This document shows positions 1 to 64,000 of a stretch of 64,000 nt of DNA, one piece after another. The position numbers and the translations under genes were made by a program. The stretch spans positions 320,001 to 384,000 of the forward strand of contig CAWHAE010000008.1 of the NCBI GenBank assembly GCA_963827235.1. The letters are read 5' to 3'. Numbering within the stretch: position 1 is the first letter of the stretch; every line of letters starts with the position of its first letter. The notes beneath the pieces are model-generated. The model worked only from the letters and a program-made list of their open reading frames with translations. It was not told the origin of the DNA and did not search any database. The stretch comes from an uncultured bacterium (GTDB lineage Bacteria; Chloroflexota; UBA5177; JANWHV01).

Positions 1-3000
1 GAACTGGGATGCATTTGAGAGACTACCCGGAGACGTCGCCTCCAACTTCGAGATGCTGTGCCGGATGCTGGTCTTTCTTCACTTCGGCCGCTACGGCGTC
101 TTCGGCGCGCTAGCTCAACAGCCTGGTGTCGAATTTCACTTGAAGCTCGACATGCCGTGTTCTCTTGGAGATCGGGGTCGGTGGTATGGCTGGCAGTGCC
201 GCTGGTGGGATCTCGGGAGCGGTGAGAAGATCGGCACTGCACGTCGGACGAAAATCGAGGATGCAATACATACGACAGAGCGAGTGCTCCCTGATCTGAC
301 GGACTGGGTACTCTGGACACGCCGGCCTCTGACACCGAGCGATCAGACGTGGTTCCAGCAAATAGAGACGCATATGCGCTTACGGCAGTGGACGGCTGTG
401 GAGGCAGAAGGCTACCTCGACGGGCCTGCAACAATGCTGCGAGGAAGCTATTTCGGCGAACTCGTGCTCACTCCGGAGGCACTGGCCGACCTGATAGGCG
501 CGCCGTTGCCCCGATCAAGCTGCAGTGGCAGCCCGAAGTGCACCAAGTTGTCGAGGCTGAGCGCACTCTACGTCGCATGCTGGGCGGCGCCGATCCGTGG
601 GATGCGTTGGACGTACAAGCGAATCAGCTCAACGCTGATACCGACGCAGTTGCCGCAGATCTGCAAGGCGTGACAGCCAACCTCAAATCGACGACAAATG
701 AGCTAATTGGCCTGGGCCGATCCATGGCGAGTGTCCTAATCGACGTTCGCGCTGCCCTAGACCAAGGCGACCTCGACGCACTGCAACGTCGGCTCATCGA
801 ACGTCCTGCGGCGATGAGCTCGAACGTTGCACAGGTCCCGCGCCGGCTTCGCACTTGCCGTCAGCCTGCTGGCCTTGCGGCTACTAATGTGTTGGCTGAC
901 ATCAGACTTGCCCGAGAGCTCTTGGGTGAAGTGGACTCCTGCTTGAGCACACGACTGGTTGCCGTAGTGGCTGATGCTGGTTGCGGCAAGACTCAGCTTG
1001 CCGCCGAAGTCACTCAGCCCTCCACCACTCGCCCTGCTGCGATCCTGCTTCACGGCAAGGACTTGAATTCCGGCCAAACACTCAAGAATATCGCGGCTAG
1101 CGTAATCATCCAGGGGGTCCCAGTTCCGAGCATGGAGGCTCTAGTCGCCGCAGTCGATGCAGCTGGACGGCGAGCAAAGAGGCGCCTGCCTATCGTCATC
1201 GATGGGCTTAACGAAGCAGAGGACCCGCGGGATTGGAAGAGTGAACTTGCCTCTCTCACCGAGACCCTAGACCACTACCCATACGTACTCGTTGTGTGCA
1301 CACTGCGAGATTCGTTCTCCAACGAGGCGCTACCGGCAGATGTCCGACGACTTGAGATCCCCAGCTTTGGCCTCGATACCCTGGAGGCCGTCCGCCGCTA
1401 CTTCAAGTACTACCGCATCAATCCGGCGGACGCGGAACTCCCCTGGGAGTATCTTGAGCACCCTCTCACATTACGCATATTCTGCGAAGTCACGAATCCG
1501 TCCCGCGACCGCGTCGTGGGGGTTGAGCATATGCCGGGCTCGCTCACTGCACTCTTTGACCGATACCTCGGCCAGGCATCGCAGCGCATTGCTGGGCTGG
1601 CGCCTCGCGTTCAGCGCTATTACGAGCAGGATGTGCGTAGAGCGCTCAATCAAATCGGAGCAGCCCTATGGGAGGCGAGAGCACAGAGCCTGGACTTCAC
1701 GACACTCAGGCGTCAGCTGGACGACCAAGGACGTCCCTGGGACCAGAGTCTCGTTCGCGCATTGGAGCAGGAAGGGATACTGCATCGTGAAGCGGGCGAG
1801 CTGCCCGGTCACGAAAGGGAGTCGGTGCTATACGCCGCGCTCGCCGGGCACATCATCGCCGACTCAATGCTCTCTACGCACGGCCACCGGGGACTCGAGG
1901 CCTTGTTGAGAGATCCGGCAAGCGTGGGCGCATTTACCGGTACTCCGTCCGATCGGCATCCGCTCGCAACAGACATCTTGCGTGGGCTTGTCGGCCTTGT
2001 CCCTCGCCGCATTCTAGGACAGCAGTTGTGGCGGCTGCTTGATGAGCCGCTTCGCAGCGAGGCAATACGCGAAGCAGTCAATCTGGAGAGCAGCTTCCTT
2101 GATGCCGCAACTGTTGACGAGCTACGAGCCCTAGCCGTGCAACCATCTTCCGGGCGTGGCGACATCTTCAACCGTCTGGCACATATGCGCGCAGCGAATC
2201 GACACCCGCTCAATGTTGACTTCCTCGACGATGTGCTCCGTCCGATGCAGGTAGCGGACCGCGATCTTCGTTGGACTGAATGGATTCGTCGCAACAGCGA
2301 CTGGGTACTCGCGGATCTGCGTTGGCAAGAGTCCCGCTGGCGCTCTGACTCCAAGCGCACGCGCGCCGACTTATGTCGCGCTCGGTGGATCATGTGGACG
2401 CTCACGAGCACTCATCACCTTCTGAGAGACCAAGCGACGCGCACCCTTTACTGGTTCGGCCGCCCCGATCCCAGGGTACTGTTCGACCTAAGTCTGAACG
2501 CGCTGGCCATCAACGATCCTTATGTTCCTGAACGCGTGCTAGCTGCAAGCTACGGTGTCGCGATGGCGCGTCAGTACGACACAGACGAATCAGGCACCGT
2601 TATCGATGCCCTAGAGGATGAAGCGCAAGCACTCTACCAAGGGATGTTCTCGCCCGGCGCCGCATACGCAACGACGCACTGGATAAGCCGCAACTACGCG
2701 CGAAGGATCATCGAGATCGCGACACGCGTGCGCCCAGACGCGATACCGGGCGAGCAGCTGGAGCGCACGAGGCCGCCATATCAGGAGGGTGGCATCCGCA
2801 ATTGGGGTCAGAGTGATGACAGGAATGAAGGTGAATACCGCAACGGCAACCCGCCTATTGACATGCTCGACGACGACCCAATGGGGCTACTTGGACCAGG
2901 CATCACCAAATATCAATGGGACGCGCCAGAGTACAAGCACGCCAAGGCGAACCTTTTGTGGCGCATCTATGATCTCGGCTACTCTTTAGAGCGATTTGGC

Positions 3001-4215
3001 TCTATCGATAGTGTGCTGGCGGGAGAAAGACCATGGCCAGGCCGACATGCGGAGAGCGGCCACATGGATGGCTACGGCCGGAAATATTGCAGGATCGCGA
3101 CGTGCGAGTTGGCAGGCTATCGCGATGACCTGGACTTGCTGCGTAGCGAATGGGAGACGAGATCTGAAAACTGGCACTTTGTGGATGTGGACCCCAGTTT
3201 TCCGGAAGAGCCGACGCGGCTTCAGCTGGTTCTCGGCGACGTCCTTGGAGATCGTGAGACTCAGCTAGGCGAGTGGATCGTGGGCGGACCAGATCTGACG
3301 TTCGAGGACCTATGCGAAGCCGACCAAATCGGTGAGACACGTGGGCCCTGGGTACTCCTCGACGGTTACATATCGCAGTACGACCGACGCAGCAAACGGC
3401 AGATGTTCATGTTCTTGCGAGGAATTCTCGTGGCTGGGCCCAACCCAGAGATGATCCGCAGCATCGTCGCCGATGGGAGGCGGATCGACGGGGGGCATCT
3501 CGATCCACCCTCTACCTACTACACGTACGCCGGAGAGATCCCGTGGTGCGAGACCTACCCGCCCAATGAACCGTGCTCAAGTTCGATCTTTGATGACCAG
3601 TCCGCTGCGAACATGCCGGCTGTAGAGCAGGTCGCGACCATCCTGTACGAGGAAGACCCGTCGGATTTGCAACTAGCCGAAGATGCCACTCCAGAGGTCT
3701 CCGTTGATCAGCTTGAGCAGGAGCTGTCAGTCAGTCAGTGCATGAGCTTCGAGCCTGTTGAGGACGCATCGGGCGTGGGCCGCAAAGAACACGGCGCGCC
3801 AACCTTCGCAGATGTGACTGTTGCAGTGACGAGGCATGGCTGGGAAAGCTATCACAGCCCGCTGAACCCTGGCTCCAGTGCTCACCTGCCTGCACGACAG
3901 CTATGCGATGCGCTTAGTCTCACCAGTCGTCCGCAGACGTTTGACTTATTCGATCCGGCAGGTCACCGGGCCTCGATGTCCTTCGGTTCCGGCGAACACT
4001 ACGCTAACCGGCAAGACTTCACCTTTATCCGAAGGGATCTACTCGATCAGTTCCTCGCAGTGAGTAGCCAGCACTTCGTCTGGGCAATCTATGGCGAGCG
4101 AGGAGCCTTCGGATCCGATGCTGACACAAGGAAGATGCTCGGGGACGGTCCTGCTTACGCTCGCTTCGACAGTATTCGTCTGTATGACCCTGATCGTACG
4201 TCTCACATCGTGTGA
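1..4215 (+). CDS. Avs/AVAST-like STAND NTPase with N-terminal Mrr-like nuclease domain (5' end just outside window; one frameshift at about 494)
   Basis: Frame 2 is open from base 2: NWDAF...NFEMLC...QQPGVEF...GWQCRWW, resembling the Avs4-type N-terminus. Restoring one C at 493/494 (ctg[c]at agg) joins it to ORF 349..4215, which has Walker A ADAGCGKT, Walker B IVIDGLNE, and C-terminal LRDQATRTL and NDPYVPERV motifs typical of this STAND group. Confidence 0.75.
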
Positions 4216-4361
4216 TATGGCCATCACGAGTTAGAGCACCTGTCGGGCTCAACGACAAGCCTGTATACCTTCACGCACGGCCCTGGCGATCCGCGCAACT
4301 TACGATGAGCACTTCTGCGCTGTTCTCCATCGCGCCATCTCGGGATGTCCGACACAACTGT

Positions 4362-4492
4362 CATCGCACAAACATCGCAAAAGATGGCCCCAATCAGCCA
4401 CATACGGAGAGCCTGCGTCAGCATTTTACGCTTGAGTACTCTGAGAGGGCCAGAGGAGATTCGACACCAAGACCTGCTGAACACTCTTCAGA
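4362..4492 (-). repeat. Degenerate direct-repeat copy of the tRNA-Ala 3' part plus its downstream arm (att-like relic)
   Basis: 4450-4492 matches 6353-6395 at 33/43 without gaps. CATTTTACGCT is identical at 4422 and 6327. 4362-4387 matches 6267-6291 at 20/26. Confidence 0.8.
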
Positions 4493-4515
4493 TGGCTTCC
4501 TCTGTCCGCAGGCTT

Positions 4516-4872
4516 CTACGCGACTACGGCCGCATGGGTGAGCTGGAAGCGATGCTGTCCCTCTTCGTCCGGCAGTTGTGTCAGCTCGAAGCTAGGGGGC
4601 TTGCGTATTTGCCAGGTGCGATACCCTTGCTCGATCAGCCATAGCCCGATCTGTTTCTGAATGAGATGCACACAGGTTGCAGGGCCGCGCTCCGAGTCCC
4701 AGAAGCTATCCTTGTCTATCCTCGCTTTGGCCCACTGATCCGTGTTGCCTAATCGCACATACACGAAGCCCCATTCTCGCTCGAAGACTCCGCGATCCTC
4801 GATCCGTATGTCGATGCCAAAGCCGTTCCCATCGGACCGGTGCTGGCCATTATTCCACGCTTCCACTTTCAC
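4516..4872 (-). CDS. Small hypothetical protein, Trp-rich
   Basis: GGAGGT RBS before a GTG start (MKVEAWNNG...); globular composition; co-oriented downstream of the PIN gene. Confidence 0.7.
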   Translation of the reverse strand: MKVEAWNNGQHRSDGNGFGIDIRIEDRGVFEREWGFVYVRLGNTDQWAKARIDKDSFWDSERGPATCVHLIQKQIGLWLIEQGYRTWQIRKPPSFELTQLPDEEGQHRFQLTHAAVVA

Positions 4873-4977
4873 CCTGTCACCTCCGTTCATCCGTTGTTCG
4901 TGAAATCGAGACTGCGGTCACGCTGGCGCAGCAGCTCCTCACTCGAGGAACCCGCGCTCTCCTGAACCGTGATGGGA

Positions 4978-5921
4978 TTACTGGTCCGCAGAGATCTGCC
5001 TAACTCTACCAAGCTGCCACCGCGAGGTCCCGACGCGAACAAAGCCGGGATACTCTGCCAGTATAGAGCGGATGTAGCTCACGACTGCACGCTGCACCCG
5101 CTCGGCCCCCTTCAGTGCGCGAGCAATGTCCGTGGCCGTGCACGGCTCCGGCGCTGCGGCGACGTACCGTGCAATGCGCTGAAGGTCCGTCAGGTGCTCC
5201 CCCGTCTGAACCGTGCTCTCCATCAGCATTTGCCGGGCCTTGTAGGTATTCAGCAGATGGTCGCTTATGGCCGAAAGAACGAGCTCACGTCCATCCGCTG
5301 ATCGCATCCAGAACTCGCGCAGCCTGCCGGTCCTGAGGCCGTAGATCGCGAGCCCGACACCGAGCCCGCTCGCGACAACAAGAGCAGGGCGAGCTCGCCG
5401 GTCAGTCAGCGCACTCTTCGCGATCGCACCGATGCCTGCAATGCCCCATGTGCTGCCGACCGGCAGCTGATCAGCTTCCGCCACGGTCCGGCCAGCTCGC
5501 GTGAGCGGCAGCCACTCCCTCGTCGTTAGGCCGGGATCGACCAAGTGACCATCTTCCGAAAGCGATATGGGCCCGAGAAGAAGAACAAGTGCGGCCGTGG
5601 CGGCATCATCTGGGTCGCGTGCCACCACCTGCTGCACACGACTGTCGTCGGGCAGTTCCGCCGGCATCGTCACATACAAGATGGCCGGCAAATACTCGCT
5701 GACCCAGCGCTGGTATGCGATCGCAGGATCCACCTTCGCCTTACGAGCTCGACGGGCCATGTGTTCTGGGACTTCGTCAAACACATGGGCCGACGCGTAA
5801 TAGCGACAGGATCCGACTCGAGCGCTTGCTACCAAAGCACCTGGGCGCCCACGGCGAACGGCGGACATCAGGTCATTCAAGAGGACATTGAGTCGACCAC
5901 ATACGGGTGAATCGACAGCAT
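4978..5921 (-). CDS. PIN-domain protein with hydrophobic hairpin and C-terminal winged helix (frameshift at about 5892)
   Basis: ATG at 5921 gives MLSIHPYVVD; restoring one base gives the PIN motif VVD-S-NVLL, then HVFDEV, RDPDDA, LSEDGHL. C-terminus PCTATDIARAL...VRSILAEYPGFVRVGTSRWQLG is wHTH-like. Confidence 0.7.
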
Positions 5922-6221
5922 GCCTCTGCTCTTCCCGAAGGTGGGGTTCGCGCGCCGAAAGCTGCTCACCAATGAGTGATTCGCCACGTCATTGCTGCCC
6001 TGCTCCTGTCCATCTGAGAGGCTCCGCATGTGGTCATGGAGCGAAGCCGGACGCTTGCCCTCCAAAGCCTTCAAATATGCCCAGGCACACCGTCGAGCGG
6101 GCTCCATGCGATGGAGTTCGCCGCAGGGCAGTTCTACCCACTTGCGTCGGTCTTTGTGGCCCAGGCGCGATATTCAGCCACGCGTCGCTCCCACCATAGC
6201 GCGGCCGCGTCGCCTCACCGG

Positions 6222-6230
6222 ATAGTATCA
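6222..6230 (-). promoter_or_regulatory. Extended -10 promoter element facing the PIN gene
   Basis: TGaTACTAT on the minus strand. Confidence 0.35.
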
Positions 6231-6283
6231 CCCTGGCGCGGCACGTCCGATGGGGACCAAATACGCCATGGCAAAAATACCAC

Positions 6284-6332
6284 AAAAATGGCGCCGGTCC
6301 GGACTCTTCAGTCACCAAACCGACGCCATTTT
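6284..6332 (-). terminator. Intrinsic terminator-like hairpin downstream of tRNA-Ala
   Basis: AAAATGGCGTCGGT / ACCGGCGCCATTTT, a 14-bp stem with one G-U pair, ending in a T-run on the minus strand. Confidence 0.6.
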
Positions 6333-6345
6333 ACGCTCAAAACGC

Positions 6346-6421
<76 letters not shown>

Positions 6422-6440
6422 GAGACTCCGATGCCGTGCC

Positions 6441-6719
6441 TTACTGGGGCACTGCCTCGACTGCGGCAGCCTCGCGAACGCTCACGCGCTGGCGATTGTT
6501 TACCTGCCGTTCAAAGACTACCTCACCGTCGACCAAAGAGTAAAGGGTGAAGTCCCTTCCCATGCCGACGTTTACACCCGGCTTGAACTTGGCGCCGCGC
6601 TGGCGAATGATAATATTGCCGCTGATCACCTGCTCGCCGCCGTACCGCTTCACCCCGAGGCGCTTCGATTCGCTATCGCGCCCGTTGCGGGAGCTGCCAA
6701 CTCCCTTCTTGTGCGCCAT
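6441..6719 (-). CDS. rpmA: 50S ribosomal protein L27
   Basis: [24 protein letters not shown] signature. Confidence 0.98.
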
Positions 6720-6805
6720 AATCCTACCTTCTCTCTCCTGCGCCGGCAGAGCCGACGACGACTTCGCATGTACCGCGCGGCGACTGCGGCGGGTACACGC
6801 GATCG

Positions 6806-7138
6806 TTACTCGGCGGCTACCGGGCTGCTCGACTGAATGGCGCTGACCAGCACGTGCGTCTGACTCTGCCGGTGACCGGTCTTGCGGCGATAGCGCACCT
6901 TCGGCTTGTACTTGAAGACGATGATCTTCGGGCCACGGTCCTGCCGCACCACCCGGCCGAGTACTTTCGCGCCTGCGACCGTCGGTGTGCCGACAGTGAT
7001 CTCACTGCCATCGCTGATCATCAAAACCTGATCGAACTCGACGTCCTGGCCCGTCGCAACATCCAGTTTCTCGACGGTCAAGGTCTGTCCGATCTCCGCC
7101 TTATATTGCTTTCCGCCCGTTACCAGTACTGCGTACAC
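6806..7138 (-). CDS. rplU: 50S ribosomal protein L21
   Basis: [13 protein letters not shown] ... GHRQ signature; upstream of rpmA. Confidence 0.98.
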
Positions 7139-7193
7139 GGTATCCTCACCAATTGCGCGCCTCGCGGGCCCTTTTCGGGCGCCACAAGGACAG

Positions 7194-7223
7194 ACGATAT
7201 CAACTTCCGCGGTTGCTTGTCAA
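7194..7223 (-). promoter_or_regulatory. Sigma70-type promoter of rplU-rpmA
   Basis: TTGACA (7223-7218), 18-bp spacer, TATCGT. Confidence 0.55.
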
Positions 7224-7537
7224 GGCGCGTCACCCACGCTTGCCATTCTCATCATAATCAGCACGGCGACCCGGGATACCGCTATACTCACGCCAAGGCC
7301 GGACTCGCACAGGCGTACGCACTTACACGGCTCGGTGGGCACCGAGGCTATGGGTAACAAGCCGGATGTGATGGTGTTGACTCGTCGCCGGTTGGCGGCG
7401 GCAGCTACGGGTGCCGAGCCGGTGCGGTTCTGGCCGAGTGGCCGGCCACAGGGCCCGGGGCCCGGTACCCGCGCCCGTCGTTGCGTCGACCGATCCGGGC
7501 AGCGCTATGCCTATGCTGGAGGCGGCACGACGAGCCA

Positions 7538-8419
7538 GTGATTACCTGCCTGGGCGACATCTTCCTCGACCTCCATCTCCGGCGCGTCGTGACGGCCGGC
7601 CCCAGACACACTGCCGAGCCCATGGCGGCCACGCCCGGTGGGGCGGCGGCGAACACGGCAGCCTGGCTCGCCCGGCTCGGCTCTGCCGCCGGGATCATCG
7701 GGTCAGTGGGAGCCGATCTGGTGGGAGCGGCGTTGAGCGCCGATCTGCGACGGCGCGGAGTGCGCACCGCCGTTTCTCGCGTGACCGGGATGGCAACCGG
7801 CATCTGCATGGTCATGCATGAACTGGATGGCGGCACCAGCGTGACGGCACGCAGGGGCGCGAACGACGTGCTACGCCTGGATGCGCGCCAGCGCAGGCTC
7901 GTGTTTTCCTCTTCATGGCTGCACATCTCCGCGTACGCCTTCTTCGCCGAGGAATCGAGAGCGCTGGTCGTGCGAGCCGCCGAGCTGGCGCGGTCGAACG
8001 GGGCACCGGTTTCTGTCGACCTCGGCGCGCCCCACCTGGTGCGGCACGTGGGACCGGCAGAGTACCTTCGGCTTCTGCAGGCCGTTCACCCGAGAGTGCT
8101 GTTTGCCAACGAGGCCGAGGCCGCTCTCCTGTCCGGTGCCGGCGACCCTGTCGACTCGATAGCTGCTCTGGCCGAGCTCGCCGTCCTCAAGCGCGGAGCC
8201 GCCGGCTGCATCGTGCACGACGGGCGATCGCGCACCGTGCTCGACGCGGTGCCGGCCGAGGAGGTCGACGCAACGGGCGCCGGAGATGCCTTTGCCGCCG
8301 GCACCATCTCTTGCCTGGCCGCTGGAGGTAGTCTGTTCGAAGCGGCGCGCGCGGGAGCGGCATTGGGCGCGGCATGCGTGATGGTGGTGGGCGGGTATCC
8401 GGCGGCCAGCCACGCGTGA
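7538..8419 (+). CDS. PfkB-family carbohydrate kinase
   Basis: GGAAANTA and DATGAGDAF PfkB signatures; probable GTG start at 7538. Confidence 0.9.
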   Translation: MITCLGDIFLDLHLRRVVTAGPRHTAEPMAATPGGAAANTAAWLARLGSAAGIIGSVGADLVGAALSADLRRRGVRTAVSRVTGMATGICMVMHELDGGTSVTARRGANDVLRLDARQRRLVFSSSWLHISAYAFFAEESRALVVRAAELARSNGAPVSVDLGAPHLVRHVGPAEYLRLLQAVHPRVLFANEAEAALLSGAGDPVDSIAALAELAVLKRGAAGCIVHDGRSRTVLDAVPAEEVDATGAGDAFAAGTISCLAAGGSLFEAARAGAALGAACVMVVGGYPAASHA

Positions 8420-8558
8420 CAGGTGACAGGCAGGGTCAGAGCGCGTAGCGGCATGAGGACGGCGCCGATGAATGCCGTACATTCACCAGGGAGGTCGCGG
8501 ACGAGCGCATCTCGCCTCGGCACGGACACCGGGACGCCGCGCTTCGCCGGCGCTCTGC

Positions 8559-9387
8559 TCAGACTGCAGGTACGAGGCCGGCTTGGCGCACGCGGTCCTG
8601 CAAGATGTCCACGATGGCATCGTCTACACAGAGCGTCCAGGCCAGGCAGAACTGGACAGATGGATGGGCACTCCGGCTGCGCTCCAGGGCCGGGATCACG
8701 TTCCGGGCCAGCACCTTGCCGGGAAAGTGCAGGTACGGTGCTAGGACGATGCGTGCCGCTCCCCGCTGGGCCAGCCGATCCGACGCCGCCTCGATCGTGC
8801 GCTCCGAATTCTCAGCCTGCGCGGTGGCGACGATCGCGTCGCCGCCGATCTCAGCACGCACCAGCTCTCCCAGCGCATTCAGCCGCTCCCCGCTGTCCCA
8901 TTGCAAGCGGCTGCCCCGGTTTACGAGCACGACGCCGAGCAGACCTCCGGCCCTGCGCCGTACCAAGCCATGCGCGGGAAGGTACTGGCTCGTGCCCAGC
9001 AGGGCGGCACTCACCCGCGCGGCAACCAGCCGGGCGAGCCGCGGGTCGAGTCCCAGATTCGGCAGCTGGCGTATGGACGACGGCAGGCAGCGCGGCTCGC
9101 AGGCGATCGATCTCACGCGGAATATCGCTCTGGATCTCCTTGCCGTCGAAAAGAAAGTACGGCAGGACGGCGATCTCGGCGGCTCCCTGCTCGACGGCGG
9201 ACTGCGCCGACTCCAGCAGCGTGGGCGACAGGAACTCGAAGAAGGCCGGACGGACAGCAGGTCCGTTGGGATATCGCGCCTGCAAGCGCCGCGCAACCTC
9301 TCGAATGCCTTCGTCGGTGGCCCTACCGCGCCTGCTGCCGTGTCCCAGGACCAGGATCGTCTGAGTAAAGACGCCGTCTCTGTCCAT
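8559..9387 (-). CDS. Two-domain sirohydrochlorin chelatase-like protein (CbiX/SirB; frameshift at about 9075)
   Basis: ILVLGHGSR, AFFEF, LPYFLF in domain 1; VVLVNRGS and APYLHFPG in domain 2, reached after a frame change. Confidence 0.75.
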
Positions 9388-9777
9388 ACCTCGAGTATAC
9401 CTGCCGGTAGCCGGATGTCCGATAGCTCGCGACGGCCACGCGTCTGAGCCTGTCGCGAACACACGGCGGTTATGAGCGGCTACGGGCCAGAGAAACGGGT
9501 TCGCCTCGCGGTGACGAATGTGCGCCTCACGCGGGCCGTGCGCGGAGGTGGTGCCCCGGGTGAATCAGTGCGCATTCCGCCTTAAGCCGGCCCGCCCCAG
9601 TCCTTGACGTTGCCCTACAGGCACCGTTCAGCCGCACGCTGCCGTCTCCATCATGCCGTGCCGCCCTACGGTTGCCGGCAGACCGGTCGATGCCTTGTCG
9701 CACCCCGCCGGGGAGCCGGTACGATGGTCTGTGGGCACAGTCACTGTCGCGTGTCACCGCATGAAGGGAGAAATGCC

Positions 9778-10230
9778 ATGCCTCTGCCTGAGAGCAAGGA
9801 AGCGATATTGGCCCTGGCAACTGACGGGTACAAGTCTCTCGATGCCCTAATGGTGACAATCGATGACAACCGGCTCGAGCAGCCGGGCTTATCGGGCGGC
9901 TGGAGCGCCAAGGACGTGCTGCTGCATCTGGCGTTCTGGCATTCTCACCTGCTGCGCATCCTTGACGACGAGGCGCCGCCCTTCGCGCTGCCGGGCGAGG
10001 ACGAAGAGACGGCGCTGAACCGCATCAATGACGAGGCATACAGGCAGTACCATGACGTGAACGCGTCGGAGGCGCGCCGCATCTACGCCGATTCGCGTGA
10101 CCGCGTGCTGGCGGATCTGCGGTCGCAGCCGGAGGACATGCTGTTACGGCATCTCGACGCCATCCGCTGGAATACCTGGGAGCACTGCGCGGAGCACGAA
10201 GCCGGGATCAGGATATGGCTGGCCGGCTGA
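9778..10230 (+). CDS. DinB/ClbS-DfsB-like four-helix bundle protein
   Basis: GWSAKDVLLHLAFW and C-terminal EHCAEH metal-binding His motifs. Confidence 0.8.
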   Translation: MPLPESKEAILALATDGYKSLDALMVTIDDNRLEQPGLSGGWSAKDVLLHLAFWHSHLLRILDDEAPPFALPGEDEETALNRINDEAYRQYHDVNASEARRIYADSRDRVLADLRSQPEDMLLRHLDAIRWNTWEHCAEHEAGIRIWLAG

Positions 10231-10321
10231 ACATGACGGACACACACGGGCTCAAGGTCGGGGCGTAGGTCTCCGGATGCGGCCGATCGACACAGATCGC
10301 CTGGGGAAGCAGCCGAAACGA

Positions 10322-10358
10322 CCACTCCCCTACCCGGACATCCCGGGTAGGGGAGTGG
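10322..10358. terminator. Perfect 16-bp hairpin between convergent genes
   Basis: CCACTCCCCTACCCGG-acatc-CCGGGTAGGGGAGTGG. Confidence 0.7.
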
Positions 10359-10379
10359 CACAGGGCTGGAGACTCGCAA

Positions 10380-10877
10380 TCAGGCGGCAGGCTCGCTCTG
10401 GATCAGGTATCCACCGGCAGCTATGGCGATGGAGACGATCAGGCCGATGTACGCGCCGATTGACGGTCCCGCGCTTACACCAGGACCGGTGGCGCTTGGC
10501 CCGTCGGTGACCATGAATAGGATGGTGCACACGAGGGCGATCACGCCGGCACCCATGAGCAAGCGGGCCTCGGTGAAGTTGGGCGGTAGCGACGCCAGTA
10601 TACCTTTCACCTGCACGCCCAACATCGGCAGCAGGACCCACGCGCCAGAGACGATGAACAGCAGTACGGCGAGGTAGCCCCAGCCGTGCCATCCGCTGTC
10701 GGAGCCACTGGCGGAGTAGACGCCGGCGGAAACGCTCACGGTGTACCAGTGTAGAAAGCTATCGATGAGCCCAACGACCCCGGCGATGAGGATTATCTTG
10801 CGGCCCATGCTCAGGGCGTTGAACATCTGTTGCGCTTGCTGGAGCTGCGGATTGGGACTGCTTGGATTACTGCTCAT
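10380..10877 (-). CDS. Membrane protein, about 4 TM helices
   Basis: GGAGGAG RBS; hydrophobic segments. Confidence 0.7.
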   Translation of the reverse strand: MSSNPSSPNPQLQQAQQMFNALSMGRKIILIAGVVGLIDSFLHWYTVSVSAGVYSASGSDSGWHGWGYLAVLLFIVSGAWVLLPMLGVQVKGILASLPPNFTEARLLMGAGVIALVCTILFMVTDGPSATGPGVSAGPSIGAYIGLIVSIAIAAGGYLIQSEPAA

Positions 10878-10921
10878 GCTCTCCTCCGTTGTCCTGTCCA
10901 CTCTTAGCGGCGTTACTACAG

Positions 10922-11314
10922 TTACAGTGCGTGCCCGCAATGCCCGCAGTACTGCATCCCTTCCGGCACATCCTTGCCGCAATTGGGGCATGGGCGTTCG
11001 ACCGAGGTGACGCGCACTTCAGGTGTCTTGTCTCCGATCCGTATCTCCGCTAGCTCCTCCTCCAGGGTTTTCACCTGCGCCTGCAGATCGTCGATCTTTT
11101 GGCGAGTCTCGTCGAGGCTTTCGTCCTGGAGCGCTCCCGTGCCGATCAGGCCGTACGCGAGTCGGCCCAGCTCCGCGAACGCCTTGTCTAGGTCGTGCCG
11201 CTTCCCTCCCAGCTCATTGCTCACTCGCGTGAGCTTGATGGTCTTGTCCGCCTCGGACACAACCCGCGAAACGCTCTGACCGACGGTCGTACGCGCCTTC
11301 TCCAAGAACCCCAT
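10922..11314 (-). CDS. Coiled-coil plus C-terminal zinc-ribbon protein
   Basis: MGFLEK start with GGAGG RBS; CPNCG...YCGHCG. Confidence 0.8.
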   Translation of the reverse strand: MGFLEKARTTVGQSVSRVVSEADKTIKLTRVSNELGGKRHDLDKAFAELGRLAYGLIGTGALQDESLDETRQKIDDLQAQVKTLEEELAEIRIGDKTPEVRVTSVERPCPNCGKDVPEGMQYCGHCGHAL

Positions 11315-11556
11315 GAAGACTCCTCCTGAAGTAGGGATCGTCACGATTATAGTACAGCGGCGGAAATACGCAACCTTTCCCAGGGAAACGAGGGCGCCGC
11401 GCCAGCCGGTCCGGCGCGGCTGGCCGCCGTCCTCCGGCCCGCGGTCGCCTCCATCACGTTTCGCTGGTTCTATTCTGCCAGAAGTTCATTGCATATTCTT
11501 TCCTCTTTACGTATACTCATACACAAGCGGGTGTGACCCCCGGATGGAAGGACACG

Positions 11557-11991
11557 ATGACGGCCCTACAGTTCAGCGCCGAGCTTAAGGTAAGACTTTC
11601 GGACGATGCACGGGGCATCGATTTCGACCAGCTTCGCGCCCTGCAATCGGAAACGAGCTGGGCGCGGGACCGCGCGCTCTTCGATCTGCAGCGTGCAGTG
11701 GCAGCAAGCGATCTCGTGATCACGGCGTGGTACGGCTCCACTCTCGTCGGCTGTGTTCGCGTTCTCAGTGATTTTGTGTACAGGGCTGTGCTCTGCGACG
11801 TGATCGTGCATCCGGCCTACCGAAGGCGAGGTATTGGTCGCATGCTGGTAGAGGAAGTGACCTCACATCCTCGCTTGGCGCGGGTGCAGAAGTTCACTCT
11901 GCTGACCACCACGGCGCGCCAGTTCTACGAGCGCCTCGGCTGGAAGCGGTATCCCGGCGAAGGTATGGTCCTGGAAAAGGATCATCAGTGA
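11557..11991 (+). CDS. GNAT N-acetyltransferase
   Basis: VIVHPAYRRRGIG acetyl-CoA motif; FYERLGW. Confidence 0.9.
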   Translation: MTALQFSAELKVRLSDDARGIDFDQLRALQSETSWARDRALFDLQRAVAASDLVITAWYGSTLVGCVRVLSDFVYRAVLCDVIVHPAYRRRGIGRMLVEEVTSHPRLARVQKFTLLTTTARQFYERLGWKRYPGEGMVLEKDHQ

Positions 11992-12079
11992 GCCGTCGCT
12001 ACAGCGGCCGGGAGCAGTCGCGCGCGGCTGGAGGGTGTGGGTCATGGGCAGTGGACTAGCCCTGAATGAAGCAGGCGGT

Positions 12080-13531
12080 ATGGAGCATACGTCGCCGACT
12101 GTGGACCAGCTCGGCAACAAGCAGTGGGGCGGCCGATTTGCCGCTCCAACTGATCCCCTGGTGGAGCGTTTCAGCGGCTCGGTCGCCGTGGACGGTCGTC
12201 TGATCCTGCAGGACATTGCCGGCAGCATTGCTCACGCACGCATGCTCGGCCGCCAGGGTATTCTGAGCACACAGGAAGCCAGGGCTATCGAGCACGGCCT
12301 GCGCGCAGTGCAGGCAGAGTATGAGGCCGGCGATCTCATTCTCGACGACGATCTGGAAGACGTGCATACGGTCGTGGAGGTGGCGCTGCGGAAGCATGTC
12401 GCCGAACTGGCCGGCAAGCTCCATACCGCGCGCAGCCGGAACGATCAGGTGGCCCTCGATCTGCGGTTGTACACCAGAGAGGCCTGCGTCGACGCGATAG
12501 AGGGCATCGCCGAGTTGCAGTCTGCCTTTGTCGTTCAGGGGCGTGCCTGCTTCGGTCTGGTCATGCCCGGCTACACGCACCTGCAGCGGGCTCAGCCCAT
12601 CCTCGTCTCGCATCATCTGCTCGCCTATGTGGAGATGCTGCAGCGCGACGTGCAGCGCTTCGCGGCCTGTTTCTCGCGCGCCGATGTGCTCCCTCTTGGC
12701 TCGGGCGCCCTGGCAGGCGTTCCCTACCCAATCGACAGGCTCTGGCTGGCCGGCGAGCTCGGCATGGCGTCGGTCGCTCAGAACAGCATTGACGCGGTGG
12801 CGGACCGCGACTTTGCCATCGAGTTCTGCAGTGCGGCAGCGATGACCATGATGCACCTCTCGCGCTTTGCCGAGGAGGTGGTCCTCTGGTGCTCGGCCGA
12901 GTTCGGTTACTGGGATCTGGACGACAGCTTTGCCACCGGCAGCTCGATCATGCCGCAGAAAAAGAACCCCGACGTCGCGGAGCTGATCCGCGGCAAGACC
13001 GGTAGGGTGTACGGCGATCTCCAGGCTTTGCTCACTCTGATGAAAGGGTTGCCGCTCGCCTATAATCGCGACATGCAGGAGGACAAGCCACCCCTGTTCG
13101 ATGCCGTCGACACGCTGTCTGCCTGCCTGGAGGCGAGCGCCGGACTGGTGCGGGCCGTGCGGCCGAACGCCAGTGCCATGGCGGCAGCAGCAGGCAATCT
13201 TGTATGCGCTACGGACGTGGCGGACTACCTGGTCGGCAAGGGGATACCGTTCCGCGAGGCGCATGCCATGACGGGGGCGTTGGTGCGAGTGTGCCTTGCC
13301 ACTGGAACGGCATTGCAGGATCTCGACCTGGCGAGCTACCGGCGAGTTTGCCCCTTGATCGACGTCTCCATCTACGATCGGATCAGCCCGCAGGCGTCCG
13401 TGGCAGCACGCGCCGCCCTGGGAGGGACTGCGCCGTCGGGTGTCAAGGCGCAGCTCGACCGAGCGTCTACGCTGGTCTGGCAGAATCGTACCCTGGCGCG
13501 CGACCTGGGGAACAAGGACCCCTTGGCCTAG
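12080..13531 (+). CDS. argH: Argininosuccinate lyase
   Basis: WGGRF, HTARSRNDQ, GYTHLQRAQP, GSSIMPQKKNPD. Confidence 0.97.
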   Translation: MEHTSPTVDQLGNKQWGGRFAAPTDPLVERFSGSVAVDGRLILQDIAGSIAHARMLGRQGILSTQEARAIEHGLRAVQAEYEAGDLILDDDLEDVHTVVEVALRKHVAELAGKLHTARSRNDQVALDLRLYTREACVDAIEGIAELQSAFVVQGRACFGLVMPGYTHLQRAQPILVSHHLLAYVEMLQRDVQRFAACFSRADVLPLGSGALAGVPYPIDRLWLAGELGMASVAQNSIDAVADRDFAIEFCSAAAMTMMHLSRFAEEVVLWCSAEFGYWDLDDSFATGSSIMPQKKNPDVAELIRGKTGRVYGDLQALLTLMKGLPLAYNRDMQEDKPPLFDAVDTLSACLEASAGLVRAVRPNASAMAAAAGNLVCATDVADYLVGKGIPFREAHAMTGALVRVCLATGTALQDLDLASYRRVCPLIDVSIYDRISPQASVAARAALGGTAPSGVKAQLDRASTLVWQNRTLARDLGNKDPLA

Positions 13532-13612
13532 GTACTTTTTGACGGCCGCCCACGTTTACTGCGATCCGGCGTAGATCGATCGTGTACTATTCGCGGCGTG
13601 GAGGTGCACTAG

Positions 13613-14881
13613 ATGCCACGTCGGAATCTCGTTGTTGTCGGCGCCGCCCTGGCTGCCGTCGTCATTATCGCAGTGATCATCGTACTCGCCCGTAGTCATT
13701 CTCAGAAGAGCTCCACTCCGACCCCCGTTCCGACCTGCACGCCGACCCATCAGGTGGCCGCCTCAAGAACACCGACGATGACGCGCTCGTCGATAGCCAC
13801 GCCGACCTGCACGCCCACGACACGCGGCACGGCGACGCCCAGCCGGACGTTGTCGCCCACGACCACGCTATCGCCCACGGCAACCGTGCCTCCGACGGCA
13901 ACGCCTCACCCCGCGTTCGTGGCCGGGCCATTGAACGGAGAGCGTGTGTCGTGGGCCGTCGCCCATCGCCGGCCCGTGGCGGTCATGGTGGAGAACATCA
14001 ACCCAGACGCGCGGCCGCAGACGGGCCTGAGTTCGGCGAGCATCGTCTTCGAGACCGTCGCGGAGGGTGGCATCACGCGTTTCATGTCCGTGTATCTCGA
14101 GAACATTCCGCCAATCGTCGGGCCTGTTCGCAGCACGCGCGTGTACTACGACGCCTGGGCGAACGGCATGCATGCGGTGCTGGTGCATGACGGGGGAAAC
14201 GACGACGCACTGGCCGAGCTCTTCACGCTGCATAACATCGCGGACGTCAATGAGGTAAAGTGGGAGGACGCCAACTACAACCCCACCGTGCCCTTCTTTG
14301 CACGCTCACCCCTGAGGGTCATTCCCCACAATATGTACACCTATCCGCCGAAGGTTCTGGCCTATGAGAAGACGCAGCACGTGCAGCTATCCGGCAATTT
14401 CCCAACCTCGCTGGCTCACCATGTTCCCGACAACATCGCACACAGACCTACCGGAGGCACGCTCGACCTGGCCTTCGACTCGAGCGTGAGCGGCTCCGAC
14501 CCCGGTTACAACGTCGAGTATCAGTATGACCACGCTACCGATCGCTATCTGCGTTTCATGGGCGGCTCGCCGCACATAGAGCCTTCCAGCGGCCACCAGC
14601 TTGCGCCCAGCAACGTGGTTGTGCTCTTGGCCGGCGTGTCGCCCGATCCCAAGGCTGGCGCGAACCCGGGGGCCGTGTACGTGCAGTCGACAGGCAAGAA
14701 CCTGGCCTATCTGTTCAGGGACGGCAAGGAGTTCAAGGGCACATGGCACAAGGCGCACGGCGGCAGCCCACTGCTGCTTCTCGACGACCATAAGCGGCCG
14801 TTCACGTTCAATCCGGGCCAGACGTGGATAGAAGTAGTGCCTTCGACGGCCGGAAACATGACCTGGAAGCCCGGCCGCTGA
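13613..14881 (+). CDS. DUF3048-family membrane-anchored protein with Thr/Pro-rich linker
   Basis: N-terminal TM; RPVAVMVEN..ARPQTGL; EGGITRF; GPVRS. Confidence 0.85.
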   Translation: MPRRNLVVVGAALAAVVIIAVIIVLARSHSQKSSTPTPVPTCTPTHQVAASRTPTMTRSSIATPTCTPTTRGTATPSRTLSPTTTLSPTATVPPTATPHPAFVAGPLNGERVSWAVAHRRPVAVMVENINPDARPQTGLSSASIVFETVAEGGITRFMSVYLENIPPIVGPVRSTRVYYDAWANGMHAVLVHDGGNDDALAELFTLHNIADVNEVKWEDANYNPTVPFFARSPLRVIPHNMYTYPPKVLAYEKTQHVQLSGNFPTSLAHHVPDNIAHRPTGGTLDLAFDSSVSGSDPGYNVEYQYDHATDRYLRFMGGSPHIEPSSGHQLAPSNVVVLLAGVSPDPKAGANPGAVYVQSTGKNLAYLFRDGKEFKGTWHKAHGGSPLLLLDDHKRPFTFNPGQTWIEVVPSTAGNMTWKPGR

Positions 14882-15154
14882 GCGCACGGGCGCGCATTGG
14901 CGCGTGGCGCATGGGGGCGGTATATTACAGCCAATTCGGCCCGTTCCGGTACGGAGGGCGCTGCTGGAAAGCGGCCGGGGGCTGCCGACTGCATTGCAGG
15001 GTCAGGAGGGGTTTGGGCACGAGGAATGCGGTGGCGGTTCGCCGCCTGTTCGCCGCCGAGTGTTAGCCCTGGTCGACGCCTGCCAACTCCCCGGGACACC
15101 GGTCGCACGCCGGCGCCTACTCGCTTGGTCCGTGGTTTGTGGTGGAGGTTACTA

Positions 15155-17209
15155 GTGAAAGTCTATCCGTCTGAGCAGATTCGCAATGTTGCCCTGCTCT
15201 CTCACTCGGGAGCAGGGAAGACAAGTCTGACCGAAGCCATGCTGTTTGATACGGGTGCGATTCAGCGTTTCGGCCGTGTCGACGACGGCACCACGACGAG
15301 CGACTTTGATCCTGATGAGATCAAGCGACACATCTCACTGTCCACAAGCCTGATCCCGTGCGAGTGGCGCGGCATCAAGATCAACGTCATGGATACGCCG
15401 GGCTATGCGGACTTCGTGGGAGAGGTGTGCCAGGCCTTGGTCGTAGCCGACAGTGCAATGCTCGTGGCATCCGCCGCGGCCGGCCTGGAAGTGGGCACCG
15501 AGCAGGAATGGAAAATGGTGCGGGAGCGCAATCTTCCCACCGCTTTGGTGGTCAATAAGCTGGATCGCGAGAACTCGGACTTCTTCAAGGTCGTGGATCA
15601 GGTGAAGTCGCGGCTCAAGGTCCATGCCGTGGCCGTGCAAATCCCGATCGGCACCGCGCTGGAGTTCAAGGGTGTTGTCGATCTCCTGACGAACAAGGCC
15701 TACCTGTTCGACAACGGCAAGGCGGTTGAGACCGAGCCGCCCGCGGAGATGGCCGAGGATATCGCGTTTCACCGCGACCAGCTTTGCGAGGCCGTGGCCG
15801 AACTCAGTCCATCGTTGACGGACAAATATCTCGAGGGCGAGCCGCTTACCGACAAGGAGCTCAACGACGGGCTTCACGAAGCCGTGTGCTCCGGGAGTCT
15901 CATGCCGATGCTGTGCACGTCCGCGCTGGCCAACGTCGGTATCACCACGCTCCTCGACTTCATGGTCGACGTCTTGCCCAGCCCGTCGCAGGTACCGGCA
16001 CGGGCGATGGACGGCAAACAGCTGAATGGATCGCCGGCCGCTCTCGTGTTCAAGACCGTGGCGGATCCCTTTGGCAAGCTCAGCTATTTCCGGATCTTCA
16101 GCGGCGACCTCAAGTCCGACGCCCATCTCTTCAACGTGACTCGCGGCCACGAAGAACGCATCTCGCATCTCCTGGTCGTGCGCGGCAAGAACCACGAGGT
16201 CGTCTCCGAGCTTTACTGCGGTGATATCGGCGCCGCGCTGAAGCTTCAAGACACCGAGACAGGGAACACGCTGGCTACCCGAGAGAAGCCGGTGGAGCTT
16301 CCGACTATCGAGTATCCCGAGGCGTCGTATTCGGCGTCCATCGAGCCCAAGACGCGGGCCGACCTGGACAAGCTGGGGGCGGCCGTGGCGCGCCTGATCC
16401 AGGAGGATCCTACCTTGCGCTGGCACAGGGACGCCGAAACCGCGCAGACGATTCTTTCGGGCATGGGCGAGAGCCACCTGCAGGTGGCGGTAGACCGGCT
16501 GTCGCGCAAATTCGGCGTCGAGGTGACTCTCGGCGAGCCCAAGATTCCCTACCGGGAGACGATCACTGCCAGTGCCAAGGCCCAGGGCCGACACAAGCGG
16601 CAATCCGGTGGGCACGGCCAGTTCGGCGACTGCCATCTGGAGCTCGAACCGCTACCCCGGGGTGGGGGGTACGAGTTCGTGGACAAGATCGTGGGTGGTG
16701 CGGTTCCGCGCCAGTTCATTCCCGCAGTGGACAAGGGCGTGCAGGAGTCGCTGCACGAAGGCGCGCTGACCGGAAACCCGGTCGTGGACGTGCGAGTCAC
16801 TCTGTTTGACGGCTCCTTCCACACGGTCGACTCCTCCGAGCAGGCCTTCAAGACCGCTGCTTCCATCGGTTTTCGCGCGGCCTTCGAGAAGGCGCACCCG
16901 GTCCTGCTGGAGCCCGTGATGGACGTGGTCGTCATGGTACCCAACGAGTTCATGGGCGACGTGGTGGGAGATCTGAATTCGCATCGCGCGCGTATTCTCG
17001 GTATGGACCCGGTCTCCGATGGTATGACGGAAGTGAGGGCCAACGTGCCGATGGCGGAGATGTTTCGCTACGCGACGACGCTGCGCTCGCTGACTCAAGG
17101 GCGGGCAAGCTATACCATGCACCTGCTCGGTTACGAGGAGGCACCGGCGCACATCACGCAGCAGGTCTCGGCCGAGTACCACAAGTCACGTGAGCAGAAG
17201 GAGCACTGA
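15155..17209 (+). CDS. Elongation factor G-like paralog (EF-G2 type)
   Basis: IRNVALLSHSGAGKT (non-canonical G1), DTPG, NKLD, QSGGHGQFG, DGSFHTVDSSE; GGAGG RBS with GTG start. Confidence 0.9.
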   Translation: MKVYPSEQIRNVALLSHSGAGKTSLTEAMLFDTGAIQRFGRVDDGTTTSDFDPDEIKRHISLSTSLIPCEWRGIKINVMDTPGYADFVGEVCQALVVADSAMLVASAAAGLEVGTEQEWKMVRERNLPTALVVNKLDRENSDFFKVVDQVKSRLKVHAVAVQIPIGTALEFKGVVDLLTNKAYLFDNGKAVETEPPAEMAEDIAFHRDQLCEAVAELSPSLTDKYLEGEPLTDKELNDGLHEAVCSGSLMPMLCTSALANVGITTLLDFMVDVLPSPSQVPARAMDGKQLNGSPAALVFKTVADPFGKLSYFRIFSGDLKSDAHLFNVTRGHEERISHLLVVRGKNHEVVSELYCGDIGAALKLQDTETGNTLATREKPVELPTIEYPEASYSASIEPKTRADLDKLGAAVARLIQEDPTLRWHRDAETAQTILSGMGESHLQVAVDRLSRKFGVEVTLGEPKIPYRETITASAKAQGRHKRQSGGHGQFGDCHLELEPLPRGGGYEFVDKIVGGAVPRQFIPAVDKGVQESLHEGALTGNPVVDVRVTLFDGSFHTVDSSEQAFKTAASIGFRAAFEKAHPVLLEPVMDVVVMVPNEFMGDVVGDLNSHRARILGMDPVSDGMTEVRANVPMAEMFRYATTLRSLTQGRASYTMHLLGYEEAPAHITQQVSAEYHKSREQKEH

Positions 17210-17239
17210 TAGCGGTTCCGGATGCGGCGCCGCCCTGCC

Positions 17240-18340
17240 ATGGTAAACTCGACGACGACTCGACGCCCGAGCAAGGGCAGGGCGAGCCGGTGGGAACGTG
17301 TCTTCACCGGTCTCACTATCTTTCTGCTGCTGATTGGAATTGCCGGAGTGGTGCTTTGGCGCCTGCCCAGCAAGTACGAGATTCTCATGCCCGCGACCGC
17401 GCAATCGGTCAACTCCATGATCTCGGTGCAGGGGCATCCGTTGCGGGCCGGCAGAGGCGATCTGCTGATGACCTTCGTGTCCGAGCCCGACTCGAACATG
17501 CTGGAAGAGCTGCTGGCTCACTTCGATCCGGATGCTTCTCTCGAACCGCTGCCAGCACAGTACAACGCCTCGCAGGACGTTCAGCAGAACAAGCAGCTGA
17601 TGCTCAGCAGCGAGCAGACTGCCGAGCTGGTGGCGCTCTGCGAGGTAGGCTACAAAGACCTGTGCTCTGGCGGTATGGAAATCCAGGCCATGGAAACCTA
17701 CAGCAAAGCTGCGGGCGTGCTGAAGGTTGGCGACATCATCGTGGCCGTGAACGGGCACGCGACAGTCACGGCAGACGAGCTTCGTGCTGCGATCTCACCA
17801 CTCAAGCCGGGGGCAGTAGCGGCTTTCAAGATCGTGAGGAACGGCAAGACGTTGACCGTTCAGGTGCGAACTGTGCGGTCTCCCACGGCTCCGCACGGCA
17901 CGGTCGTGGGCTTCGCCTTCGCGCCGGCACCGCCGCTGCAGTTTCCTTCCAAGCTGCCGGTCGACGTCAAGATCGATCCGGGCAATATTGGCGGCCCTTC
18001 GGCAGGAATGATGTTCACGCTTGGCGTCATCAACCGTCTCTCGTCTTCTGACCTGACGCATGGTGTGAGAATTGCCGGCACGGGCACGATCAGCCTGGAT
18101 GGCAGCGTGGGCGCCATAGGCGGCATCAAACAGAAGGTGCTCGGCGCTCAATGGGCCGGAGCGCGCTACTTCCTGGTGCCGTGCGATGGCGGCAACTACA
18201 CGGACGCCACGAAGACGGTCGGTCACAAGATGACCCTGATACCGGTGAATGATCTGGCGGACGCGCTGAGCTTTTTGCACGCGCTCGGGCCCGGTGGCTT
18301 GAGCCCGAAATACAAGGACGTCAGCTGCCCCGCTTCATAG
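17240..18340 (+). CDS. PDZ plus Lon-type serine protease (YlbL-like)
   Basis: TM anchor, PDZ (GDIIVAVNG), GGPSAG catalytic Ser, GGIKQK Lys. Confidence 0.9.
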   Translation: MVNSTTTRRPSKGRASRWERVFTGLTIFLLLIGIAGVVLWRLPSKYEILMPATAQSVNSMISVQGHPLRAGRGDLLMTFVSEPDSNMLEELLAHFDPDASLEPLPAQYNASQDVQQNKQLMLSSEQTAELVALCEVGYKDLCSGGMEIQAMETYSKAAGVLKVGDIIVAVNGHATVTADELRAAISPLKPGAVAAFKIVRNGKTLTVQVRTVRSPTAPHGTVVGFAFAPAPPLQFPSKLPVDVKIDPGNIGGPSAGMMFTLGVINRLSSSDLTHGVRIAGTGTISLDGSVGAIGGIKQKVLGAQWAGARYFLVPCDGGNYTDATKTVGHKMTLIPVNDLADALSFLHALGPGGLSPKYKDVSCPAS

Positions 18341-18435
18341 CGCTGTGCCCTTGCCGTCCCGTGTGTCGCGTCAATTGGCGGATCACGTCTGCATGGCGAT
18401 CACCGCCGGGGTGACTCGCGCCAGAGAGGGTTTGG

Positions 18436-19665
18436 TCACTCGGGCAACGGGCCAGCATGGCCGGGATCTGGCAGAGGTTCGGAGATCAGCCGTGCAACCG
18501 CGATGCTCACGAGGCCAAACACGGCCGCGGTCACGACGAAAATCGACCGGATGCCGAACAGGGTGGCGCAGCCGCTGCCCCCTAGCTGACCGATCGCCTG
18601 TCCGGCCGCATTGACGCCGGCACTCAGCCCCATCACCGCGCCAAGCTGATCGCGCGGCGTGCTCAAGCTGAGCATAGCGCTGGCAGTGGCCAGCATGACT
18701 CCCATGGAGAGGCCAGTCAACCCACGCAGCAGGTAGAGCTGGTCGATCGAGCTCACGCTGTGCTGGGGAACGTAGATGATGGCTGTCGCCACCGTCGAGA
18801 TCATAAGCCACGTCTTGAAACGGCCCCGCCGGTCGGTGATACGACCGGTCATCACGGCAGACACGGCGCTACAGATGCCGGCGATGGCGAACACGTTCCC
18901 GGAGAGTGCGGCGGCGTCGCTCGCGTTGGCGCCCAGTGATTCCACAAAGACCGGGAGAATAGGCCCAACGATCTGGCCTCCGAACTGCACCACGCAGAGA
19001 ACGAGGATGAGCATGGCCGTCTGCCTGTTGGAGATGATCTGGCGCGCTCCCGCCCAGAAACCCAGGCGCTTGCTCGTCCCACCAGAGGCGTCGTGCTCGA
19101 AGCTCTCGTCGACGTAGAGCCACGTGAGAACTGTTGCCACGGCGAGCAGGGCGCCGGCGACGAAGAACGTCGGCTCGAACCCGAAGCGGTCTACTAGCTG
19201 GCCGCCCGCCAGAGGTCCGATCGAGGAGCCGGTGAACACCGCCATCTGCATGAGACCCATGGAGAAGCCAAGCTTCTCACGCGGAACCGCACCGGCAACC
19301 AGCGCCTGCGAAGCCGCCACACTGCCAGTGAGCACGCCCTGCAGGATGCGAATGACCAGCACCTCGACGGGATTCCGTGCCAGCAGCATCAGCAACGCCA
19401 GCCCAGCGCCGCATCCCATCGCGCGCAGCACCATGGGCTTGCGACCGAAGCGGTCGGCCACGGTACCCCAGATCGGGGCGGACACGGCCATAGCCACGGT
19501 CGTGCTGCCGAAGAGAAAGCCCGACCAGATCAGAATCGCGCTCTGGTCGTGCACACCCAGATGCTGGATATACAAAGGAAGGAATGGGTAGACGAAGCTG
19601 AAGCCCATCTGGGCCAGGATCTGGGTGAACCAGCTCACCCAGAGCGTACGCTCCCACCTATGCAT
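18436..19665 (-). CDS. MFS transporter (MdtG-like efflux)
   Basis: WGTVADRFGRKPM motif A; about 12 TM helices. Confidence 0.9.
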   Translation of the reverse strand: MHRWERTLWVSWFTQILAQMGFSFVYPFLPLYIQHLGVHDQSAILIWSGFLFGSTTVAMAVSAPIWGTVADRFGRKPMVLRAMGCGAGLALLMLLARNPVEVLVIRILQGVLTGSVAASQALVAGAVPREKLGFSMGLMQMAVFTGSSIGPLAGGQLVDRFGFEPTFFVAGALLAVATVLTWLYVDESFEHDASGGTSKRLGFWAGARQIISNRQTAMLILVLCVVQFGGQIVGPILPVFVESLGANASDAAALSGNVFAIAGICSAVSAVMTGRITDRRGRFKTWLMISTVATAIIYVPQHSVSSIDQLYLLRGLTGLSMGVMLATASAMLSLSTPRDQLGAVMGLSAGVNAAGQAIGQLGGSGCATLFGIRSIFVVTAAVFGLVSIAVARLISEPLPDPGHAGPLPE

Positions 19666-19963
19666 GATGGTGACATTGTACGACCTCTGACGGCCGCTTG
19701 GGCCTGCCCGCGCCTTCAGCAGCCTCAACGGCAGGTAACGGCGAAGTGATGAGCCAGATTTTGGCCGCGAATACGCCGGGAACGCCACGGCGAGCGGCGG
19801 GCTGGTGCCTCGAGCGTCTCACCCATGTCGTGCCGGCCGATGGAGTGGACAAGCCGCTAGCCTCCACAGAGAGGCACATCACCGCTCTGTCTGCACGATT
19901 CACGATCAGCTTAATGCCGCCGTCGCGCAGGACGGCGACGAGGCAGGCGGATGATGACCGCAC

Positions 19964-20779
19964 CTACGTGCGGGCGGTATCCCGCAGGAGGATCGCCGCT
20001 GCTAGCGCCCCGGTGGCAGTGCAAGCCAGGTTCACGACGTCGTTGGTGCACCAGGATCGACCGGAGACGAGAACGGTAGGTGTGCCGCAGGCATGCGTCT
20101 TTCGCTCGGTGAGCGTGCCGCAGGTAGGACACCGGTATGCCGCCTGAATCGTCGCTCCCACCATACTGTCGGCGAGCGATCCTGCGATGCCTCCCACCGA
20201 CACGGCGAGAAAGTGCCGTGCTCTGCCCCCCGAGCGCGCGACGGCCGCGGCCACGAGGGCGACGGTGGCGCTTCCACCGATCGAGGCGAGCAGGCCGCGC
20301 AGGCTGACGGCGCCGGAAGTGCCGGGCGGCGCTATTTCGCCCGTGTTGATCATACGGGGCGGCCTGCGGCTTGTCTTCCCGATCTCGGTTGCCCAGGTGT
20401 CGGCGTTGGCGGCGGCGAATGAGCCGGCGAAGGCACGTTCCACGCCCTGATTCGGCCGTACCGAATACAGTAGTGCGGCGGCAGCCGCGATCCCGCCGTT
20501 GGCAAGCGCCTGTACGATGTCGCGCTCCGAGCCTCGTGCCTCGATAGGGGTGCTGTCGCCTCGCGAGCGCTGTGGCGCGCGGCGTTGGGAAAGAAAGCTG
20601 GAGCTACCGAAGAACGTGAACAGCACGGCTGCCCATCCAGCGCCACCACCGTAAAACACGGGACAGCCAACGATCACGGCGCCGGCCACGCCGGACGGCG
20701 CTAAAGCGCGCCGCCGCTGTCCGGCCGCGCCCGCCATGGCGCTGAGGGTCAGGGACAGGAGTAACCGGGCGCGCTTCAT
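19964..20779 (-). CDS. DUF92 (TMEM19/VTE6-like) membrane protein
   Basis: QALANGG, ADTWATEIG, GTSGAVS, DSMVGATIQ, NDVVN. Confidence 0.9.
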   Translation of the reverse strand: MKRARLLLSLTLSAMAGAAGQRRRALAPSGVAGAVIVGCPVFYGGGAGWAAVLFTFFGSSSFLSQRRAPQRSRGDSTPIEARGSERDIVQALANGGIAAAAALLYSVRPNQGVERAFAGSFAAANADTWATEIGKTSRRPPRMINTGEIAPPGTSGAVSLRGLLASIGGSATVALVAAAVARSGGRARHFLAVSVGGIAGSLADSMVGATIQAAYRCPTCGTLTERKTHACGTPTVLVSGRSWCTNDVVNLACTATGALAAAILLRDTART

Positions 20780-20786
20780 GGCACTT

Positions 20787-21857
20787 CTATGCCGACCGCC
20801 CCACGAAGGATCGTGCGAACTCGCGTACGTCCTCGCGCCAAGCAGTGTTTAGCGGTAGCGTATCGAGGCTCTTCATGGCGGCCAGCCAGTGTTGATCCTC
20901 TCGCGCCAGAACCGTCTGCCGCGCGCCTGCCGCGCCAAGCAGATCGCGAATCCGCACCTCGTCACCCTCGGCATGCTGCTGCGCGTAGCAAGCTTCCAGC
21001 TCCGCGCGGATGGGTGGCGGGGCCGTCTCGAGCGCGACAATTATCGGTAAGGTCATCTTGCGGGTGGCGATATCGGTTGATGAGCTCTTGCCGGTCTCGG
21101 TCTCATCTCCCCAGATGCCGAGAATATCGTCGCGGATCTGGAAGGCGATGCCGAGGTCGGCCCCGAAGGCGCGGGAGACCTCTCGCAGGGGAGCTGGGAC
21201 ATTCGCAGCGCGGGCGCCAAGCCAAGCAGCCTCGCCGATCAGGCCGGCCGTCTTCCGGCCAATCATCTTCAAGTAGCTGCTCGAACTCATGTCGAGACGG
21301 CGCTCGGCCTGCATGTCCAGAAACTGGCCTTCGCACAGGCGGAGAATGGTGGACTCCGCTGAGCGAAGCGCGGCGATGAATGTGGCTGGGTCATTCTCGG
21401 CCATGGGGGATCGCAGCCATGCGAGATGCGCCAGCGAGAGCAGTCCGTCGCCTGCGTTGATTGCCTGCGGCTCGCCCCATATAGACCACACGGTAGGTCG
21501 GTTGCGCCGGCGTTCGCTGCGGTCCTCGATGTCATCATGAATCAGGCTGAAGTTGTGCAGCAGCTCCAACCCGGCGGCGAAGTGAACCAGGTTCTTGGCT
21601 TGCGCGCCCAGACCTTCGCCCAGCAGCATGCACAGGCTGGGACGTAAGCTCTTGCCCATCCGGGCCTCGCGAGGCGCGAAGTCCCTGTCGACCCAGCCCA
21701 AGTGATAGGACATCATGCCGTAGAAAGGCTCGAGGCCGGAACCTGGGCGCAGCATATCCTGCATCACGGCGCGTACCAGGTCGTTGTAGGTGCTCAGCTT
21801 CTCCGCGAGGGAGAGAAACGCACTACCCTGAGCGGCTGGCTGGCTCGAAATGGACAT
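20787..21857 (-). CDS. Polyprenyl diphosphate synthase
   Basis: GKSLRP, LIHDDIED..RR (FARM), FQIRDDILG (SARM). Confidence 0.93.
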   Translation of the reverse strand: MSISSQPAAQGSAFLSLAEKLSTYNDLVRAVMQDMLRPGSGLEPFYGMMSYHLGWVDRDFAPREARMGKSLRPSLCMLLGEGLGAQAKNLVHFAAGLELLHNFSLIHDDIEDRSERRRNRPTVWSIWGEPQAINAGDGLLSLAHLAWLRSPMAENDPATFIAALRSAESTILRLCEGQFLDMQAERRLDMSSSSYLKMIGRKTAGLIGEAAWLGARAANVPAPLREVSRAFGADLGIAFQIRDDILGIWGDETETGKSSSTDIATRKMTLPIIVALETAPPPIRAELEACYAQQHAEGDEVRIRDLLGAAGARQTVLAREDQHWLAAMKSLDTLPLNTAWREDVREFARSFVGRSA

Positions 21858-21934
21858 CGAAGACAGTCTCCGTTCTGGCCTCGGGCGCTCGGCAAGCCGC
21901 CATACCTGCCGGACCGGGCGTCGAAATGTTCGTG

Positions 21935-21943
21935 TGTTATACT
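21935..21943 (+). promoter_or_regulatory. Extended -10 of the rpsO-pnp promoter
   Basis: TGtTATACT about 50 bp upstream of rpsO. Confidence 0.55.
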
Positions 21944-21991
21944 ACCAGAGATTAAGACGAGAATTACACCCACCAAGGAGCAGTCGATCGG

Positions 21992-22255
21992 ATGGACAGC
22001 CAGACCAAAACAGCCTTGATCGCGCAATATGCCACGGGTTCGGGCGATACCGGCTCGCCCGAGGTGCAGTGTGCGCTCTTGACGCAGCGCATCAACGAGC
22101 TGCGAGAGCATTTCAAGGTCCACAAACACGACCACCATTCCCGGCGCGGTCTGTTGATGATGGTGGGACAAAGGAAGCGTTTGCTTTCCTACCTGGCGGA
22201 GCGGGATGTTGAGCGGTATCGCTCCTTGCTGTCTCGGCTCGGTCTGCGCAAGTAG
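21992..22255 (+). CDS. rpsO: 30S ribosomal protein S15
   Basis: [19 protein letters not shown]. Confidence 0.98.
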
Positions 22256-22284
22256 CCGGAGACGCGCATATTCATGGAGGAGCG

Positions 22285-24523
22285 ATGAGTTATCGCGACG
22301 AGGTTGAGGTCAGCGGTAAGACACTGTCCCTGGAGACAGGCCTGCTGGCCGGCCTGGCCGACGGCGCCGTTGTGGTGCGCTGCGGCGAAACTGTGGTACT
22401 GGCGACGGCGGTAGCCAGCCAGACGCCCCGAGAGGGCGTGGACTTTTTCCCACTCACTATCGACTACGAGGAGAAGCTGTACTCAGCCGGGAAGATTCCC
22501 GGCGGTTTCATCAAGCGCGAGGGCCGGCCGAGCGAGCACGCGATCCTCTCCGCGCGGCTGACCGATAGGCCCCTGCGGCCATTGTTTCCCAAGGGTTTCC
22601 GCAACGATGTCCAGGTGGTCGTCACGGTGCTGTCCACGGACCAGGAGAACGACCCGGATGTGCTCGGAGTTTGCGGCGCCTCGTGCGCCCTGGCCATCTC
22701 GAGCATCCCGTTCAACGGTCCGATCGCCGCAGTGCGCGTCGGCTACGTCAACGATACGTTCATCATCAATCCGACCGAGAGCGAACTGCAGTACAGCGAC
22801 CTGGATCTCGTGGTCGCGGGCACTCGCGATGCGGTCATGATGGTTGAGGGTGGCGCTCAGGAGCTACCGGAAAGCCTCGTGCTCGAGGGCATCCGTCAAG
22901 GGCACCAGGCTCTGCAGCCCATCATCGAGATGCAGGCACGAATGGCCGCGGCGGTGGGCAAGGCCAAGCGTGAAGTACCGGTCTACGTTCTGCCCGAGGA
23001 GCTAAAGGCGGAGGTCGGCGAGGTGGTGCGCGGCAGGCTCGCGGACGCCGCTTACCAGGAACGCAAGGAAGAGCGTGAGGCCGCGATTGAGGCGGTGAAG
23101 GCGGCCGCTGCAGAGCATTTCGCGGAGCGAATCGCGGCCGGCACAGTCTCCGACAAGCAGGTAGGCGAGGCGTTCCAGGGCGAGCTCAAGGCGCTGATGC
23201 GGCGCCGCATTCTCGACGAAGGCGTGCGGCCCGATCTGCGCGACCTTACCACAATTCGACCCATATCGTGTGGCGTTGGTCTGCTGCCCAGAACCCATGG
23301 CAGCGGCCTGTTCACGCGCGGCCAGACGCAGGTGCTGAGCATCTGCACCCTCGGCTCCGGCACCGACGAGCAGATGATCGACGATATCACGCCGCAATCC
23401 AAGAAGCGCTTTATGCACCAGTACAACTTTCCGCCCTTCAGCACAGGCGAGGCTCGGCCGCTTGCGCGGCCCAGGCCGCCGGGAGATCGGGCACGGAGCT
23501 CTGGCGGAGCGGTCGATTGCCGCTGTTGTCCCTGCCGAGGAGGACTTTCCGTACGTTATTCGCGTGGTGTCCGAGGTGTTGAGCTCGAACGGATCCTCGT
23601 CCATGGCATCGGTCTGCGGAACGACGCTGGCGTTGATGGACGCGGGCGTTCCCATCAGCGCGCCGGTGGCCGGGGTTGCCATGGGGCTGATCACGGGTGA
23701 CGACGGCAAATACGCAGTGCTGACCGATATCCAGGGCATGGAAGACTTCCTTGGCGATATGGACTTCAAGGTGGCTGGCACCGCGGACGGCGTCACTGGC
23801 ATCCAGATGGACATCAAGGTCAAGGGCATCACGTTCGAGATCATGCAACGTGCGCTCGAGCAGGCGCACAAGGCCCGTCTTTTCATTCTGGACAAGATGC
23901 TGGAAGTGATGCCTGAGCCGCGCGAGGAGCTGTCACCGTACGCGCCGCGCATCCTGAAGATTCAGATCAACCCGGAGAAGATCGGCGCCTTGATCGGCCC
24001 GGGCGGCAAGGTGATCCGCAAGATCCAGGAAGAATGCCAGGTTAGTATCGAGGTCCAGGACGACGGTACGGTGCTGGTGGCCACGAACAACGGTGCGAAC
24101 GCCGAGAAGGCCGTGAACCAGATCAAGTCAATCACCATGGATCTGGAGGTCGGTCAGGTCTACGATGGCGTGGTGAAACGGGTGATCGGGATTGGCGCCT
24201 TTGTCGAGGTGCTTCCCGGGAAGGAGGGCTTGGTCCACATCTCACAGCTCTCGGCACAGCGTGTCGAGCAGGTCGAGGATGTGGTCAAGGTCGGCGATAA
24301 GCTCACCGTGAAAGTGGTGGAGATCGACAGCCAGGGACGTGTGAACCTGTCGCATAAGGCTACACTTCCCGGCTACGAGGATCTGCAGGTGCCGCCACGC
24401 GGTGAGCGGCGCCCGTCCGGAGGCTTCAACGGCGATCGCAGGAGTGGTCCAGGCGGCCGCGGCGGCCCGGAGCGCGGTGGGTTCGATCGTGGGGGGCCAG
24501 CACGTGACAGACCCCGTTACTAG
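22285..24523 (+). CDS. pnp: Polyribonucleotide nucleotidyltransferase (one extra base at about 23461)
   Basis: [44 protein letters not shown] and S1 domains; split across two frames. Confidence 0.95.
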
Positions 24524-24635
24524 GAGAGCACCGTCGCTTTGACATAACGTTCAGCCGGCCCCGGCAATCGTCAGGTTGCACGGGGTCGCCTGATTTCGCG
24601 GAGGGCGGCCGCCAGTTGTGGGCGCGGAGGGCTAC

Positions 24636-25304
24636 GTGAGCGAGAGGCAGCAGCAGCTTGACATATTGGATGGGGAAGTGCGTGCGTGCCAGAAGTGCCC
24701 CCTGTGCCGCACTCGCACCAAGGCTGTGCCCGGCGAAGGTCCGGTCGACGCGGAGATCCTCTTCGTGGGCGAGGGACCAGGCTTCCACGAGGACCGGCAG
24801 GGCAGGCCGTTCGTAGGCCCGGCCGGCCGCTTCCTGGAAGAGCTGATCAACAGCGTGGGCCTGCAGCGAGACCGGGTCTACATCACGAACGTGGTCAAGT
24901 GTCGCCCTCCTGAGAACCGCGACCCTGCGCCCGCCGAGATAGCCGCCTGCGCATCCTATCTGGACCGGCAGCTTGCAATTATCAGCCCCAAGATCGTGGT
25001 CACGCTGGGCCGCTATTCCATGGCGCGCCACTTCTCGGGCCAGTCGATAACGCGCATCCACGGCCAGCCCAAGCGAGAGAACGGCGTGATCATCTTTCCC
25101 CTGTTCCACCCGGCAGCCGGGTTGCGGAGCCCGGACGTGGCTGAGATGACCAGGCAGGATGTGAGGCGCATTCCGGCGCTGCTTGAGGAGGCTCGTAGCG
25201 GCCGCGAGCAGGCTGCCGCCGGCGCACTGCGCCTGGCGCCGGCACCTGCTGCCCCGCCGCCGGCGACGGACGAATCCGGGCCGACACAGCTGTCACTGTT
25301 TTGA
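24636..25304 (+). CDS. Family 4 uracil-DNA glycosylase
   Basis: CxxCxL, GEGPG, PFVG, KCRPPENR, HPAA. Confidence 0.93.
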   Translation: MSERQQQLDILDGEVRACQKCPLCRTRTKAVPGEGPVDAEILFVGEGPGFHEDRQGRPFVGPAGRFLEELINSVGLQRDRVYITNVVKCRPPENRDPAPAEIAACASYLDRQLAIISPKIVVTLGRYSMARHFSGQSITRIHGQPKRENGVIIFPLFHPAAGLRSPDVAEMTRQDVRRIPALLEEARSGREQAAAGALRLAPAPAAPPPATDESGPTQLSLF

Positions 25305-25332
25305 ACTCCACGCCTGCCGACCTGCTACCGCG

Positions 25333-27030
25333 ATGAGTGATCGATCGATCGCTGGAGGCGATGTGCGCCTGCGCCATGGTCCACGTCTGCGCGTGATCCC
25401 TCTGGGCGGCATCGAAGAGGTCGGCAAGAACATGATGGTCTTCGAGTTCGGAGACGACATCGTGGTGGTCGACGCCGGCCTCATGTTCCCGGACGACTCC
25501 ATGTACGGCATCGATCTGGTCATTCAGGACGTGAGCTATCTCGAGGAGCGCCGCGACCGCGTACGTGGCTACATCATCTCACACGGTCATGAAGATCACA
25601 CCGGCGCCCTGCCGTATGTATTGCCGAGGGTTCCGGCACCGGTCTATGCGGCGCCCCTGACACGTGCACTTATCGAGGTGAAGCTGCGTGAGCACAAGCT
25701 GGCCGACAAGGTAGAGCTGGTCACCGTCGTGCCGGGGACCGTACTCTCGCTGGGTAGCTTCTCGGTCGAGCTGTTTCACCAGTGTCACAGCATTCCGGAC
25801 GCGCTTGGTGTGGCCCTTCATACACCGATCGGCACCGTGGTGCACACGGGCGACTTCAAATTCGACCAGCGGCCGGTCAACGGCGTGCCGCCCGACTACG
25901 GTACGCTGGCCAGGTTGGGCACTTCGGGTGTGCTGGCCCTCTTCTCCGACAGCACGCGTGCCGACACGCCGGGATTCACGCCTTCCGAGACCGTGGTGTC
26001 GGAGGGCATGCGACGGGTGTTCTCGCGCGCCAGGGGTAGAATCATCGTGGCGACGTTCGCCAGCCTGGTGGCACGCGTGCAGCAGGTGGTAGACGCTGCC
26101 GTGGAAACTGATCGCCGGGTGGCGATCATCGGCCGCAGCATGGTGAACAACGTCAGCCGCTCGATTGAGCTCGGCTATTTGCGGGTGCCACCCGGGGTGT
26201 TGGCCCGCCTGGACGAGATTGACAGTATTCCGCACCACCGGCTGGCCGTGGTGACTACCGGCAGCCAGGGCGAACCGACGAGTGCTCTCACGAGAATGGC
26301 GTTCGGCGACCAGAAGCACATGACCATCGTGCCTGGCGACACGGTGATTCTCTCTGCCACTCCGGTGCCCGGAAATGAGGAGTCGGTCGCCCGCAACGTG
26401 AACAACCTGTTCAAGCTGGGGGCAAACGTCGTCTACGAGCCGTTCGAGCAGGTGCATGTTACGGGACACGGCTCGGCAGAGGATCTGAAGCTGATGATGG
26501 GCCTGCTGAAGCCGCGCTATCTCGTCCCTATCCATGGGGAGTACAGGCACCTGGTGATGCACAAGCAGCTCGCCCTGCAAATGGGCATCCCGGAGGAGCG
26601 CGTGATCATTGCCGAGAACGGCGCCGTGCTGGAGACGGACGGCGTGCATCTGCTGCGCTCCGGAACCGTGCCGGCCGGCAAGGTGTACGTCGACGGCCTG
26701 GGCGTGGGCGACATCGGCGACGTCGTGCTCCGCGACCGCCAGGTGCTGGCGCGCGACGGTATGGTCGTGGTGATCGTGATGGTGGATCGGCAGACTCGCA
26801 GGCCGGTAGCGGATCCCGATCTGGTGACCAGAGGCTTCGTTCACCTCAACAATGCGGACGGCCTCATTGAAATGGCGCGCGAGGTTGTGTACGATGCCTT
26901 GGACGCCCACCTCGATCAGACGGCGGAGTGGACGTATGTGCAGTCGAAGATTCAGGAAACCCTCAAGAAGTTCCTCTACTCCAAGACGAAGCGCCGGCCG
27001 ATGATCATACCGGTGGTGATGGAGGTTTGA
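25333..27030 (+). CDS. rnj: Ribonuclease J
   Basis: PLGG..EVGKN, HGHEDH, HTGDFK, GSQGEP, HVTGH, PIHGE. Confidence 0.95.
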   Translation: MSDRSIAGGDVRLRHGPRLRVIPLGGIEEVGKNMMVFEFGDDIVVVDAGLMFPDDSMYGIDLVIQDVSYLEERRDRVRGYIISHGHEDHTGALPYVLPRVPAPVYAAPLTRALIEVKLREHKLADKVELVTVVPGTVLSLGSFSVELFHQCHSIPDALGVALHTPIGTVVHTGDFKFDQRPVNGVPPDYGTLARLGTSGVLALFSDSTRADTPGFTPSETVVSEGMRRVFSRARGRIIVATFASLVARVQQVVDAAVETDRRVAIIGRSMVNNVSRSIELGYLRVPPGVLARLDEIDSIPHHRLAVVTTGSQGEPTSALTRMAFGDQKHMTIVPGDTVILSATPVPGNEESVARNVNNLFKLGANVVYEPFEQVHVTGHGSAEDLKLMMGLLKPRYLVPIHGEYRHLVMHKQLALQMGIPEERVIIAENGAVLETDGVHLLRSGTVPAGKVYVDGLGVGDIGDVVLRDRQVLARDGMVVVIVMVDRQTRRPVADPDLVTRGFVHLNNADGLIEMAREVVYDALDAHLDQTAEWTYVQSKIQETLKKFLYSKTKRRPMIIPVVMEV

Positions 27031-27052
27031 GGGCCCGGAAAAGCGAGATCTG

Positions 27053-29377
27053 ATGGCAGTCCGCAAGCCCGTTCCGCAGGGCCGCCAGGGTAGCCGCGGA
27101 TCGAGGGCGCTGACTCCTGCTGACAAGCCACAGCGCGCCAAGACGACGCGCGCGCGGGCGCACGAGATTGCGCCGGCGGAAGAGCGGCAGCCTCGCTTTA
27201 GCTCGTCTCAGCGAGACCGCTGGCGCGACGCAGCCAGATTGCTGGTAGTCAGCGCCGGGTTGGCAGTGGCGCTCATGGTGGCCAATCGAACAGCCGCGGG
27301 TCCGGCGGTGATCTCGGCTCTCGACTGGGCCGCGTACCTGCTGCCTCTGCTGTTCATTGCAGTTGGGCTCGATGTGTTGCGGCGATCGACCCGCGGGCGG
27401 CCTCTGCTCCATCTCGAGGAGGTCTGCGGGCTGCTGGCGCTCTTTGGCTCCGGTGTCGTTGCACTCGGTGGCGGTCACCACGCCGGGCCGCTGGGCAATG
27501 CCGCGGCGGAGAAGTTGCATGTGTGGTTCGGGCTGGGCGGGGTCCCGCTCACGTCGATCTCGCTGCTGGCTTGCGGCATGGTTCTGGCTTTCCATCTCAC
27601 CGGCCGTGGCGTGTGGCGTTGCCTAGTTCTGGGCTCCGATGGTGCGCGCGGACTGACCCGGCTCGTAGCGGGCGGCACGGGGCGGTTGGCGAGCCTCCGG
27701 TCGCACAGGCGCCACGTGCCTGCTCCTTCGCCTGTCGTGGAGCAGACCGCGAAGCGCGTGGCAAAGGTAAAGCCGGCACCGCCGGCCGCCCAGCCGCAGG
27801 TGGAGCTAATGGCCGATGATGCGGATCTCGAGCCACCGGCCGAGGCGTTGGCCCTGATGGTGCCGGATCTGGCGGGTGAAGACGAGGAGCAGAGCGACAC
27901 ACGCGGCGGCCTGGAGCCCGAGCCAGCCTGGGTCTACCCGCCGGTCTCGCTGCTGGACACCGTCGTACCGGACGACACCGCGTCACCAGCCGATAACGCC
28001 ATTCGCAGCCGGATCATCGAGGATACGCTCAACGCGTTCAGCGTGCGTGCCAGAGTAGTTGGCTCGCACACGGGTCCCGCGATCACTCAGTTCGACATCC
28101 AGCCCGAGCGTGGCACCCGGGTGCAACGCGTCACCGCCCTGCAGAACGACCTTGCCCTTGCGCTCGCAGCCCGCAGCATCCGTATTCAGGCACCGGTGCC
28201 GGGCATGAACGTGATCGGCATCGAGATACCGAATGCCAGGACGGCAAAAGTCACCCTGCGCGAGGTGCTGGAGTCGGATAACTGCGCGAAGATGAAGTCA
28301 CCGCTCAAGGTAGCGCTGGGCAAGGACGTGTCCGGCGGCGCCGTGATGGCCGACCTGGCGCGAATGCCGCACCTTCTCATCGCGGGCGCGACCGGCTCGG
28401 GCAAGAGCGTATGTCTGAACTCACTCATCACCTGTCTGCTTTTCCACAACAGCCCGGAGCGCCTCCGCTTCCTGATGGTCGATCCCAAGATGGTCGAGCT
28501 GTCTGTATTCAACGACATACCCCATCTGCTCGCGCCTGTAGTGACCGAGGCTACCAAGGTCACGGGCACGCTGAAGTGGGCGCTCAAGGAGATGCACAGG
28601 CGCTACAAGCTTTTTGCCAAACGCGGAGCGCGTAACATCTCGCGCTACAACGAGCTACAGTATGACCCCAAGGAAGTGCTGCCGTTCATCGTGATTATCA
28701 TCGACGAGTTGGCCGACCTGATGATGGTGGCGGCTGAGGATGTGGAGGACGCCATCTGCCGCCTCGCTCAGCTTGCACGGGCGACCGGGATGCACCTGGT
28801 GCTCGCCACGCAGCGACCGTCGGTAGACGTGATCACCGGCCTGATCAAGGCGAATTTTCCCGCGCGAATCGCCTTTGCTGTGAGCTCTCAAGTGGACTCG
28901 CGCACAATACTCGACCAAGCCGGAGCCGAGAAACTGCTGGGCAGAGGAGACATGCTGTACCTGCCCAGCGACGAAGGAAAGCCAATTCGCGTGCAGGGCG
29001 CCTATCTTTCCGATGCGGAGATCGAGGGCATCGTCGGCTTCTGGAAGTCGCATTCCTCGCGTCCGGTAGAGACTATCCCGGCTGTCGAGCTCGAGCCGCC
29101 GCCGAAGGCGGAGGAGCCCGATCCGGACGATGCCTTGCTGGACGACGCGGTGCGGATTCTACGCGAGTACCGGCGAGCCTCGGTTTCTTTACTGCAGCGT
29201 CGGCTGAGCATCGGCTATACGCGAGCCGCGCGACTGCTGGACGTGCTGGAGGATCGGGGCGTGGTGGGACCGTCCGAGGACGGTCGCTCGCGCGTCGTGC
29301 TGGACGTCGGCGGTCCGGACGTATCCGGGCCGGCGGCAGCCGAATCGCTCGAAGACGACGAGGCACCGCCGCTCTAG
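27053..29377 (+). CDS. ftsK: DNA translocase FtsK/SpoIIIE
   Basis: N-terminal TMs, PHLLIAGATGSGKS, DELADLM, ATQRPS, gamma domain SLLQRRL. Confidence 0.95.
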   Translation: MAVRKPVPQGRQGSRGSRALTPADKPQRAKTTRARAHEIAPAEERQPRFSSSQRDRWRDAARLLVVSAGLAVALMVANRTAAGPAVISALDWAAYLLPLLFIAVGLDVLRRSTRGRPLLHLEEVCGLLALFGSGVVALGGGHHAGPLGNAAAEKLHVWFGLGGVPLTSISLLACGMVLAFHLTGRGVWRCLVLGSDGARGLTRLVAGGTGRLASLRSHRRHVPAPSPVVEQTAKRVAKVKPAPPAAQPQVELMADDADLEPPAEALALMVPDLAGEDEEQSDTRGGLEPEPAWVYPPVSLLDTVVPDDTASPADNAIRSRIIEDTLNAFSVRARVVGSHTGPAITQFDIQPERGTRVQRVTALQNDLALALAARSIRIQAPVPGMNVIGIEIPNARTAKVTLREVLESDNCAKMKSPLKVALGKDVSGGAVMADLARMPHLLIAGATGSGKSVCLNSLITCLLFHNSPERLRFLMVDPKMVELSVFNDIPHLLAPVVTEATKVTGTLKWALKEMHRRYKLFAKRGARNISRYNELQYDPKEVLPFIVIIIDELADLMMVAAEDVEDAICRLAQLARATGMHLVLATQRPSVDVITGLIKANFPARIAFAVSSQVDSRTILDQAGAEKLLGRGDMLYLPSDEGKPIRVQGAYLSDAEIEGIVGFWKSHSSRPVETIPAVELEPPPKAEEPDPDDALLDDAVRILREYRRASVSLLQRRLSIGYTRAARLLDVLEDRGVVGPSEDGRSRVVLDVGGPDVSGPAAAESLEDDEAPPL

Positions 29378-29500
29378 CCAGGACTGCCTGCCATCGCGGA
29401 GGTCGGGCGAGGGGGGTATAGAGGCGGGCCGCGGAAGCCCCAGCGCCGGCTCGCGTGAGTACCGGGCGGCTTCGGCGGCACGCCGGCGTTCGATGCTGGC

Positions 29501-31750
29501 CTAGGGGCCGGCCTCTACGCCAAGGACAGAGTCAAGAGCGGACTTATAGGCCCGATACAGGCTCTCCAGCTCGAGCGCGAACAGCCCGTTCCAGGTTAAG
29601 GTGGTTCCGTCCACCCTGCCCTTTCGGTGCAGAGGAACGTCATAGGCGTCCGCCAGCGCCTCGAGGCGGGGCAGGTCGCTGTGGTGCAGGCTGACGACAA
29701 TGCGCGACGGGCCCTCGCCGAAGAGCGCCACGTTGCGCCGTCCTTCGGGAATCGGGTCGACGATCTCGGCGCCAAGTCCACCGGCCAAGGCACTCTCCAC
29801 CAGAGCAACGGCGATCCCGCCTTCACTGCAGTCGTGGGCGGACTGTAGAATCGCAGCCTCGACTGCCTTGCGGCAGACGAGCTGGACGCGGCATTCCAGA
29901 TCGATGTCCAGCGGGGCTGGCTGCCCGCAGGGAGAGAGACCCCGCGCTTGAGCGTACACGCTGCCGGCCAACGAGACGTCGTCGGGACCGATCAACACGA
30001 TGACGTCATCCTCGTACTTGAACCCCGGCGTGCAGATCCGGCGCAGGTCCGCTATGTGCCCGGCCATGCCCACCACGGGCGTGGGGTAAATGGCTCCAAG
30101 CTGGCTTTCGTTGTACAGACTGACGTTGCCGCTGACCACGGGAATAGACAGTGACACGCAGGCGTCCGCCATGCCTGAGATTGCCTGCTCGAGCTGGTAA
30201 TACACCTCGGGCTTCTCGGGGTTGCCGAAGTTCAAGCAGTCGGTCACGCACAGCGGCCGCGCCCCCACGCAGGCAAGGTTGCGGGCCGCCTCGAGCACCG
30301 CGATTGCCCCGCCCGTATACGGCTCGAGGAAACAGCGACGTCCGTCGCCATCGATAGTCAGGGCGACGGCATCCTGCCTCCCCTTGAGGCGCAGGACGGC
30401 AGCGTCGGCTCCGGGAGGTACCACTGTATTGGTCTGGATCGTGTGATCGTATTGGCGCCATACGCGTTGCTTGCTGCCGATATTGGGATGTGCGAGCAGT
30501 GCGAGCAGATCCTCACAGAGATCGGGGCCGTCGGGTAGGACAAGTGCCGTGGCACGCAAGCGCTGTATCTCAGGGTCTTCTCTGCCCTCCAATACATAGG
30601 CCGGGCATTGTTCGGTAAACAGCTTGACCGGCACTTCGGCTACTACTTCCGCGCCGTCACGGATGCGAACGAGGCCATCGTTTGTTATAGCCCCTATCAC
30701 TGCGTGAGGTAGCTCCCAACGATCAAGCACGGACTCCACCGCGCCGAGGTGCCGCGGCTCCACGGCGACGAGCATGCGCTCCTGGCTCTCACTGAGCATC
30801 AGCTCGTAGGCAGTCATCATTGGCGCACGCCTTGGCACTAGCGCTAGGTCGATGGCGACGCCGGATCCGGTCTTATCCGCCATCTCCACGGTGGAGCTCG
30901 TCAGTCCGGCGGCGCCGAGGTCTTGCATGCCGGCGATAATAGCTCTGTTCCGCAGCTCAAGACACGCTTCCATGAGCAGCTTCTCGGTCAGCGGATCGCC
31001 AACCTGCACAGCCGGCCGGCGTTCTTCGGACTTCTCGTCAAGCTCCACGGAGGCAAACGTAGCGCCATGAATGCCGTCGCGTCCGGTAGCCGCGCCAACG
31101 AGCACGAGCAGGTTGCCGTCAGCGCCCGCGTGAGTGCGCACGATTCCTGCTTCCTCGACGAGACCGACGCACATGGCATTCACAAGCGGATTGCCTGCAT
31201 AGCACGCCTCGAACACTGTCTCACCGGCGACGGTGGGAATGCCCATGCAGTTGCCGTACCCGCCGACGCCCGCGACGACGCCGCTCACGATGTGGCGAAG
31301 CCATGCGTCATCTTCCGGAGCTGCAGGCGAGCCCGGAACTGTCGAGGGCAGACCGAACCGCAGAGAATCCAGCATGGCGATCGGCCTCGCGCCCATGGTG
31401 AAGATGTCGCGTAGAATGCCGCCGACTCCCGTCGCCGCGCCCTGGTACGGCTCGATAGCGCTGGGATGATTGTGGCTCTCGACCTTGAGAACGAGGGCCA
31501 GGCCGTCGCCGAGACTTACCGCGCCTGCATTCTCTCCGGGTCCTTGCAAGACCGCCGATCCGCCAGTAGGAAACCGCTTGAGAAGCGGGCGCGAGTGCTT
31601 GTAGCCGCAATGCTCGGACCACATCGCGCCAAACATGCCCAACTCGACCGCGGTCGGCGTCCGGCCGAGCAGGGCGAGGATCCTGTCATACTCATCCGGC
31701 ACGAGACCTATGATACGCAGCTGCGCCGCGCCGGGTCGTTCGTCATTCAT
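29501..31750 (-). CDS. purL: Phosphoribosylformylglycinamidine synthase subunit PurL
   Basis: MWSEHC, KVESHNHPS, LSESQERM, DCLNFGNP. Confidence 0.97.
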   Translation of the reverse strand: MNDERPGAAQLRIIGLVPDEYDRILALLGRTPTAVELGMFGAMWSEHCGYKHSRPLLKRFPTGGSAVLQGPGENAGAVSLGDGLALVLKVESHNHPSAIEPYQGAATGVGGILRDIFTMGARPIAMLDSLRFGLPSTVPGSPAAPEDDAWLRHIVSGVVAGVGGYGNCMGIPTVAGETVFEACYAGNPLVNAMCVGLVEEAGIVRTHAGADGNLLVLVGAATGRDGIHGATFASVELDEKSEERRPAVQVGDPLTEKLLMEACLELRNRAIIAGMQDLGAAGLTSSTVEMADKTGSGVAIDLALVPRRAPMMTAYELMLSESQERMLVAVEPRHLGAVESVLDRWELPHAVIGAITNDGLVRIRDGAEVVAEVPVKLFTEQCPAYVLEGREDPEIQRLRATALVLPDGPDLCEDLLALLAHPNIGSKQRVWRQYDHTIQTNTVVPPGADAAVLRLKGRQDAVALTIDGDGRRCFLEPYTGGAIAVLEAARNLACVGARPLCVTDCLNFGNPEKPEVYYQLEQAISGMADACVSLSIPVVSGNVSLYNESQLGAIYPTPVVGMAGHIADLRRICTPGFKYEDDVIVLIGPDDVSLAGSVYAQARGLSPCGQPAPLDIDLECRVQLVCRKAVEAAILQSAHDCSEGGIAVALVESALAGGLGAEIVDPIPEGRRNVALFGEGPSRIVVSLHHSDLPRLEALADAYDVPLHRKGRVDGTTLTWNGLFALELESLYRAYKSALDSVLGVEAGP

Positions 31751-32435
31751 GCATGGCCTCGATCATCGACCTGAACACCACGCGCCCGTCGATTCCACCT
31801 ATCGCCGTGTCGCACGCGCGCTCCGGGTGCGGCATCAGCCCGAAGATGGTTCCCTCGCGATTCCTCACTCCCGCTATCGCGTCGATGGAGCCATTCGGGT
31901 TTGAAGCAGAATCCAGCGTTCCGTCATCCCGGCAATATCGCAACACGATCTGGTCGTTGGCCGTGAGCTCGGCGAGTTGATCAGGGTCGCAGTGGTAGCG
32001 GCCCTCGCCGTGCGAGATGGGCATGCGGAGCACAGCGCCTGCCGCTGTGTGACCAAAGAACTGCCGGCAGTCGGACGTCAGGATCAGATTCACCCAATGG
32101 CAGCGAAATTCCAGCGAATCGTTGCGCAGGAGGGCGCCCGGCAACAGGCCAGCTTCCGTGAGTATCTGCATACCGTTGCATATGCCAAGGACCGGCTTGC
32201 CGCGCTTCGCGTGCGAATATACGGCCTCCATGATCGGCGAGAAGCGCGCGATCGCTCCGCAGCGCAGATAGTCACCGTGCGCAAAGCCACCAGGGAGAAC
32301 CACCGCGTCGGCGCCGTGCAAGTTGGTTTCCGTATGCCAGATAACCTCGACAACCTGGTCGAACACGTCGGTCAGAACGCAGCGCGTATCCTCATCGCAG
32401 TTCGACCCCGGGAAGGCGACGACTGCCCACCTCAC
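31743..32435 (-). CDS. purQ: FGAM synthase glutaminase subunit
   Basis: FPGSNCD, GICNG, MPHPER; GTG start overlaps the purS stop. Confidence 0.96.
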   Translation of the reverse strand: MRWAVVAFPGSNCDEDTRCVLTDVFDQVVEVIWHTETNLHGADAVVLPGGFAHGDYLRCGAIARFSPIMEAVYSHAKRGKPVLGICNGMQILTEAGLLPGALLRNDSLEFRCHWVNLILTSDCRQFFGHTAAGAVLRMPISHGEGRYHCDPDQLAELTANDQIVLRYCRDDGTLDSASNPNGSIDAIAGVRNREGTIFGLMPHPERACDTAIGGIDGRVVFRSMIEAMHE

Positions 32436-32713
32436 GTCGACGGCCTGTCGACGAGATCCAGCGTGAACGTCTCGATCACGGGATTGCTGAGCAGACGCTC
32501 GCACGCGGAGCGAGCCTGCTCGAGCGCCGCCTCGCCGCTGGGCGCTGCCACGGACAGTCGAAAGTACTTGCCGGCGTGGATTTCCGCTATAGTGCCGTAG
32601 CCCATGGCGTGCAATCCGCGCAATATGGCTTTGCCTTGCGTGTCCAGCACCGCCGGTCGCAGGCTGACGCGCACATCAATGCCGTAGGTGACCGGCGTTT
32701 CTACGTCAGCCAT
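32432..32713 (-). CDS. purS: FGAM synthase subunit PurS
   Basis: LDTQG, GKYF, LLSNPVIE. Confidence 0.93.
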   Translation of the reverse strand: MADVETPVTYGIDVRVSLRPAVLDTQGKAILRGLHAMGYGTIAEIHAGKYFRLSVAAPSGEAALEQARSACERLLSNPVIETFTLDLVDRPST

Positions 32714-33617
32714 CGAGGTCCCTCCCTGTGAGCAACGTGTAGGCCGCCTTGTACCGCGCTTCAGTGGCAGCGACGATCTCAGGCGGCAGTGCTGGGGCGG
32801 GTGGCTGCCTGTCCCATCCGCATCGAAGCAGGTAGTCGCGCACCGGCTGCTTGTCGAAGCTAGGCTGCGCATGTCCGGGCCCGTATCTATCGGCAGGCCA
32901 GAATCGGGACGAGTCGGGCGTGAGTAGCTCGTCGATCAGCAATAGCTGTTCGCCGACCAGGCCAAACTCGAACTTGGTGTCAGCGATGATCACGCCGCGG
33001 CCGAGCGCGTATCCTCTAGCGGCCTCGTAGATTGCCAAACTCGTCGCCTCCAGTTGCCTGGCAAGCGAGTGGCCTAGCATCGCCACGAGGTGATCGACGC
33101 CGATATTCTCGTCGTGTCCAGCTTCGTTCTTGATGGCAGGAGTGAACGCCGCAGAAGGCAGCTCCTCGCACATCCGCAGGCCCACGGGCAGCGGTATTCC
33201 TGCCAACGTGCCGCGCTCGGCGTACTCCGCCCAGCCCGAGCCCGCAAGGTATCCTCGGACGACGCATTCGACGTCGATCCGCTGCGCTCGGCGGACGAGC
33301 GAGGAACGGCCTGCGAGCTCAACGGTCCCAGGATTGAAGCCGAGGAGATCGCTGATCACGTCCCATTCGGCCGATATCAGGTGGTTTGGCACGATGTGGC
33401 TCGTCAGGTCAAACCAGAAAGCCGAGATCGCGGTAAGCACGCGGCCCTTTTTCGGAATGCCGGTCGGCAGGATGCAATCGAAGGCGGATATGCGATCGCT
33501 TGCCACCATCAGCAGGCGGTCCTGGCCGGCGTCATACATATCGCGAACCTTGCCGCGATGGACGTGCGTCAGCCCTCTTACGGTGGGAAGCTGGTCAGCA
33601 GGCGACCAAGGCTTCAT
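32706..33617 (-). CDS. purC: SAICAR synthase
   Basis: GKVRD, SDRISAFD, ADTKFEFG, TPDSSRFW. Confidence 0.97.
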   Translation of the reverse strand: MKPWSPADQLPTVRGLTHVHRGKVRDMYDAGQDRLLMVASDRISAFDCILPTGIPKKGRVLTAISAFWFDLTSHIVPNHLISAEWDVISDLLGFNPGTVELAGRSSLVRRAQRIDVECVVRGYLAGSGWAEYAERGTLAGIPLPVGLRMCEELPSAAFTPAIKNEAGHDENIGVDHLVAMLGHSLARQLEATSLAIYEAARGYALGRGVIIADTKFEFGLVGEQLLLIDELLTPDSSRFWPADRYGPGHAQPSFDKQPVRDYLLRCGWDRQPPAPALPPEIVAATEARYKAAYTLLTGRDLDG

Positions 33618-33619
33618 GG

Positions 33620-34351
33620 CTATTCGTCGCCGTCGAGCTTGAAGTACCGGTACGTCTCGCCGTGGGTGAACGCCTGGCCTTCGGCCGCGCCGGCGGCCCA
33701 CTTGCCGACCATCTCCGTGGGATCCCAGCCATTGAGCTGGCTCTTGTGAGCGGTCAGCGCCTCGATCTTGAGAGGAAGGGTCTCGCTGATGTCCACGATG
33801 ACGTCGTCCTCGCTGGACATGCCGACGAAGACTTCGCCTATCTTGTGAGGCTGGAATCCTTCGGCCAGGAGCTCGGGAAAGGTAAGCGGGTCGCGCGCGG
33901 CGGGGAATATGGCGCCGAGAGCGGCCTCCCCAGCCGCGCGGTGGTCGGGATGATTGATGTAGTCGCGCCCGCTGTAGTAGCGCGTGGGATCCTGGCAGAT
34001 CGCCACTTTCGGCTTGTATTGCCTGATCACGCGGGCGATGTCGCGGCGTAGCGTGAGCGATGGAGTCACCATGCCATCTTCATAGTGCAGGAACTCGACA
34101 TGTTTCACGCCCAGAATGCGACAGGCCTCTTGCTGCTCACCGCGGCGTATGGCCGCGAGATCGGCGCTGCTCATGGTCGGATCGTTCGAGCCCTTGTCGC
34201 CGTCCGTCACGAGCAGATACACGATCTCGCAGCCGCCGCGCGCCCACCTCGCCACGGTTCCGGCGACCATGAACTCCGCATCATCCGGGTGCGCGACGAT
34301 CACGATCGCGCTCTCCGGAACGGCGCCATAATTCTCGAGGCTCTTGACCAC
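33620..34351 (-). CDS. PIG-L/LmbE-family deacetylase
   Basis: AHPDD, HPDH, HKSQ. Confidence 0.9.
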   Translation of the reverse strand: MVKSLENYGAVPESAIVIVAHPDDAEFMVAGTVARWARGGCEIVYLLVTDGDKGSNDPTMSSADLAAIRRGEQQEACRILGVKHVEFLHYEDGMVTPSLTLRRDIARVIRQYKPKVAICQDPTRYYSGRDYINHPDHRAAGEAALGAIFPAARDPLTFPELLAEGFQPHKIGEVFVGMSSEDDVIVDISETLPLKIEALTAHKSQLNGWDPTEMVGKWAAGAAEGQAFTHGETYRYFKLDGDE

Positions 34352-34532
34352 GCTTGCACCATCCTTTCCCGGACCGCTTGCAGGACTGCCAGCTCAAGCC
34401 TGCGGCGACCGAGGCTCACCCAATAGCGCATCCAGAATGCGTTCATTGGATATTGTACGGCATGGCCGTGGCGCAGCACCGCCTGCGAATCGGCTGAGTG
34501 GTACCGGATCGTGCGAAGAATTCGCGCTGAGG

Positions 34533-35156
34533 TCAGGTTCGAACGACGCCCTCGGCGGGAGCCGCTTCCGAGGCGATCGGCGAGTCAAGCGGCAACTTGC
34601 CGCGCTCGTCGATGCCTCGAGCGAACTCCTCCACCATCTTGGCGTTGAAGGCAGAGAGGTCTGCCGGCTTGCGGCTAGTAACCAGCCCGCTGTCTACGTG
34701 CACCTCACGATCGACCCAACGCCCGCCGGCGTTGACAATATCCGTCCTGAGCGAGGGCCACGAGGTGAGCGTCCGAGATTTGACCACTCCGGCTTCCACC
34801 AGCAGCCAGGGCCCGTGGCAGATTGCCGCCACCGGCTTACCTGCGATGAAGAACGCTCGCACGAAATCCACCGCCTGGGGCACGGTGCGGAGCTGATCGG
34901 CGTTAAGTACGCCTCCCGGCAGCATCAGTGCGTCGAACTCGCCGGGTGTGGTCGTGTCCAAGGTGGCGTCCACGTGGACGGACTGGCCCCAGTTGTTCTT
35001 CTGCCAGCCGCGAATCTGGCCCTGCTTGTGAGACACGACTTTGACGTCCGCGCCTGCCTCCAGTAAAGCCTGCCTGGGCAACATCAGCTCGCTCTGCTCG
35101 AATCCGTCAGTCGACAGGACGGCAATCCGCCTCCCGTCTAGGGCCATTGCGTACAT
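34533..35156 (-). CDS. PfpI/DJ-1 family protein
   Basis: DGFEQSEL, LPGG, AICHGPW, LVTSRKP. Confidence 0.92.
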   Translation of the reverse strand: MYAMALDGRRIAVLSTDGFEQSELMLPRQALLEAGADVKVVSHKQGQIRGWQKNNWGQSVHVDATLDTTTPGEFDALMLPGGVLNADQLRTVPQAVDFVRAFFIAGKPVAAICHGPWLLVEAGVVKSRTLTSWPSLRTDIVNAGGRWVDREVHVDSGLVTSRKPADLSAFNAKMVEEFARGIDERGKLPLDSPIASEAAPAEGVVRT

Positions 35157-35325
35157 GCTGTACTCCTAACTGTTCGCGATGAGACCGTCGTAGCGGTTCA
35201 TTCGCGTTACCGGCACCCCTGACCTCGCGGCGGCCGCTCCCGCGGGCACGCGCTCCGTCTGCTTTCGGAGGCTCGACTCCTCGACCGACTATGTTCCATG
35301 CGTTGTCATCCCGAGACGGATACTG

Positions 35326-35508
35326 TTACTCGCCAGGCTGATGGTGCCCTTCCTTGTGTTGTTTGAGCACAGTGCGGGCGGCCACTTCATCGACCCGCTT
35401 GCCGTAGCGTCCAGACTTGTCGGCGCTTTCTTTGATGTGCTCGTATCGGCGCTGTTCCTTGTCGCTCACGCCTCGCAGGTGCTCTTCCCGTCCGTCCCGT
35501 GCCGGCAT
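35326..35508 (-). CDS. Small basic protein (K-x-x-R-x-Y-E-H-I-K ... AARTV type)
   Basis: AGGAGG RBS; the motif resembles a small stress-associated family (recalled, not searched). Confidence 0.65.
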   Translation of the reverse strand: MPARDGREEHLRGVSDKEQRRYEHIKESADKSGRYGKRVDEVAARTVLKQHKEGHHQPGE

Positions 35509-35810
35509 TTTGTGTTCCTCCTATCTGGCTAGATCCACCAGGATTCTTGGCGGACCGGCTCCCATGGTGCCGCCTCCGCCGGCACAGTCCATCGCCCAGA
35601 CGATCGGGACTGGCGTCCGAGATGCCTTAGTCCTATTGATCTGCATCTGGCGCACCCACGGTACGAACGGCCCAGCTAAGTAGAGTGAGGGCTGGAGCCA
35701 TTTGTTAGCCGGACCGGTTCCATGCCATCCAGAGGATCGACGTCGTGCAGGAGTCAAAGCATTCATCCGGATCGACTCGGCGGTTCTGGGGAGGGGGCGT
35801 TCTAGAGCCG

Positions 35811-38800
35811 CTAGAGCGGGATCAAGCCCAGCTCCCGACCACGCGTCACCGCCTCTGTCCGCGTGGTCACGCCCAGCTTGCCGAAGATGCTGGCCAGGTG
35901 CGTCTTTACCGTGCTCTCGCTGAGGCTGAGCTGCAGAGCGATCTCCTTGTTCCTCGACCCGGTGGCTAGAGAGCGCAAGACGCCAATCTCGCGCTCTGTA
36001 AGCGGCTCCACGATGTCACCCTGCCTTGCGAGCTCGCCGAACCGCTCGACCAGCTTGCCGGCGACCACGGGCTGAAGAAGCGATTCATTACGGGCGGCTG
36101 CACGCACGGCGTCGGCGAGCTCGACCGAAGTTACGTCTTTGAGCACGTAGCCTTTCGCTCCCGACTTGATGCCTTCGTAGATATAGTCGTCGTTGTCGTA
36201 GGTGGTGACGATCACGCAACGAATCTCCGGGAAGAGAGTGCGAACCCGTGAGATGACCTCTACCCCGGAAATATCTGGAAGCTGCAGATCGCACAACACC
36301 ACGTCGGGGCGCAAGTCGTTAATGATGCGCAATCCATCCGATCCGGTACCGGCTGCCCCGATGACCTGTATGTCGGCGTGCTCGCTCAGCATGTGCTCCA
36401 ATCCCTGCCGCACCATAGAGTGATCGTCTATCAGCACAATGCGAATCCGCTCCCCGTTGCCGTTCGTCGAGCTGGCACGAGCCGGAGCCGCGGGCGCGGC
36501 CACCGTCAGCTTTTCCTGTGGCACTGGTTCGGACGGTGTGTAGGGCACCACGCACCAAACACGCGTGCCCTGATGCGCTGCGCTTTCGACGCGCAGGCTG
36601 CCGCCCACGAGTCGAGCGCGCTCGGCTGCGCCCGCCAGGCCCACCCTGCCGGTGCCGAGCAGCTCGACCGCGGAGGGATCGAAGCCCTTGCCGTCGTCCT
36701 CCACGAGGAGCGTGAAGACCTGCAGCCCATAGTCCAGCAGGAGTCTGACGTGCCTGGCTTCGCTATGTGACCAGATGTTGTCCAGGGCAACTCGCGTAAG
36801 CCGCTGCACCACTGAGCCTGTCTCCGCCGCCAGAGCCCTTGGCTCACCCGTGACGATCACTTCCGGCTTTATGCTCAGTCGCCGCTCCAGCTTGGCAGCT
36901 TCATCCTGGACGACAGTGCGCGGGTCCTGGAGATCCACACTTGCCGAACGGAGGTTCCAGACGATGCGCCGCGTCTCCGCTACGGCCGACCTCGCAGTGC
37001 TGCGGGCCTGGGAGAGGATCTGGCGTGTCTCCGAGTCCTCGGGCACCAGCTGCAGTGCACGCTCAAGCTGGAGCACAACCGACGTGACCATCTGAGCGAG
37101 CACGTCGTGAATGTCGCGCGCCAGTCTATCCCGCTCCTCCTTCTTGGCGTGCTGGCCATACTCCTCTTGCAGGGTCCTCATCGCGTGGCAGGTGCCGAGT
37201 ACAAGACCCAGTGTGCCAGCAAGCTCGACGTCGACGTCCCCGTAGACGTCTGCCCGGCGGTCGAGCAGCAGGATGCTGCCGGCCGGAGCGTCGTCGATAA
37301 CAATGGGAACAGCGATGGCGCTGTGGAAGCCGGCTTCGGCAATCGATGTGCCAAAGCCGCCATCGGGCATGCCCCCCAGGTCGCCAAGCACGGTACCCTG
37401 CGCCGATACCGGCAGGTGCTCCGCGGCGGCAATGAGGACCGAGCTGAGCTCCCGGCCGGCAAATCCCTCTGCCCCGGGCTCGCCACCGGCGTCGTAGGCT
37501 GCGAGCTCCGGCACAGGAGACTCGATCCTCACCAGCGCGGCATCAAACGGGATCCGCCTTCGGACTTCACGCAGCAGGTCGATCTCCACATTGTCGTTTG
37601 CTAGGTGCGCGAGCAGGTGCCCGAGAACCCCGTGCAGCGACTGCAACCGCCGCAAGGCATGTGCGGACCGTGACTCTTCCAAGCGCTGAGGTGAAATGTC
37701 CTGGATGAGAGCGATGGAACCGGTTACCCGTCCCTTGTGATCGGTCGTCGGCGATGCCGACACGAGTACGGTGGCCAGACGTCCGTCGCGCAGCCTGAGC
37801 AGGCATTCTTCACCCGGGACAGCGACGCTTTCGCGAAAGGCGCGTGTCAGTGGCCACTGCTCGGCGGGATACGGACGGCGATCAAGAAAGAAGGCCTCGA
37901 ATTCCGGCGATTGGCTCTGGCCAGGCGCCGACATCAACGTGCCGGAGCGTGCCAGCGCAACCGCTGCGCTGTTCCAGAATCGGATCTGGTGCGGCGGCAG
38001 GTCGGCCACAAGAACGGCGACCGGCGACTGGAAGGCGGCTGCGCGCAAGGCGTCGCGGTCGCTCCTGATTGCGGCGTTCGCCGCTGCGTCCTTCTCATTC
38101 GCCTGGGCCTGGCCAATGCGCACGGCCATGTCGGCGGCGATCTGCTCGATAAGCATGACCTCGCCGCTCTCCCACACTCGCAGGTCCGCTGTCTGTATGG
38201 CCACCAGTGCTCCCAGAACCTTCCCCGTCAATGTAAGAGGTGAGATCAGCAGGGAACACATGCCGCTGCCGAGCAGCAGCTCGCGGTTTGCGCGGATCGA
38301 TGCCTCCCCACCCGGGTCGCGCGCGATGTCCGAGATGGCAAGCGTCCGCCGGCTGTGTGTAACCAGCGCCACAATAGCCTGAAGCACCGCCTCGACGCGC
38401 CCGTCAAGCGTGGTGTCACCTTGCGAAAACGTGGCCGCTCGCATTGGAGGGGCGGTGTCCGTTCCCAGATAGACTCCGCACCAGGTGACGCCCAGCGCCT
38501 GGCCGATCGCGGTAGCCGCCCCGGCACAGAGTGGCTCGGTGCGGCTGGCGTCGCGAAGCGACTCCTGGATGCTTGCCCTGAGCAGCCCGATACGAGCGCG
38601 CGCCGATTCCTCCGAGAGAATCATGGCATTCCCCAGCGTCGCCGAAAGGTGGACTGCCAGCTCTGAGAGATCCACGGCCAGCTTGCCGCCGTACTCTCTC
38701 GTGGTCTGATAGCCGATGCCGACGAAGCCGAGCAGCCGATCCTGCTGAACGAGAGGGATGCCGAGCCACGCCTCGACGGTATCCGCGGCAGGAATCGACT

Positions 38801-39140
38801 CGGCGATCTCCGGCCAGGCGGCATAATGCCGCACGTCTGCTATGTACATGGGGTTGAGTCCGGCCCGAAACTGCCTCAACGGCGGCCAATGGTCGGGAAG
38901 GGAATGGCCGAGAGGCAGAGGCTCACTGGGCCTCCCGGCGCCGCCTACGGCGACGCAACGCATTACACCGTCCTGGCTAACGCAAAGGCTCGCACTATCG
39001 CACGCCGCGATCATCACCACTGCGTCGACGATGGCCGTCCATACCTGCGGCAGCCGCAGGCTTGTGTTGACGGTCCGGATCGCCTCGAGCAGTCTCGACG
39101 TCGAGCCATCGACGGCATCCTGAACGAACCGATCCGTCAT
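35811..39140 (-). CDS. Hybrid sensor kinase-response regulator: GAF-GAF-PAS-GAF-HisKA_3-HATPase-REC-LuxR HTH
   Basis: ERDRLARDIHD, VEDDGKGF, IVLIDDH..PDVVLCD, LTEREIGVL..NKEIA..TVKTH. Confidence 0.9.
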   Translation of the reverse strand: MTDRFVQDAVDGSTSRLLEAIRTVNTSLRLPQVWTAIVDAVVMIAACDSASLCVSQDGVMRCVAVGGAGRPSEPLPLGHSLPDHWPPLRQFRAGLNPMYIADVRHYAAWPEIAESIPAADTVEAWLGIPLVQQDRLLGFVGIGYQTTREYGGKLAVDLSELAVHLSATLGNAMILSEESARARIGLLRASIQESLRDASRTEPLCAGAATAIGQALGVTWCGVYLGTDTAPPMRAATFSQGDTTLDGRVEAVLQAIVALVTHSRRTLAISDIARDPGGEASIRANRELLLGSGMCSLLISPLTLTGKVLGALVAIQTADLRVWESGEVMLIEQIAADMAVRIGQAQANEKDAAANAAIRSDRDALRAAAFQSPVAVLVADLPPHQIRFWNSAAVALARSGTLMSAPGQSQSPEFEAFFLDRRPYPAEQWPLTRAFRESVAVPGEECLLRLRDGRLATVLVSASPTTDHKGRVTGSIALIQDISPQRLEESRSAHALRRLQSLHGVLGHLLAHLANDNVEIDLLREVRRRIPFDAALVRIESPVPELAAYDAGGEPGAEGFAGRELSSVLIAAAEHLPVSAQGTVLGDLGGMPDGGFGTSIAEAGFHSAIAVPIVIDDAPAGSILLLDRRADVYGDVDVELAGTLGLVLGTCHAMRTLQEEYGQHAKKEERDRLARDIHDVLAQMVTSVVLQLERALQLVPEDSETRQILSQARSTARSAVAETRRIVWNLRSASVDLQDPRTVVQDEAAKLERRLSIKPEVIVTGEPRALAAETGSVVQRLTRVALDNIWSHSEARHVRLLLDYGLQVFTLLVEDDGKGFDPSAVELLGTGRVGLAGAAERARLVGGSLRVESAAHQGTRVWCVVPYTPSEPVPQEKLTVAAPAAPARASSTNGNGERIRIVLIDDHSMVRQGLEHMLSEHADIQVIGAAGTGSDGLRIINDLRPDVVLCDLQLPDISGVEVISRVRTLFPEIRCVIVTTYDNDDYIYEGIKSGAKGYVLKDVTSVELADAVRAAARNESLLQPVVAGKLVERFGELARQGDIVEPLTEREIGVLRSLATGSRNKEIALQLSLSESTVKTHLASIFGKLGVTTRTEAVTRGRELGLIPL

Positions 39141-39262
39141 GGAAGGTCACTTCTCCACTTGGGTATCTCAATATTGGGCACTGCTAAGTAGCAGCGCAGC
39201 ACACGGCCTCCGACATGCCGAAGCTTGCCCCGCGTGCCCACCGGATCTCCCGTGCGTCGGCT

Positions 39263-39706
39263 TCAGGCCTGCGGTGAGTCGGTTCCCGCGGGAAGCACCA
39301 TGACGTGCGGCGCTCTGGCGTGGCGCCCGATTGCCTGCTCGAGCGCCTCGTCTAGCTCTTCAATCAGGTACGGCTTGGCGAGGAAGGTGTGAGCACCGGC
39401 ATGCCGTGCCAGCAGCTCGGGATCCCCGGACGACACGTATGCGCTCAGCAGCACAATTGCGACTGGTGCGCGATCCCTGATGATCGAGCATGCCGTCAAT
39501 CCATCCTGACCAGGCAGGCCCCAATCAATGACAACGACGTCAGGCCGCTCTCGAGCCACGAGCTCAACCACCTCTATGCCGTCGCGAGCCTCGGCCACGA
39601 CCTCATGCCCAAGCTCGGCTAGCTGCTGCCGAAGCAGCTCGCGGATCTGGGAATTGTCTTCCGCAACTACTACTCGGTACTTCGCCGGCACGCTGCCCGC
39701 TATCAT
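39263..39706 (-). CDS. Stand-alone response regulator receiver
   Basis: VVVAED, PDVVVID, LAKP; no output domain. Confidence 0.88.
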   Translation of the reverse strand: MIAGSVPAKYRVVVAEDNSQIRELLRQQLAELGHEVVAEARDGIEVVELVARERPDVVVIDWGLPGQDGLTACSIIRDRAPVAIVLLSAYVSSGDPELLARHAGAHTFLAKPYLIEELDEALEQAIGRHARAPHVMVLPAGTDSPQA

Positions 39707-39990
39707 CGTGCAACTCCACCCGCCACATCCCGCAGCCACACCCGCGCAACCAACCCACAATTGGGCACGCCCTGCACACTGACTCGCTGCGTCACTGTAG
39801 CGGAGACCGGTCAATGTGTCAAAGCGGTTGGAGTTGAGGTGTTGTGCCGGCCGAGAAGCCGGAAGCGCACCCGTAGACTCGAACAACTGTTCGCACGCGG
39901 AAAGCAAGATGGATCACGGCACGGATACAAATGCAATGGCCGGCTCACGTGCCAATTGTGCCCAGATGACTGGCTGGTATGAAGCTCGAA

Positions 39991-40260
39991 CTATGATGCC
40001 GAGGACTGCATTGGCATCGCAGTTGCGCTACGCCGGCGCCGGCGCCGGCCCACATATCCTTTGGTCGCGTAAGGCGTGGCGTCACCCCAAGATCGAATCA
40101 GGCTAGTGCTGCCGCAGCGGCCGCATGTCAGGATCGAGCGCGGTGGCAATGCCAACGCCTCGGCCTGGCTGACGGGCACGCTGCTTGCCTCGGTGTGGTG
40201 AACGAAGCCCCGGCTATTTGAGCAGCTCAAACACTCGATCTGCCGCGCATATAGTCCCAC
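39991..40260 (-). CDS. Small CxxC..CxxC zinc-finger protein with Arg-rich tail
   Basis: GGGAG RBS with GTG start; CLSC and CGRCG. Confidence 0.6.
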   Translation of the reverse strand: MGLYARQIECLSCSNSRGFVHHTEASSVPVSQAEALALPPRSILTCGRCGSTSLIRSWGDATPYATKGYVGRRRRRRSATAMPMQSSAS

Positions 40261-40592
40261 TGGAGTCTCCCTATACTGCCACCCGGCGCCACATTCGGCA
40301 CCAAAGCCGCGGATCACCCGACTGCACTCCGCGGTGTCAGTCGTTTAGTGCTGGCTCCATTCTGTTACGGAGAGCTTTGCGGCGCACCACCTGTCCGGTG
40401 GATTGCAGGGCGGAAAAGGGACTAGCCCACGAACTCATCCATTGCCATACGTGAGGCCGATGCGCCTGCACCCATTTATCGCCATAATCAACAACGGCGG
40501 AGAGCATGGAGCCAGCCTCGTGGTTGAGGCCATGGCATGCAGAACCGACACGTGGGGATGTGGGCTCGGCAATGCATGCTCGTGGGAGTATC

Positions 40593-41123
40593 ATGGAGAA
40601 GCGCATGAAGCCGGTGTTGCTGGCAGCGTTTCCGTCGCTAGACCAGGCACTGGGCGCTATTGACGATCTGGTGATTGCGGGCTTCGGCGGAGATGCCGTG
40701 GGCTTGGCTTCCCGGGAGCGACCGTACGGCGAGTTGCAGCGTGAGAGTCAGGATCCGGTGAATGCGGCTGGCAAACAGGACATCGCGGGCCAAGCTGATT
40801 TCTTCTCGCGGCCTGATGATGGCGGTGGGTGCGCGCGCAGCAAGTACCGCGGAACCGGCACTATCGTGCAAATTCCCGGCGTGGGACCGGTCGCCGTCTC
40901 CGGTCTCTTCGCCGGGGCAGCCGGTGTCAAGCACTGGCTGGCAGGATGTCTCAGCGACACCGACGCCGGTACCTCGGAATGCGGCTACCGTGAGAGCCAG
41001 ATCGGCGCCGGTAAGGCGCTGGTTGCAGTTCTGCCCGAAGGCAGGTCGATTTTGGCTGGCGAAATACTGCAACGGCACGGCGGAGAGTTATCGCGAGCCT
41101 GGGGTCAAACCGCGCGCTGGTAG
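40593..41123 (+). CDS. General-stress-protein-like hypothetical protein
   Basis: AAFPSLDQA..AIDDL..AGF, IPGVGP, GKALVAV..ILQRHG pattern. Confidence 0.6.
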   Translation: MEKRMKPVLLAAFPSLDQALGAIDDLVIAGFGGDAVGLASRERPYGELQRESQDPVNAAGKQDIAGQADFFSRPDDGGGCARSKYRGTGTIVQIPGVGPVAVSGLFAGAAGVKHWLAGCLSDTDAGTSECGYRESQIGAGKALVAVLPEGRSILAGEILQRHGGELSRAWGQTARW

Positions 41124-41262
41124 CAACGGCGCCCGCACATCGTTCGATACTAGTGGTTTGGCGCCAGTTACTGTGACGGCCAGTCTGAGCTTCTGGGCGA
41201 AGCGGCTTGCAGATGTTGTTCTATGCCTACCGTATCCAGGTGGGTCAGACTGAGAGAGTAGA

Positions 41263-41760
41263 GTGGAGCGCCGTCTGCTGACGCTGCGTGTCAAACAGCG
41301 CGTGCTTGGGCCCGGTGCGGACTACGAGATCACCCAGCCAGAGAGCGGCGAGATCGCGTATGTGGTCAAGAGCGTGCCAACCGGCGTCGGTCACTCGTTC
41401 GAGATGCACAACGCTGAGGGCGCCACGATCGCTACCATTCATCAGCACCTGTTGCCGGTGGAGCCAAACTACGTGATCCGTCGCGATGGAATAATCGTGG
41501 GAGAGATTCATCGCGACCTGTCCGCGGTGACCTTTCCCCGCTTTGTCCTGGGCGGCATCGACGGGCTGGTGCTGACTGGCGACCAATCGGATACCAAGTT
41601 CAGCCTGCTATTCCGGGGCGAGGTCGCCGCCCGCGTCGAGAAGGAGCTATCGCACGTGGGCACTGCCTACACGATGAGAATCTCCGGTGACGTGGACATA
41701 GTGACCGCCCTATGCATGCTTGTCGCGGTGGACGATGCCATTGGGCAGGAGGCTGACTAA
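41263..41760 (+). CDS. LURP-one/Tubby C-like (scramblase-related) protein
   Basis: VKQRVL...DYEI, beta-rich body, C-terminal helix ALCMLVAVD. Confidence 0.75.
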   Translation: MERRLLTLRVKQRVLGPGADYEITQPESGEIAYVVKSVPTGVGHSFEMHNAEGATIATIHQHLLPVEPNYVIRRDGIIVGEIHRDLSAVTFPRFVLGGIDGLVLTGDQSDTKFSLLFRGEVAARVEKELSHVGTAYTMRISGDVDIVTALCMLVAVDDAIGQEAD

Positions 41761-41936
41761 TCGCAGGTCCGTCGGAATGAGTGGATACACCGAGGAAGCC
41801 GCCGCGGCGACCCGGCGCATGCGGACATGGACCTGCCACGGCCACTCATGCTGGTGATCCGCCTGACCAACTGCCACCCCAATGATGGCGCAGCGTCATG
41901 GAAGGACGTTGCCAGCCCGCACAAGCCAGGCCCGGA

Positions 41937-44336
41937 TCACAGACATGCGGCCTGCGGCTCGTCAGGGTACAGAAGCACGGTGTGCTCTTGCCATGCCACA
42001 AAATTCAGCACGTCGTCTCCCGGGACGCTGAGCACCGTCGTATCGTCGGGGCGTGCCACCTTCAAGGCCTGGGGCCGGTAGGCGATGCGGCAGGGTCCGT
42101 CCCGGTCTGCTCTGACTTGAGCCCAGGTCAGACGCCCACCGTCCCACTCGAGGTCAATGGTGAAGCCGCCGCGAGCGCGCACCCCCCGCACCGATCCCGT
42201 TGGCCACGCGCTGGGCAGTGCCGGCAAGAGATCGATCGTCCCGGTGTGGCTCTGTACAAGCATCTCGAAGATGGCGGACGCGCCTCCGAAGTTGCCGTCT
42301 ATCTGGAAGGGAGGGCAGTTGTCGAACAGATTCGGCAGCGTCGAATCACGCAACAGGGCGATCAGGTGCTCGTGCGCTCGGTCGCCCATGCCGAGTCGTG
42401 CCCATTGACCGACCATCCACGCCCTACTCCAGCCAGTGTGTCCACCGCCGTTGGCGAGGCGGCGATCGAGAGATCGGGCCGCGGCTCGGGCGAGCATGGG
42501 CGAGCCGCTCGGCGTGATCTGCCGGCCCGGATGCAGGCCGAACAGATGGGAGATGTGGCGATGACCGGGCTCCACCTCGTCAAAGCCGGCAGACCACTCC
42601 AGTAGCTCGCCATATCTGCCGGTCCGCGGCGGCAGCAAGCGCGCTCGCGCCGTCTCCAGCTCTGCCCGGAAGTCCTCATCGGTTTGCAATATCGTGCTTG
42701 CCGCGATGCTGTTGGTGAACAGATCCCAGATGAGCTGCATATCCATGGTCGCTCCAGCGGACACGGCGCTCTCCCGGCCATGTGGGTCACGAAACGTGTT
42801 CTCGGGCGAGGTGGAAGGACAGGTCACCAGGTTGCCGTCCGGAGCCTCGACGAGCCAGTCCAGGCAGAACTCCGCCGCGCCTTTCATCAGGGGATATGCG
42901 CGGTCGCGCAGGAACGTGAGATCGCCACCGAAGGCATAGTGTTCCCAGAGGTGCAGGCAGAGCCATACCCCGCCCATCGGCCACATAGTCCAGTTGGGCG
43001 GCGAGTGGCCGTCCCCTGCCGTCCGCGTGCCCCGCCAGATGTCGGTGCCGTTGTGCGCTGCCCACCCACGGCAGCCATACGTCAGGCTCGCGGTCTTCCG
43101 TCCGTCCACGCTCAGGTCGCCGACAAGGCTCAGCAGGGGCTCGTGGCACTCCGCCAGGTTCGCCACCTCCGCGGGCCAGTAGTTCATCTGCGCGTTGATG
43201 TTCAGCGTATAGTCACTTCCCCAGATTGGCCGAACCTGGTCGTTCCATATTCCCTGAAGGTTTGCGGGCTGAGTGCCCGGCCGCGAGCAGGAGATCAGGA
43301 GATAGCGACCGAACTGCGCGTACAGCGCGGCGAGCTGGGTATCCTGCTCGATGTCTCCGGCGCGCAAGCGCTCGTCCGTCGGCACCTCCGGCGCGGACGA
43401 TCGGCCCAGCGTGAGTGTGACCCGATCATACAGTCTCCGGCAGTCCGCGACATGTGCGGTCCGCAGATCATCGTACGTGCGCATGCCGGCCTCGGCCAGC
43501 GTGCTCTCGATCGACGCGGCAATTGCCTCGGCCGATAGATCGGGCGCGGCGCCGAAACCCCTGTAGCCCGTGCCGCCGGCTATGAGCAAGGTCACGGCAG
43601 TGGCATCGTCAATCTGCACAATTCCCGATCCGGTGCTGACTCGTCCGCCTTCGGGGAGCACCAGCACGCGGGCCTCGAAACGCATTCCCTTCCCTTCGGC
43701 CTCGTGGTACGCGACTGGATTCTCGCTCGCAAGATGATGCGCCACCACGTGGCTGGGCGCTTTGCCTCGCACAGCGAGCCCGTTGTTCCCAACCGGGACC
43801 CTCGAGGCCTGCAGGGGACTGCTCAGGCCTACCACAAACGACAGTAAGGCCTCGTCGGTGCAGGTCATGCGCACGACCACCACCTGATGAACGGCGGAGG
43901 CGAATACCTCGCGAGTGAACAGCGCGCCGCCCACGCGGTAGCGCACTCGGGCCACGCCGCTGCCCACAAGCAGCTCCCGCCGATAGTCGTGCGCCGGCTC
44001 GGCGTGCGTGCACTGGAGGTAGAGATCGGCGAGCGGCAGGTATGACTCGGTGAATGGGCCCTGAAAGCTCTTCGCGAGCTCTTCTGCCTCCGCATACTTG
44101 CGCTCCCGCAGGATGAGGCGTCGAATCTCCTGCAGGAGCGCAGGTTCTGGACAGGGATGCGCGTCTTCGGGAAAGCCGGACCACAGCGTGTCCTCGTTCA
44201 GTTGCAGCCGCTCCAGCTCGACGCCGCCGAACACCATGGCGCCGAGGCGGCCGTTGCCGATCGGCAACGCCTCTGTCCACTCGCCCGCAGGACGGTTATA
44301 CCAGAGGCACTGAGTCTCAGTTTCGGGATCGGTCAC
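41937..44336 (-). CDS. Glycoside hydrolase family 95 (alpha-L-fucosidase-like)
   Basis: [55 protein letters not shown]. Confidence 0.95.
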
Positions 44337-45298
44337 TGCGGAATCGTCTCGCCGGCAGGCGGAGGATTGAACACCAGCGGCTTGAGGAACTCGGCCGCCG
44401 CCCGTGTGCCTTCCTCCAGGCCCATGAGCGGATCTTCGTGTTCGATACTTAGCACGCCGTCATAGCCGTGCATCTGCAGCAGGCTGATGAAGTCGCGCCA
44501 CCACGCGGCGCCATGCCCGAAGCCGACTGCCCGGAAGACCCACGGCATGGCGGCAGGCACCGCGGGCAATGTGGTGTCGAGGCACCCGTTGATGCCGGTG
44601 TTGTGGGGATCGACCCGCGTGTCTTTGGCGTGCACGTGACCGAGTGCCGGACCGAGCGCCCTGACCACCTCGAGCGGATCCATACCCTGCCACCAGAGAT
44701 GGCTGGGGTCCAGATTGGCCATTATGGTGCCGGAGATTGCGCTGCGAAGACGAAACAGCGAGGCAGTGTTGTAGACGCTCATGCCCGGGTGCATCTCGAA
44801 GCAGAGCAGCACGCCCAGGTCGCGAGCGTAGGCGGCCGCGTCCGTCCAGTACGGAAGGATTACCTCGTCCCACTGCCACGCCAACAGGGTTGCGAAGTGG
44901 TCCGGCCAGGTGAACGTCACCCAGTTGGGATGCGCTCCGCCGTCGGGGGTGCCGGGACAACCGCTCATGGTGACCACGCGATCCACTCCCAAGGCCGCCG
45001 CCAGGCGAATCGTGTCCCGTATCACCTGTGCGTCGTGCTGCGCCACCACCTGCTGCGGATGGACCGGGTTGCCGCTGCAGTTGAGCGCGCTGATGATCAT
45101 GTTCCGGCTCTGCAGGTTGGCCAGGAGACGCCGGCGTGCGCCCGCGTCATCCAGCATCTCCTGAAGGCGGAGATGCGGCGCAGGCGAGAAGTTCCCAGCG
45201 CCCAGCTCGATGGCGGTAATGCCCCATTGCTCGTAGCGGTCCAGGGAATCGGCGAGCGACAGATGCAGTGTGCTGTCGGTGAACACTCCGATACGCAT
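44333..45298 (-). CDS. Sugar phosphate isomerase/epimerase (AP_endonuc_2 TIM barrel)
   Basis: FEMHPG, NLDPSH, HVHAKD, LSIEHED. Confidence 0.9.
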
Positions 45299-45308
45299 GC
45301 TATTCTCC

Positions 45309-46382
45309 TCAGCGTGGCTTATATGCGTTGAACATGGCGATGGCTTGCGCAACGTCCGCTTTGCCCTGGGCGCCATCCGTGAGCGGCTGCTTGCCTGACA
45401 CTATGCAGTCGTGAAAGTGGAGCAACTCCTGTTTGAACGCTTCCTCGAAACCTGCTTGGTGTTCTCGCCGCGTGTAGACGCCATTCTCCATGGCTTCCAC
45501 TACCACCGGCGTGGGCACGCTCTTGAGGAAGGGCGAAGGGAACCGGAGCTCCACCCGGCCGTCGGTGGCCAGGAACGCCAGGTCCTCACGATAGTTGCGC
45601 ACGTCGTCCAGGTAGGTCCAGGTAAGGACGGCGCGCACGTCGTTGCCGTAGGAGAACGTGCTCATCACCGCGTTACCCTCCGCCCAGATTTCGGTGGAAA
45701 GCACGGCATCCGGAGCGCCGATCAGTCCCCTCAGGGCATTGATATCGTGGATGATACTGCCGAGCAGAACCTCCGCGTAGGCGTAGCCGAGCCAGCCCGG
45801 TACGTCCCCCACGGCCTCGCGCACGAGCGAGTCGTACTCGCCTCGCAGGCGCGAGAGGACGTCTGCCGGCACATCCGCGGCGCGATCGATGCGGTGATGC
45901 GCGGAATACAACTGCTCGGCCGGGTGCCAGATATGCACTTCCACAGCGCGCAGATGGCGCAGCCGGCTTACGGCCTGCTGGGCGAAGCGGTAGCCTGGGT
46001 CGAAGCGTTTCATGTAGGCCACCATCAGGATGGTGTCGTGTTGCTCCGCCGCGGCGATCATCTCGTCGGCCTCGCGCAGCGTGAAGCACATAGGCTTCTC
46101 CACCAGCACGTGCCGCCCGGACATGGCAGCGGCTATGGCCGCAGGGGCATGAGATCCGGGAGTGAGCACCAGGACCGCGTCCAGATCGTTGCCAATGAGA
46201 TCGGAGACCTCGGTGTAGCGCGACTCCACGCCGTAATGTTTGCCCACTGTCTCCAGCACGCCCGGTGAGATATCGCAGAGCGCCGCGATCTCGAATCGGT
46301 CGTCCAGCTCTCGCAGATACGGCAGATGCATCATCTGGGCAACGGCTCCGCAGCCAATCACGCCCACGCGCACGCGTTTCAT
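45309..46382 (-). CDS. Gfo/Idh/MocA oxidoreductase
   Basis: VGVIGCG, HVLVEKP, IHDIN. Confidence 0.92.
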   Translation of the reverse strand: MKRVRVGVIGCGAVAQMMHLPYLRELDDRFEIAALCDISPGVLETVGKHYGVESRYTEVSDLIGNDLDAVLVLTPGSHAPAAIAAAMSGRHVLVEKPMCFTLREADEMIAAAEQHDTILMVAYMKRFDPGYRFAQQAVSRLRHLRAVEVHIWHPAEQLYSAHHRIDRAADVPADVLSRLRGEYDSLVREAVGDVPGWLGYAYAEVLLGSIIHDINALRGLIGAPDAVLSTEIWAEGNAVMSTFSYGNDVRAVLTWTYLDDVRNYREDLAFLATDGRVELRFPSPFLKSVPTPVVVEAMENGVYTRREHQAGFEEAFKQELLHFHDCIVSGKQPLTDGAQGKADVAQAIAMFNAYKPR

Positions 46383-46481
46383 CGATCCTCCACACTAGAA
46401 GCACTGCTGTAGAAGCCTCCGGCCGGGGTGGAACGACAGGTGTCACCCGTACCGCGGCCGAGAGATGCGCTGGTTCCAAGG

Positions 46482-47696
46482 TTAGGCATGCAAGAGCTCG
46501 GCGATCGTCACTGCCTGTCCAGTGGCTATGGACTTGTTCGCCGCCACGCCCATGAGCACGGACATGGCGCCGTCCCATGAACCGGCCATGTGGCCCAGAG
46601 GATCCGGCAGGGTCAGCGCCCCAAACAGCCGCTCGAGGAGACGCTCGTCGCCGCCGCCATGATCGCCGGCAGGTTTTGGAATCTCATAGTTCGCCACCGT
46701 ACCGCTCTTGTGGTAGACGGCTATTACGCTGCTGGCTGCTTGCGCCAGCGGCCCGGTCTCGTCCTCACGAAGCTCCATGCGACCCTCTGTGCCCGTCAGG
46801 GTAGCTCGCCAGCCCTCGATCGGACTGAATGCGACGAGCGAATAGCTGAGCTGCGTCCCGCACTTGTAGCGCGCCACCAGACTCATCGTATCCTCTATAT
46901 CTATCTGCTCGGCGTAGACGCAGCGGTCGCGGTAGTAGCCGTCGTATTGCTCGGCGTCGAAGTAGAAGCTCTTCAGGAAAGGATCGGACAGCAGATCGAC
47001 GTAGAACTCGCAGCTACGAGCGTACTTACAGGTGGAGCAGCGCTCGCCGCGTTCCAGGCGCGTGGGGCCATAGAAGCGCAGTTGCCCGAGAGCATAGACG
47101 CGCTCCGCCTCGGCACCAAGCCACCAGTTGATCATGTCGAAATGATGGGTGGCCTTCGTTACCAGCAGGCCGCCAGAGTTCTCTTTCAGCCGGTGCCAGC
47201 GCCGAAAGTAGTCGGCGCCGTGCCGCCGGTCGAGATACCACTCGAAATCGACATTGAGCACCTTCCCGACCGCTCCCTCGAGGAGCAGCTCCTTCGCGCG
47301 GGTGACGTAGGGCATGAATCGATAATTGAATGTGACGGTGACGTGCCCGCCGCTTCGTCGCTCGGCGGCGAGCACGGCGCGGCATTGCGCGTCGTCCACT
47401 ACCATGGGCTTCTCGGCAATCACGGCGCAGCCCGAATCAAGGGCGCGTACGATATAGTCGGCGTGGTAGCGGTCCATAGTGGTGACGATGACGCCATCCG
47501 GCCGCGTATCCCGCAGCATGGAGTCGAAGCCGTCGAAGGCAGGCACGCCGCACTGCCGACCGACGAAGGCGGCTCGCCCTGGATTGGCATCGTACACGCC
47601 GGTCAGCACGGCGCTGGCTGTAAACTGACTCCTGATCGGCTCGGCATACATCTCCAGAGCGCGCTTGCTTGCTCCGGCGAGAACATAGCTCTTCAT
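46482..47696 (-). CDS. Gfo/Idh/MocA oxidoreductase (YteT-like)
   Basis: AEKPM, HGADYFRRWH, THHFD, HGGGD. Confidence 0.92.
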   Translation of the reverse strand: MKSYVLAGASKRALEMYAEPIRSQFTASAVLTGVYDANPGRAAFVGRQCGVPAFDGFDSMLRDTRPDGVIVTTMDRYHADYIVRALDSGCAVIAEKPMVVDDAQCRAVLAAERRSGGHVTVTFNYRFMPYVTRAKELLLEGAVGKVLNVDFEWYLDRRHGADYFRRWHRLKENSGGLLVTKATHHFDMINWWLGAEAERVYALGQLRFYGPTRLERGERCSTCKYARSCEFYVDLLSDPFLKSFYFDAEQYDGYYRDRCVYAEQIDIEDTMSLVARYKCGTQLSYSLVAFSPIEGWRATLTGTEGRMELREDETGPLAQAASSVIAVYHKSGTVANYEIPKPAGDHGGGDERLLERLFGALTLPDPLGHMAGSWDGAMSVLMGVAANKSIATGQAVTIAELLHA

Positions 47697-47742
47697 GCGA
47701 CTCCCTGTATTCGGTTAGGTTGAACAGGTGGCAAACAGTCTG

Positions 47743-47769
47743 GCTGCACCGGCCGGATGCCGGTGCAGC
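47743..47769. repeat. Perfect 11-bp inverted repeat upstream of the sugar operon
   Basis: GCTGCACCGGC-cggat-GCCGGTGCAGC. Confidence 0.6.
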
Positions 47770-48112
47770 GGTCAGCAGTCAATGTCTTGGCGCGCAACGC
47801 CAATAGCGCTGTCGGCCGGCGATTCATCCGCCAAGGCGGCTTTGCCCAATGCTTCCAGCGGGTGCGCCGCGTGGTCGCCTTGCCACAGCTTCTGCGCCCC
47901 GAGGCAGTACGGGTGAACGGCGGCAGCGCCGACACGCTGCCCCCAGTCCGCTTCTGCTGCCCCACACGTCTCGCGCCGCACCTCTACCGCAAAGACAGGT
48001 CCAAGAGCGTAGGAACCTACACCGGACACAGAGTAGGCATCATCCTGCGTCGTCATGCGTTTCACGTGGCTCAGCACGACAGGTTCTGTTCCAACCCAGT
48101 ACCGGTCCCAGC

Positions 48113-51100
48113 CTACCGCCGCTCTTCCGCTTGCAAGGTAGTGCCGAGCTCCGTCGCCTCAGGCATCTCACCAGGCGGCACCCATTCCTCGATCGCCATC
48201 TGGAAGCGCCAGAACCGCTCGAATCGGCACACCACGCTTCCGTCCGCCAGCAGGGACTTGTACGCGATGACCTGCGTGCCGGAGCCCACAGCCTTCGCCG
48301 TTGCCAGCACCTCGTCCGGTTCTGCCTGCAGCGTTAGCGGTAGCCATGCAGTAGGTCCCAGCTCGATTTCCGTGCCCAGCAGAGCGGTGCGAGAGTCTTC
48401 CTCCCGCCATACGATGTAGTGTCCGCCCTTCACTGCCCGCACCATCCCTTCAATCTCCGCTCCGGTCGCCTCCTTCACAAAGTCATCGCGGCGGCACCGG
48501 TGCTCGCCTGTACGCAGCAGCTCCGCCAGATTCTTGATCGCTGCGATCTCGCTTCGGGGCAGCTCTTCAGGCAACACAACATCGTGCGTGTCCGCGGGAA
48601 ATGTGTCGTGAATCAGCGCGAACGCGTCCATCAATGGGTCTTCGAACGCTTCCGGCTCCCCACCGAACTGCCCCTGGAAGCGCAGCACGTGCTGCTGATT
48701 GCGCACCGGGACCAACAGCAGGTCGCGCGGCTCGCGCACTGCGCGCATGAAGCGATATACCTGCACCATTTCGTGCACCGTGCGTCCCGAATGATAGCGA
48801 AGTGACACTTGCATCGCCGATTTTGGATCATCCTCCGGAAGTGCGTCCAGCTTCTCGTCCTCCAGCCACGCTGCAGGCAGATCGAACGACACTTCCACCG
48901 CGCAGTTGCTTTGTCGATGGTTGGTCAGGCGGAGACCGCCGCCAGGAATCGGCCATGGGGCCAGCTCGAGGTTCTCGAGCTGCTCGCCGGTCTCCGGCAC
49001 TACCAACTTCCACGGCACGGCCTGCGCCAGCGGTTCCGCCTGAAGTGTCATCCGCACACCTCGCCGCTCCAACTCCGGATAGGCGTCGAGCAAAGCGAGC
49101 CTGTTATCCCCGCACACGAAATCGTGCGCGAGCATCTCAACGCCCTCGACGGCGACCGGTTCCATTGTCTGCAGCGCCCGATCGAACACATCCGCCATCT
49201 TCATTCCAGCCGGAAGACGCGCTTTCACCTCCATGTGGATCGGCTCCGTCGGTGATCGAGACTCCCGGCGAATTCCCTTCGCCTCCGGCCGCACCACGAG
49301 CGAACTTCCAGGAGGGTTGAGGGCACGCTCTATCTCGCTCCAAGGCTCCTGCAGCGCCGACGGCTGCAGCCGAGCCTGCTGCAGCGCGCCCAGCAACTGG
49401 GCAGCGCTCTCCTGAGGCGCAAGATGCCAGAGCACTTCGAATGCGAACGCCGCCGCGTGCCGGGCCGCCTGCTGCTGCCAGCCTTGCGCGTCCGAACCCT
49501 TCTTGCCAGCGATTAGGTCAGAGATGCCGCGCACGACAAGCCAGGCCACACTATGAGCGTAAACGGCCTCCAGAAAGCCCCGCCCCTCCATCTCAACGGC
49601 TACAGCATCCGAATATTGCTTACGCAGGAACCTGTATGTCGCCGATCTTGTGTGGCTCACCACCTGCTCGCCTGCCGCGATGGGTCCGACGTGCGCGACC
49701 GGCTCACCGCGCCGGGGACCGTGGATACGCGCATGCCACGCCGTGCCACGTCGGCAGGAGCGAGCACGCTGCACCAACCCGAAATCGCTCTGCCCTAGGT
49801 CAGGCCGCATCAGGAACTCCCGATCTGCCTTGCCCGCGTGATAGTTGTACACCTTGGTCGCGGCCACGACGTCGCCGAGCTTGACGTCTTTCAAGCCACC
49901 TCCGACGCCGACGAACAGGCCTACCTGCGCCTCGGCAACGTTCAACGCGCGCTCTGTCTGCTGGGCAGCCGCTACGTTACCCGCGCCGACTTCGGCGATC
50001 AGCACCTCCCACCGGCAGTGCTTTCCTTCGAAGAATCCCCGCTCGTACCCGGTGCCATAGTTCACCTGCTCCACGGGATCGCTGAGGTGCTCCCGCACGG
50101 CATCGTATTCGATGCCCAGTGCGCTGAGTATCACGGCTTTCCCGGGCCGCCCCTTTCCGGACGTTGGCCTCGGGTAGGGTAGAAGTGGGGACCAGCGCGA
50201 CGGACCGCTGTCCGCGCCCTCCGTCAGCGCCGAATACTCCGCCGCTATCGCAGGATCGGCGCGCACATTGCGTCGCAGGGGACCCGACGCCCAGTTTCTC
50301 GCAGTAGGATCGCTCTCGTCCAGCACCCTTCCTGCGCCACTGAGGACGATCTTCAGGGCGCCGGGCAGCCGCTCCCCATACGAGCACCGCAGTAGCGCGC
50401 GCTGCACCCCGCTCTCGACTGCTTCGACATGTTTGGGCTCGATCAGGCCATCGCTGAACGAGCGCGACCCCGCGCGCACCTCCAACCGGACGCCATCCAG
50501 TTCACGTCCCTCGACGCTGACGGACACGGTGCCGGGCGCCAGATACACATCGCGGATACATGCGCGCGTCTCCGCAATTCGCACCCGCACCGTGGCCCTC
50601 CCGACCTCTACAAACCCGGGCTGCACGCGGTTCGCGCCATACACGAGCTCAGTCACCAGCTCCTCGAACCACCGGAACGTGGGACAGCCGGGGCCAGCCA
50701 CGAATCGATCCGGCGGCGTCCATGGCACCGGATCTTGCTGCGACAGGACGTACTCCTTGTATGGCCAGTCGGTCGCCACGAGCGGAAAGGCAAGATGGCT
50801 GCCCACCAGCGGCCACTCCTGTACGCTCGGCACCTCCGACGTGCTGCCTGCTGGCATGACGAAGAAATACACGCGGCCATCCGTATCCGGCCCCGGCATC
50901 CACACGCGGCCACCGCCCTGCAACAGCCACGATCCGACCTCGCCGCCCGGCACCACGCCGCCAAGTACCAGCACCGAGCCATAGTCGCAGACTCGGTTCT
51001 GTGCGGAACGCCGGTTGGACGGCGCCGGTGCTGCCTCCACGAGAAGCACGCGCAGCCGCCAAGGCTCCTCGGCATCACCCCGCACCAGCGCCAGCCAGAA

Positions 51101-51223
51101 GAATACTTGGTCATGCTGACCCAGCAGGCTTGCCAGGTCCTGAATGCTCAGCGACACTCCTCGACCCCCTAGATTCTGTCCGGTGCCATCATCCCGCCCG
51201 CTCAGGCCGCCGTCAAGCCGCAT
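48113..51223 (-). CDS. Multidomain protein with central PNP_UDP_1 (MTA/SAH-nucleosidase-like) domain; putative defence effector
   Basis: AVILSALGIEYDAV, GAGN, LFVGVGGG..LGDVV, AVEMEGRG, RGISD; about 350-aa N-terminal and about 420-aa C-terminal regions of unknown function. Start codon uncertain. Confidence 0.8.
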   Translation of the reverse strand: MRLDGGLSGRDDGTGQNLGGRGVSLSIQDLASLLGQHDQVFFWLALVRGDAEEPWRLRVLLVEAAPAPSNRRSAQNRVCDYGSVLVLGGVVPGGEVGSWLLQGGGRVWMPGPDTDGRVYFFVMPAGSTSEVPSVQEWPLVGSHLAFPLVATDWPYKEYVLSQQDPVPWTPPDRFVAGPGCPTFRWFEELVTELVYGANRVQPGFVEVGRATVRVRIAETRACIRDVYLAPGTVSVSVEGRELDGVRLEVRAGSRSFSDGLIEPKHVEAVESGVQRALLRCSYGERLPGALKIVLSGAGRVLDESDPTARNWASGPLRRNVRADPAIAAEYSALTEGADSGPSRWSPLLPYPRPTSGKGRPGKAVILSALGIEYDAVREHLSDPVEQVNYGTGYERGFFEGKHCRWEVLIAEVGAGNVAAAQQTERALNVAEAQVGLFVGVGGGLKDVKLGDVVAATKVYNYHAGKADREFLMRPDLGQSDFGLVQRARSCRRGTAWHARIHGPRRGEPVAHVGPIAAGEQVVSHTRSATYRFLRKQYSDAVAVEMEGRGFLEAVYAHSVAWLVVRGISDLIAGKKGSDAQGWQQQAARHAAAFAFEVLWHLAPQESAAQLLGALQQARLQPSALQEPWSEIERALNPPGSSLVVRPEAKGIRRESRSPTEPIHMEVKARLPAGMKMADVFDRALQTMEPVAVEGVEMLAHDFVCGDNRLALLDAYPELERRGVRMTLQAEPLAQAVPWKLVVPETGEQLENLELAPWPIPGGGLRLTNHRQSNCAVEVSFDLPAAWLEDEKLDALPEDDPKSAMQVSLRYHSGRTVHEMVQVYRFMRAVREPRDLLLVPVRNQQHVLRFQGQFGGEPEAFEDPLMDAFALIHDTFPADTHDVVLPEELPRSEIAAIKNLAELLRTGEHRCRRDDFVKEATGAEIEGMVRAVKGGHYIVWREEDSRTALLGTEIELGPTAWLPLTLQAEPDEVLATAKAVGSGTQVIAYKSLLADGSVVCRFERFWRFQMAIEEWVPPGEMPEATELGTTLQAEERR

Positions 51224-51314
51224 GGCGGCGCATGCCGACAGGTCTACGCCGACCCCGTCTGCCCCTGGCTAGTATCCTCCCGGGCATAGTCGTTTGCGTT
51301 GACGCAGCACGGAG

Positions 51315-52674
51315 CTAAGAGTTAGCCGGCCGTGGCGCGGGCGGTAGCTCGGGAAGCATGCCGAGCGGGGGTTTCAGGATCAGCGGCTTTCCGGCTATGC
51401 GTCTCAGCAGGTCTTCGTTGTCCCGCCACAGGACGTAGTGCTTGACGCCACGAAGAGGCAGCGGTATATGTCGGATATCGTCGGAGCTGAAAACCACCGG
51501 CAGGAAACGATGATTAACGCTGTGGGCGTCATAGAGCTGCTGCGTGATGATCGCGCCCTCCCAGGGTGCACCCAGACCGACACCCTCAGGCTCAGGCTCG
51601 CCGCGGAATCGGCGCGCGTATCGTTCCGTGCAGACGCACACGACGAAGTCTGCGCCTTCAAGTGATCGTTGCATCCAGAGAGGCAGACCCTCCGGAAAGT
51701 CCAGGTAGTAGCGATCAATATCGGCATCAACACCATCGTCACGCAGCTTGTCAGCGAGCGTAAGGCATTGGTCCTGGTGCTCGTCGGTGTCCCACGCATA
51801 GCTGATGACGGCCGTCGGGGCGATGGGTGCGGGCGATGACGTGCCAGGCGTGACGGCGGCGGACAGTATGGGAGGGGCGGTTACGGCGGTAGGCGTGACC
51901 GTCGCGTGCGTAGCGGCAGGGGCTGTTGCCACCGGCACAGAGTGTGCCTCCTGCTCCAGTGCCTCCGTGCCCAGGTACGTGATGCGCACGCGCAGTGCGG
52001 CGTTGGGAGTGCTGGGGGTCTCGCGCTCTAGGTGGCCCTTGGCCACCAGATGCTCCACTGCGCGCGCAACGCGCTCGTGGTCGAGAAGCTCGAGCTGCTG
52101 AGCCAGAGATGAAGCCGAGTGAAAGCGCCTTCGATCCTGTCTTGCAAGGGACTCTGTCAGTGTCAGGATGCATCTGCGAAGCTGAGATCTCGGACTGGCT
52201 AGTTCGAACAAGAGCTTCAAAGCCAATCTGTACGTTGGCAAGCAGCACGCCGATGATGGAGACCGGACGACCTTGGGCCGTAGGAGACGCTGTGTCGTAG
52301 ATCACGCTCTCCAGGTCACGCAGTTCGGAGAGTCGCATATGTAGATCGACGAACATGGCCTCCGGCTTTAGCCGCGCAGCAACGCCCAGCACAGCGACAG
52401 CCGTCGTCGGAGCATTGTTGCCGAACTGCCACCTTGCCACCGCCTTGTAGTCTTCTTGCTGGAGAGTTCGGAGGATCTGATCGAGTGCGTCGAGCTTGGG
52501 CGCGACATACTGCTTTGCCTGAATGGTTCGATGGGCCTGCAATCCACGGCGGTAGGCAGCTAGCTGGCTGGGCAGTTCACGCTGCATCCAGCCTATAGCC
52601 ATGCCGATCCAGCTTGCGTCCCTCTTGACGTCGAACTGGAGCCTGGGAAGTCTGGCTCCATGGATCTGATTCAA
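51315..52674 (-). CDS. SEFIR/TIR-domain protein with upstream winged helix (frameshift at about 52185; start uncertain)
   Basis: AVISYAWD, LADKLRDDGVDADID, WMQRSLEGADFVVCVCTERY, GAPWEG, RFLPVVF; wHTH VARAVEHLVAKGHL..RITYLG. Confidence 0.8.
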
Positions 52675-52790
52675 CGGCCTTAGCCTTCAGCTGCGGTGGT
52701 CACGACCCTCTGGCTCCACTGCGCACGCCAGATGTCGATCGCCGGCTAGAACGACATACCCGAGATCGAACTTGCAGCAGCGTGGCGCTC

Positions 52791-54182
52791 TCACGTGTGA
52801 GGGCCCCGCGCAGCAGTACCCTCCGCCTCGATCGCAGCCAACTCCGCCTCCGTCGGCTTCTCGACCTGCGAGCCATGCCGCACAAAGACATCACCAGAGT
52901 GGATTCGGTGCTGCTCATCGCCCAGATCGGACTTTACGCGGTAGGGCAGCTTCCGCCGATCTCGCAGCACTTCTATTTCACCGACAGGCCCTACTCGGTA
53001 GTCGACGACCCGGTACCGGAGGTCCACTACTGGCTCTGTGTACATGGCAACGACCTGCTCAAAATGATCCTGGCTGAGCCTCGGGTCCGGCGGTCCGTGG
53101 TAAGCGTGCGTCCTCGGCGCGAAGCCTATCACCAGGAGCCGGGGACCGCTCGCCTGTGTGTTGGCCAGCGCGAGAAGGTCCTTGACCAGTTCTGCCTTCT
53201 CTCCCTTGGTGCCCGTGTGCAATTCGCGCTTGAAGTCGACGCTGGTCGTCTCCCATTGCTCAACCAGATCGTCGATGCGGCGGGACTCGAACACATAGCC
53301 ACGTTTGATTGCCCAGACGATACCGGTCATGGTGGCTACCATACTGAAGTAAGGACCGCCAACCAGCGTGGGTATGCGGATGAGGCCGAGATTGTTTAGC
53401 TCTTCGGCTACGGTGAGCAGCCGTGCCGTGCCGTTTTCCCAGCCAAGTTTGGACAATACTGCGTCGTGCCCTACAGCTGACACCAACACGTGATCGCTCC
53501 CGAGTTGTACACAGAGGTCCATAGTGGCGTTCAGCACCTGCTCCTGGGCAGGTTCAAGCTGCCAGGCGCACGTAGACTCCCACGACTTGGCAGGGTTGGC
53601 GAGATAGGCTCTCCCGGCAGGTGTCAGGCTATACGCGATGCCATGCCCGATGGACTTTATCAGTCCGAACTCTTGCAGTTCCTTGAGCATGCCGAGCAAG
53701 CCATGCCGCTGCGGCGACGTGTGCCACGACGGCCCTTCTGGCAGACTCTCGAAAAGCGCACTGGCGATCGTCTCGGTGTGCACTCCAACATACTCCTGCG
53801 CCAGCCCGGATTTCTCGGCGGCATCAACCGCACTCAAGATCCTGACACACCAGCCGAGGTAGTCCATGACCTGGAGCGCCGGTTGACTCGCTGTCTCGTT
53901 GGACTGGCGGTCGTGGTGTTCACGCGTCCGCGTCAGAATCTGAGCCCGGTATTGCTCCTTCGCCGCCTGAACCAGAGGCGCTACGATCGCGTTGTTCGCG
54001 TAAGAGGCTACCTTTGCGTCGATGGCTGTCTCCATCTGCTGGATGGCTCGCTGGACGCTCGCGGCATTCGTGGGATCGAAGCGCAGCGTCGAGATCGTGC
54101 CGTCCAGCGAGGCGAGTGCGCGCTGCGCGTCCTCGAGCTCGCGCTGCAGCCTGTCAAAGCCACTGACCGACAGGTTCATCAC
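52791..54182 (-). CDS. Schlafen/AlbA_2-domain protein with N-terminal helical domain and two winged helices
   Basis: AAGGAGG RBS; ETTSVDFK, KDLLALAN, LLVIG, FVRHGS; wHTHs LKELQEFGLI..YSLTPAG and AEELNNLGLI..ATMTG. Confidence 0.85.
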   Translation of the reverse strand: MMNLSVSGFDRLQRELEDAQRALASLDGTISTLRFDPTNAASVQRAIQQMETAIDAKVASYANNAIVAPLVQAAKEQYRAQILTRTREHHDRQSNETASQPALQVMDYLGWCVRILSAVDAAEKSGLAQEYVGVHTETIASALFESLPEGPSWHTSPQRHGLLGMLKELQEFGLIKSIGHGIAYSLTPAGRAYLANPAKSWESTCAWQLEPAQEQVLNATMDLCVQLGSDHVLVSAVGHDAVLSKLGWENGTARLLTVAEELNNLGLIRIPTLVGGPYFSMVATMTGIVWAIKRGYVFESRRIDDLVEQWETTSVDFKRELHTGTKGEKAELVKDLLALANTQASGPRLLVIGFAPRTHAYHGPPDPRLSQDHFEQVVAMYTEPVVDLRYRVVDYRVGPVGEIEVLRDRRKLPYRVKSDLGDEQHRIHSGDVFVRHGSQVEKPTEAELAAIEAEGTAARGPHT

Positions 54183-54228
54183 GGCGTATTCCTCCTTTGA
54201 GCTGCGATGCCTCCGCTTAGGTGGCAGC

Positions 54229-54289
54229 CAAGGGACACAGTGCCTCCGTCAAAGGACACAGTGCTGTGTCAAAGAGCCTGTGTCCTTTG
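54229..54289. repeat. Cluster of four GACACAG motifs (direct and inverted)
   Basis: CAAGGGACACAGTGC (54229) and CAAAGGACACAGTGC (54250), 21 bp apart; inverted CTGTGTC (54264) and CTGTGTCCTTTG (54278). Confidence 0.75.
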
Positions 54290-54337
54290 CTGTTCCTCTG
54301 GCGAAGCTATGCTATGCACTGCGTTGCAGCGACGCTC

Positions 54338-56741
54338 TTAGCATTCGCTATAGCCGCAGCCGTGGCACTTTTTGCAGCCTTCCTCCAGGACGAAGGCGGC
54401 ACTGCTGCCGCACTGCGGGCACATGTTGCCGAGCACTCGGGCCCCGGGCAGCCGGCCCGCTGCCGCGGAAGCGTTGCCGTTGCCGTGTCCGTTGCCGTTC
54501 TCGGCGACGTGCTTCTGCATGGGACGCGAGACGATGCTCAGGCCTTGCTGAATGTGCCAGCTCAGTGCCTGTGCCACGGCATCCGGGAGCGACAGCACGC
54601 GCTCGGCGCCGAAGCCAATCGAGCGGCTGCCGCCGATGCCGCGTAGCTGCCCGGCAATCAATCTCAGCCGTTCCTCGGTCGGTATCGGCGAGGGCAGGCG
54701 AAGGTTGAGCGAGATCAGCCTGCCCAGTGCCTCGGCGAGCGCCGCGATGTCCGAACCGGCGCGCCCCACGCTGATGAACACCTCCAGCGGGCCCGCGTCG
54801 TCGGAGTTGACGGTGATATTGGCGGTGCCCTCCGGGGCCCGAAGCTGACGTGTGTAGCCCCAGACCACCGGCGGCCGCGGCTTCACGGTCGTCGGAATGG
54901 CTGGAATGTGCGCTTCGTAGTCTACGCCGGCCCCGGGCACCGGAAGCGGCAGGGCCTGGCCGTCGGTCTCCTCGCGTGCCGGCGTTCAGCACCTGGCCCG
55001 TGCTGAGGCAACCGTCGCGAAAGACGGTGATGCCTTTGCAACCTTCCTGATAGGCCAGCAAGTATGCCCGCGCCACGTCGTCCACCGACGCTTCGTTGGG
55101 CAGATTGACGGTCTTGCTGATGCTGTTGTCGACGCCGCGCTGGAAGGCGGCTTGCATCTTGATGTGCCATTCGGGCAGAATCTCGTGCGCGGTGACGAAC
55201 ACGCGGCGCCACACTGCCGGCAGGATCCAGGTCGGCGACTGTGCCGTGATCGCTGACCCGTTCCATGAGCTCCTCGGAGAAGAAGCCCTGCTCGCGGGCA
55301 ATGTGCTCGAACATGGTGTTGGTCATCACCAGCTTGCGCTCCGTGGGCTTGCCACGATCGACGACGTGCATGAAACGCCAGGGCGAAAGCCGGCTCGATG
55401 CCGCTCGAGCAGTCGGCGATGATGCTGATCGTGCCGGTCGGAGCCACCGTGGTGAGCGTCGCGTTGCGCAGCGGCGGCCCGTCCTTATAGATCGATCGCG
55501 AGAAGTTGGGGAAGGAGCCGCGCGTCTTGGCCAGCTCCTGCGACTCCTGATGCGCCGATGCGGTTGACGAAGGACATGACCTTCTCGCCAAGCGCGAGGG
55601 CATCATTGGAGTCGTACGGAACTGCAAGCAGGAAGAGAAGGTCGGCCCAGCCCATGACGCCGAGGCCGATGCGCCGATTGGCGCGGACAGTGTCCTCGAT
55701 CTGCTCCAAGGGCAGAGGATTGATCTCGATCACGTCGTCCAGGAATCGGGTCGTGACTCGTGTGACCCGCTCGAGCTCTTCCCAGTCCACGGCGTAGGAG
55801 CCATCCTCGTTCTTGACCACGCATTCCGCGAGGTTGATGCTGCCCAGGTTGCAGGCGTCGTAACCGCCCAGCCACTGCTCGCCGCAAGGATTGGTCGCTT
55901 CGATCTGCTCTAGCTCCGGTATCGGGTTGCTGCCGCTGTTGTTAGCACGATCGATGAAGAGCAGGCCGGGATCGCCGGTGGCCCAGGCAGCATCGCAAAT
56001 GCGGTCGAACACCATCTTCGCGTTGAGCGTGCCCGTGACTTTCCTTGTGTGAGGGTCGCGCAGCTCGTAGTCGCCCTCGCGATCGAGGGCATGCATGAAC
56101 GCCTCCGTCGCGGCGACCGAGATATTGAAGTTCGTGATATCTCTGAGTCCAGTTTCCGGATCCGGGCGCTTGCAGTCTATGAACTTGAGGATATCCGGGT
56201 GGTCGACACGCAGCACACCCATGTTGGCACCACGTCGCGTGCCTCCTTGCTTCACCGCTTCGGTGGCAGCGTTGAACACGCGCAGGAAGCTGACGGGGCC
56301 GCTGGCTACACCGCGCGTCGTGGCGACTTCGCTGCCTTCCGAGCGCAGGCGCGATAGTCCGAAGCCGGTGCCGCCACCGCTCTTGTGAATGATCGCGGCG
56401 TACTTAATGGCGTCGAAGATCTCGGGAAGACTGTCGCCGACCGGAAGGACAAAGCAGGCCGACAACTGCTGTCCGTTCTGCTTCCCGGCGTTCATCAGCG
56501 TCGGGGAGTTGGGCATGAACTGGCGCTCGACCATGACCTGGTAGAAGCTCTCGGCCACACCGGTCACGCCGGCATCGTCGGCTCCCCACGCGCGCTCGGC
56601 CTGAGCCACCGCATCGGCCACGCGCCAACACATCTGGTCCTCGTCTTCCAACATCTTGCCGTCTTGGCGCCAGAGGTAGCGTTCCTTCAGCACACGTGAA
56701 GCACTTTCCGACCACCGCCCCTTCTTGCGCTCAACCATCAT
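54338..56741 (-). CDS. nrdJ: Class II (adenosylcobalamin-dependent) ribonucleotide reductase with C-terminal TSCPD/Zn ribbon (about 4 frameshifts)
   Basis: [65 protein letters not shown], spread over five frame segments (breaks at about 55553, 55373, 55227, 54950). Confidence 0.9.
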
Positions 56742-56839
56742 CGGCCCGTCATCCTTCCCTAGACTGTATGTGGCGTTGCTCTGGGAATGCGCTTCCCCGC
56801 ATTGACGGCACTCCGCCGTGCTGATGCTGGACCGTGCCT

Positions 56840-57299
56840 CTAGTCGTGGCGCACTCGCTCGATGGCCTCTTGGAGCTGGCCAAGCGAGTCGAACCGCAGA
56901 TAGACCGACGCGAACCGAAGATAGGCGATGTCGTCGAGCTCCCGCAGCCTGGCCATCACGAGCTCGCCAATGGCCTGGCTGCTCACCTCGGACGCGCCCT
57001 GCTTGAACAGCTCAGTCTCGACATCGTCCACGAGGTTGTCGACGGCATCAGCTGGAATCGGCAGACGATGGCAGGCCGTCGAGACCCCTCGGCGTAGCTT
57101 GTCGCGACTGTAGTCCTCACGCTGGCCGTTCTTCTTCACCACCGAGAGCCCCACGTGCTCCAGCCGCTCGTACGTCGTGTACCTCTGCCGGCAGGCGGTA
57201 CACTCGCGGCGCCTCCGCACGCTTCCACCGGCTCTTCGTCTCCGTTTCGCGCGAGTCAATCACGCGGGAGTCGTTGTGGCCACAGTAAGGACACTTCAC
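56840..57299 (-). CDS. nrdR: Transcriptional repressor NrdR (frameshift at about 57235)
   Basis: MKCPYC..SRVIDSR, then RRRRECTAC..YTTYE, ATP cone, AYLRFASVY. Confidence 0.92.
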
Positions 57300-57328
57300 G
57301 ACGAATCACCTTCCGGCGCCTCTGACCG

Positions 57329-57375
57329 CCCCAACATCTAGTGTCGGATCCACAGACCTCCCCAGAGCATAGTAT
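57329..57375. promoter_or_regulatory. Tandem NrdR boxes
   Basis: cccCAAcATcTAGtgt (57329-57344) and the weaker cccCAgagcaTAGtat (57360-57375), 31 bp apart, directly upstream of nrdR-nrdJ. Confidence 0.75.
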
Positions 57376-57530
57376 ACGGTAGCACGTCGCCCGTTCCGGA
57401 TCAATGCATATGCCGCCCAGTTTCCGCGCAGTTTCTGGAAGGCCAGTGGTTCGACAACTGGAACAAGATTCGCCCATCCTACCATGTTGCAGACCGTGAG
57501 TGGGAGCCCGACTATGTTGCTACTCTAGAG

Positions 57531-58599
57531 GTGATGGGTAACGAGTCCGCAGTACATGCAACCGTGGCTGCTGCGGCCGGGCTTTCCGCCGGCCGGCGTC
57601 CCGGCGTGCCTCGTCGAGCCTCGAGCGTGGCCCGATCTCGCCTGAAGCTCGTCGCCCGGGGCTTGTCGATGGTGGCCGTCGCCGCCGCCGTCGTGCTCGG
57701 CTGCGTGGTGACCTGGCAATCACTCGCCGCGCGGAGGGACGCCTCGCCGGCACTCGCCGCGACGGTGGACGGCATGCCGGTGACCATGGCCGACTATCAC
57801 GGTCAACTCGCTCTGGTAGATGCCGGTACGCCGGGCCTGCAGCCGCAGGATGTCGGGCAGGTCACGGCACGCGCGCTGCAACTGGCGATCGACGGAGTGC
57901 TTATCGATGCCACGGCACGGCGATACGGACTGTCCGTGTCACCGGACGCGATCGACGCCACGATGAGGCCTCTTGCCCTGGGGGCGACCGGCGGCGATAG
58001 CCAGAGCGCGGTCTTGCGGTCTGCCGCGCGGCGGGCGATTCTGAGAACTCGTCTGGGCCTGCTGCTTCGCGATCCGACCTGGTTAGAAGAGATGGTTGCA
58101 AACGCCGATATCCGCTATTTCGTCGGCGCACCGAGTCCGCCCGCCCTGAGCTTGGGAGCGAGAGCACCTGGGTTCCAGGCGAGCGATCTGCGCGGGAAGA
58201 GCTGTCTCGTTGCAGGATCTGCACGGCAGGGCGGTCGTCCTGAATTTCTGGACGACGTGGTCGGGCTACAGCGCGCCGGAGCTCGGCTTGCTCCTGGCCT
58301 TTGCGAGGGCGCATCCGGAGATGTATGTGGTCGCGCTGAACTCCTCGGAAGACGCACAGTTGGTCCGGGGCTTTGTCGCCGAGCACCAGCTCGAGGGACT
58401 CACTGTCTGGCTTGACAAGCGTGGTCAGGCATATGCCGGCTACAAGCTGGCCGGCGTTCCCGCAACATTCTTCATAGATATGCACGGCGTACTGCGCAGC
58501 AGTAACTACGGAGCGCTGCCGGGGATAGAAGCTCTGAACGAGCAGGCTCGTCTTGCCATGCGCGGTGTGAACGGCGCCGGTACGAGCGGGGTGCTGTAG
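57531..58599 (+). CDS. Membrane-anchored SurA-N-like plus TlpA-fold protein with SxxS instead of CxxC (frameshift at about 58198)
   Basis: TM helix; AATVDGMPVT..LIDATARRYGLSVS (SurA-N-like); APGFQASDLRG..VVLNFWTTWSGYS..GVPATFFID. Confidence 0.7.
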
Positions 58600-59154
58600 A
58601 TGACCGAGCATGCGGACTTGAGGCGCCGGCGTCGGATGCGCCGGCTGGTCGGCTGGGCTCCCGCGCTTGTCGCCGTGGCCGGCATCGCCATCGCCACCTT
58701 TCTGGTGTTGCGTCCAGCGAGCCACGCCACCGGCCTCGTAGGCTCGAGGGCGCCGGACTTTATGCTCCGAGACACGAACGGTGGCAGCGTGCATCTCAGG
58801 TCGCTGCAGGGACATCCGGTGCTGCTCAATTTCTGGGGCGTGAGCTGTGCGCCGTGCCGGCGCGAGATGCCGGTGCTGCAGCAGGCATATGGGCGGTATC
58901 GCGGTCAAGGGCTCGTGGTGGTTGGGGTGGACGCTCAGTTCGACGACATCCAGGCGGTTACGGCGTATGCCTCCGAACACGGCGCCACCTACACTATGCT
59001 GGTCGATCCCAGCCAGGCGCTCCTGCAGGCCTACGGCCTTGACGCCCTGCCACGCAGCTTCCTGATTGACCGTTCCGGCGTGATTCGACTAGACGAGCAG
59101 GCCCCGCTCGTAGATCCCGGCGTTCTCGCGCAGGCACTTAAGTCGATACTGTAG
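58600..59154 (+). CDS. TlpA/ResA-family thiol-disulfide oxidoreductase
   Basis: TM anchor, APDF, LNFWGVSCAPCRREMP, LPRSFLID. Confidence 0.92.
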   Translation: MTEHADLRRRRRMRRLVGWAPALVAVAGIAIATFLVLRPASHATGLVGSRAPDFMLRDTNGGSVHLRSLQGHPVLLNFWGVSCAPCRREMPVLQQAYGRYRGQGLVVVGVDAQFDDIQAVTAYASEHGATYTMLVDPSQALLQAYGLDALPRSFLIDRSGVIRLDEQAPLVDPGVLAQALKSIL

Positions 59155-59285
59155 CGCTGTTCTCGTTCTGCCTCGCGAGATGAAGCACCGTACTCGTGGA
59201 TGTGCGCCGGGATCCAGCCGTCCGGCCGCTGCAGGAGCCGTGCTCCGCAGGCCCGCACCTGTCTGCGATATCCCGGCGAGAGCGT

Positions 59286-60393
59286 CTAGCGATCGCGCTG
59301 GAAGTATCGCCTCAGCCTCTGAAGGCGGGCGATCGCCTGCGTCTGCAGGCTCTCGCGCCTTGGGGCACTGCTGGCACCGTCCTGGCGACGCTGCACATCG
59401 GCCGACCGGGGCGATTGAGCCGGCCGGGTAGTCGGCGGCTTGGGCCCGACCGATGCCGATACGGCCGAGGGAGTCTTGACCCCTACCTGTGGACTCGCCC
59501 CGGCCGGCCCAGCCGTAGGCGGACCGCTCGCGGCACCATCCCCGTCAGGGAAACTGACCACTGACGGCCTCGCGGTCTGGGCGCTCGTGGCCGCGGGCGC
59601 CGCGGCGGCAGCATGGCTTTTCCGCGGCGCCACGAGGGGCACGACGCCTGCGACCGGTAGGTCGAGGTCGACTTTGCTCTCCGGAGTGAGTGGAACCACG
59701 CGGCTACCGGATGCTTTGCCGGCCGTCGCCGCGGGGCCGGCACCGCCGGAGCCGGAGCCGTCTTCATCGGGGGTCGCGTGTGCCCTGTCCGGCCCCGCCT
59801 CCGGAAGGGCTACCGAGCGATCCGCCTCGAGCGAGACCACGGTCGAAGCGGATTCGCGGGTGGCGGGTACCGGCCCGGCAGTGGGCGAATTGACGCTGCT
59901 CGCCGAGGTAGCGGCGTCACCACCCGATACGCCGAGCGACTGACTTGACGAGACGCTCTCACTGCCGGCGGCGGCGCGGAGCAACCGAGGCGCCGCGCTC
60001 TCGATGGTCGCTGCCTCCAGGAGCTTCAGTCGCGCGTCTCGATCGCCGACCTGAGCCTGCAGGTAGCCGACCTGGCCGGACAGGCGGACTCGATCTTCTT
60101 GGAGGCGCGCTATCTGCTCGTCTTTCTCGCGAAGCATCTCGAGTAGCGCCAGCATCTCGGGCTGTGCCTGGATGTGCTCGAGGCGCCTCGGCGGGCAAGG
60201 AAGTCAGCGCGCCGGCGCCGGCTACCGGTGCGTCAGAGCGCAGCTCCAACAGATCGGCGCGCTGCACGCGCCAGCGATTGCCGTGGCGAACCGCGGGCAG
60301 TCGTCCACTGAGCACGAGTGTGCGCAACTGCCGCTTGGAGCGGCCGCTCAGCTCCGATGCCTGGCCGATTGATAGGTAGCTGTCGTCCGGCAT
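59286..60393 (-). CDS. Helix-turn-helix (excisionase/MerR-like) plus coiled-coil protein with low-complexity tail (frameshift at about 60185)
   Basis: YLSIGQASELSGRS..GRLPAVRHGNRWRV; coiled coil LREKDEQIARLQ..GYLQAQ. Confidence 0.65.
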
Positions 60394-60457
60394 GCGCCAA
60401 GTGTATCCTTGCGCGGCACGAGCGCAACCAACCCTCATCTGTTGATGAGCCCCGCCA

Positions 60458-60783
60458 TCAGCTATGGCTGCCCGTATGGGGCTCCGGGAGCTCGGAGCGT
60501 GGATCGGGTTGAACGGGAAGCGCCGGTGGTCGCGGTGCACTGAGGCGCAGAATGCGGCGCAAATCCTCCAGGGTGATACGGCCGCCCACGCTGCCGCCGC
60601 CTTCCACTGCTACGACCGGGATCTCGTACCGGTATCGCTCGAACAGGTCGACGTCGGTCATAATGTCTATCTGCTCGACAGCAAGTGGACACTCGTGCGA
60701 GATATCTCGTCGAGAAGCTCTTCAGCTTGCTCGCATAGATGGCAACCTGGCTTCATGTAGAGGCGGACGACTGGTATGGTCAT
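60458..60783 (-). CDS. Glutaredoxin-like DUF836 protein (frameshift at about 60698)
   Basis: LYMKPGCHLCEQA, then IDIMTDVDLFERYRYEIPVV. Confidence 0.8.
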
Positions 60784-60789
60784 GCGCCT

Positions 60790-61140
60790 TCACCAAAACC
60801 GCATGAAGGCGTAGGCGACGAGCAGCATGGCAGCGATCTGCACGAAGCCGATAGGAAGTCCGCCGAAGCGGACCGTGGTGAACGTCAACACCGTCCACAG
60901 GGCGGCCACCACGACGACGAAGCTGATGCCTCTGGCAGCATTGACACCGCCGCCGCTAGAACGCCGGTAGCTGTAGGGATCATATGAGGACATGCCCCTC
61001 GGCGTCGGGCGCATGACTCTCACGCGTCCTCGAGGCTGCCGCAGCTCACGCCACCAGCGCTTGATCGCCAGATAACGGCGCGTGATGAAGCGGTATCGCC
61101 AATAGAGCGAATTCTCCTGTAGCTTCTTGAAAAGGTCCAT
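60790..61140 (-). CDS. Small membrane protein
   Basis: Basic N-terminus, two C-terminal TM helices, RBS; abuts the next gene. Confidence 0.6.
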   Translation of the reverse strand: MDLFKKLQENSLYWRYRFITRRYLAIKRWWRELRQPRGRVRVMRPTPRGMSSYDPYSYRRSSGGGVNAARGISFVVVVAALWTVLTFTTVRFGGLPIGFVQIAAMLLVAYAFMRFW

Positions 61141-61425
61141 TGGGACCTGCCTTCCCCAGCTCCGACTTCCCGCGGCTCAGCCTCTATCAATCGTAAGTAT
61201 AGGCTCGTGCACCTATTCAGTCCATCCACCCCTTGACTTTCGGAAACAGATCCGGCGGATGACCGTTGCCATGATGCTGCTCCCATGCCAAGCTCGAACC
61301 CGTAGCGGCGGAGTGAACTCCGCGCTCGGCGCATTCGCGCGAGGGTGCCTGAGCACTCGCAAGGACGAATCTAGGGGCATCGGGTGAGCCTCCGCAGGCA
61401 TGGTGGATTCCGGCGTGGCTTGCCT

Positions 61426-61662
61426 TCAGGGGAGACCAAAGGCCAGGAACAGCATGCCGAGGCAGAGCAGTCCGATCTCAGGCAGCACGCCGTCGGTGTT
61501 GTGCTGCCCATTGATTGTTTCGGTGTGACCGTCGAATGCCACGGTGGTCGTAAGCAGCAATGCGACTGCGATAGTGATACACATAACGCCGGCGACGACG
61601 GAAAGTCGCCGGAGCCTGTGCAATCGCCGCGCTCTCCGTGTCTCTCGTTCTCCGGAAACCAC
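61426..61662 (-). CDS. Small 2-TM protein
   Basis: GAGG RBS with GTG start; two hydrophobic segments. Confidence 0.45.
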   Translation of the reverse strand: MVSGERETRRARRLHRLRRLSVVAGVMCITIAVALLLTTTVAFDGHTETINGQHNTDGVLPEIGLLCLGMLFLAFGLP

Positions 61663-61763
61663 CAAATTCACCTCACCGAATGAGAGGTCCGACCGGGTCG
61701 TGCTAGCCCGCGATGAATGATACACGCCGATCCGCACACCCAAAACCAATGTGCTGAACCTGA

Positions 61764-61793
61764 TTGACGAATATCCGAATTCGACCGTACAGT
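61764..61793 (+). promoter_or_regulatory. Sigma70-type promoter of the DtxR-family gene
   Basis: TTGACG-18 bp-TACAGT. Confidence 0.45.
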
Positions 61794-61841
61794 GAGCGCA
61801 GCAGGAGCCGGGAGACGAGGCGGCCAGCCGATCGGAAGCTT

Positions 61842-62567
61842 ATGGATCCGGTATCGAGCACCGTGGTGTCGGACTACCTTCAGACAATTTACAACACCAC
61901 GATGGAGGGCGATCCCGTCATCGCGGCGGGGCTGGCGCGGAAGTTCCGTGTCTCGGCGCCGAACGTGGCCACTATCCTCCGGCGAATGGAGGAGGACGGC
62001 TTCATCATGCGCGACAGCCGCAAGAGCATCGCGCTTACCGACACAGGTAGGGTGCGGGCCGAAGTGGTACTGCGACGACACCGCCTGGCCGAGCGAATGC
62101 TGATCGAGCTGCTGGATCTCGACTGGATTGCAGCTCACGAGCAGGCCCATCATCTCGAGCACGCCTTCACGCCCTTGGTCGAGTCGCGCATCGACGCGGT
62201 GCTCAACCATCCTGCCACCTGCCCGCACGGCAACCCTATACCAGGCGGCGTCCGGGACGCGGCGCAGTATCTGCGCGAGGCCGGCGCCTTCCGCCTGAGC
62301 GATGCGCCTGTCGGCCAGTCAATCGAGGTGATGTGCATCTCGGAAGTGGTCGAGGATGAAACGGCGGTTCTGCGCTACGTGGGTGAGAAGGGCCTGCGGC
62401 CGGGCACTGCGCTGAGCGTTCGCGAACGCGAGCCAGGGGGTGCGATAAGCGTCGAGGCGAAAGGGCAGACGGTGATCCTCGGATTAGACCTAGCCAGCAA
62501 GATCTGGGTGCGCACGGCACCCAGTGCCGCGGCGCCGCCTGTTGCTGGGGTCGGGCCCGGCGCCTGA
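61842..62567 (+). CDS. DtxR/MntR-family metal-dependent regulator with FeoA domain
   Basis: DYLQTIY, RRHRLAE, HEQAHHLEH, CPHGNPIP. Confidence 0.93.
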   Translation: MDPVSSTVVSDYLQTIYNTTMEGDPVIAAGLARKFRVSAPNVATILRRMEEDGFIMRDSRKSIALTDTGRVRAEVVLRRHRLAERMLIELLDLDWIAAHEQAHHLEHAFTPLVESRIDAVLNHPATCPHGNPIPGGVRDAAQYLREAGAFRLSDAPVGQSIEVMCISEVVEDETAVLRYVGEKGLRPGTALSVREREPGGAISVEAKGQTVILGLDLASKIWVRTAPSAAAPPVAGVGPGA

Positions 62568-62720
62568 ATCCTGCAGGCCTGTCGCGATAGCTTCGAACTC
62601 GGTGGGCCGGCTGGGCGAGCGCGATGGTGCTTTCGCAGCCCGGGCCGAGTGCCCGCGCGCGGCTATGCCCTGCCGATTCCGCGTCTTCAACCTCTCAGGT
62701 ACGCTATGCAGTAGGAGGTC

Positions 62721-63494
62721 ATGGCGGGCCGGGATGGTCCGCAGGTGCGGAGGAACATGGAATACCCGTTGATCGTATTCGTGGTCAGCACGGCGTTCTG
62801 CGCGATCGTGCTGAACCAGTTCATGCAGCGACGCCGAGCCTATCAGCTTGCCTGGAGCGTGTCACTTGCCTCGGCGGCAGCAGGCTCTCTGTCCTACGTA
62901 GTCTTTCTCCTGGCGGGCAGGCCCGAGATCGCGTTTCGCCTTTACTACATATTCGGGGCGCTCTTAACCGCCCCGCTCTTGGGCGTCGGCAGTCTGTTGC
63001 TGGCGTCGCGCACGCCGGAGGCACGCCGGCGTGCCGGCTATCCGATCGCTGTCGTGGTACTGGGCTGTTTGGCCGGGTCGATCATGCTTCTCGTGAACCC
63101 GATCCACACGGATGTGCTGCAACAGCTCAACGGTGGACCGGGTACCAATCCGGACGTCTATGCCTCGGGGCCGTGGCAGCCGATAGTAATCGCGGTCAAT
63201 ATCGCGGGCGCTCTGAGCGTGTTCGGCGTCGCGGTATTCTCGGGATGGCAGCTTTTGCGCCGCTCGGGCACGCGGAGGCTCGTGGTGGCGAACGGTCTGA
63301 TCGCACTCGGCACCTACGTCATCTCGCAGGCTGGAGGCCAGGCGCGCACGGGATTCGGGGCGGGCGCCTTCTGGCTGACCATGGCGCTGGGATGGATCGT
63401 GCTCTTCGGCGGCTTCCTCAGCACGTTCAGTCCGCGAGTTGAGAGCGTGGACGTGCGTCGCTCGGTACGTGCGCGCGACGCGGCCACGGCCTGA
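62721..63494 (+). CDS. Multi-pass membrane protein, about 7 TM helices
   Basis: AGGAGG RBS; hydrophobic segments. Confidence 0.75.
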   Translation: MAGRDGPQVRRNMEYPLIVFVVSTAFCAIVLNQFMQRRRAYQLAWSVSLASAAAGSLSYVVFLLAGRPEIAFRLYYIFGALLTAPLLGVGSLLLASRTPEARRRAGYPIAVVVLGCLAGSIMLLVNPIHTDVLQQLNGGPGTNPDVYASGPWQPIVIAVNIAGALSVFGVAVFSGWQLLRRSGTRRLVVANGLIALGTYVISQAGGQARTGFGAGAFWLTMALGWIVLFGGFLSTFSPRVESVDVRRSVRARDAATA

Positions 63495-63510
63495 GGACGT
63501 CCGCCGGCGG

Positions 63511-64000
63511 CTAGAGCGACCGATGCTGGCGACGGTACTCGAAGAGCACCACGGCCACGGCTATTGCCAGGTTCAGCGAGCCGCCGTGCGCCATGGGAAT
63601 CCTGATCGAGAAATCGCTGTCCTCCGCCACGTCGGGCGGCAGGCCTTCTCCCTCGTTGCCGAACAACAGCATGCAACGCCTCGGTATAGTCGTCGACCAT
63701 AGGTCGCTCTTTGCCCTGGACGAAGTGGCCACGATGGGCAGTTGATGATCGCGACACCAGGCGCGCACGGTATGCCATCGATCAGCGACGGCATACGGCA
63801 CGCTGAAGATCGTGCCCATGCTGGCCTTGACGCACGCCGGGCTGTAGATGTCCGTGCCTCCAATGACAATGGCGCCCCCGCCCATGGCGTCGAGGGTCCG
63901 TATGGAGGTTCCGAGGTTCCCCGGATTGCCCGGCGAATACAGTGCCGCAAACATGTCGGTGACGGCAACTGGCAGACCATCTATGTTCGCCTTCGGCTTG
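63511..64000 (-). CDS. TrmH/SpoU-family RNA methyltransferase (5'-truncated by window edge)
   Basis: PGNLGTSIRT, LFGNEGEG, IPM..SLNLA. Confidence 0.9.
   Translation of the reverse strand, partial: KPKANIDGLPVAVTDMFAALYSPGNPGNLGTSIRTLDAMGGGAIVIGGTDIYSPACVKASMGTIFSVPYAVADRWHTVRAWCRDHQLPIVATSSRAKSDLWSTTIPRRCMLLFGNEGEGLPPDVAEDSDFSIRIPMAHGGSLNLAIAVAVVLFEYRRQHRSL

Follow-up and report, generated by a model that had tools for sequence, protein, structure and literature searches.

Schlafen, SEFIR and PNP effector fusions downstream of nrdJ in a Chloroflexota genome as candidate single-protein defense genes at a variable site

Open reading frame (ORF) analysis of a Chloroflexota window (the whole 64,000-nucleotide stretch of DNA analyzed here) revealed three minus-strand genes in a row, downstream of nrdJ (Table 1). 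The initial annotation had described three co-oriented genes about 100 bp apart beside nrdJ, and this layout holds: genes 1 and 2 are separated by 116 bp (52675-52790) and genes 2 and 3 by 91 bp (51224-51314). It had also seen no NTPase, cyclase, methylase or integrase; in line with this, Pfam, PADLOC and NCBIfam gave zero matches to such families in the three genes, and none of the proteins contains a Walker A motif. The "sugar operon" of that annotation comprises a GH95 glycosidase, a xylose-isomerase-like TIM-barrel protein and two GFO/IDH/MocA oxidoreductases. No mobile-element marks (flanking direct repeats, tRNA, integrase) were found at the locus, and the sole Rfam match was a tRNA at 6349-6421. 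Promoter- and terminator-like sites in 47600-54600 occurred at chance level, with none above chance between the three genes. Given the shared strand, the short gaps and the lack of a terminator-like site between the genes, their cotranscription is possible.

Table 1. Features of the three-gene locus and its surroundings (positions in the window)
Feature	Position	Strand	Content or basis
Gene 1 (P0004, 463 aa)	52791-54182	minus	helical extension, two winged helices, Schlafen/AlbA_2 nuclease domain
Gene 1 residues 1-105, three long helices	53868-54182	minus	model helices 6-31, 40-59, 67-99
Gene 1 residues 108-294, two winged-helix domains (108-197, 206-294)	53301-53861	minus	VIA-align
Gene 1 residues 300-460, AlbA_2/Schlafen domain	52803-53285	minus	Foldseek, DIP2311 alignment
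Gene 2 (middle gene; ~450 aa if read through)	51315-52674	minus	N-module, winged helix, Ala/Pro/Thr linker, SEFIR
Gene 2 N-module, ~160 aa	52194-52674	minus	no Pfam, NCBIfam or PADLOC match
Gene 2 frame break (approximate)	52175-52200	minus	frames overlap on P0235 residues 163-167
Gene 2 winged-helix region (P0002 residues 17-100)	51942-52193	minus	P0235 match
Gene 2 SEFIR/TIR domain (P0002 residues 144-281), C-terminal	51399-51812	minus	Pfam, PADLOC
Gene 3 (P0001, 1036 aa)	48113-51223	minus	N-part, PNP nucleosidase, C-module
Gene 3 N-part, residues 1-355	50159-51223	minus	no relative found
Gene 3 PNP_UDP_1 domain, residues 363-596, EMEG 544-547 and D569	49436-50137	minus	Pfam, PADLOC
Gene 3 C-module, residues 610-1036 (427 aa)	48116-49396	minus	alignment A4, structure model
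Variable region	41755-54337	no strand	tblastx vs congener G001 (L021)

In the gene 1 product, Pfam detected SLFN_AlbA_2 (PF04326) at residues 311-442 (28.6 bits; cutoff, 25.3), while a six-frame PF04326 search of the same genome missed even gene 1 and was uninformative. In the AlphaFold2 model (pLDDT 89.7), VIA-align matched residues 108-197 to 2x4h (Z 11.1, rmsd 1.7, 70 aligned) and residues 208-292 to 8pw0 (Z 11.1, rmsd 1.5, 70 aligned); MarR-family rows reached a Z of about 10. Foldseek matched the AlbA_2 domain to the SAMD9 AlbA_2 domain (7ksp; E 2.6e-5), the SAMD9 tRNase domain (9o0d) and SLFN13 (5yd0), the E values for SAMD9, SLFN13 and DIP2311 ranging from 2.6e-5 to 1e-4, and the alignment with DIP2311 (3lmm) gave a Z of 10.6 (135 aligned). 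The Ex4DxK motif is intact (WETTSVDFK, E311-x4-D316-x-K318, at 53229-53252). E311 and K318 are invariant across the 28 sequences of alignment A1, with D or E at position 316. The family comprises 122 homologues, mostly of ~355 aa, and the 105-residue N-extension of gene 1 is missing in 25 of 27 aligned homologues. Upon an infection cue, the Ex4DxK nuclease of this two-winged-helix prokaryotic Schlafen would cut tRNA.

The initial annotation called the Schlafen, SEFIR/TIR and PNP domains correctly. As assembled, the middle gene is not a single open frame. Frame A (P0003; 52674 down to ~52190) and frame B (P0002; 52241-51315) both align to one continuous 533-aa homologue, P0235, with 57% identity between P0003 residues 3-168 and P0235 residues 2-167 (E 2e-61) and 65% identity between P0002 residues 17-100 and P0235 residues 163-246. 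Because both frames match this continuous protein, we regard gene 2 as one frame-broken gene; the codon-position GC pattern also switches frame near 52,200. The break might mean that gene 2 is a true pseudogene in a decaying remnant, with its neighbors perhaps inactive too, and nrdJ just upstream carries four frame breaks (five pieces in three frames). We consider such decay very unlikely. In the window, frame breaks affect six of 20 genes conserved as G001 orthologues, including this nrdJ, the genome's only one of its type, which fits assembly indels better than decay. Genes 1 and 3 keep uninterrupted frames of 463 and 1036 codons, their motifs intact. Because so many conserved genes are broken alike, the probable cause of the gene 2 break is an error of assembly. 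In one public read run, 5% of sampled words were present, and its contigs did not cover 52,036-52,219.

In P0002, SEFIR (45.1 bits, 1.6e-11) outscored TIR_2 (39.1 bits, 1.2e-9) in Pfam, and the SEFIR domain shares 49% identity with the one at the N terminus of P0236. The homologue search with this protein returned at least four matches. The winged helix weakly matched MarR_2 (E 0.1) and BilQ (E 0.0064). Relatives of the N-module among the matches listed are P0235 and L049; a metagenome contig scan found one locus, and none of 400 other Chloroflexota genomes matched. In P0235, the closest relative among the matches listed, the N-module and winged helix are joined to PNP, not SEFIR. In gene 2, a flexible linker connects them to a SEFIR domain that would deplete NAD+.

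A single codon-position GC pattern runs along the whole of gene 3. Its PNP_UDP_1 domain scored 81.3 bits in Pfam and matched the CBASS "PN-superfamily" effector of PADLOC (43.5 bits, 3.8e-12). In alignment A5 (17 sequences), positions M191, E192, G193 and D215 are invariant; they correspond to MEG of the EMEG motif and to Asp 569, which is probably the Asp mutated in Cap17 and DtcC. The N-part had no match in Pfam, PADLOC or NCBIfam, no usable one in the ESM Atlas and none in 400 other Chloroflexota genomes; as a candidate relative of the C-module it was rejected (hhalign probability 0.3). A putative immune-type PNP nucleosidase between the unique N-part and the 427-aa C-module would cleave ATP.

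The C-module recurs with different partners. Its family has 17 other clusters at E ≤ 1e-3 (18 clusters among 1.84 billion representative proteins). By N-domain, these 17 carry PNP (4), two N-terminal hydrophobic helices (6), HNH (1) or SEFIR/TIR (1), and the remaining five are short or lack a recognized N-domain; a further member, in G193, carries DUF4365. Against PADLOC effector models, the N-domains of the members matched PN-superfamily (4), bSEFIR (1) and the CBASS endonuclease effector (1). Swapping of effectors is the usual signature of a sensor. Because relatives join the C-module to PNP, SEFIR/TIR, HNH, DUF4365 or a membrane-helix pair, this module most likely serves gene 3 as its sensor or regulator. 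It had no match in PADLOC and no usable one in the ESM Atlas (residues 610-1036). Structure searches, in which the whole 427-residue model (pLDDT 83.2) served as query, gave unconvincing best matches with VIA-align against 48,161 chains (Z 4.6, 52 aligned) and in BFVD (E 1e-2, probability 0.07), and a beta sliding clamp, the candidate from Foldseek against the PDB, was rejected (best E 1e-3, probability 0.23, TM about 0.1).

The initial annotation left two alternatives, one system attacking tRNA, NAD+ and ATP together or three single-gene systems collected at a hotspot. In a joint system, the three genes would be cotranscribed and cooperate, a shared cue (e.g., bound by the winged helices) triggering tRNA cleavage and NAD+ and ATP depletion together, or they would regulate each other. 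The common strand, the narrow gaps, the promoter and terminator search and the presence of winged helices in both gene 1 and gene 2 would fit such a unit. However, the homologue neighborhoods, which the annotation had proposed to analyze for co-occurrence, show no recurrent trio. In 22 contig loci with P0004-family genes, tblastn detected no segment of P0001, no P0002 and no N-module at E ≤ 0.01, and the ~355-aa Schlafen family has no conserved neighbor there, no neighbor cluster occurring in more than 2 of the 22 loci (275 ORFs). None of five genomes with a P0004 homologue has the C-module or SEFIR domain; both queries did match in G000. Among 40 relatives, a P0001 homologue is present in one, congener G003 (45% identity over residues 436-1018), which lacks the N-module, and genuine homologues of P0004 or P0002 are absent from all 40. 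For the very small families of genes 2 and 3, neither other family is present in the three C-module gene contexts inspected (G003, whose contig ends just upstream of its PNP gene, G193 and G392) or in the one N-module context (L049). In every context open to inspection, each family stood apart from the other two. Furthermore, each protein already joins a non-effector part to an effector, as in single-gene systems, and effectors are swapped within single proteins. Beyond adjacency, nothing supports joint action, and we judge it improbable.

The site itself varies between congeners. Syntenic blocks detected by tblastx (positions 1-4990 and 13507-16405 of the G001 contig L021, corresponding to 36721-41754 and 54338-57236 of the window) enclose 12.6 kb here and 8.5 kb in G001, without match to each other. 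G001 carries an HTH-TIR-nSTAND1 gene plus WD40 at this site, and G003 transporter genes, with an MMPL protein and a histidine kinase. Because the three families occur independently and the site differs between congeners, we favor hotspot accretion. It is fairly probable that three separate single-protein sensor-effector genes, each of the abortive-infection type, have accreted in the variable stretch downstream of nrdJ.

The defense role of the three genes, their substrates and their activation by phage are predicted from domains whose activities, taken as established in the initial annotation, are in print. Prokaryotic Schlafens (pSlfn) defend against phage, and Schlafen tRNase activity acts in this defense (Perez Taboada et al., Nat Microbiol 2026, PMC13056530). 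SEFIR occurs in single-gene defense as bSEFIR (Millman et al. 2022, bioRxiv 10.1101/2022.05.11.491447) and degrades NAD+ according to the discussion of bioRxiv 10.1101/2023.01.24.525353. The same preprint describes PNP domains of the Cap17 clade as ATP nucleosidases, present at the N termini of Avs proteins (Rousset et al. 2023).

The genes could instead encode DNA-binding regulators or nucleosidases of metabolism, or belong to some other conflict or cell-death program (kin discrimination, toxin-antitoxin-like addiction). Indeed, sources often name proteins with AlbA_2 and winged helices DNA-binding, and the solved structures nearest to the PNP domain are housekeeping MTA/SAH nucleosidases. 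In 66 ORFs scanned from 19 loci of gene 1 homologues, a few defense genes (nSTAND3 and PDC-S73, two each; SspD, pAgo with TIR-APAZ, LmuA and PD-T4-6, one each) were mixed with many housekeeping genes, including Cpn60, GH31 and an aminotransferase; according to PMC13056530, no defense genes lie near 30.4% of prokaryotic Schlafen genes. Nevertheless, a role outside phage defense seems unlikely to us. The Ex4DxK motif is intact and conserved. The genome has three other PNP_UDP_1 genes of ordinary size with stronger matches, and P0001, although it scored higher with the MtnN equivalog model (75.1 bits) than with the PADLOC effector model, stays under the MtnN cutoff of 169. The distribution is patchy (C-module in 4 of 401 genomes), PNP, SEFIR, HNH and membrane helices belong to the effector sets of known defense, and a TIR-STAND-WD40 gene occupies the same site in a congener.

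To the extent covered by PADLOC v2, Pfam, the PDB and the literature, the new elements here are the modules that accompany the effectors in the SEFIR and PNP genes. The word "undescribed," first applied to the whole locus, suits these modules but neither the HTH-Schlafen class, which is published, nor SEFIR and PNP, which are known effectors. That no literature description of the C-module or N-module was found is a weak negative, since nameless modules elude word searches and the supplementary tables of PMC13056530, 10.1101/2023.01.24.525353 and 10.1101/2022.05.11.491447 may already list these architectures. If the reading as three separate genes is right, the ~420-aa C-module is a rare module with no recognizable solved fold, combined with five or more types of killing domain, and the N-module with its winged helix, rarer still, is wired to SEFIR or PNP. 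Both may then recognize phage cues not yet known, and the locus would offer two cheap leads for defense research, a new multi-gene system not among them. In a bolder version, the two would be new infection sensors, each defining a modular single-protein family with interchangeable effectors (PNP, SEFIR, HNH, DUF4365, membrane helices), here cotranscribed and cooperating with the HTH-Schlafen to halt translation and remove NAD+ and ATP at the same time; we give this combination very little credence.

Compared with known systems, PADLOC, suggested as a check in the initial annotation, recognized the effector domains (bSEFIR, PN-superfamily, PDC-S50, PDC-M60C) but not the architectures. The likeness to the PADLOC-DB v2 candidates PDC-S50 and PDC-M60 lies in the effector domains only: PDC-S50 weakly matched the AlbA_2 part of P0004 (1.1e-8) and PDC-M60C the PNP part of P0001 (2.2e-11), and the rest of the proteins is unmatched. 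Gene 3 resembles Cap17, DtcC and Avs in its PNP_UDP_1 domain, which has EMEG and the conserved Asp, and in its CBASS PN-superfamily match; its nearest PNP relatives sit on STAND, TPR and WD40 proteins (50-57% identity) and on NACHT proteins. In contrast to these systems, its PNP domain is internal, with 355 aa before it and 427 aa after it, and according to Pfam, PADLOC and NCBIfam neither the three genes nor their flanks contain a CD-NTase (gene 3 also lacks SAVED) as in CBASS, two-component partners as in Detocs, or a STAND NTPase as in Avs.

Gene 2 is bSEFIR-like: it encodes a single protein, SEFIR outscores TIR, and the PADLOC bSEFIR model matches (147.8 bits, 1.9e-43), although only at model positions 37-196 of 412, the C-terminal part of the profile being unmatched. 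In gene 2, which is frame-broken as assembled, SEFIR comes last, behind the N-module, winged helix and linker, whereas bSEFIR is defined by an N-terminal SEFIR in 10.1101/2022.05.11.491447.

Gene 1 fits the published class of HTH-fused prokaryotic Schlafens, to which PMC13056530 assigns 8.8% of pSlfns (classes numbered pSlfn1-55). It is a single gene with PF04326, an HTH fusion and the pSlfn catalytic motif Ex4(E/D)xK (E311, D316, K318), and differs in the helical N-extension that most of its own family lacks. The pSlfns reported as assayed in the available text of PMC13056530 are fusions to Ig-like, DUF262, HisKinase or unannotated domains and none is an HTH fusion, so that gene 1 exemplifies a class without an assayed member there. 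As in pSlfns, its fold agrees with the nuclease domains of SAMD9 and SLFN13.

Three reading frames were found at positions 48113-54182 on the minus strand. The initial annotation had described them as three co-oriented effector genes without an NTPase, cyclase, methylase, or integrase. This description was confirmed, because the reading frames and their Pfam domains were present, none of these four families matched genes 1 to 3 in Pfam, PADLOC, or NCBIfam, and none of the three contained a Walker A motif. With PADLOC, gene 2 was matched as bSEFIR (1.9e-43), whereas genes 1 and 3 gave weak matches at the domain level only (PDC-S50, 1.1e-8; CBASS PN-superfamily effector, 3.8e-12; PDC-M60C, 2.2e-11). 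The window, positions 320001-384000 of contig C8, belongs to an assembly of 7.98 Mb in 21 contigs (completeness 95.9%, contamination 9%), and the closest named relative of one window protein was a Chloroflexota MAG. A contig of X1, a public sequencing run labelled as an anaerobic digester metagenome, matched part of gene 1 with zero differences (depth 2.7), too sparse a match to identify a habitat.

Coordinates of the genes, loci, and blocks discussed in the text
Feature	Sequence	Coordinates	Strand	Description
Gene 1	window	52791-54182	-	463 aa, Schlafen/AlbA_2 domain
Gene 2 (middle gene)	window	51315-52674	-	SEFIR/TIR domain
Gene 3	window	48113-51223	-	1036 aa, PNP_UDP_1 domain
X1 contig match	window	53019-53169		151 nt, in gene 1
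nrdJ	window	54341-56744	-	B12-dependent ribonucleotide reductase
First block syntenic with G001	window	36721-41754
Second block syntenic with G001	window	54338-57236
ORF pair	window	22285-23700 and 23462-24523		together match one 751-aa protein
STAND-like and HEAT-repeat ORFs	L049	2096-7143	+
Kinase-helicase and PLD-like genes	L055 (G392)	1991-7055	+
NLR-like ORFs	L021 (G001)	8667-13078	+	downstream of nrdJ
nrdJ	G003:C33	~20120-22543

A protein search with gene 1 retrieved 122 relatives (32 to 46% identity), nearly all of them 350 to 370 aa long and spanning query residues 105 to 463; those with a named organism belonged to Chloroflexota, Acidobacteriota, Actinomycetota, and Capsulimonas. Residues 1 to 105 form an extension that 25 of 27 aligned relatives lack. 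In the AlphaFold2 model (pLDDT 89.7), the AlbA_2 domain lies behind three long helices and a pair of winged helices. By structure alignment, the winged helices resembled SSo2273, DR2539, and MarR-family proteins (Z ~11), and the AlbA_2 domain had structural matches in the SAMD9 AlbA_2 (7ksp, E 2.6e-5), the SAMD9 tRNase domain (9o0d), SLFN13 (5yd0), and DIP2311 (3lmm). In WETTSVDFK, which reads as E311-x4-D316-x-K318, residues E311 and K318 were invariant across the family alignment, and gene 1 shares the Ex4(E/D)xK catalytic motif with prokaryotic Schlafens. These proteins are reported to protect bacteria from phages via tRNA cutting and to comprise 55 domain architectures, 8.8% of which are HTH fusions (2026, PMC13056530). 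Since the motif is present as published there, we assign gene 1 to the already published prokaryotic Schlafens, as a new member of the HTH-fused class. This class is absent from the seven systems that the study tested.

Gene 2 is spanned by two overlapping frames, which matched consecutive parts of P0235, a 533-aa metagenomic relative of its front. Residues 3 to 168 of the upstream frame (P0003) aligned with P0235 residues 2 to 167 (57% identity, E 2e-61), and residues 17 to 100 of the downstream frame (P0002) aligned with residues 163 to 246 (65% identity). Furthermore, the codon-position GC pattern switches frame at ~52,200. Together, the matches and the GC shift indicate a single gene, broken near 52,175-52,200, with the order N-module (~160 aa), winged helix, Ala/Pro/Thr-rich linker, and SEFIR.

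Such breaks were frequent in the window. When 20 ORFs of the congener G001 were compared with their window matches (60% identity or more), 6 fell across more than one frame. Among these was nrdJ, which lies in five pieces and three frames, compared to an intact 802-aa orthologue in G001; all five pieces are at this single locus, and no match to a second nrdJ copy of this type was found in the genome. This rate of frame splitting suggests that the assembly contains many indel errors, a cause that it fits better than decay of the locus; we consider decay highly improbable. Besides nrdJ, G001 orthologues matched in two frames at window positions ~21920, 23470, 27050, 57225, and 60200, within the count of 6 of 20; the tabulated ORF pair is an example of a two-frame gene. 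In G003, a second congener, nrdJ matched in two blocks (query residues 1 to 291 and 282 to 396) separated by ~1.2 kb within a single open frame of 1241 aa; this looks like an intein insertion.

The only relatives found for the N-module plus winged helix were P0235, which carries PNP in place of SEFIR, and a third, truncated copy at locus L049 (86% identical to P0235). The N-module was detected in none of 400 other Chloroflexota genomes. Two ORFs lie upstream of the truncated gene in L049, in the same orientation: one of 659 aa that gives weak STAND P-loop matches, and one of 1038 aa with HEAT repeats. In the published bSEFIR family, as defined in 10.1101/2022.05.11.491447, SEFIR is N-terminal, whereas it is C-terminal in gene 2. 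Because of this position, we place gene 2 outside the family; its action would be bSEFIR-like at most.

The PNP domain of gene 3 (residues 363 to 596) was 50 to 57% identical to PNP domains on STAND, NACHT, AAA_16, NB-ARC, TPR, and WD40 proteins, and the matches with a source name were mostly from cyanobacteria and myxobacteria. MEG of EMEG (544 to 547) and Asp 569 were invariant in 17 aligned sequences. The score against the housekeeping MtnN model was 75.1 bits, under the cut-off of 169, and elsewhere the genome has three PNP_UDP_1 genes that are of ordinary size and score more strongly. A specialized PNP clade (CBASS Cap17, Detocs DtcC, and Avs N termini) is described as cleaving ATP during infection (2023, 10.1101/2023.01.24.525353), and the gene 3 domain is a putative member of this clade. 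One of its matches, P0012 (853 aa; source name Kamptonema formosum), combines SEFIR, TIR_2, PNP_UDP_1, and AAA_16; thus, the SEFIR and PNP effector types of the locus are also joined in a protein of STAND type. For residues 1 to 355, no relative was found in protein searches or in 400 other Chloroflexota genomes.

When 1.84 billion representatives were searched exhaustively with HMMER, using gene 3 residues 610 to 1036 (C-module), 18 clusters matched at E <= 1e-3, among them that of gene 3 itself. The relatives carried as front PNP (four: P0006, P0238, P0239, and P0241), two hydrophobic helices (six), a weak HNH_2 match (P0246, E 3.9e-4), or SEFIR/TIR (P0252), and five were short or had no recognized front; a further member, with DUF4365 in front, is encoded in the Chloroflexota genome G193. 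Among PADLOC defense effector models, PN-superfamily matched the fronts of four members, bSEFIR one, and CBASS endonuclease effector models one; PDC-M68A and SduA were matched by one family member each. The C-module itself had no match in PADLOC, and its predicted fold (pLDDT 83.2) had no convincing relative in PDB or BFVD. It is rare, being present in 4 of 401 Chloroflexota genomes, that of the window counted. In G392, a stand-alone C-module gene of 355 aa is closely preceded by genes for an 1184-aa fusion of a protein kinase with an AAA_11/AAA_12 helicase and for a PLD-like protein of 512 aa.

The initial annotation had offered two readings, one system attacking tRNA, NAD+, and ATP together or three single-gene systems collected at a hotspot. 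The sole support for a joint system is the adjacency of the three genes. At 22 genome_contigs loci encoding a relative of gene 1, no gene 3 part, gene 2, or N-module was detected (tblastn, E <= 0.01), and no neighbor cluster was common to more than two loci. In a flank census without the three weakest loci (L046 to L048), 66 ORFs from 19 loci belonged to mixed families with a few defense genes among them (best 25 of 61 Pfam and 25 of 33 PADLOC families). Five genomes that encode a relative of gene 1 contained neither a C-module nor a SEFIR domain. Among 40 related genomes, only G003 had a gene 3 homologue, on a contig ending just upstream of the gene, and neither gene 1 nor gene 2 had a real homologue in any of them. 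The C-module genes had no gene 1 or gene 2 partner beside them in G193, where the neighbors were nucleotidyltransferase and PIN genes, or in G392 (kinase-helicase and PLD neighbors); nor was a gene 1 or gene 3 partner present near the N-module gene of L049, whose neighbors are STAND-like and HEAT-repeat ORFs. Co-occurrence of the three families was thus negative in every test, which makes a joint system very unlikely and favors three separate genes.

The stretch between the two blocks syntenic with G001 measures 12.6 kb in the window, where a GH95 glycosidase and three sugar-type enzymes accompany the three effector genes. In G001 it measures 8.5 kb and contains an esterase gene and an HTH-TIR-nSTAND1 gene, with WD40 repeats after the latter. 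In G003, nrdJ is followed by genes for an MMPL protein and for a histidine kinase. Since the content between or after the shared genes differs in G001 and G003, the region is variable within the genus; of the three genomes readable there, two carry defense-type genes. No att-like repeats, tRNA, or integrase were found at this region. The 755-aa HTH_31, TIR_2, and nSTAND1 ORF of G001 overlaps an 804-aa ORF of 13-blade WD40, and the two may be parts of one frame-broken gene.

The best reading, and a fairly probable one, is that three single-protein sensor-effector genes, independent of one another, came together in a variable region; a role outside defense is unlikely. Substrates and any phage dependence of the three genes are deduced from the literature on their domains. 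In summary, the most useful content of the locus is its two unassigned, effector-swapping modules, the C-module of gene 3 and the N-module plus winged helix of gene 2; the locus as such is made up of variants of kinds already known.
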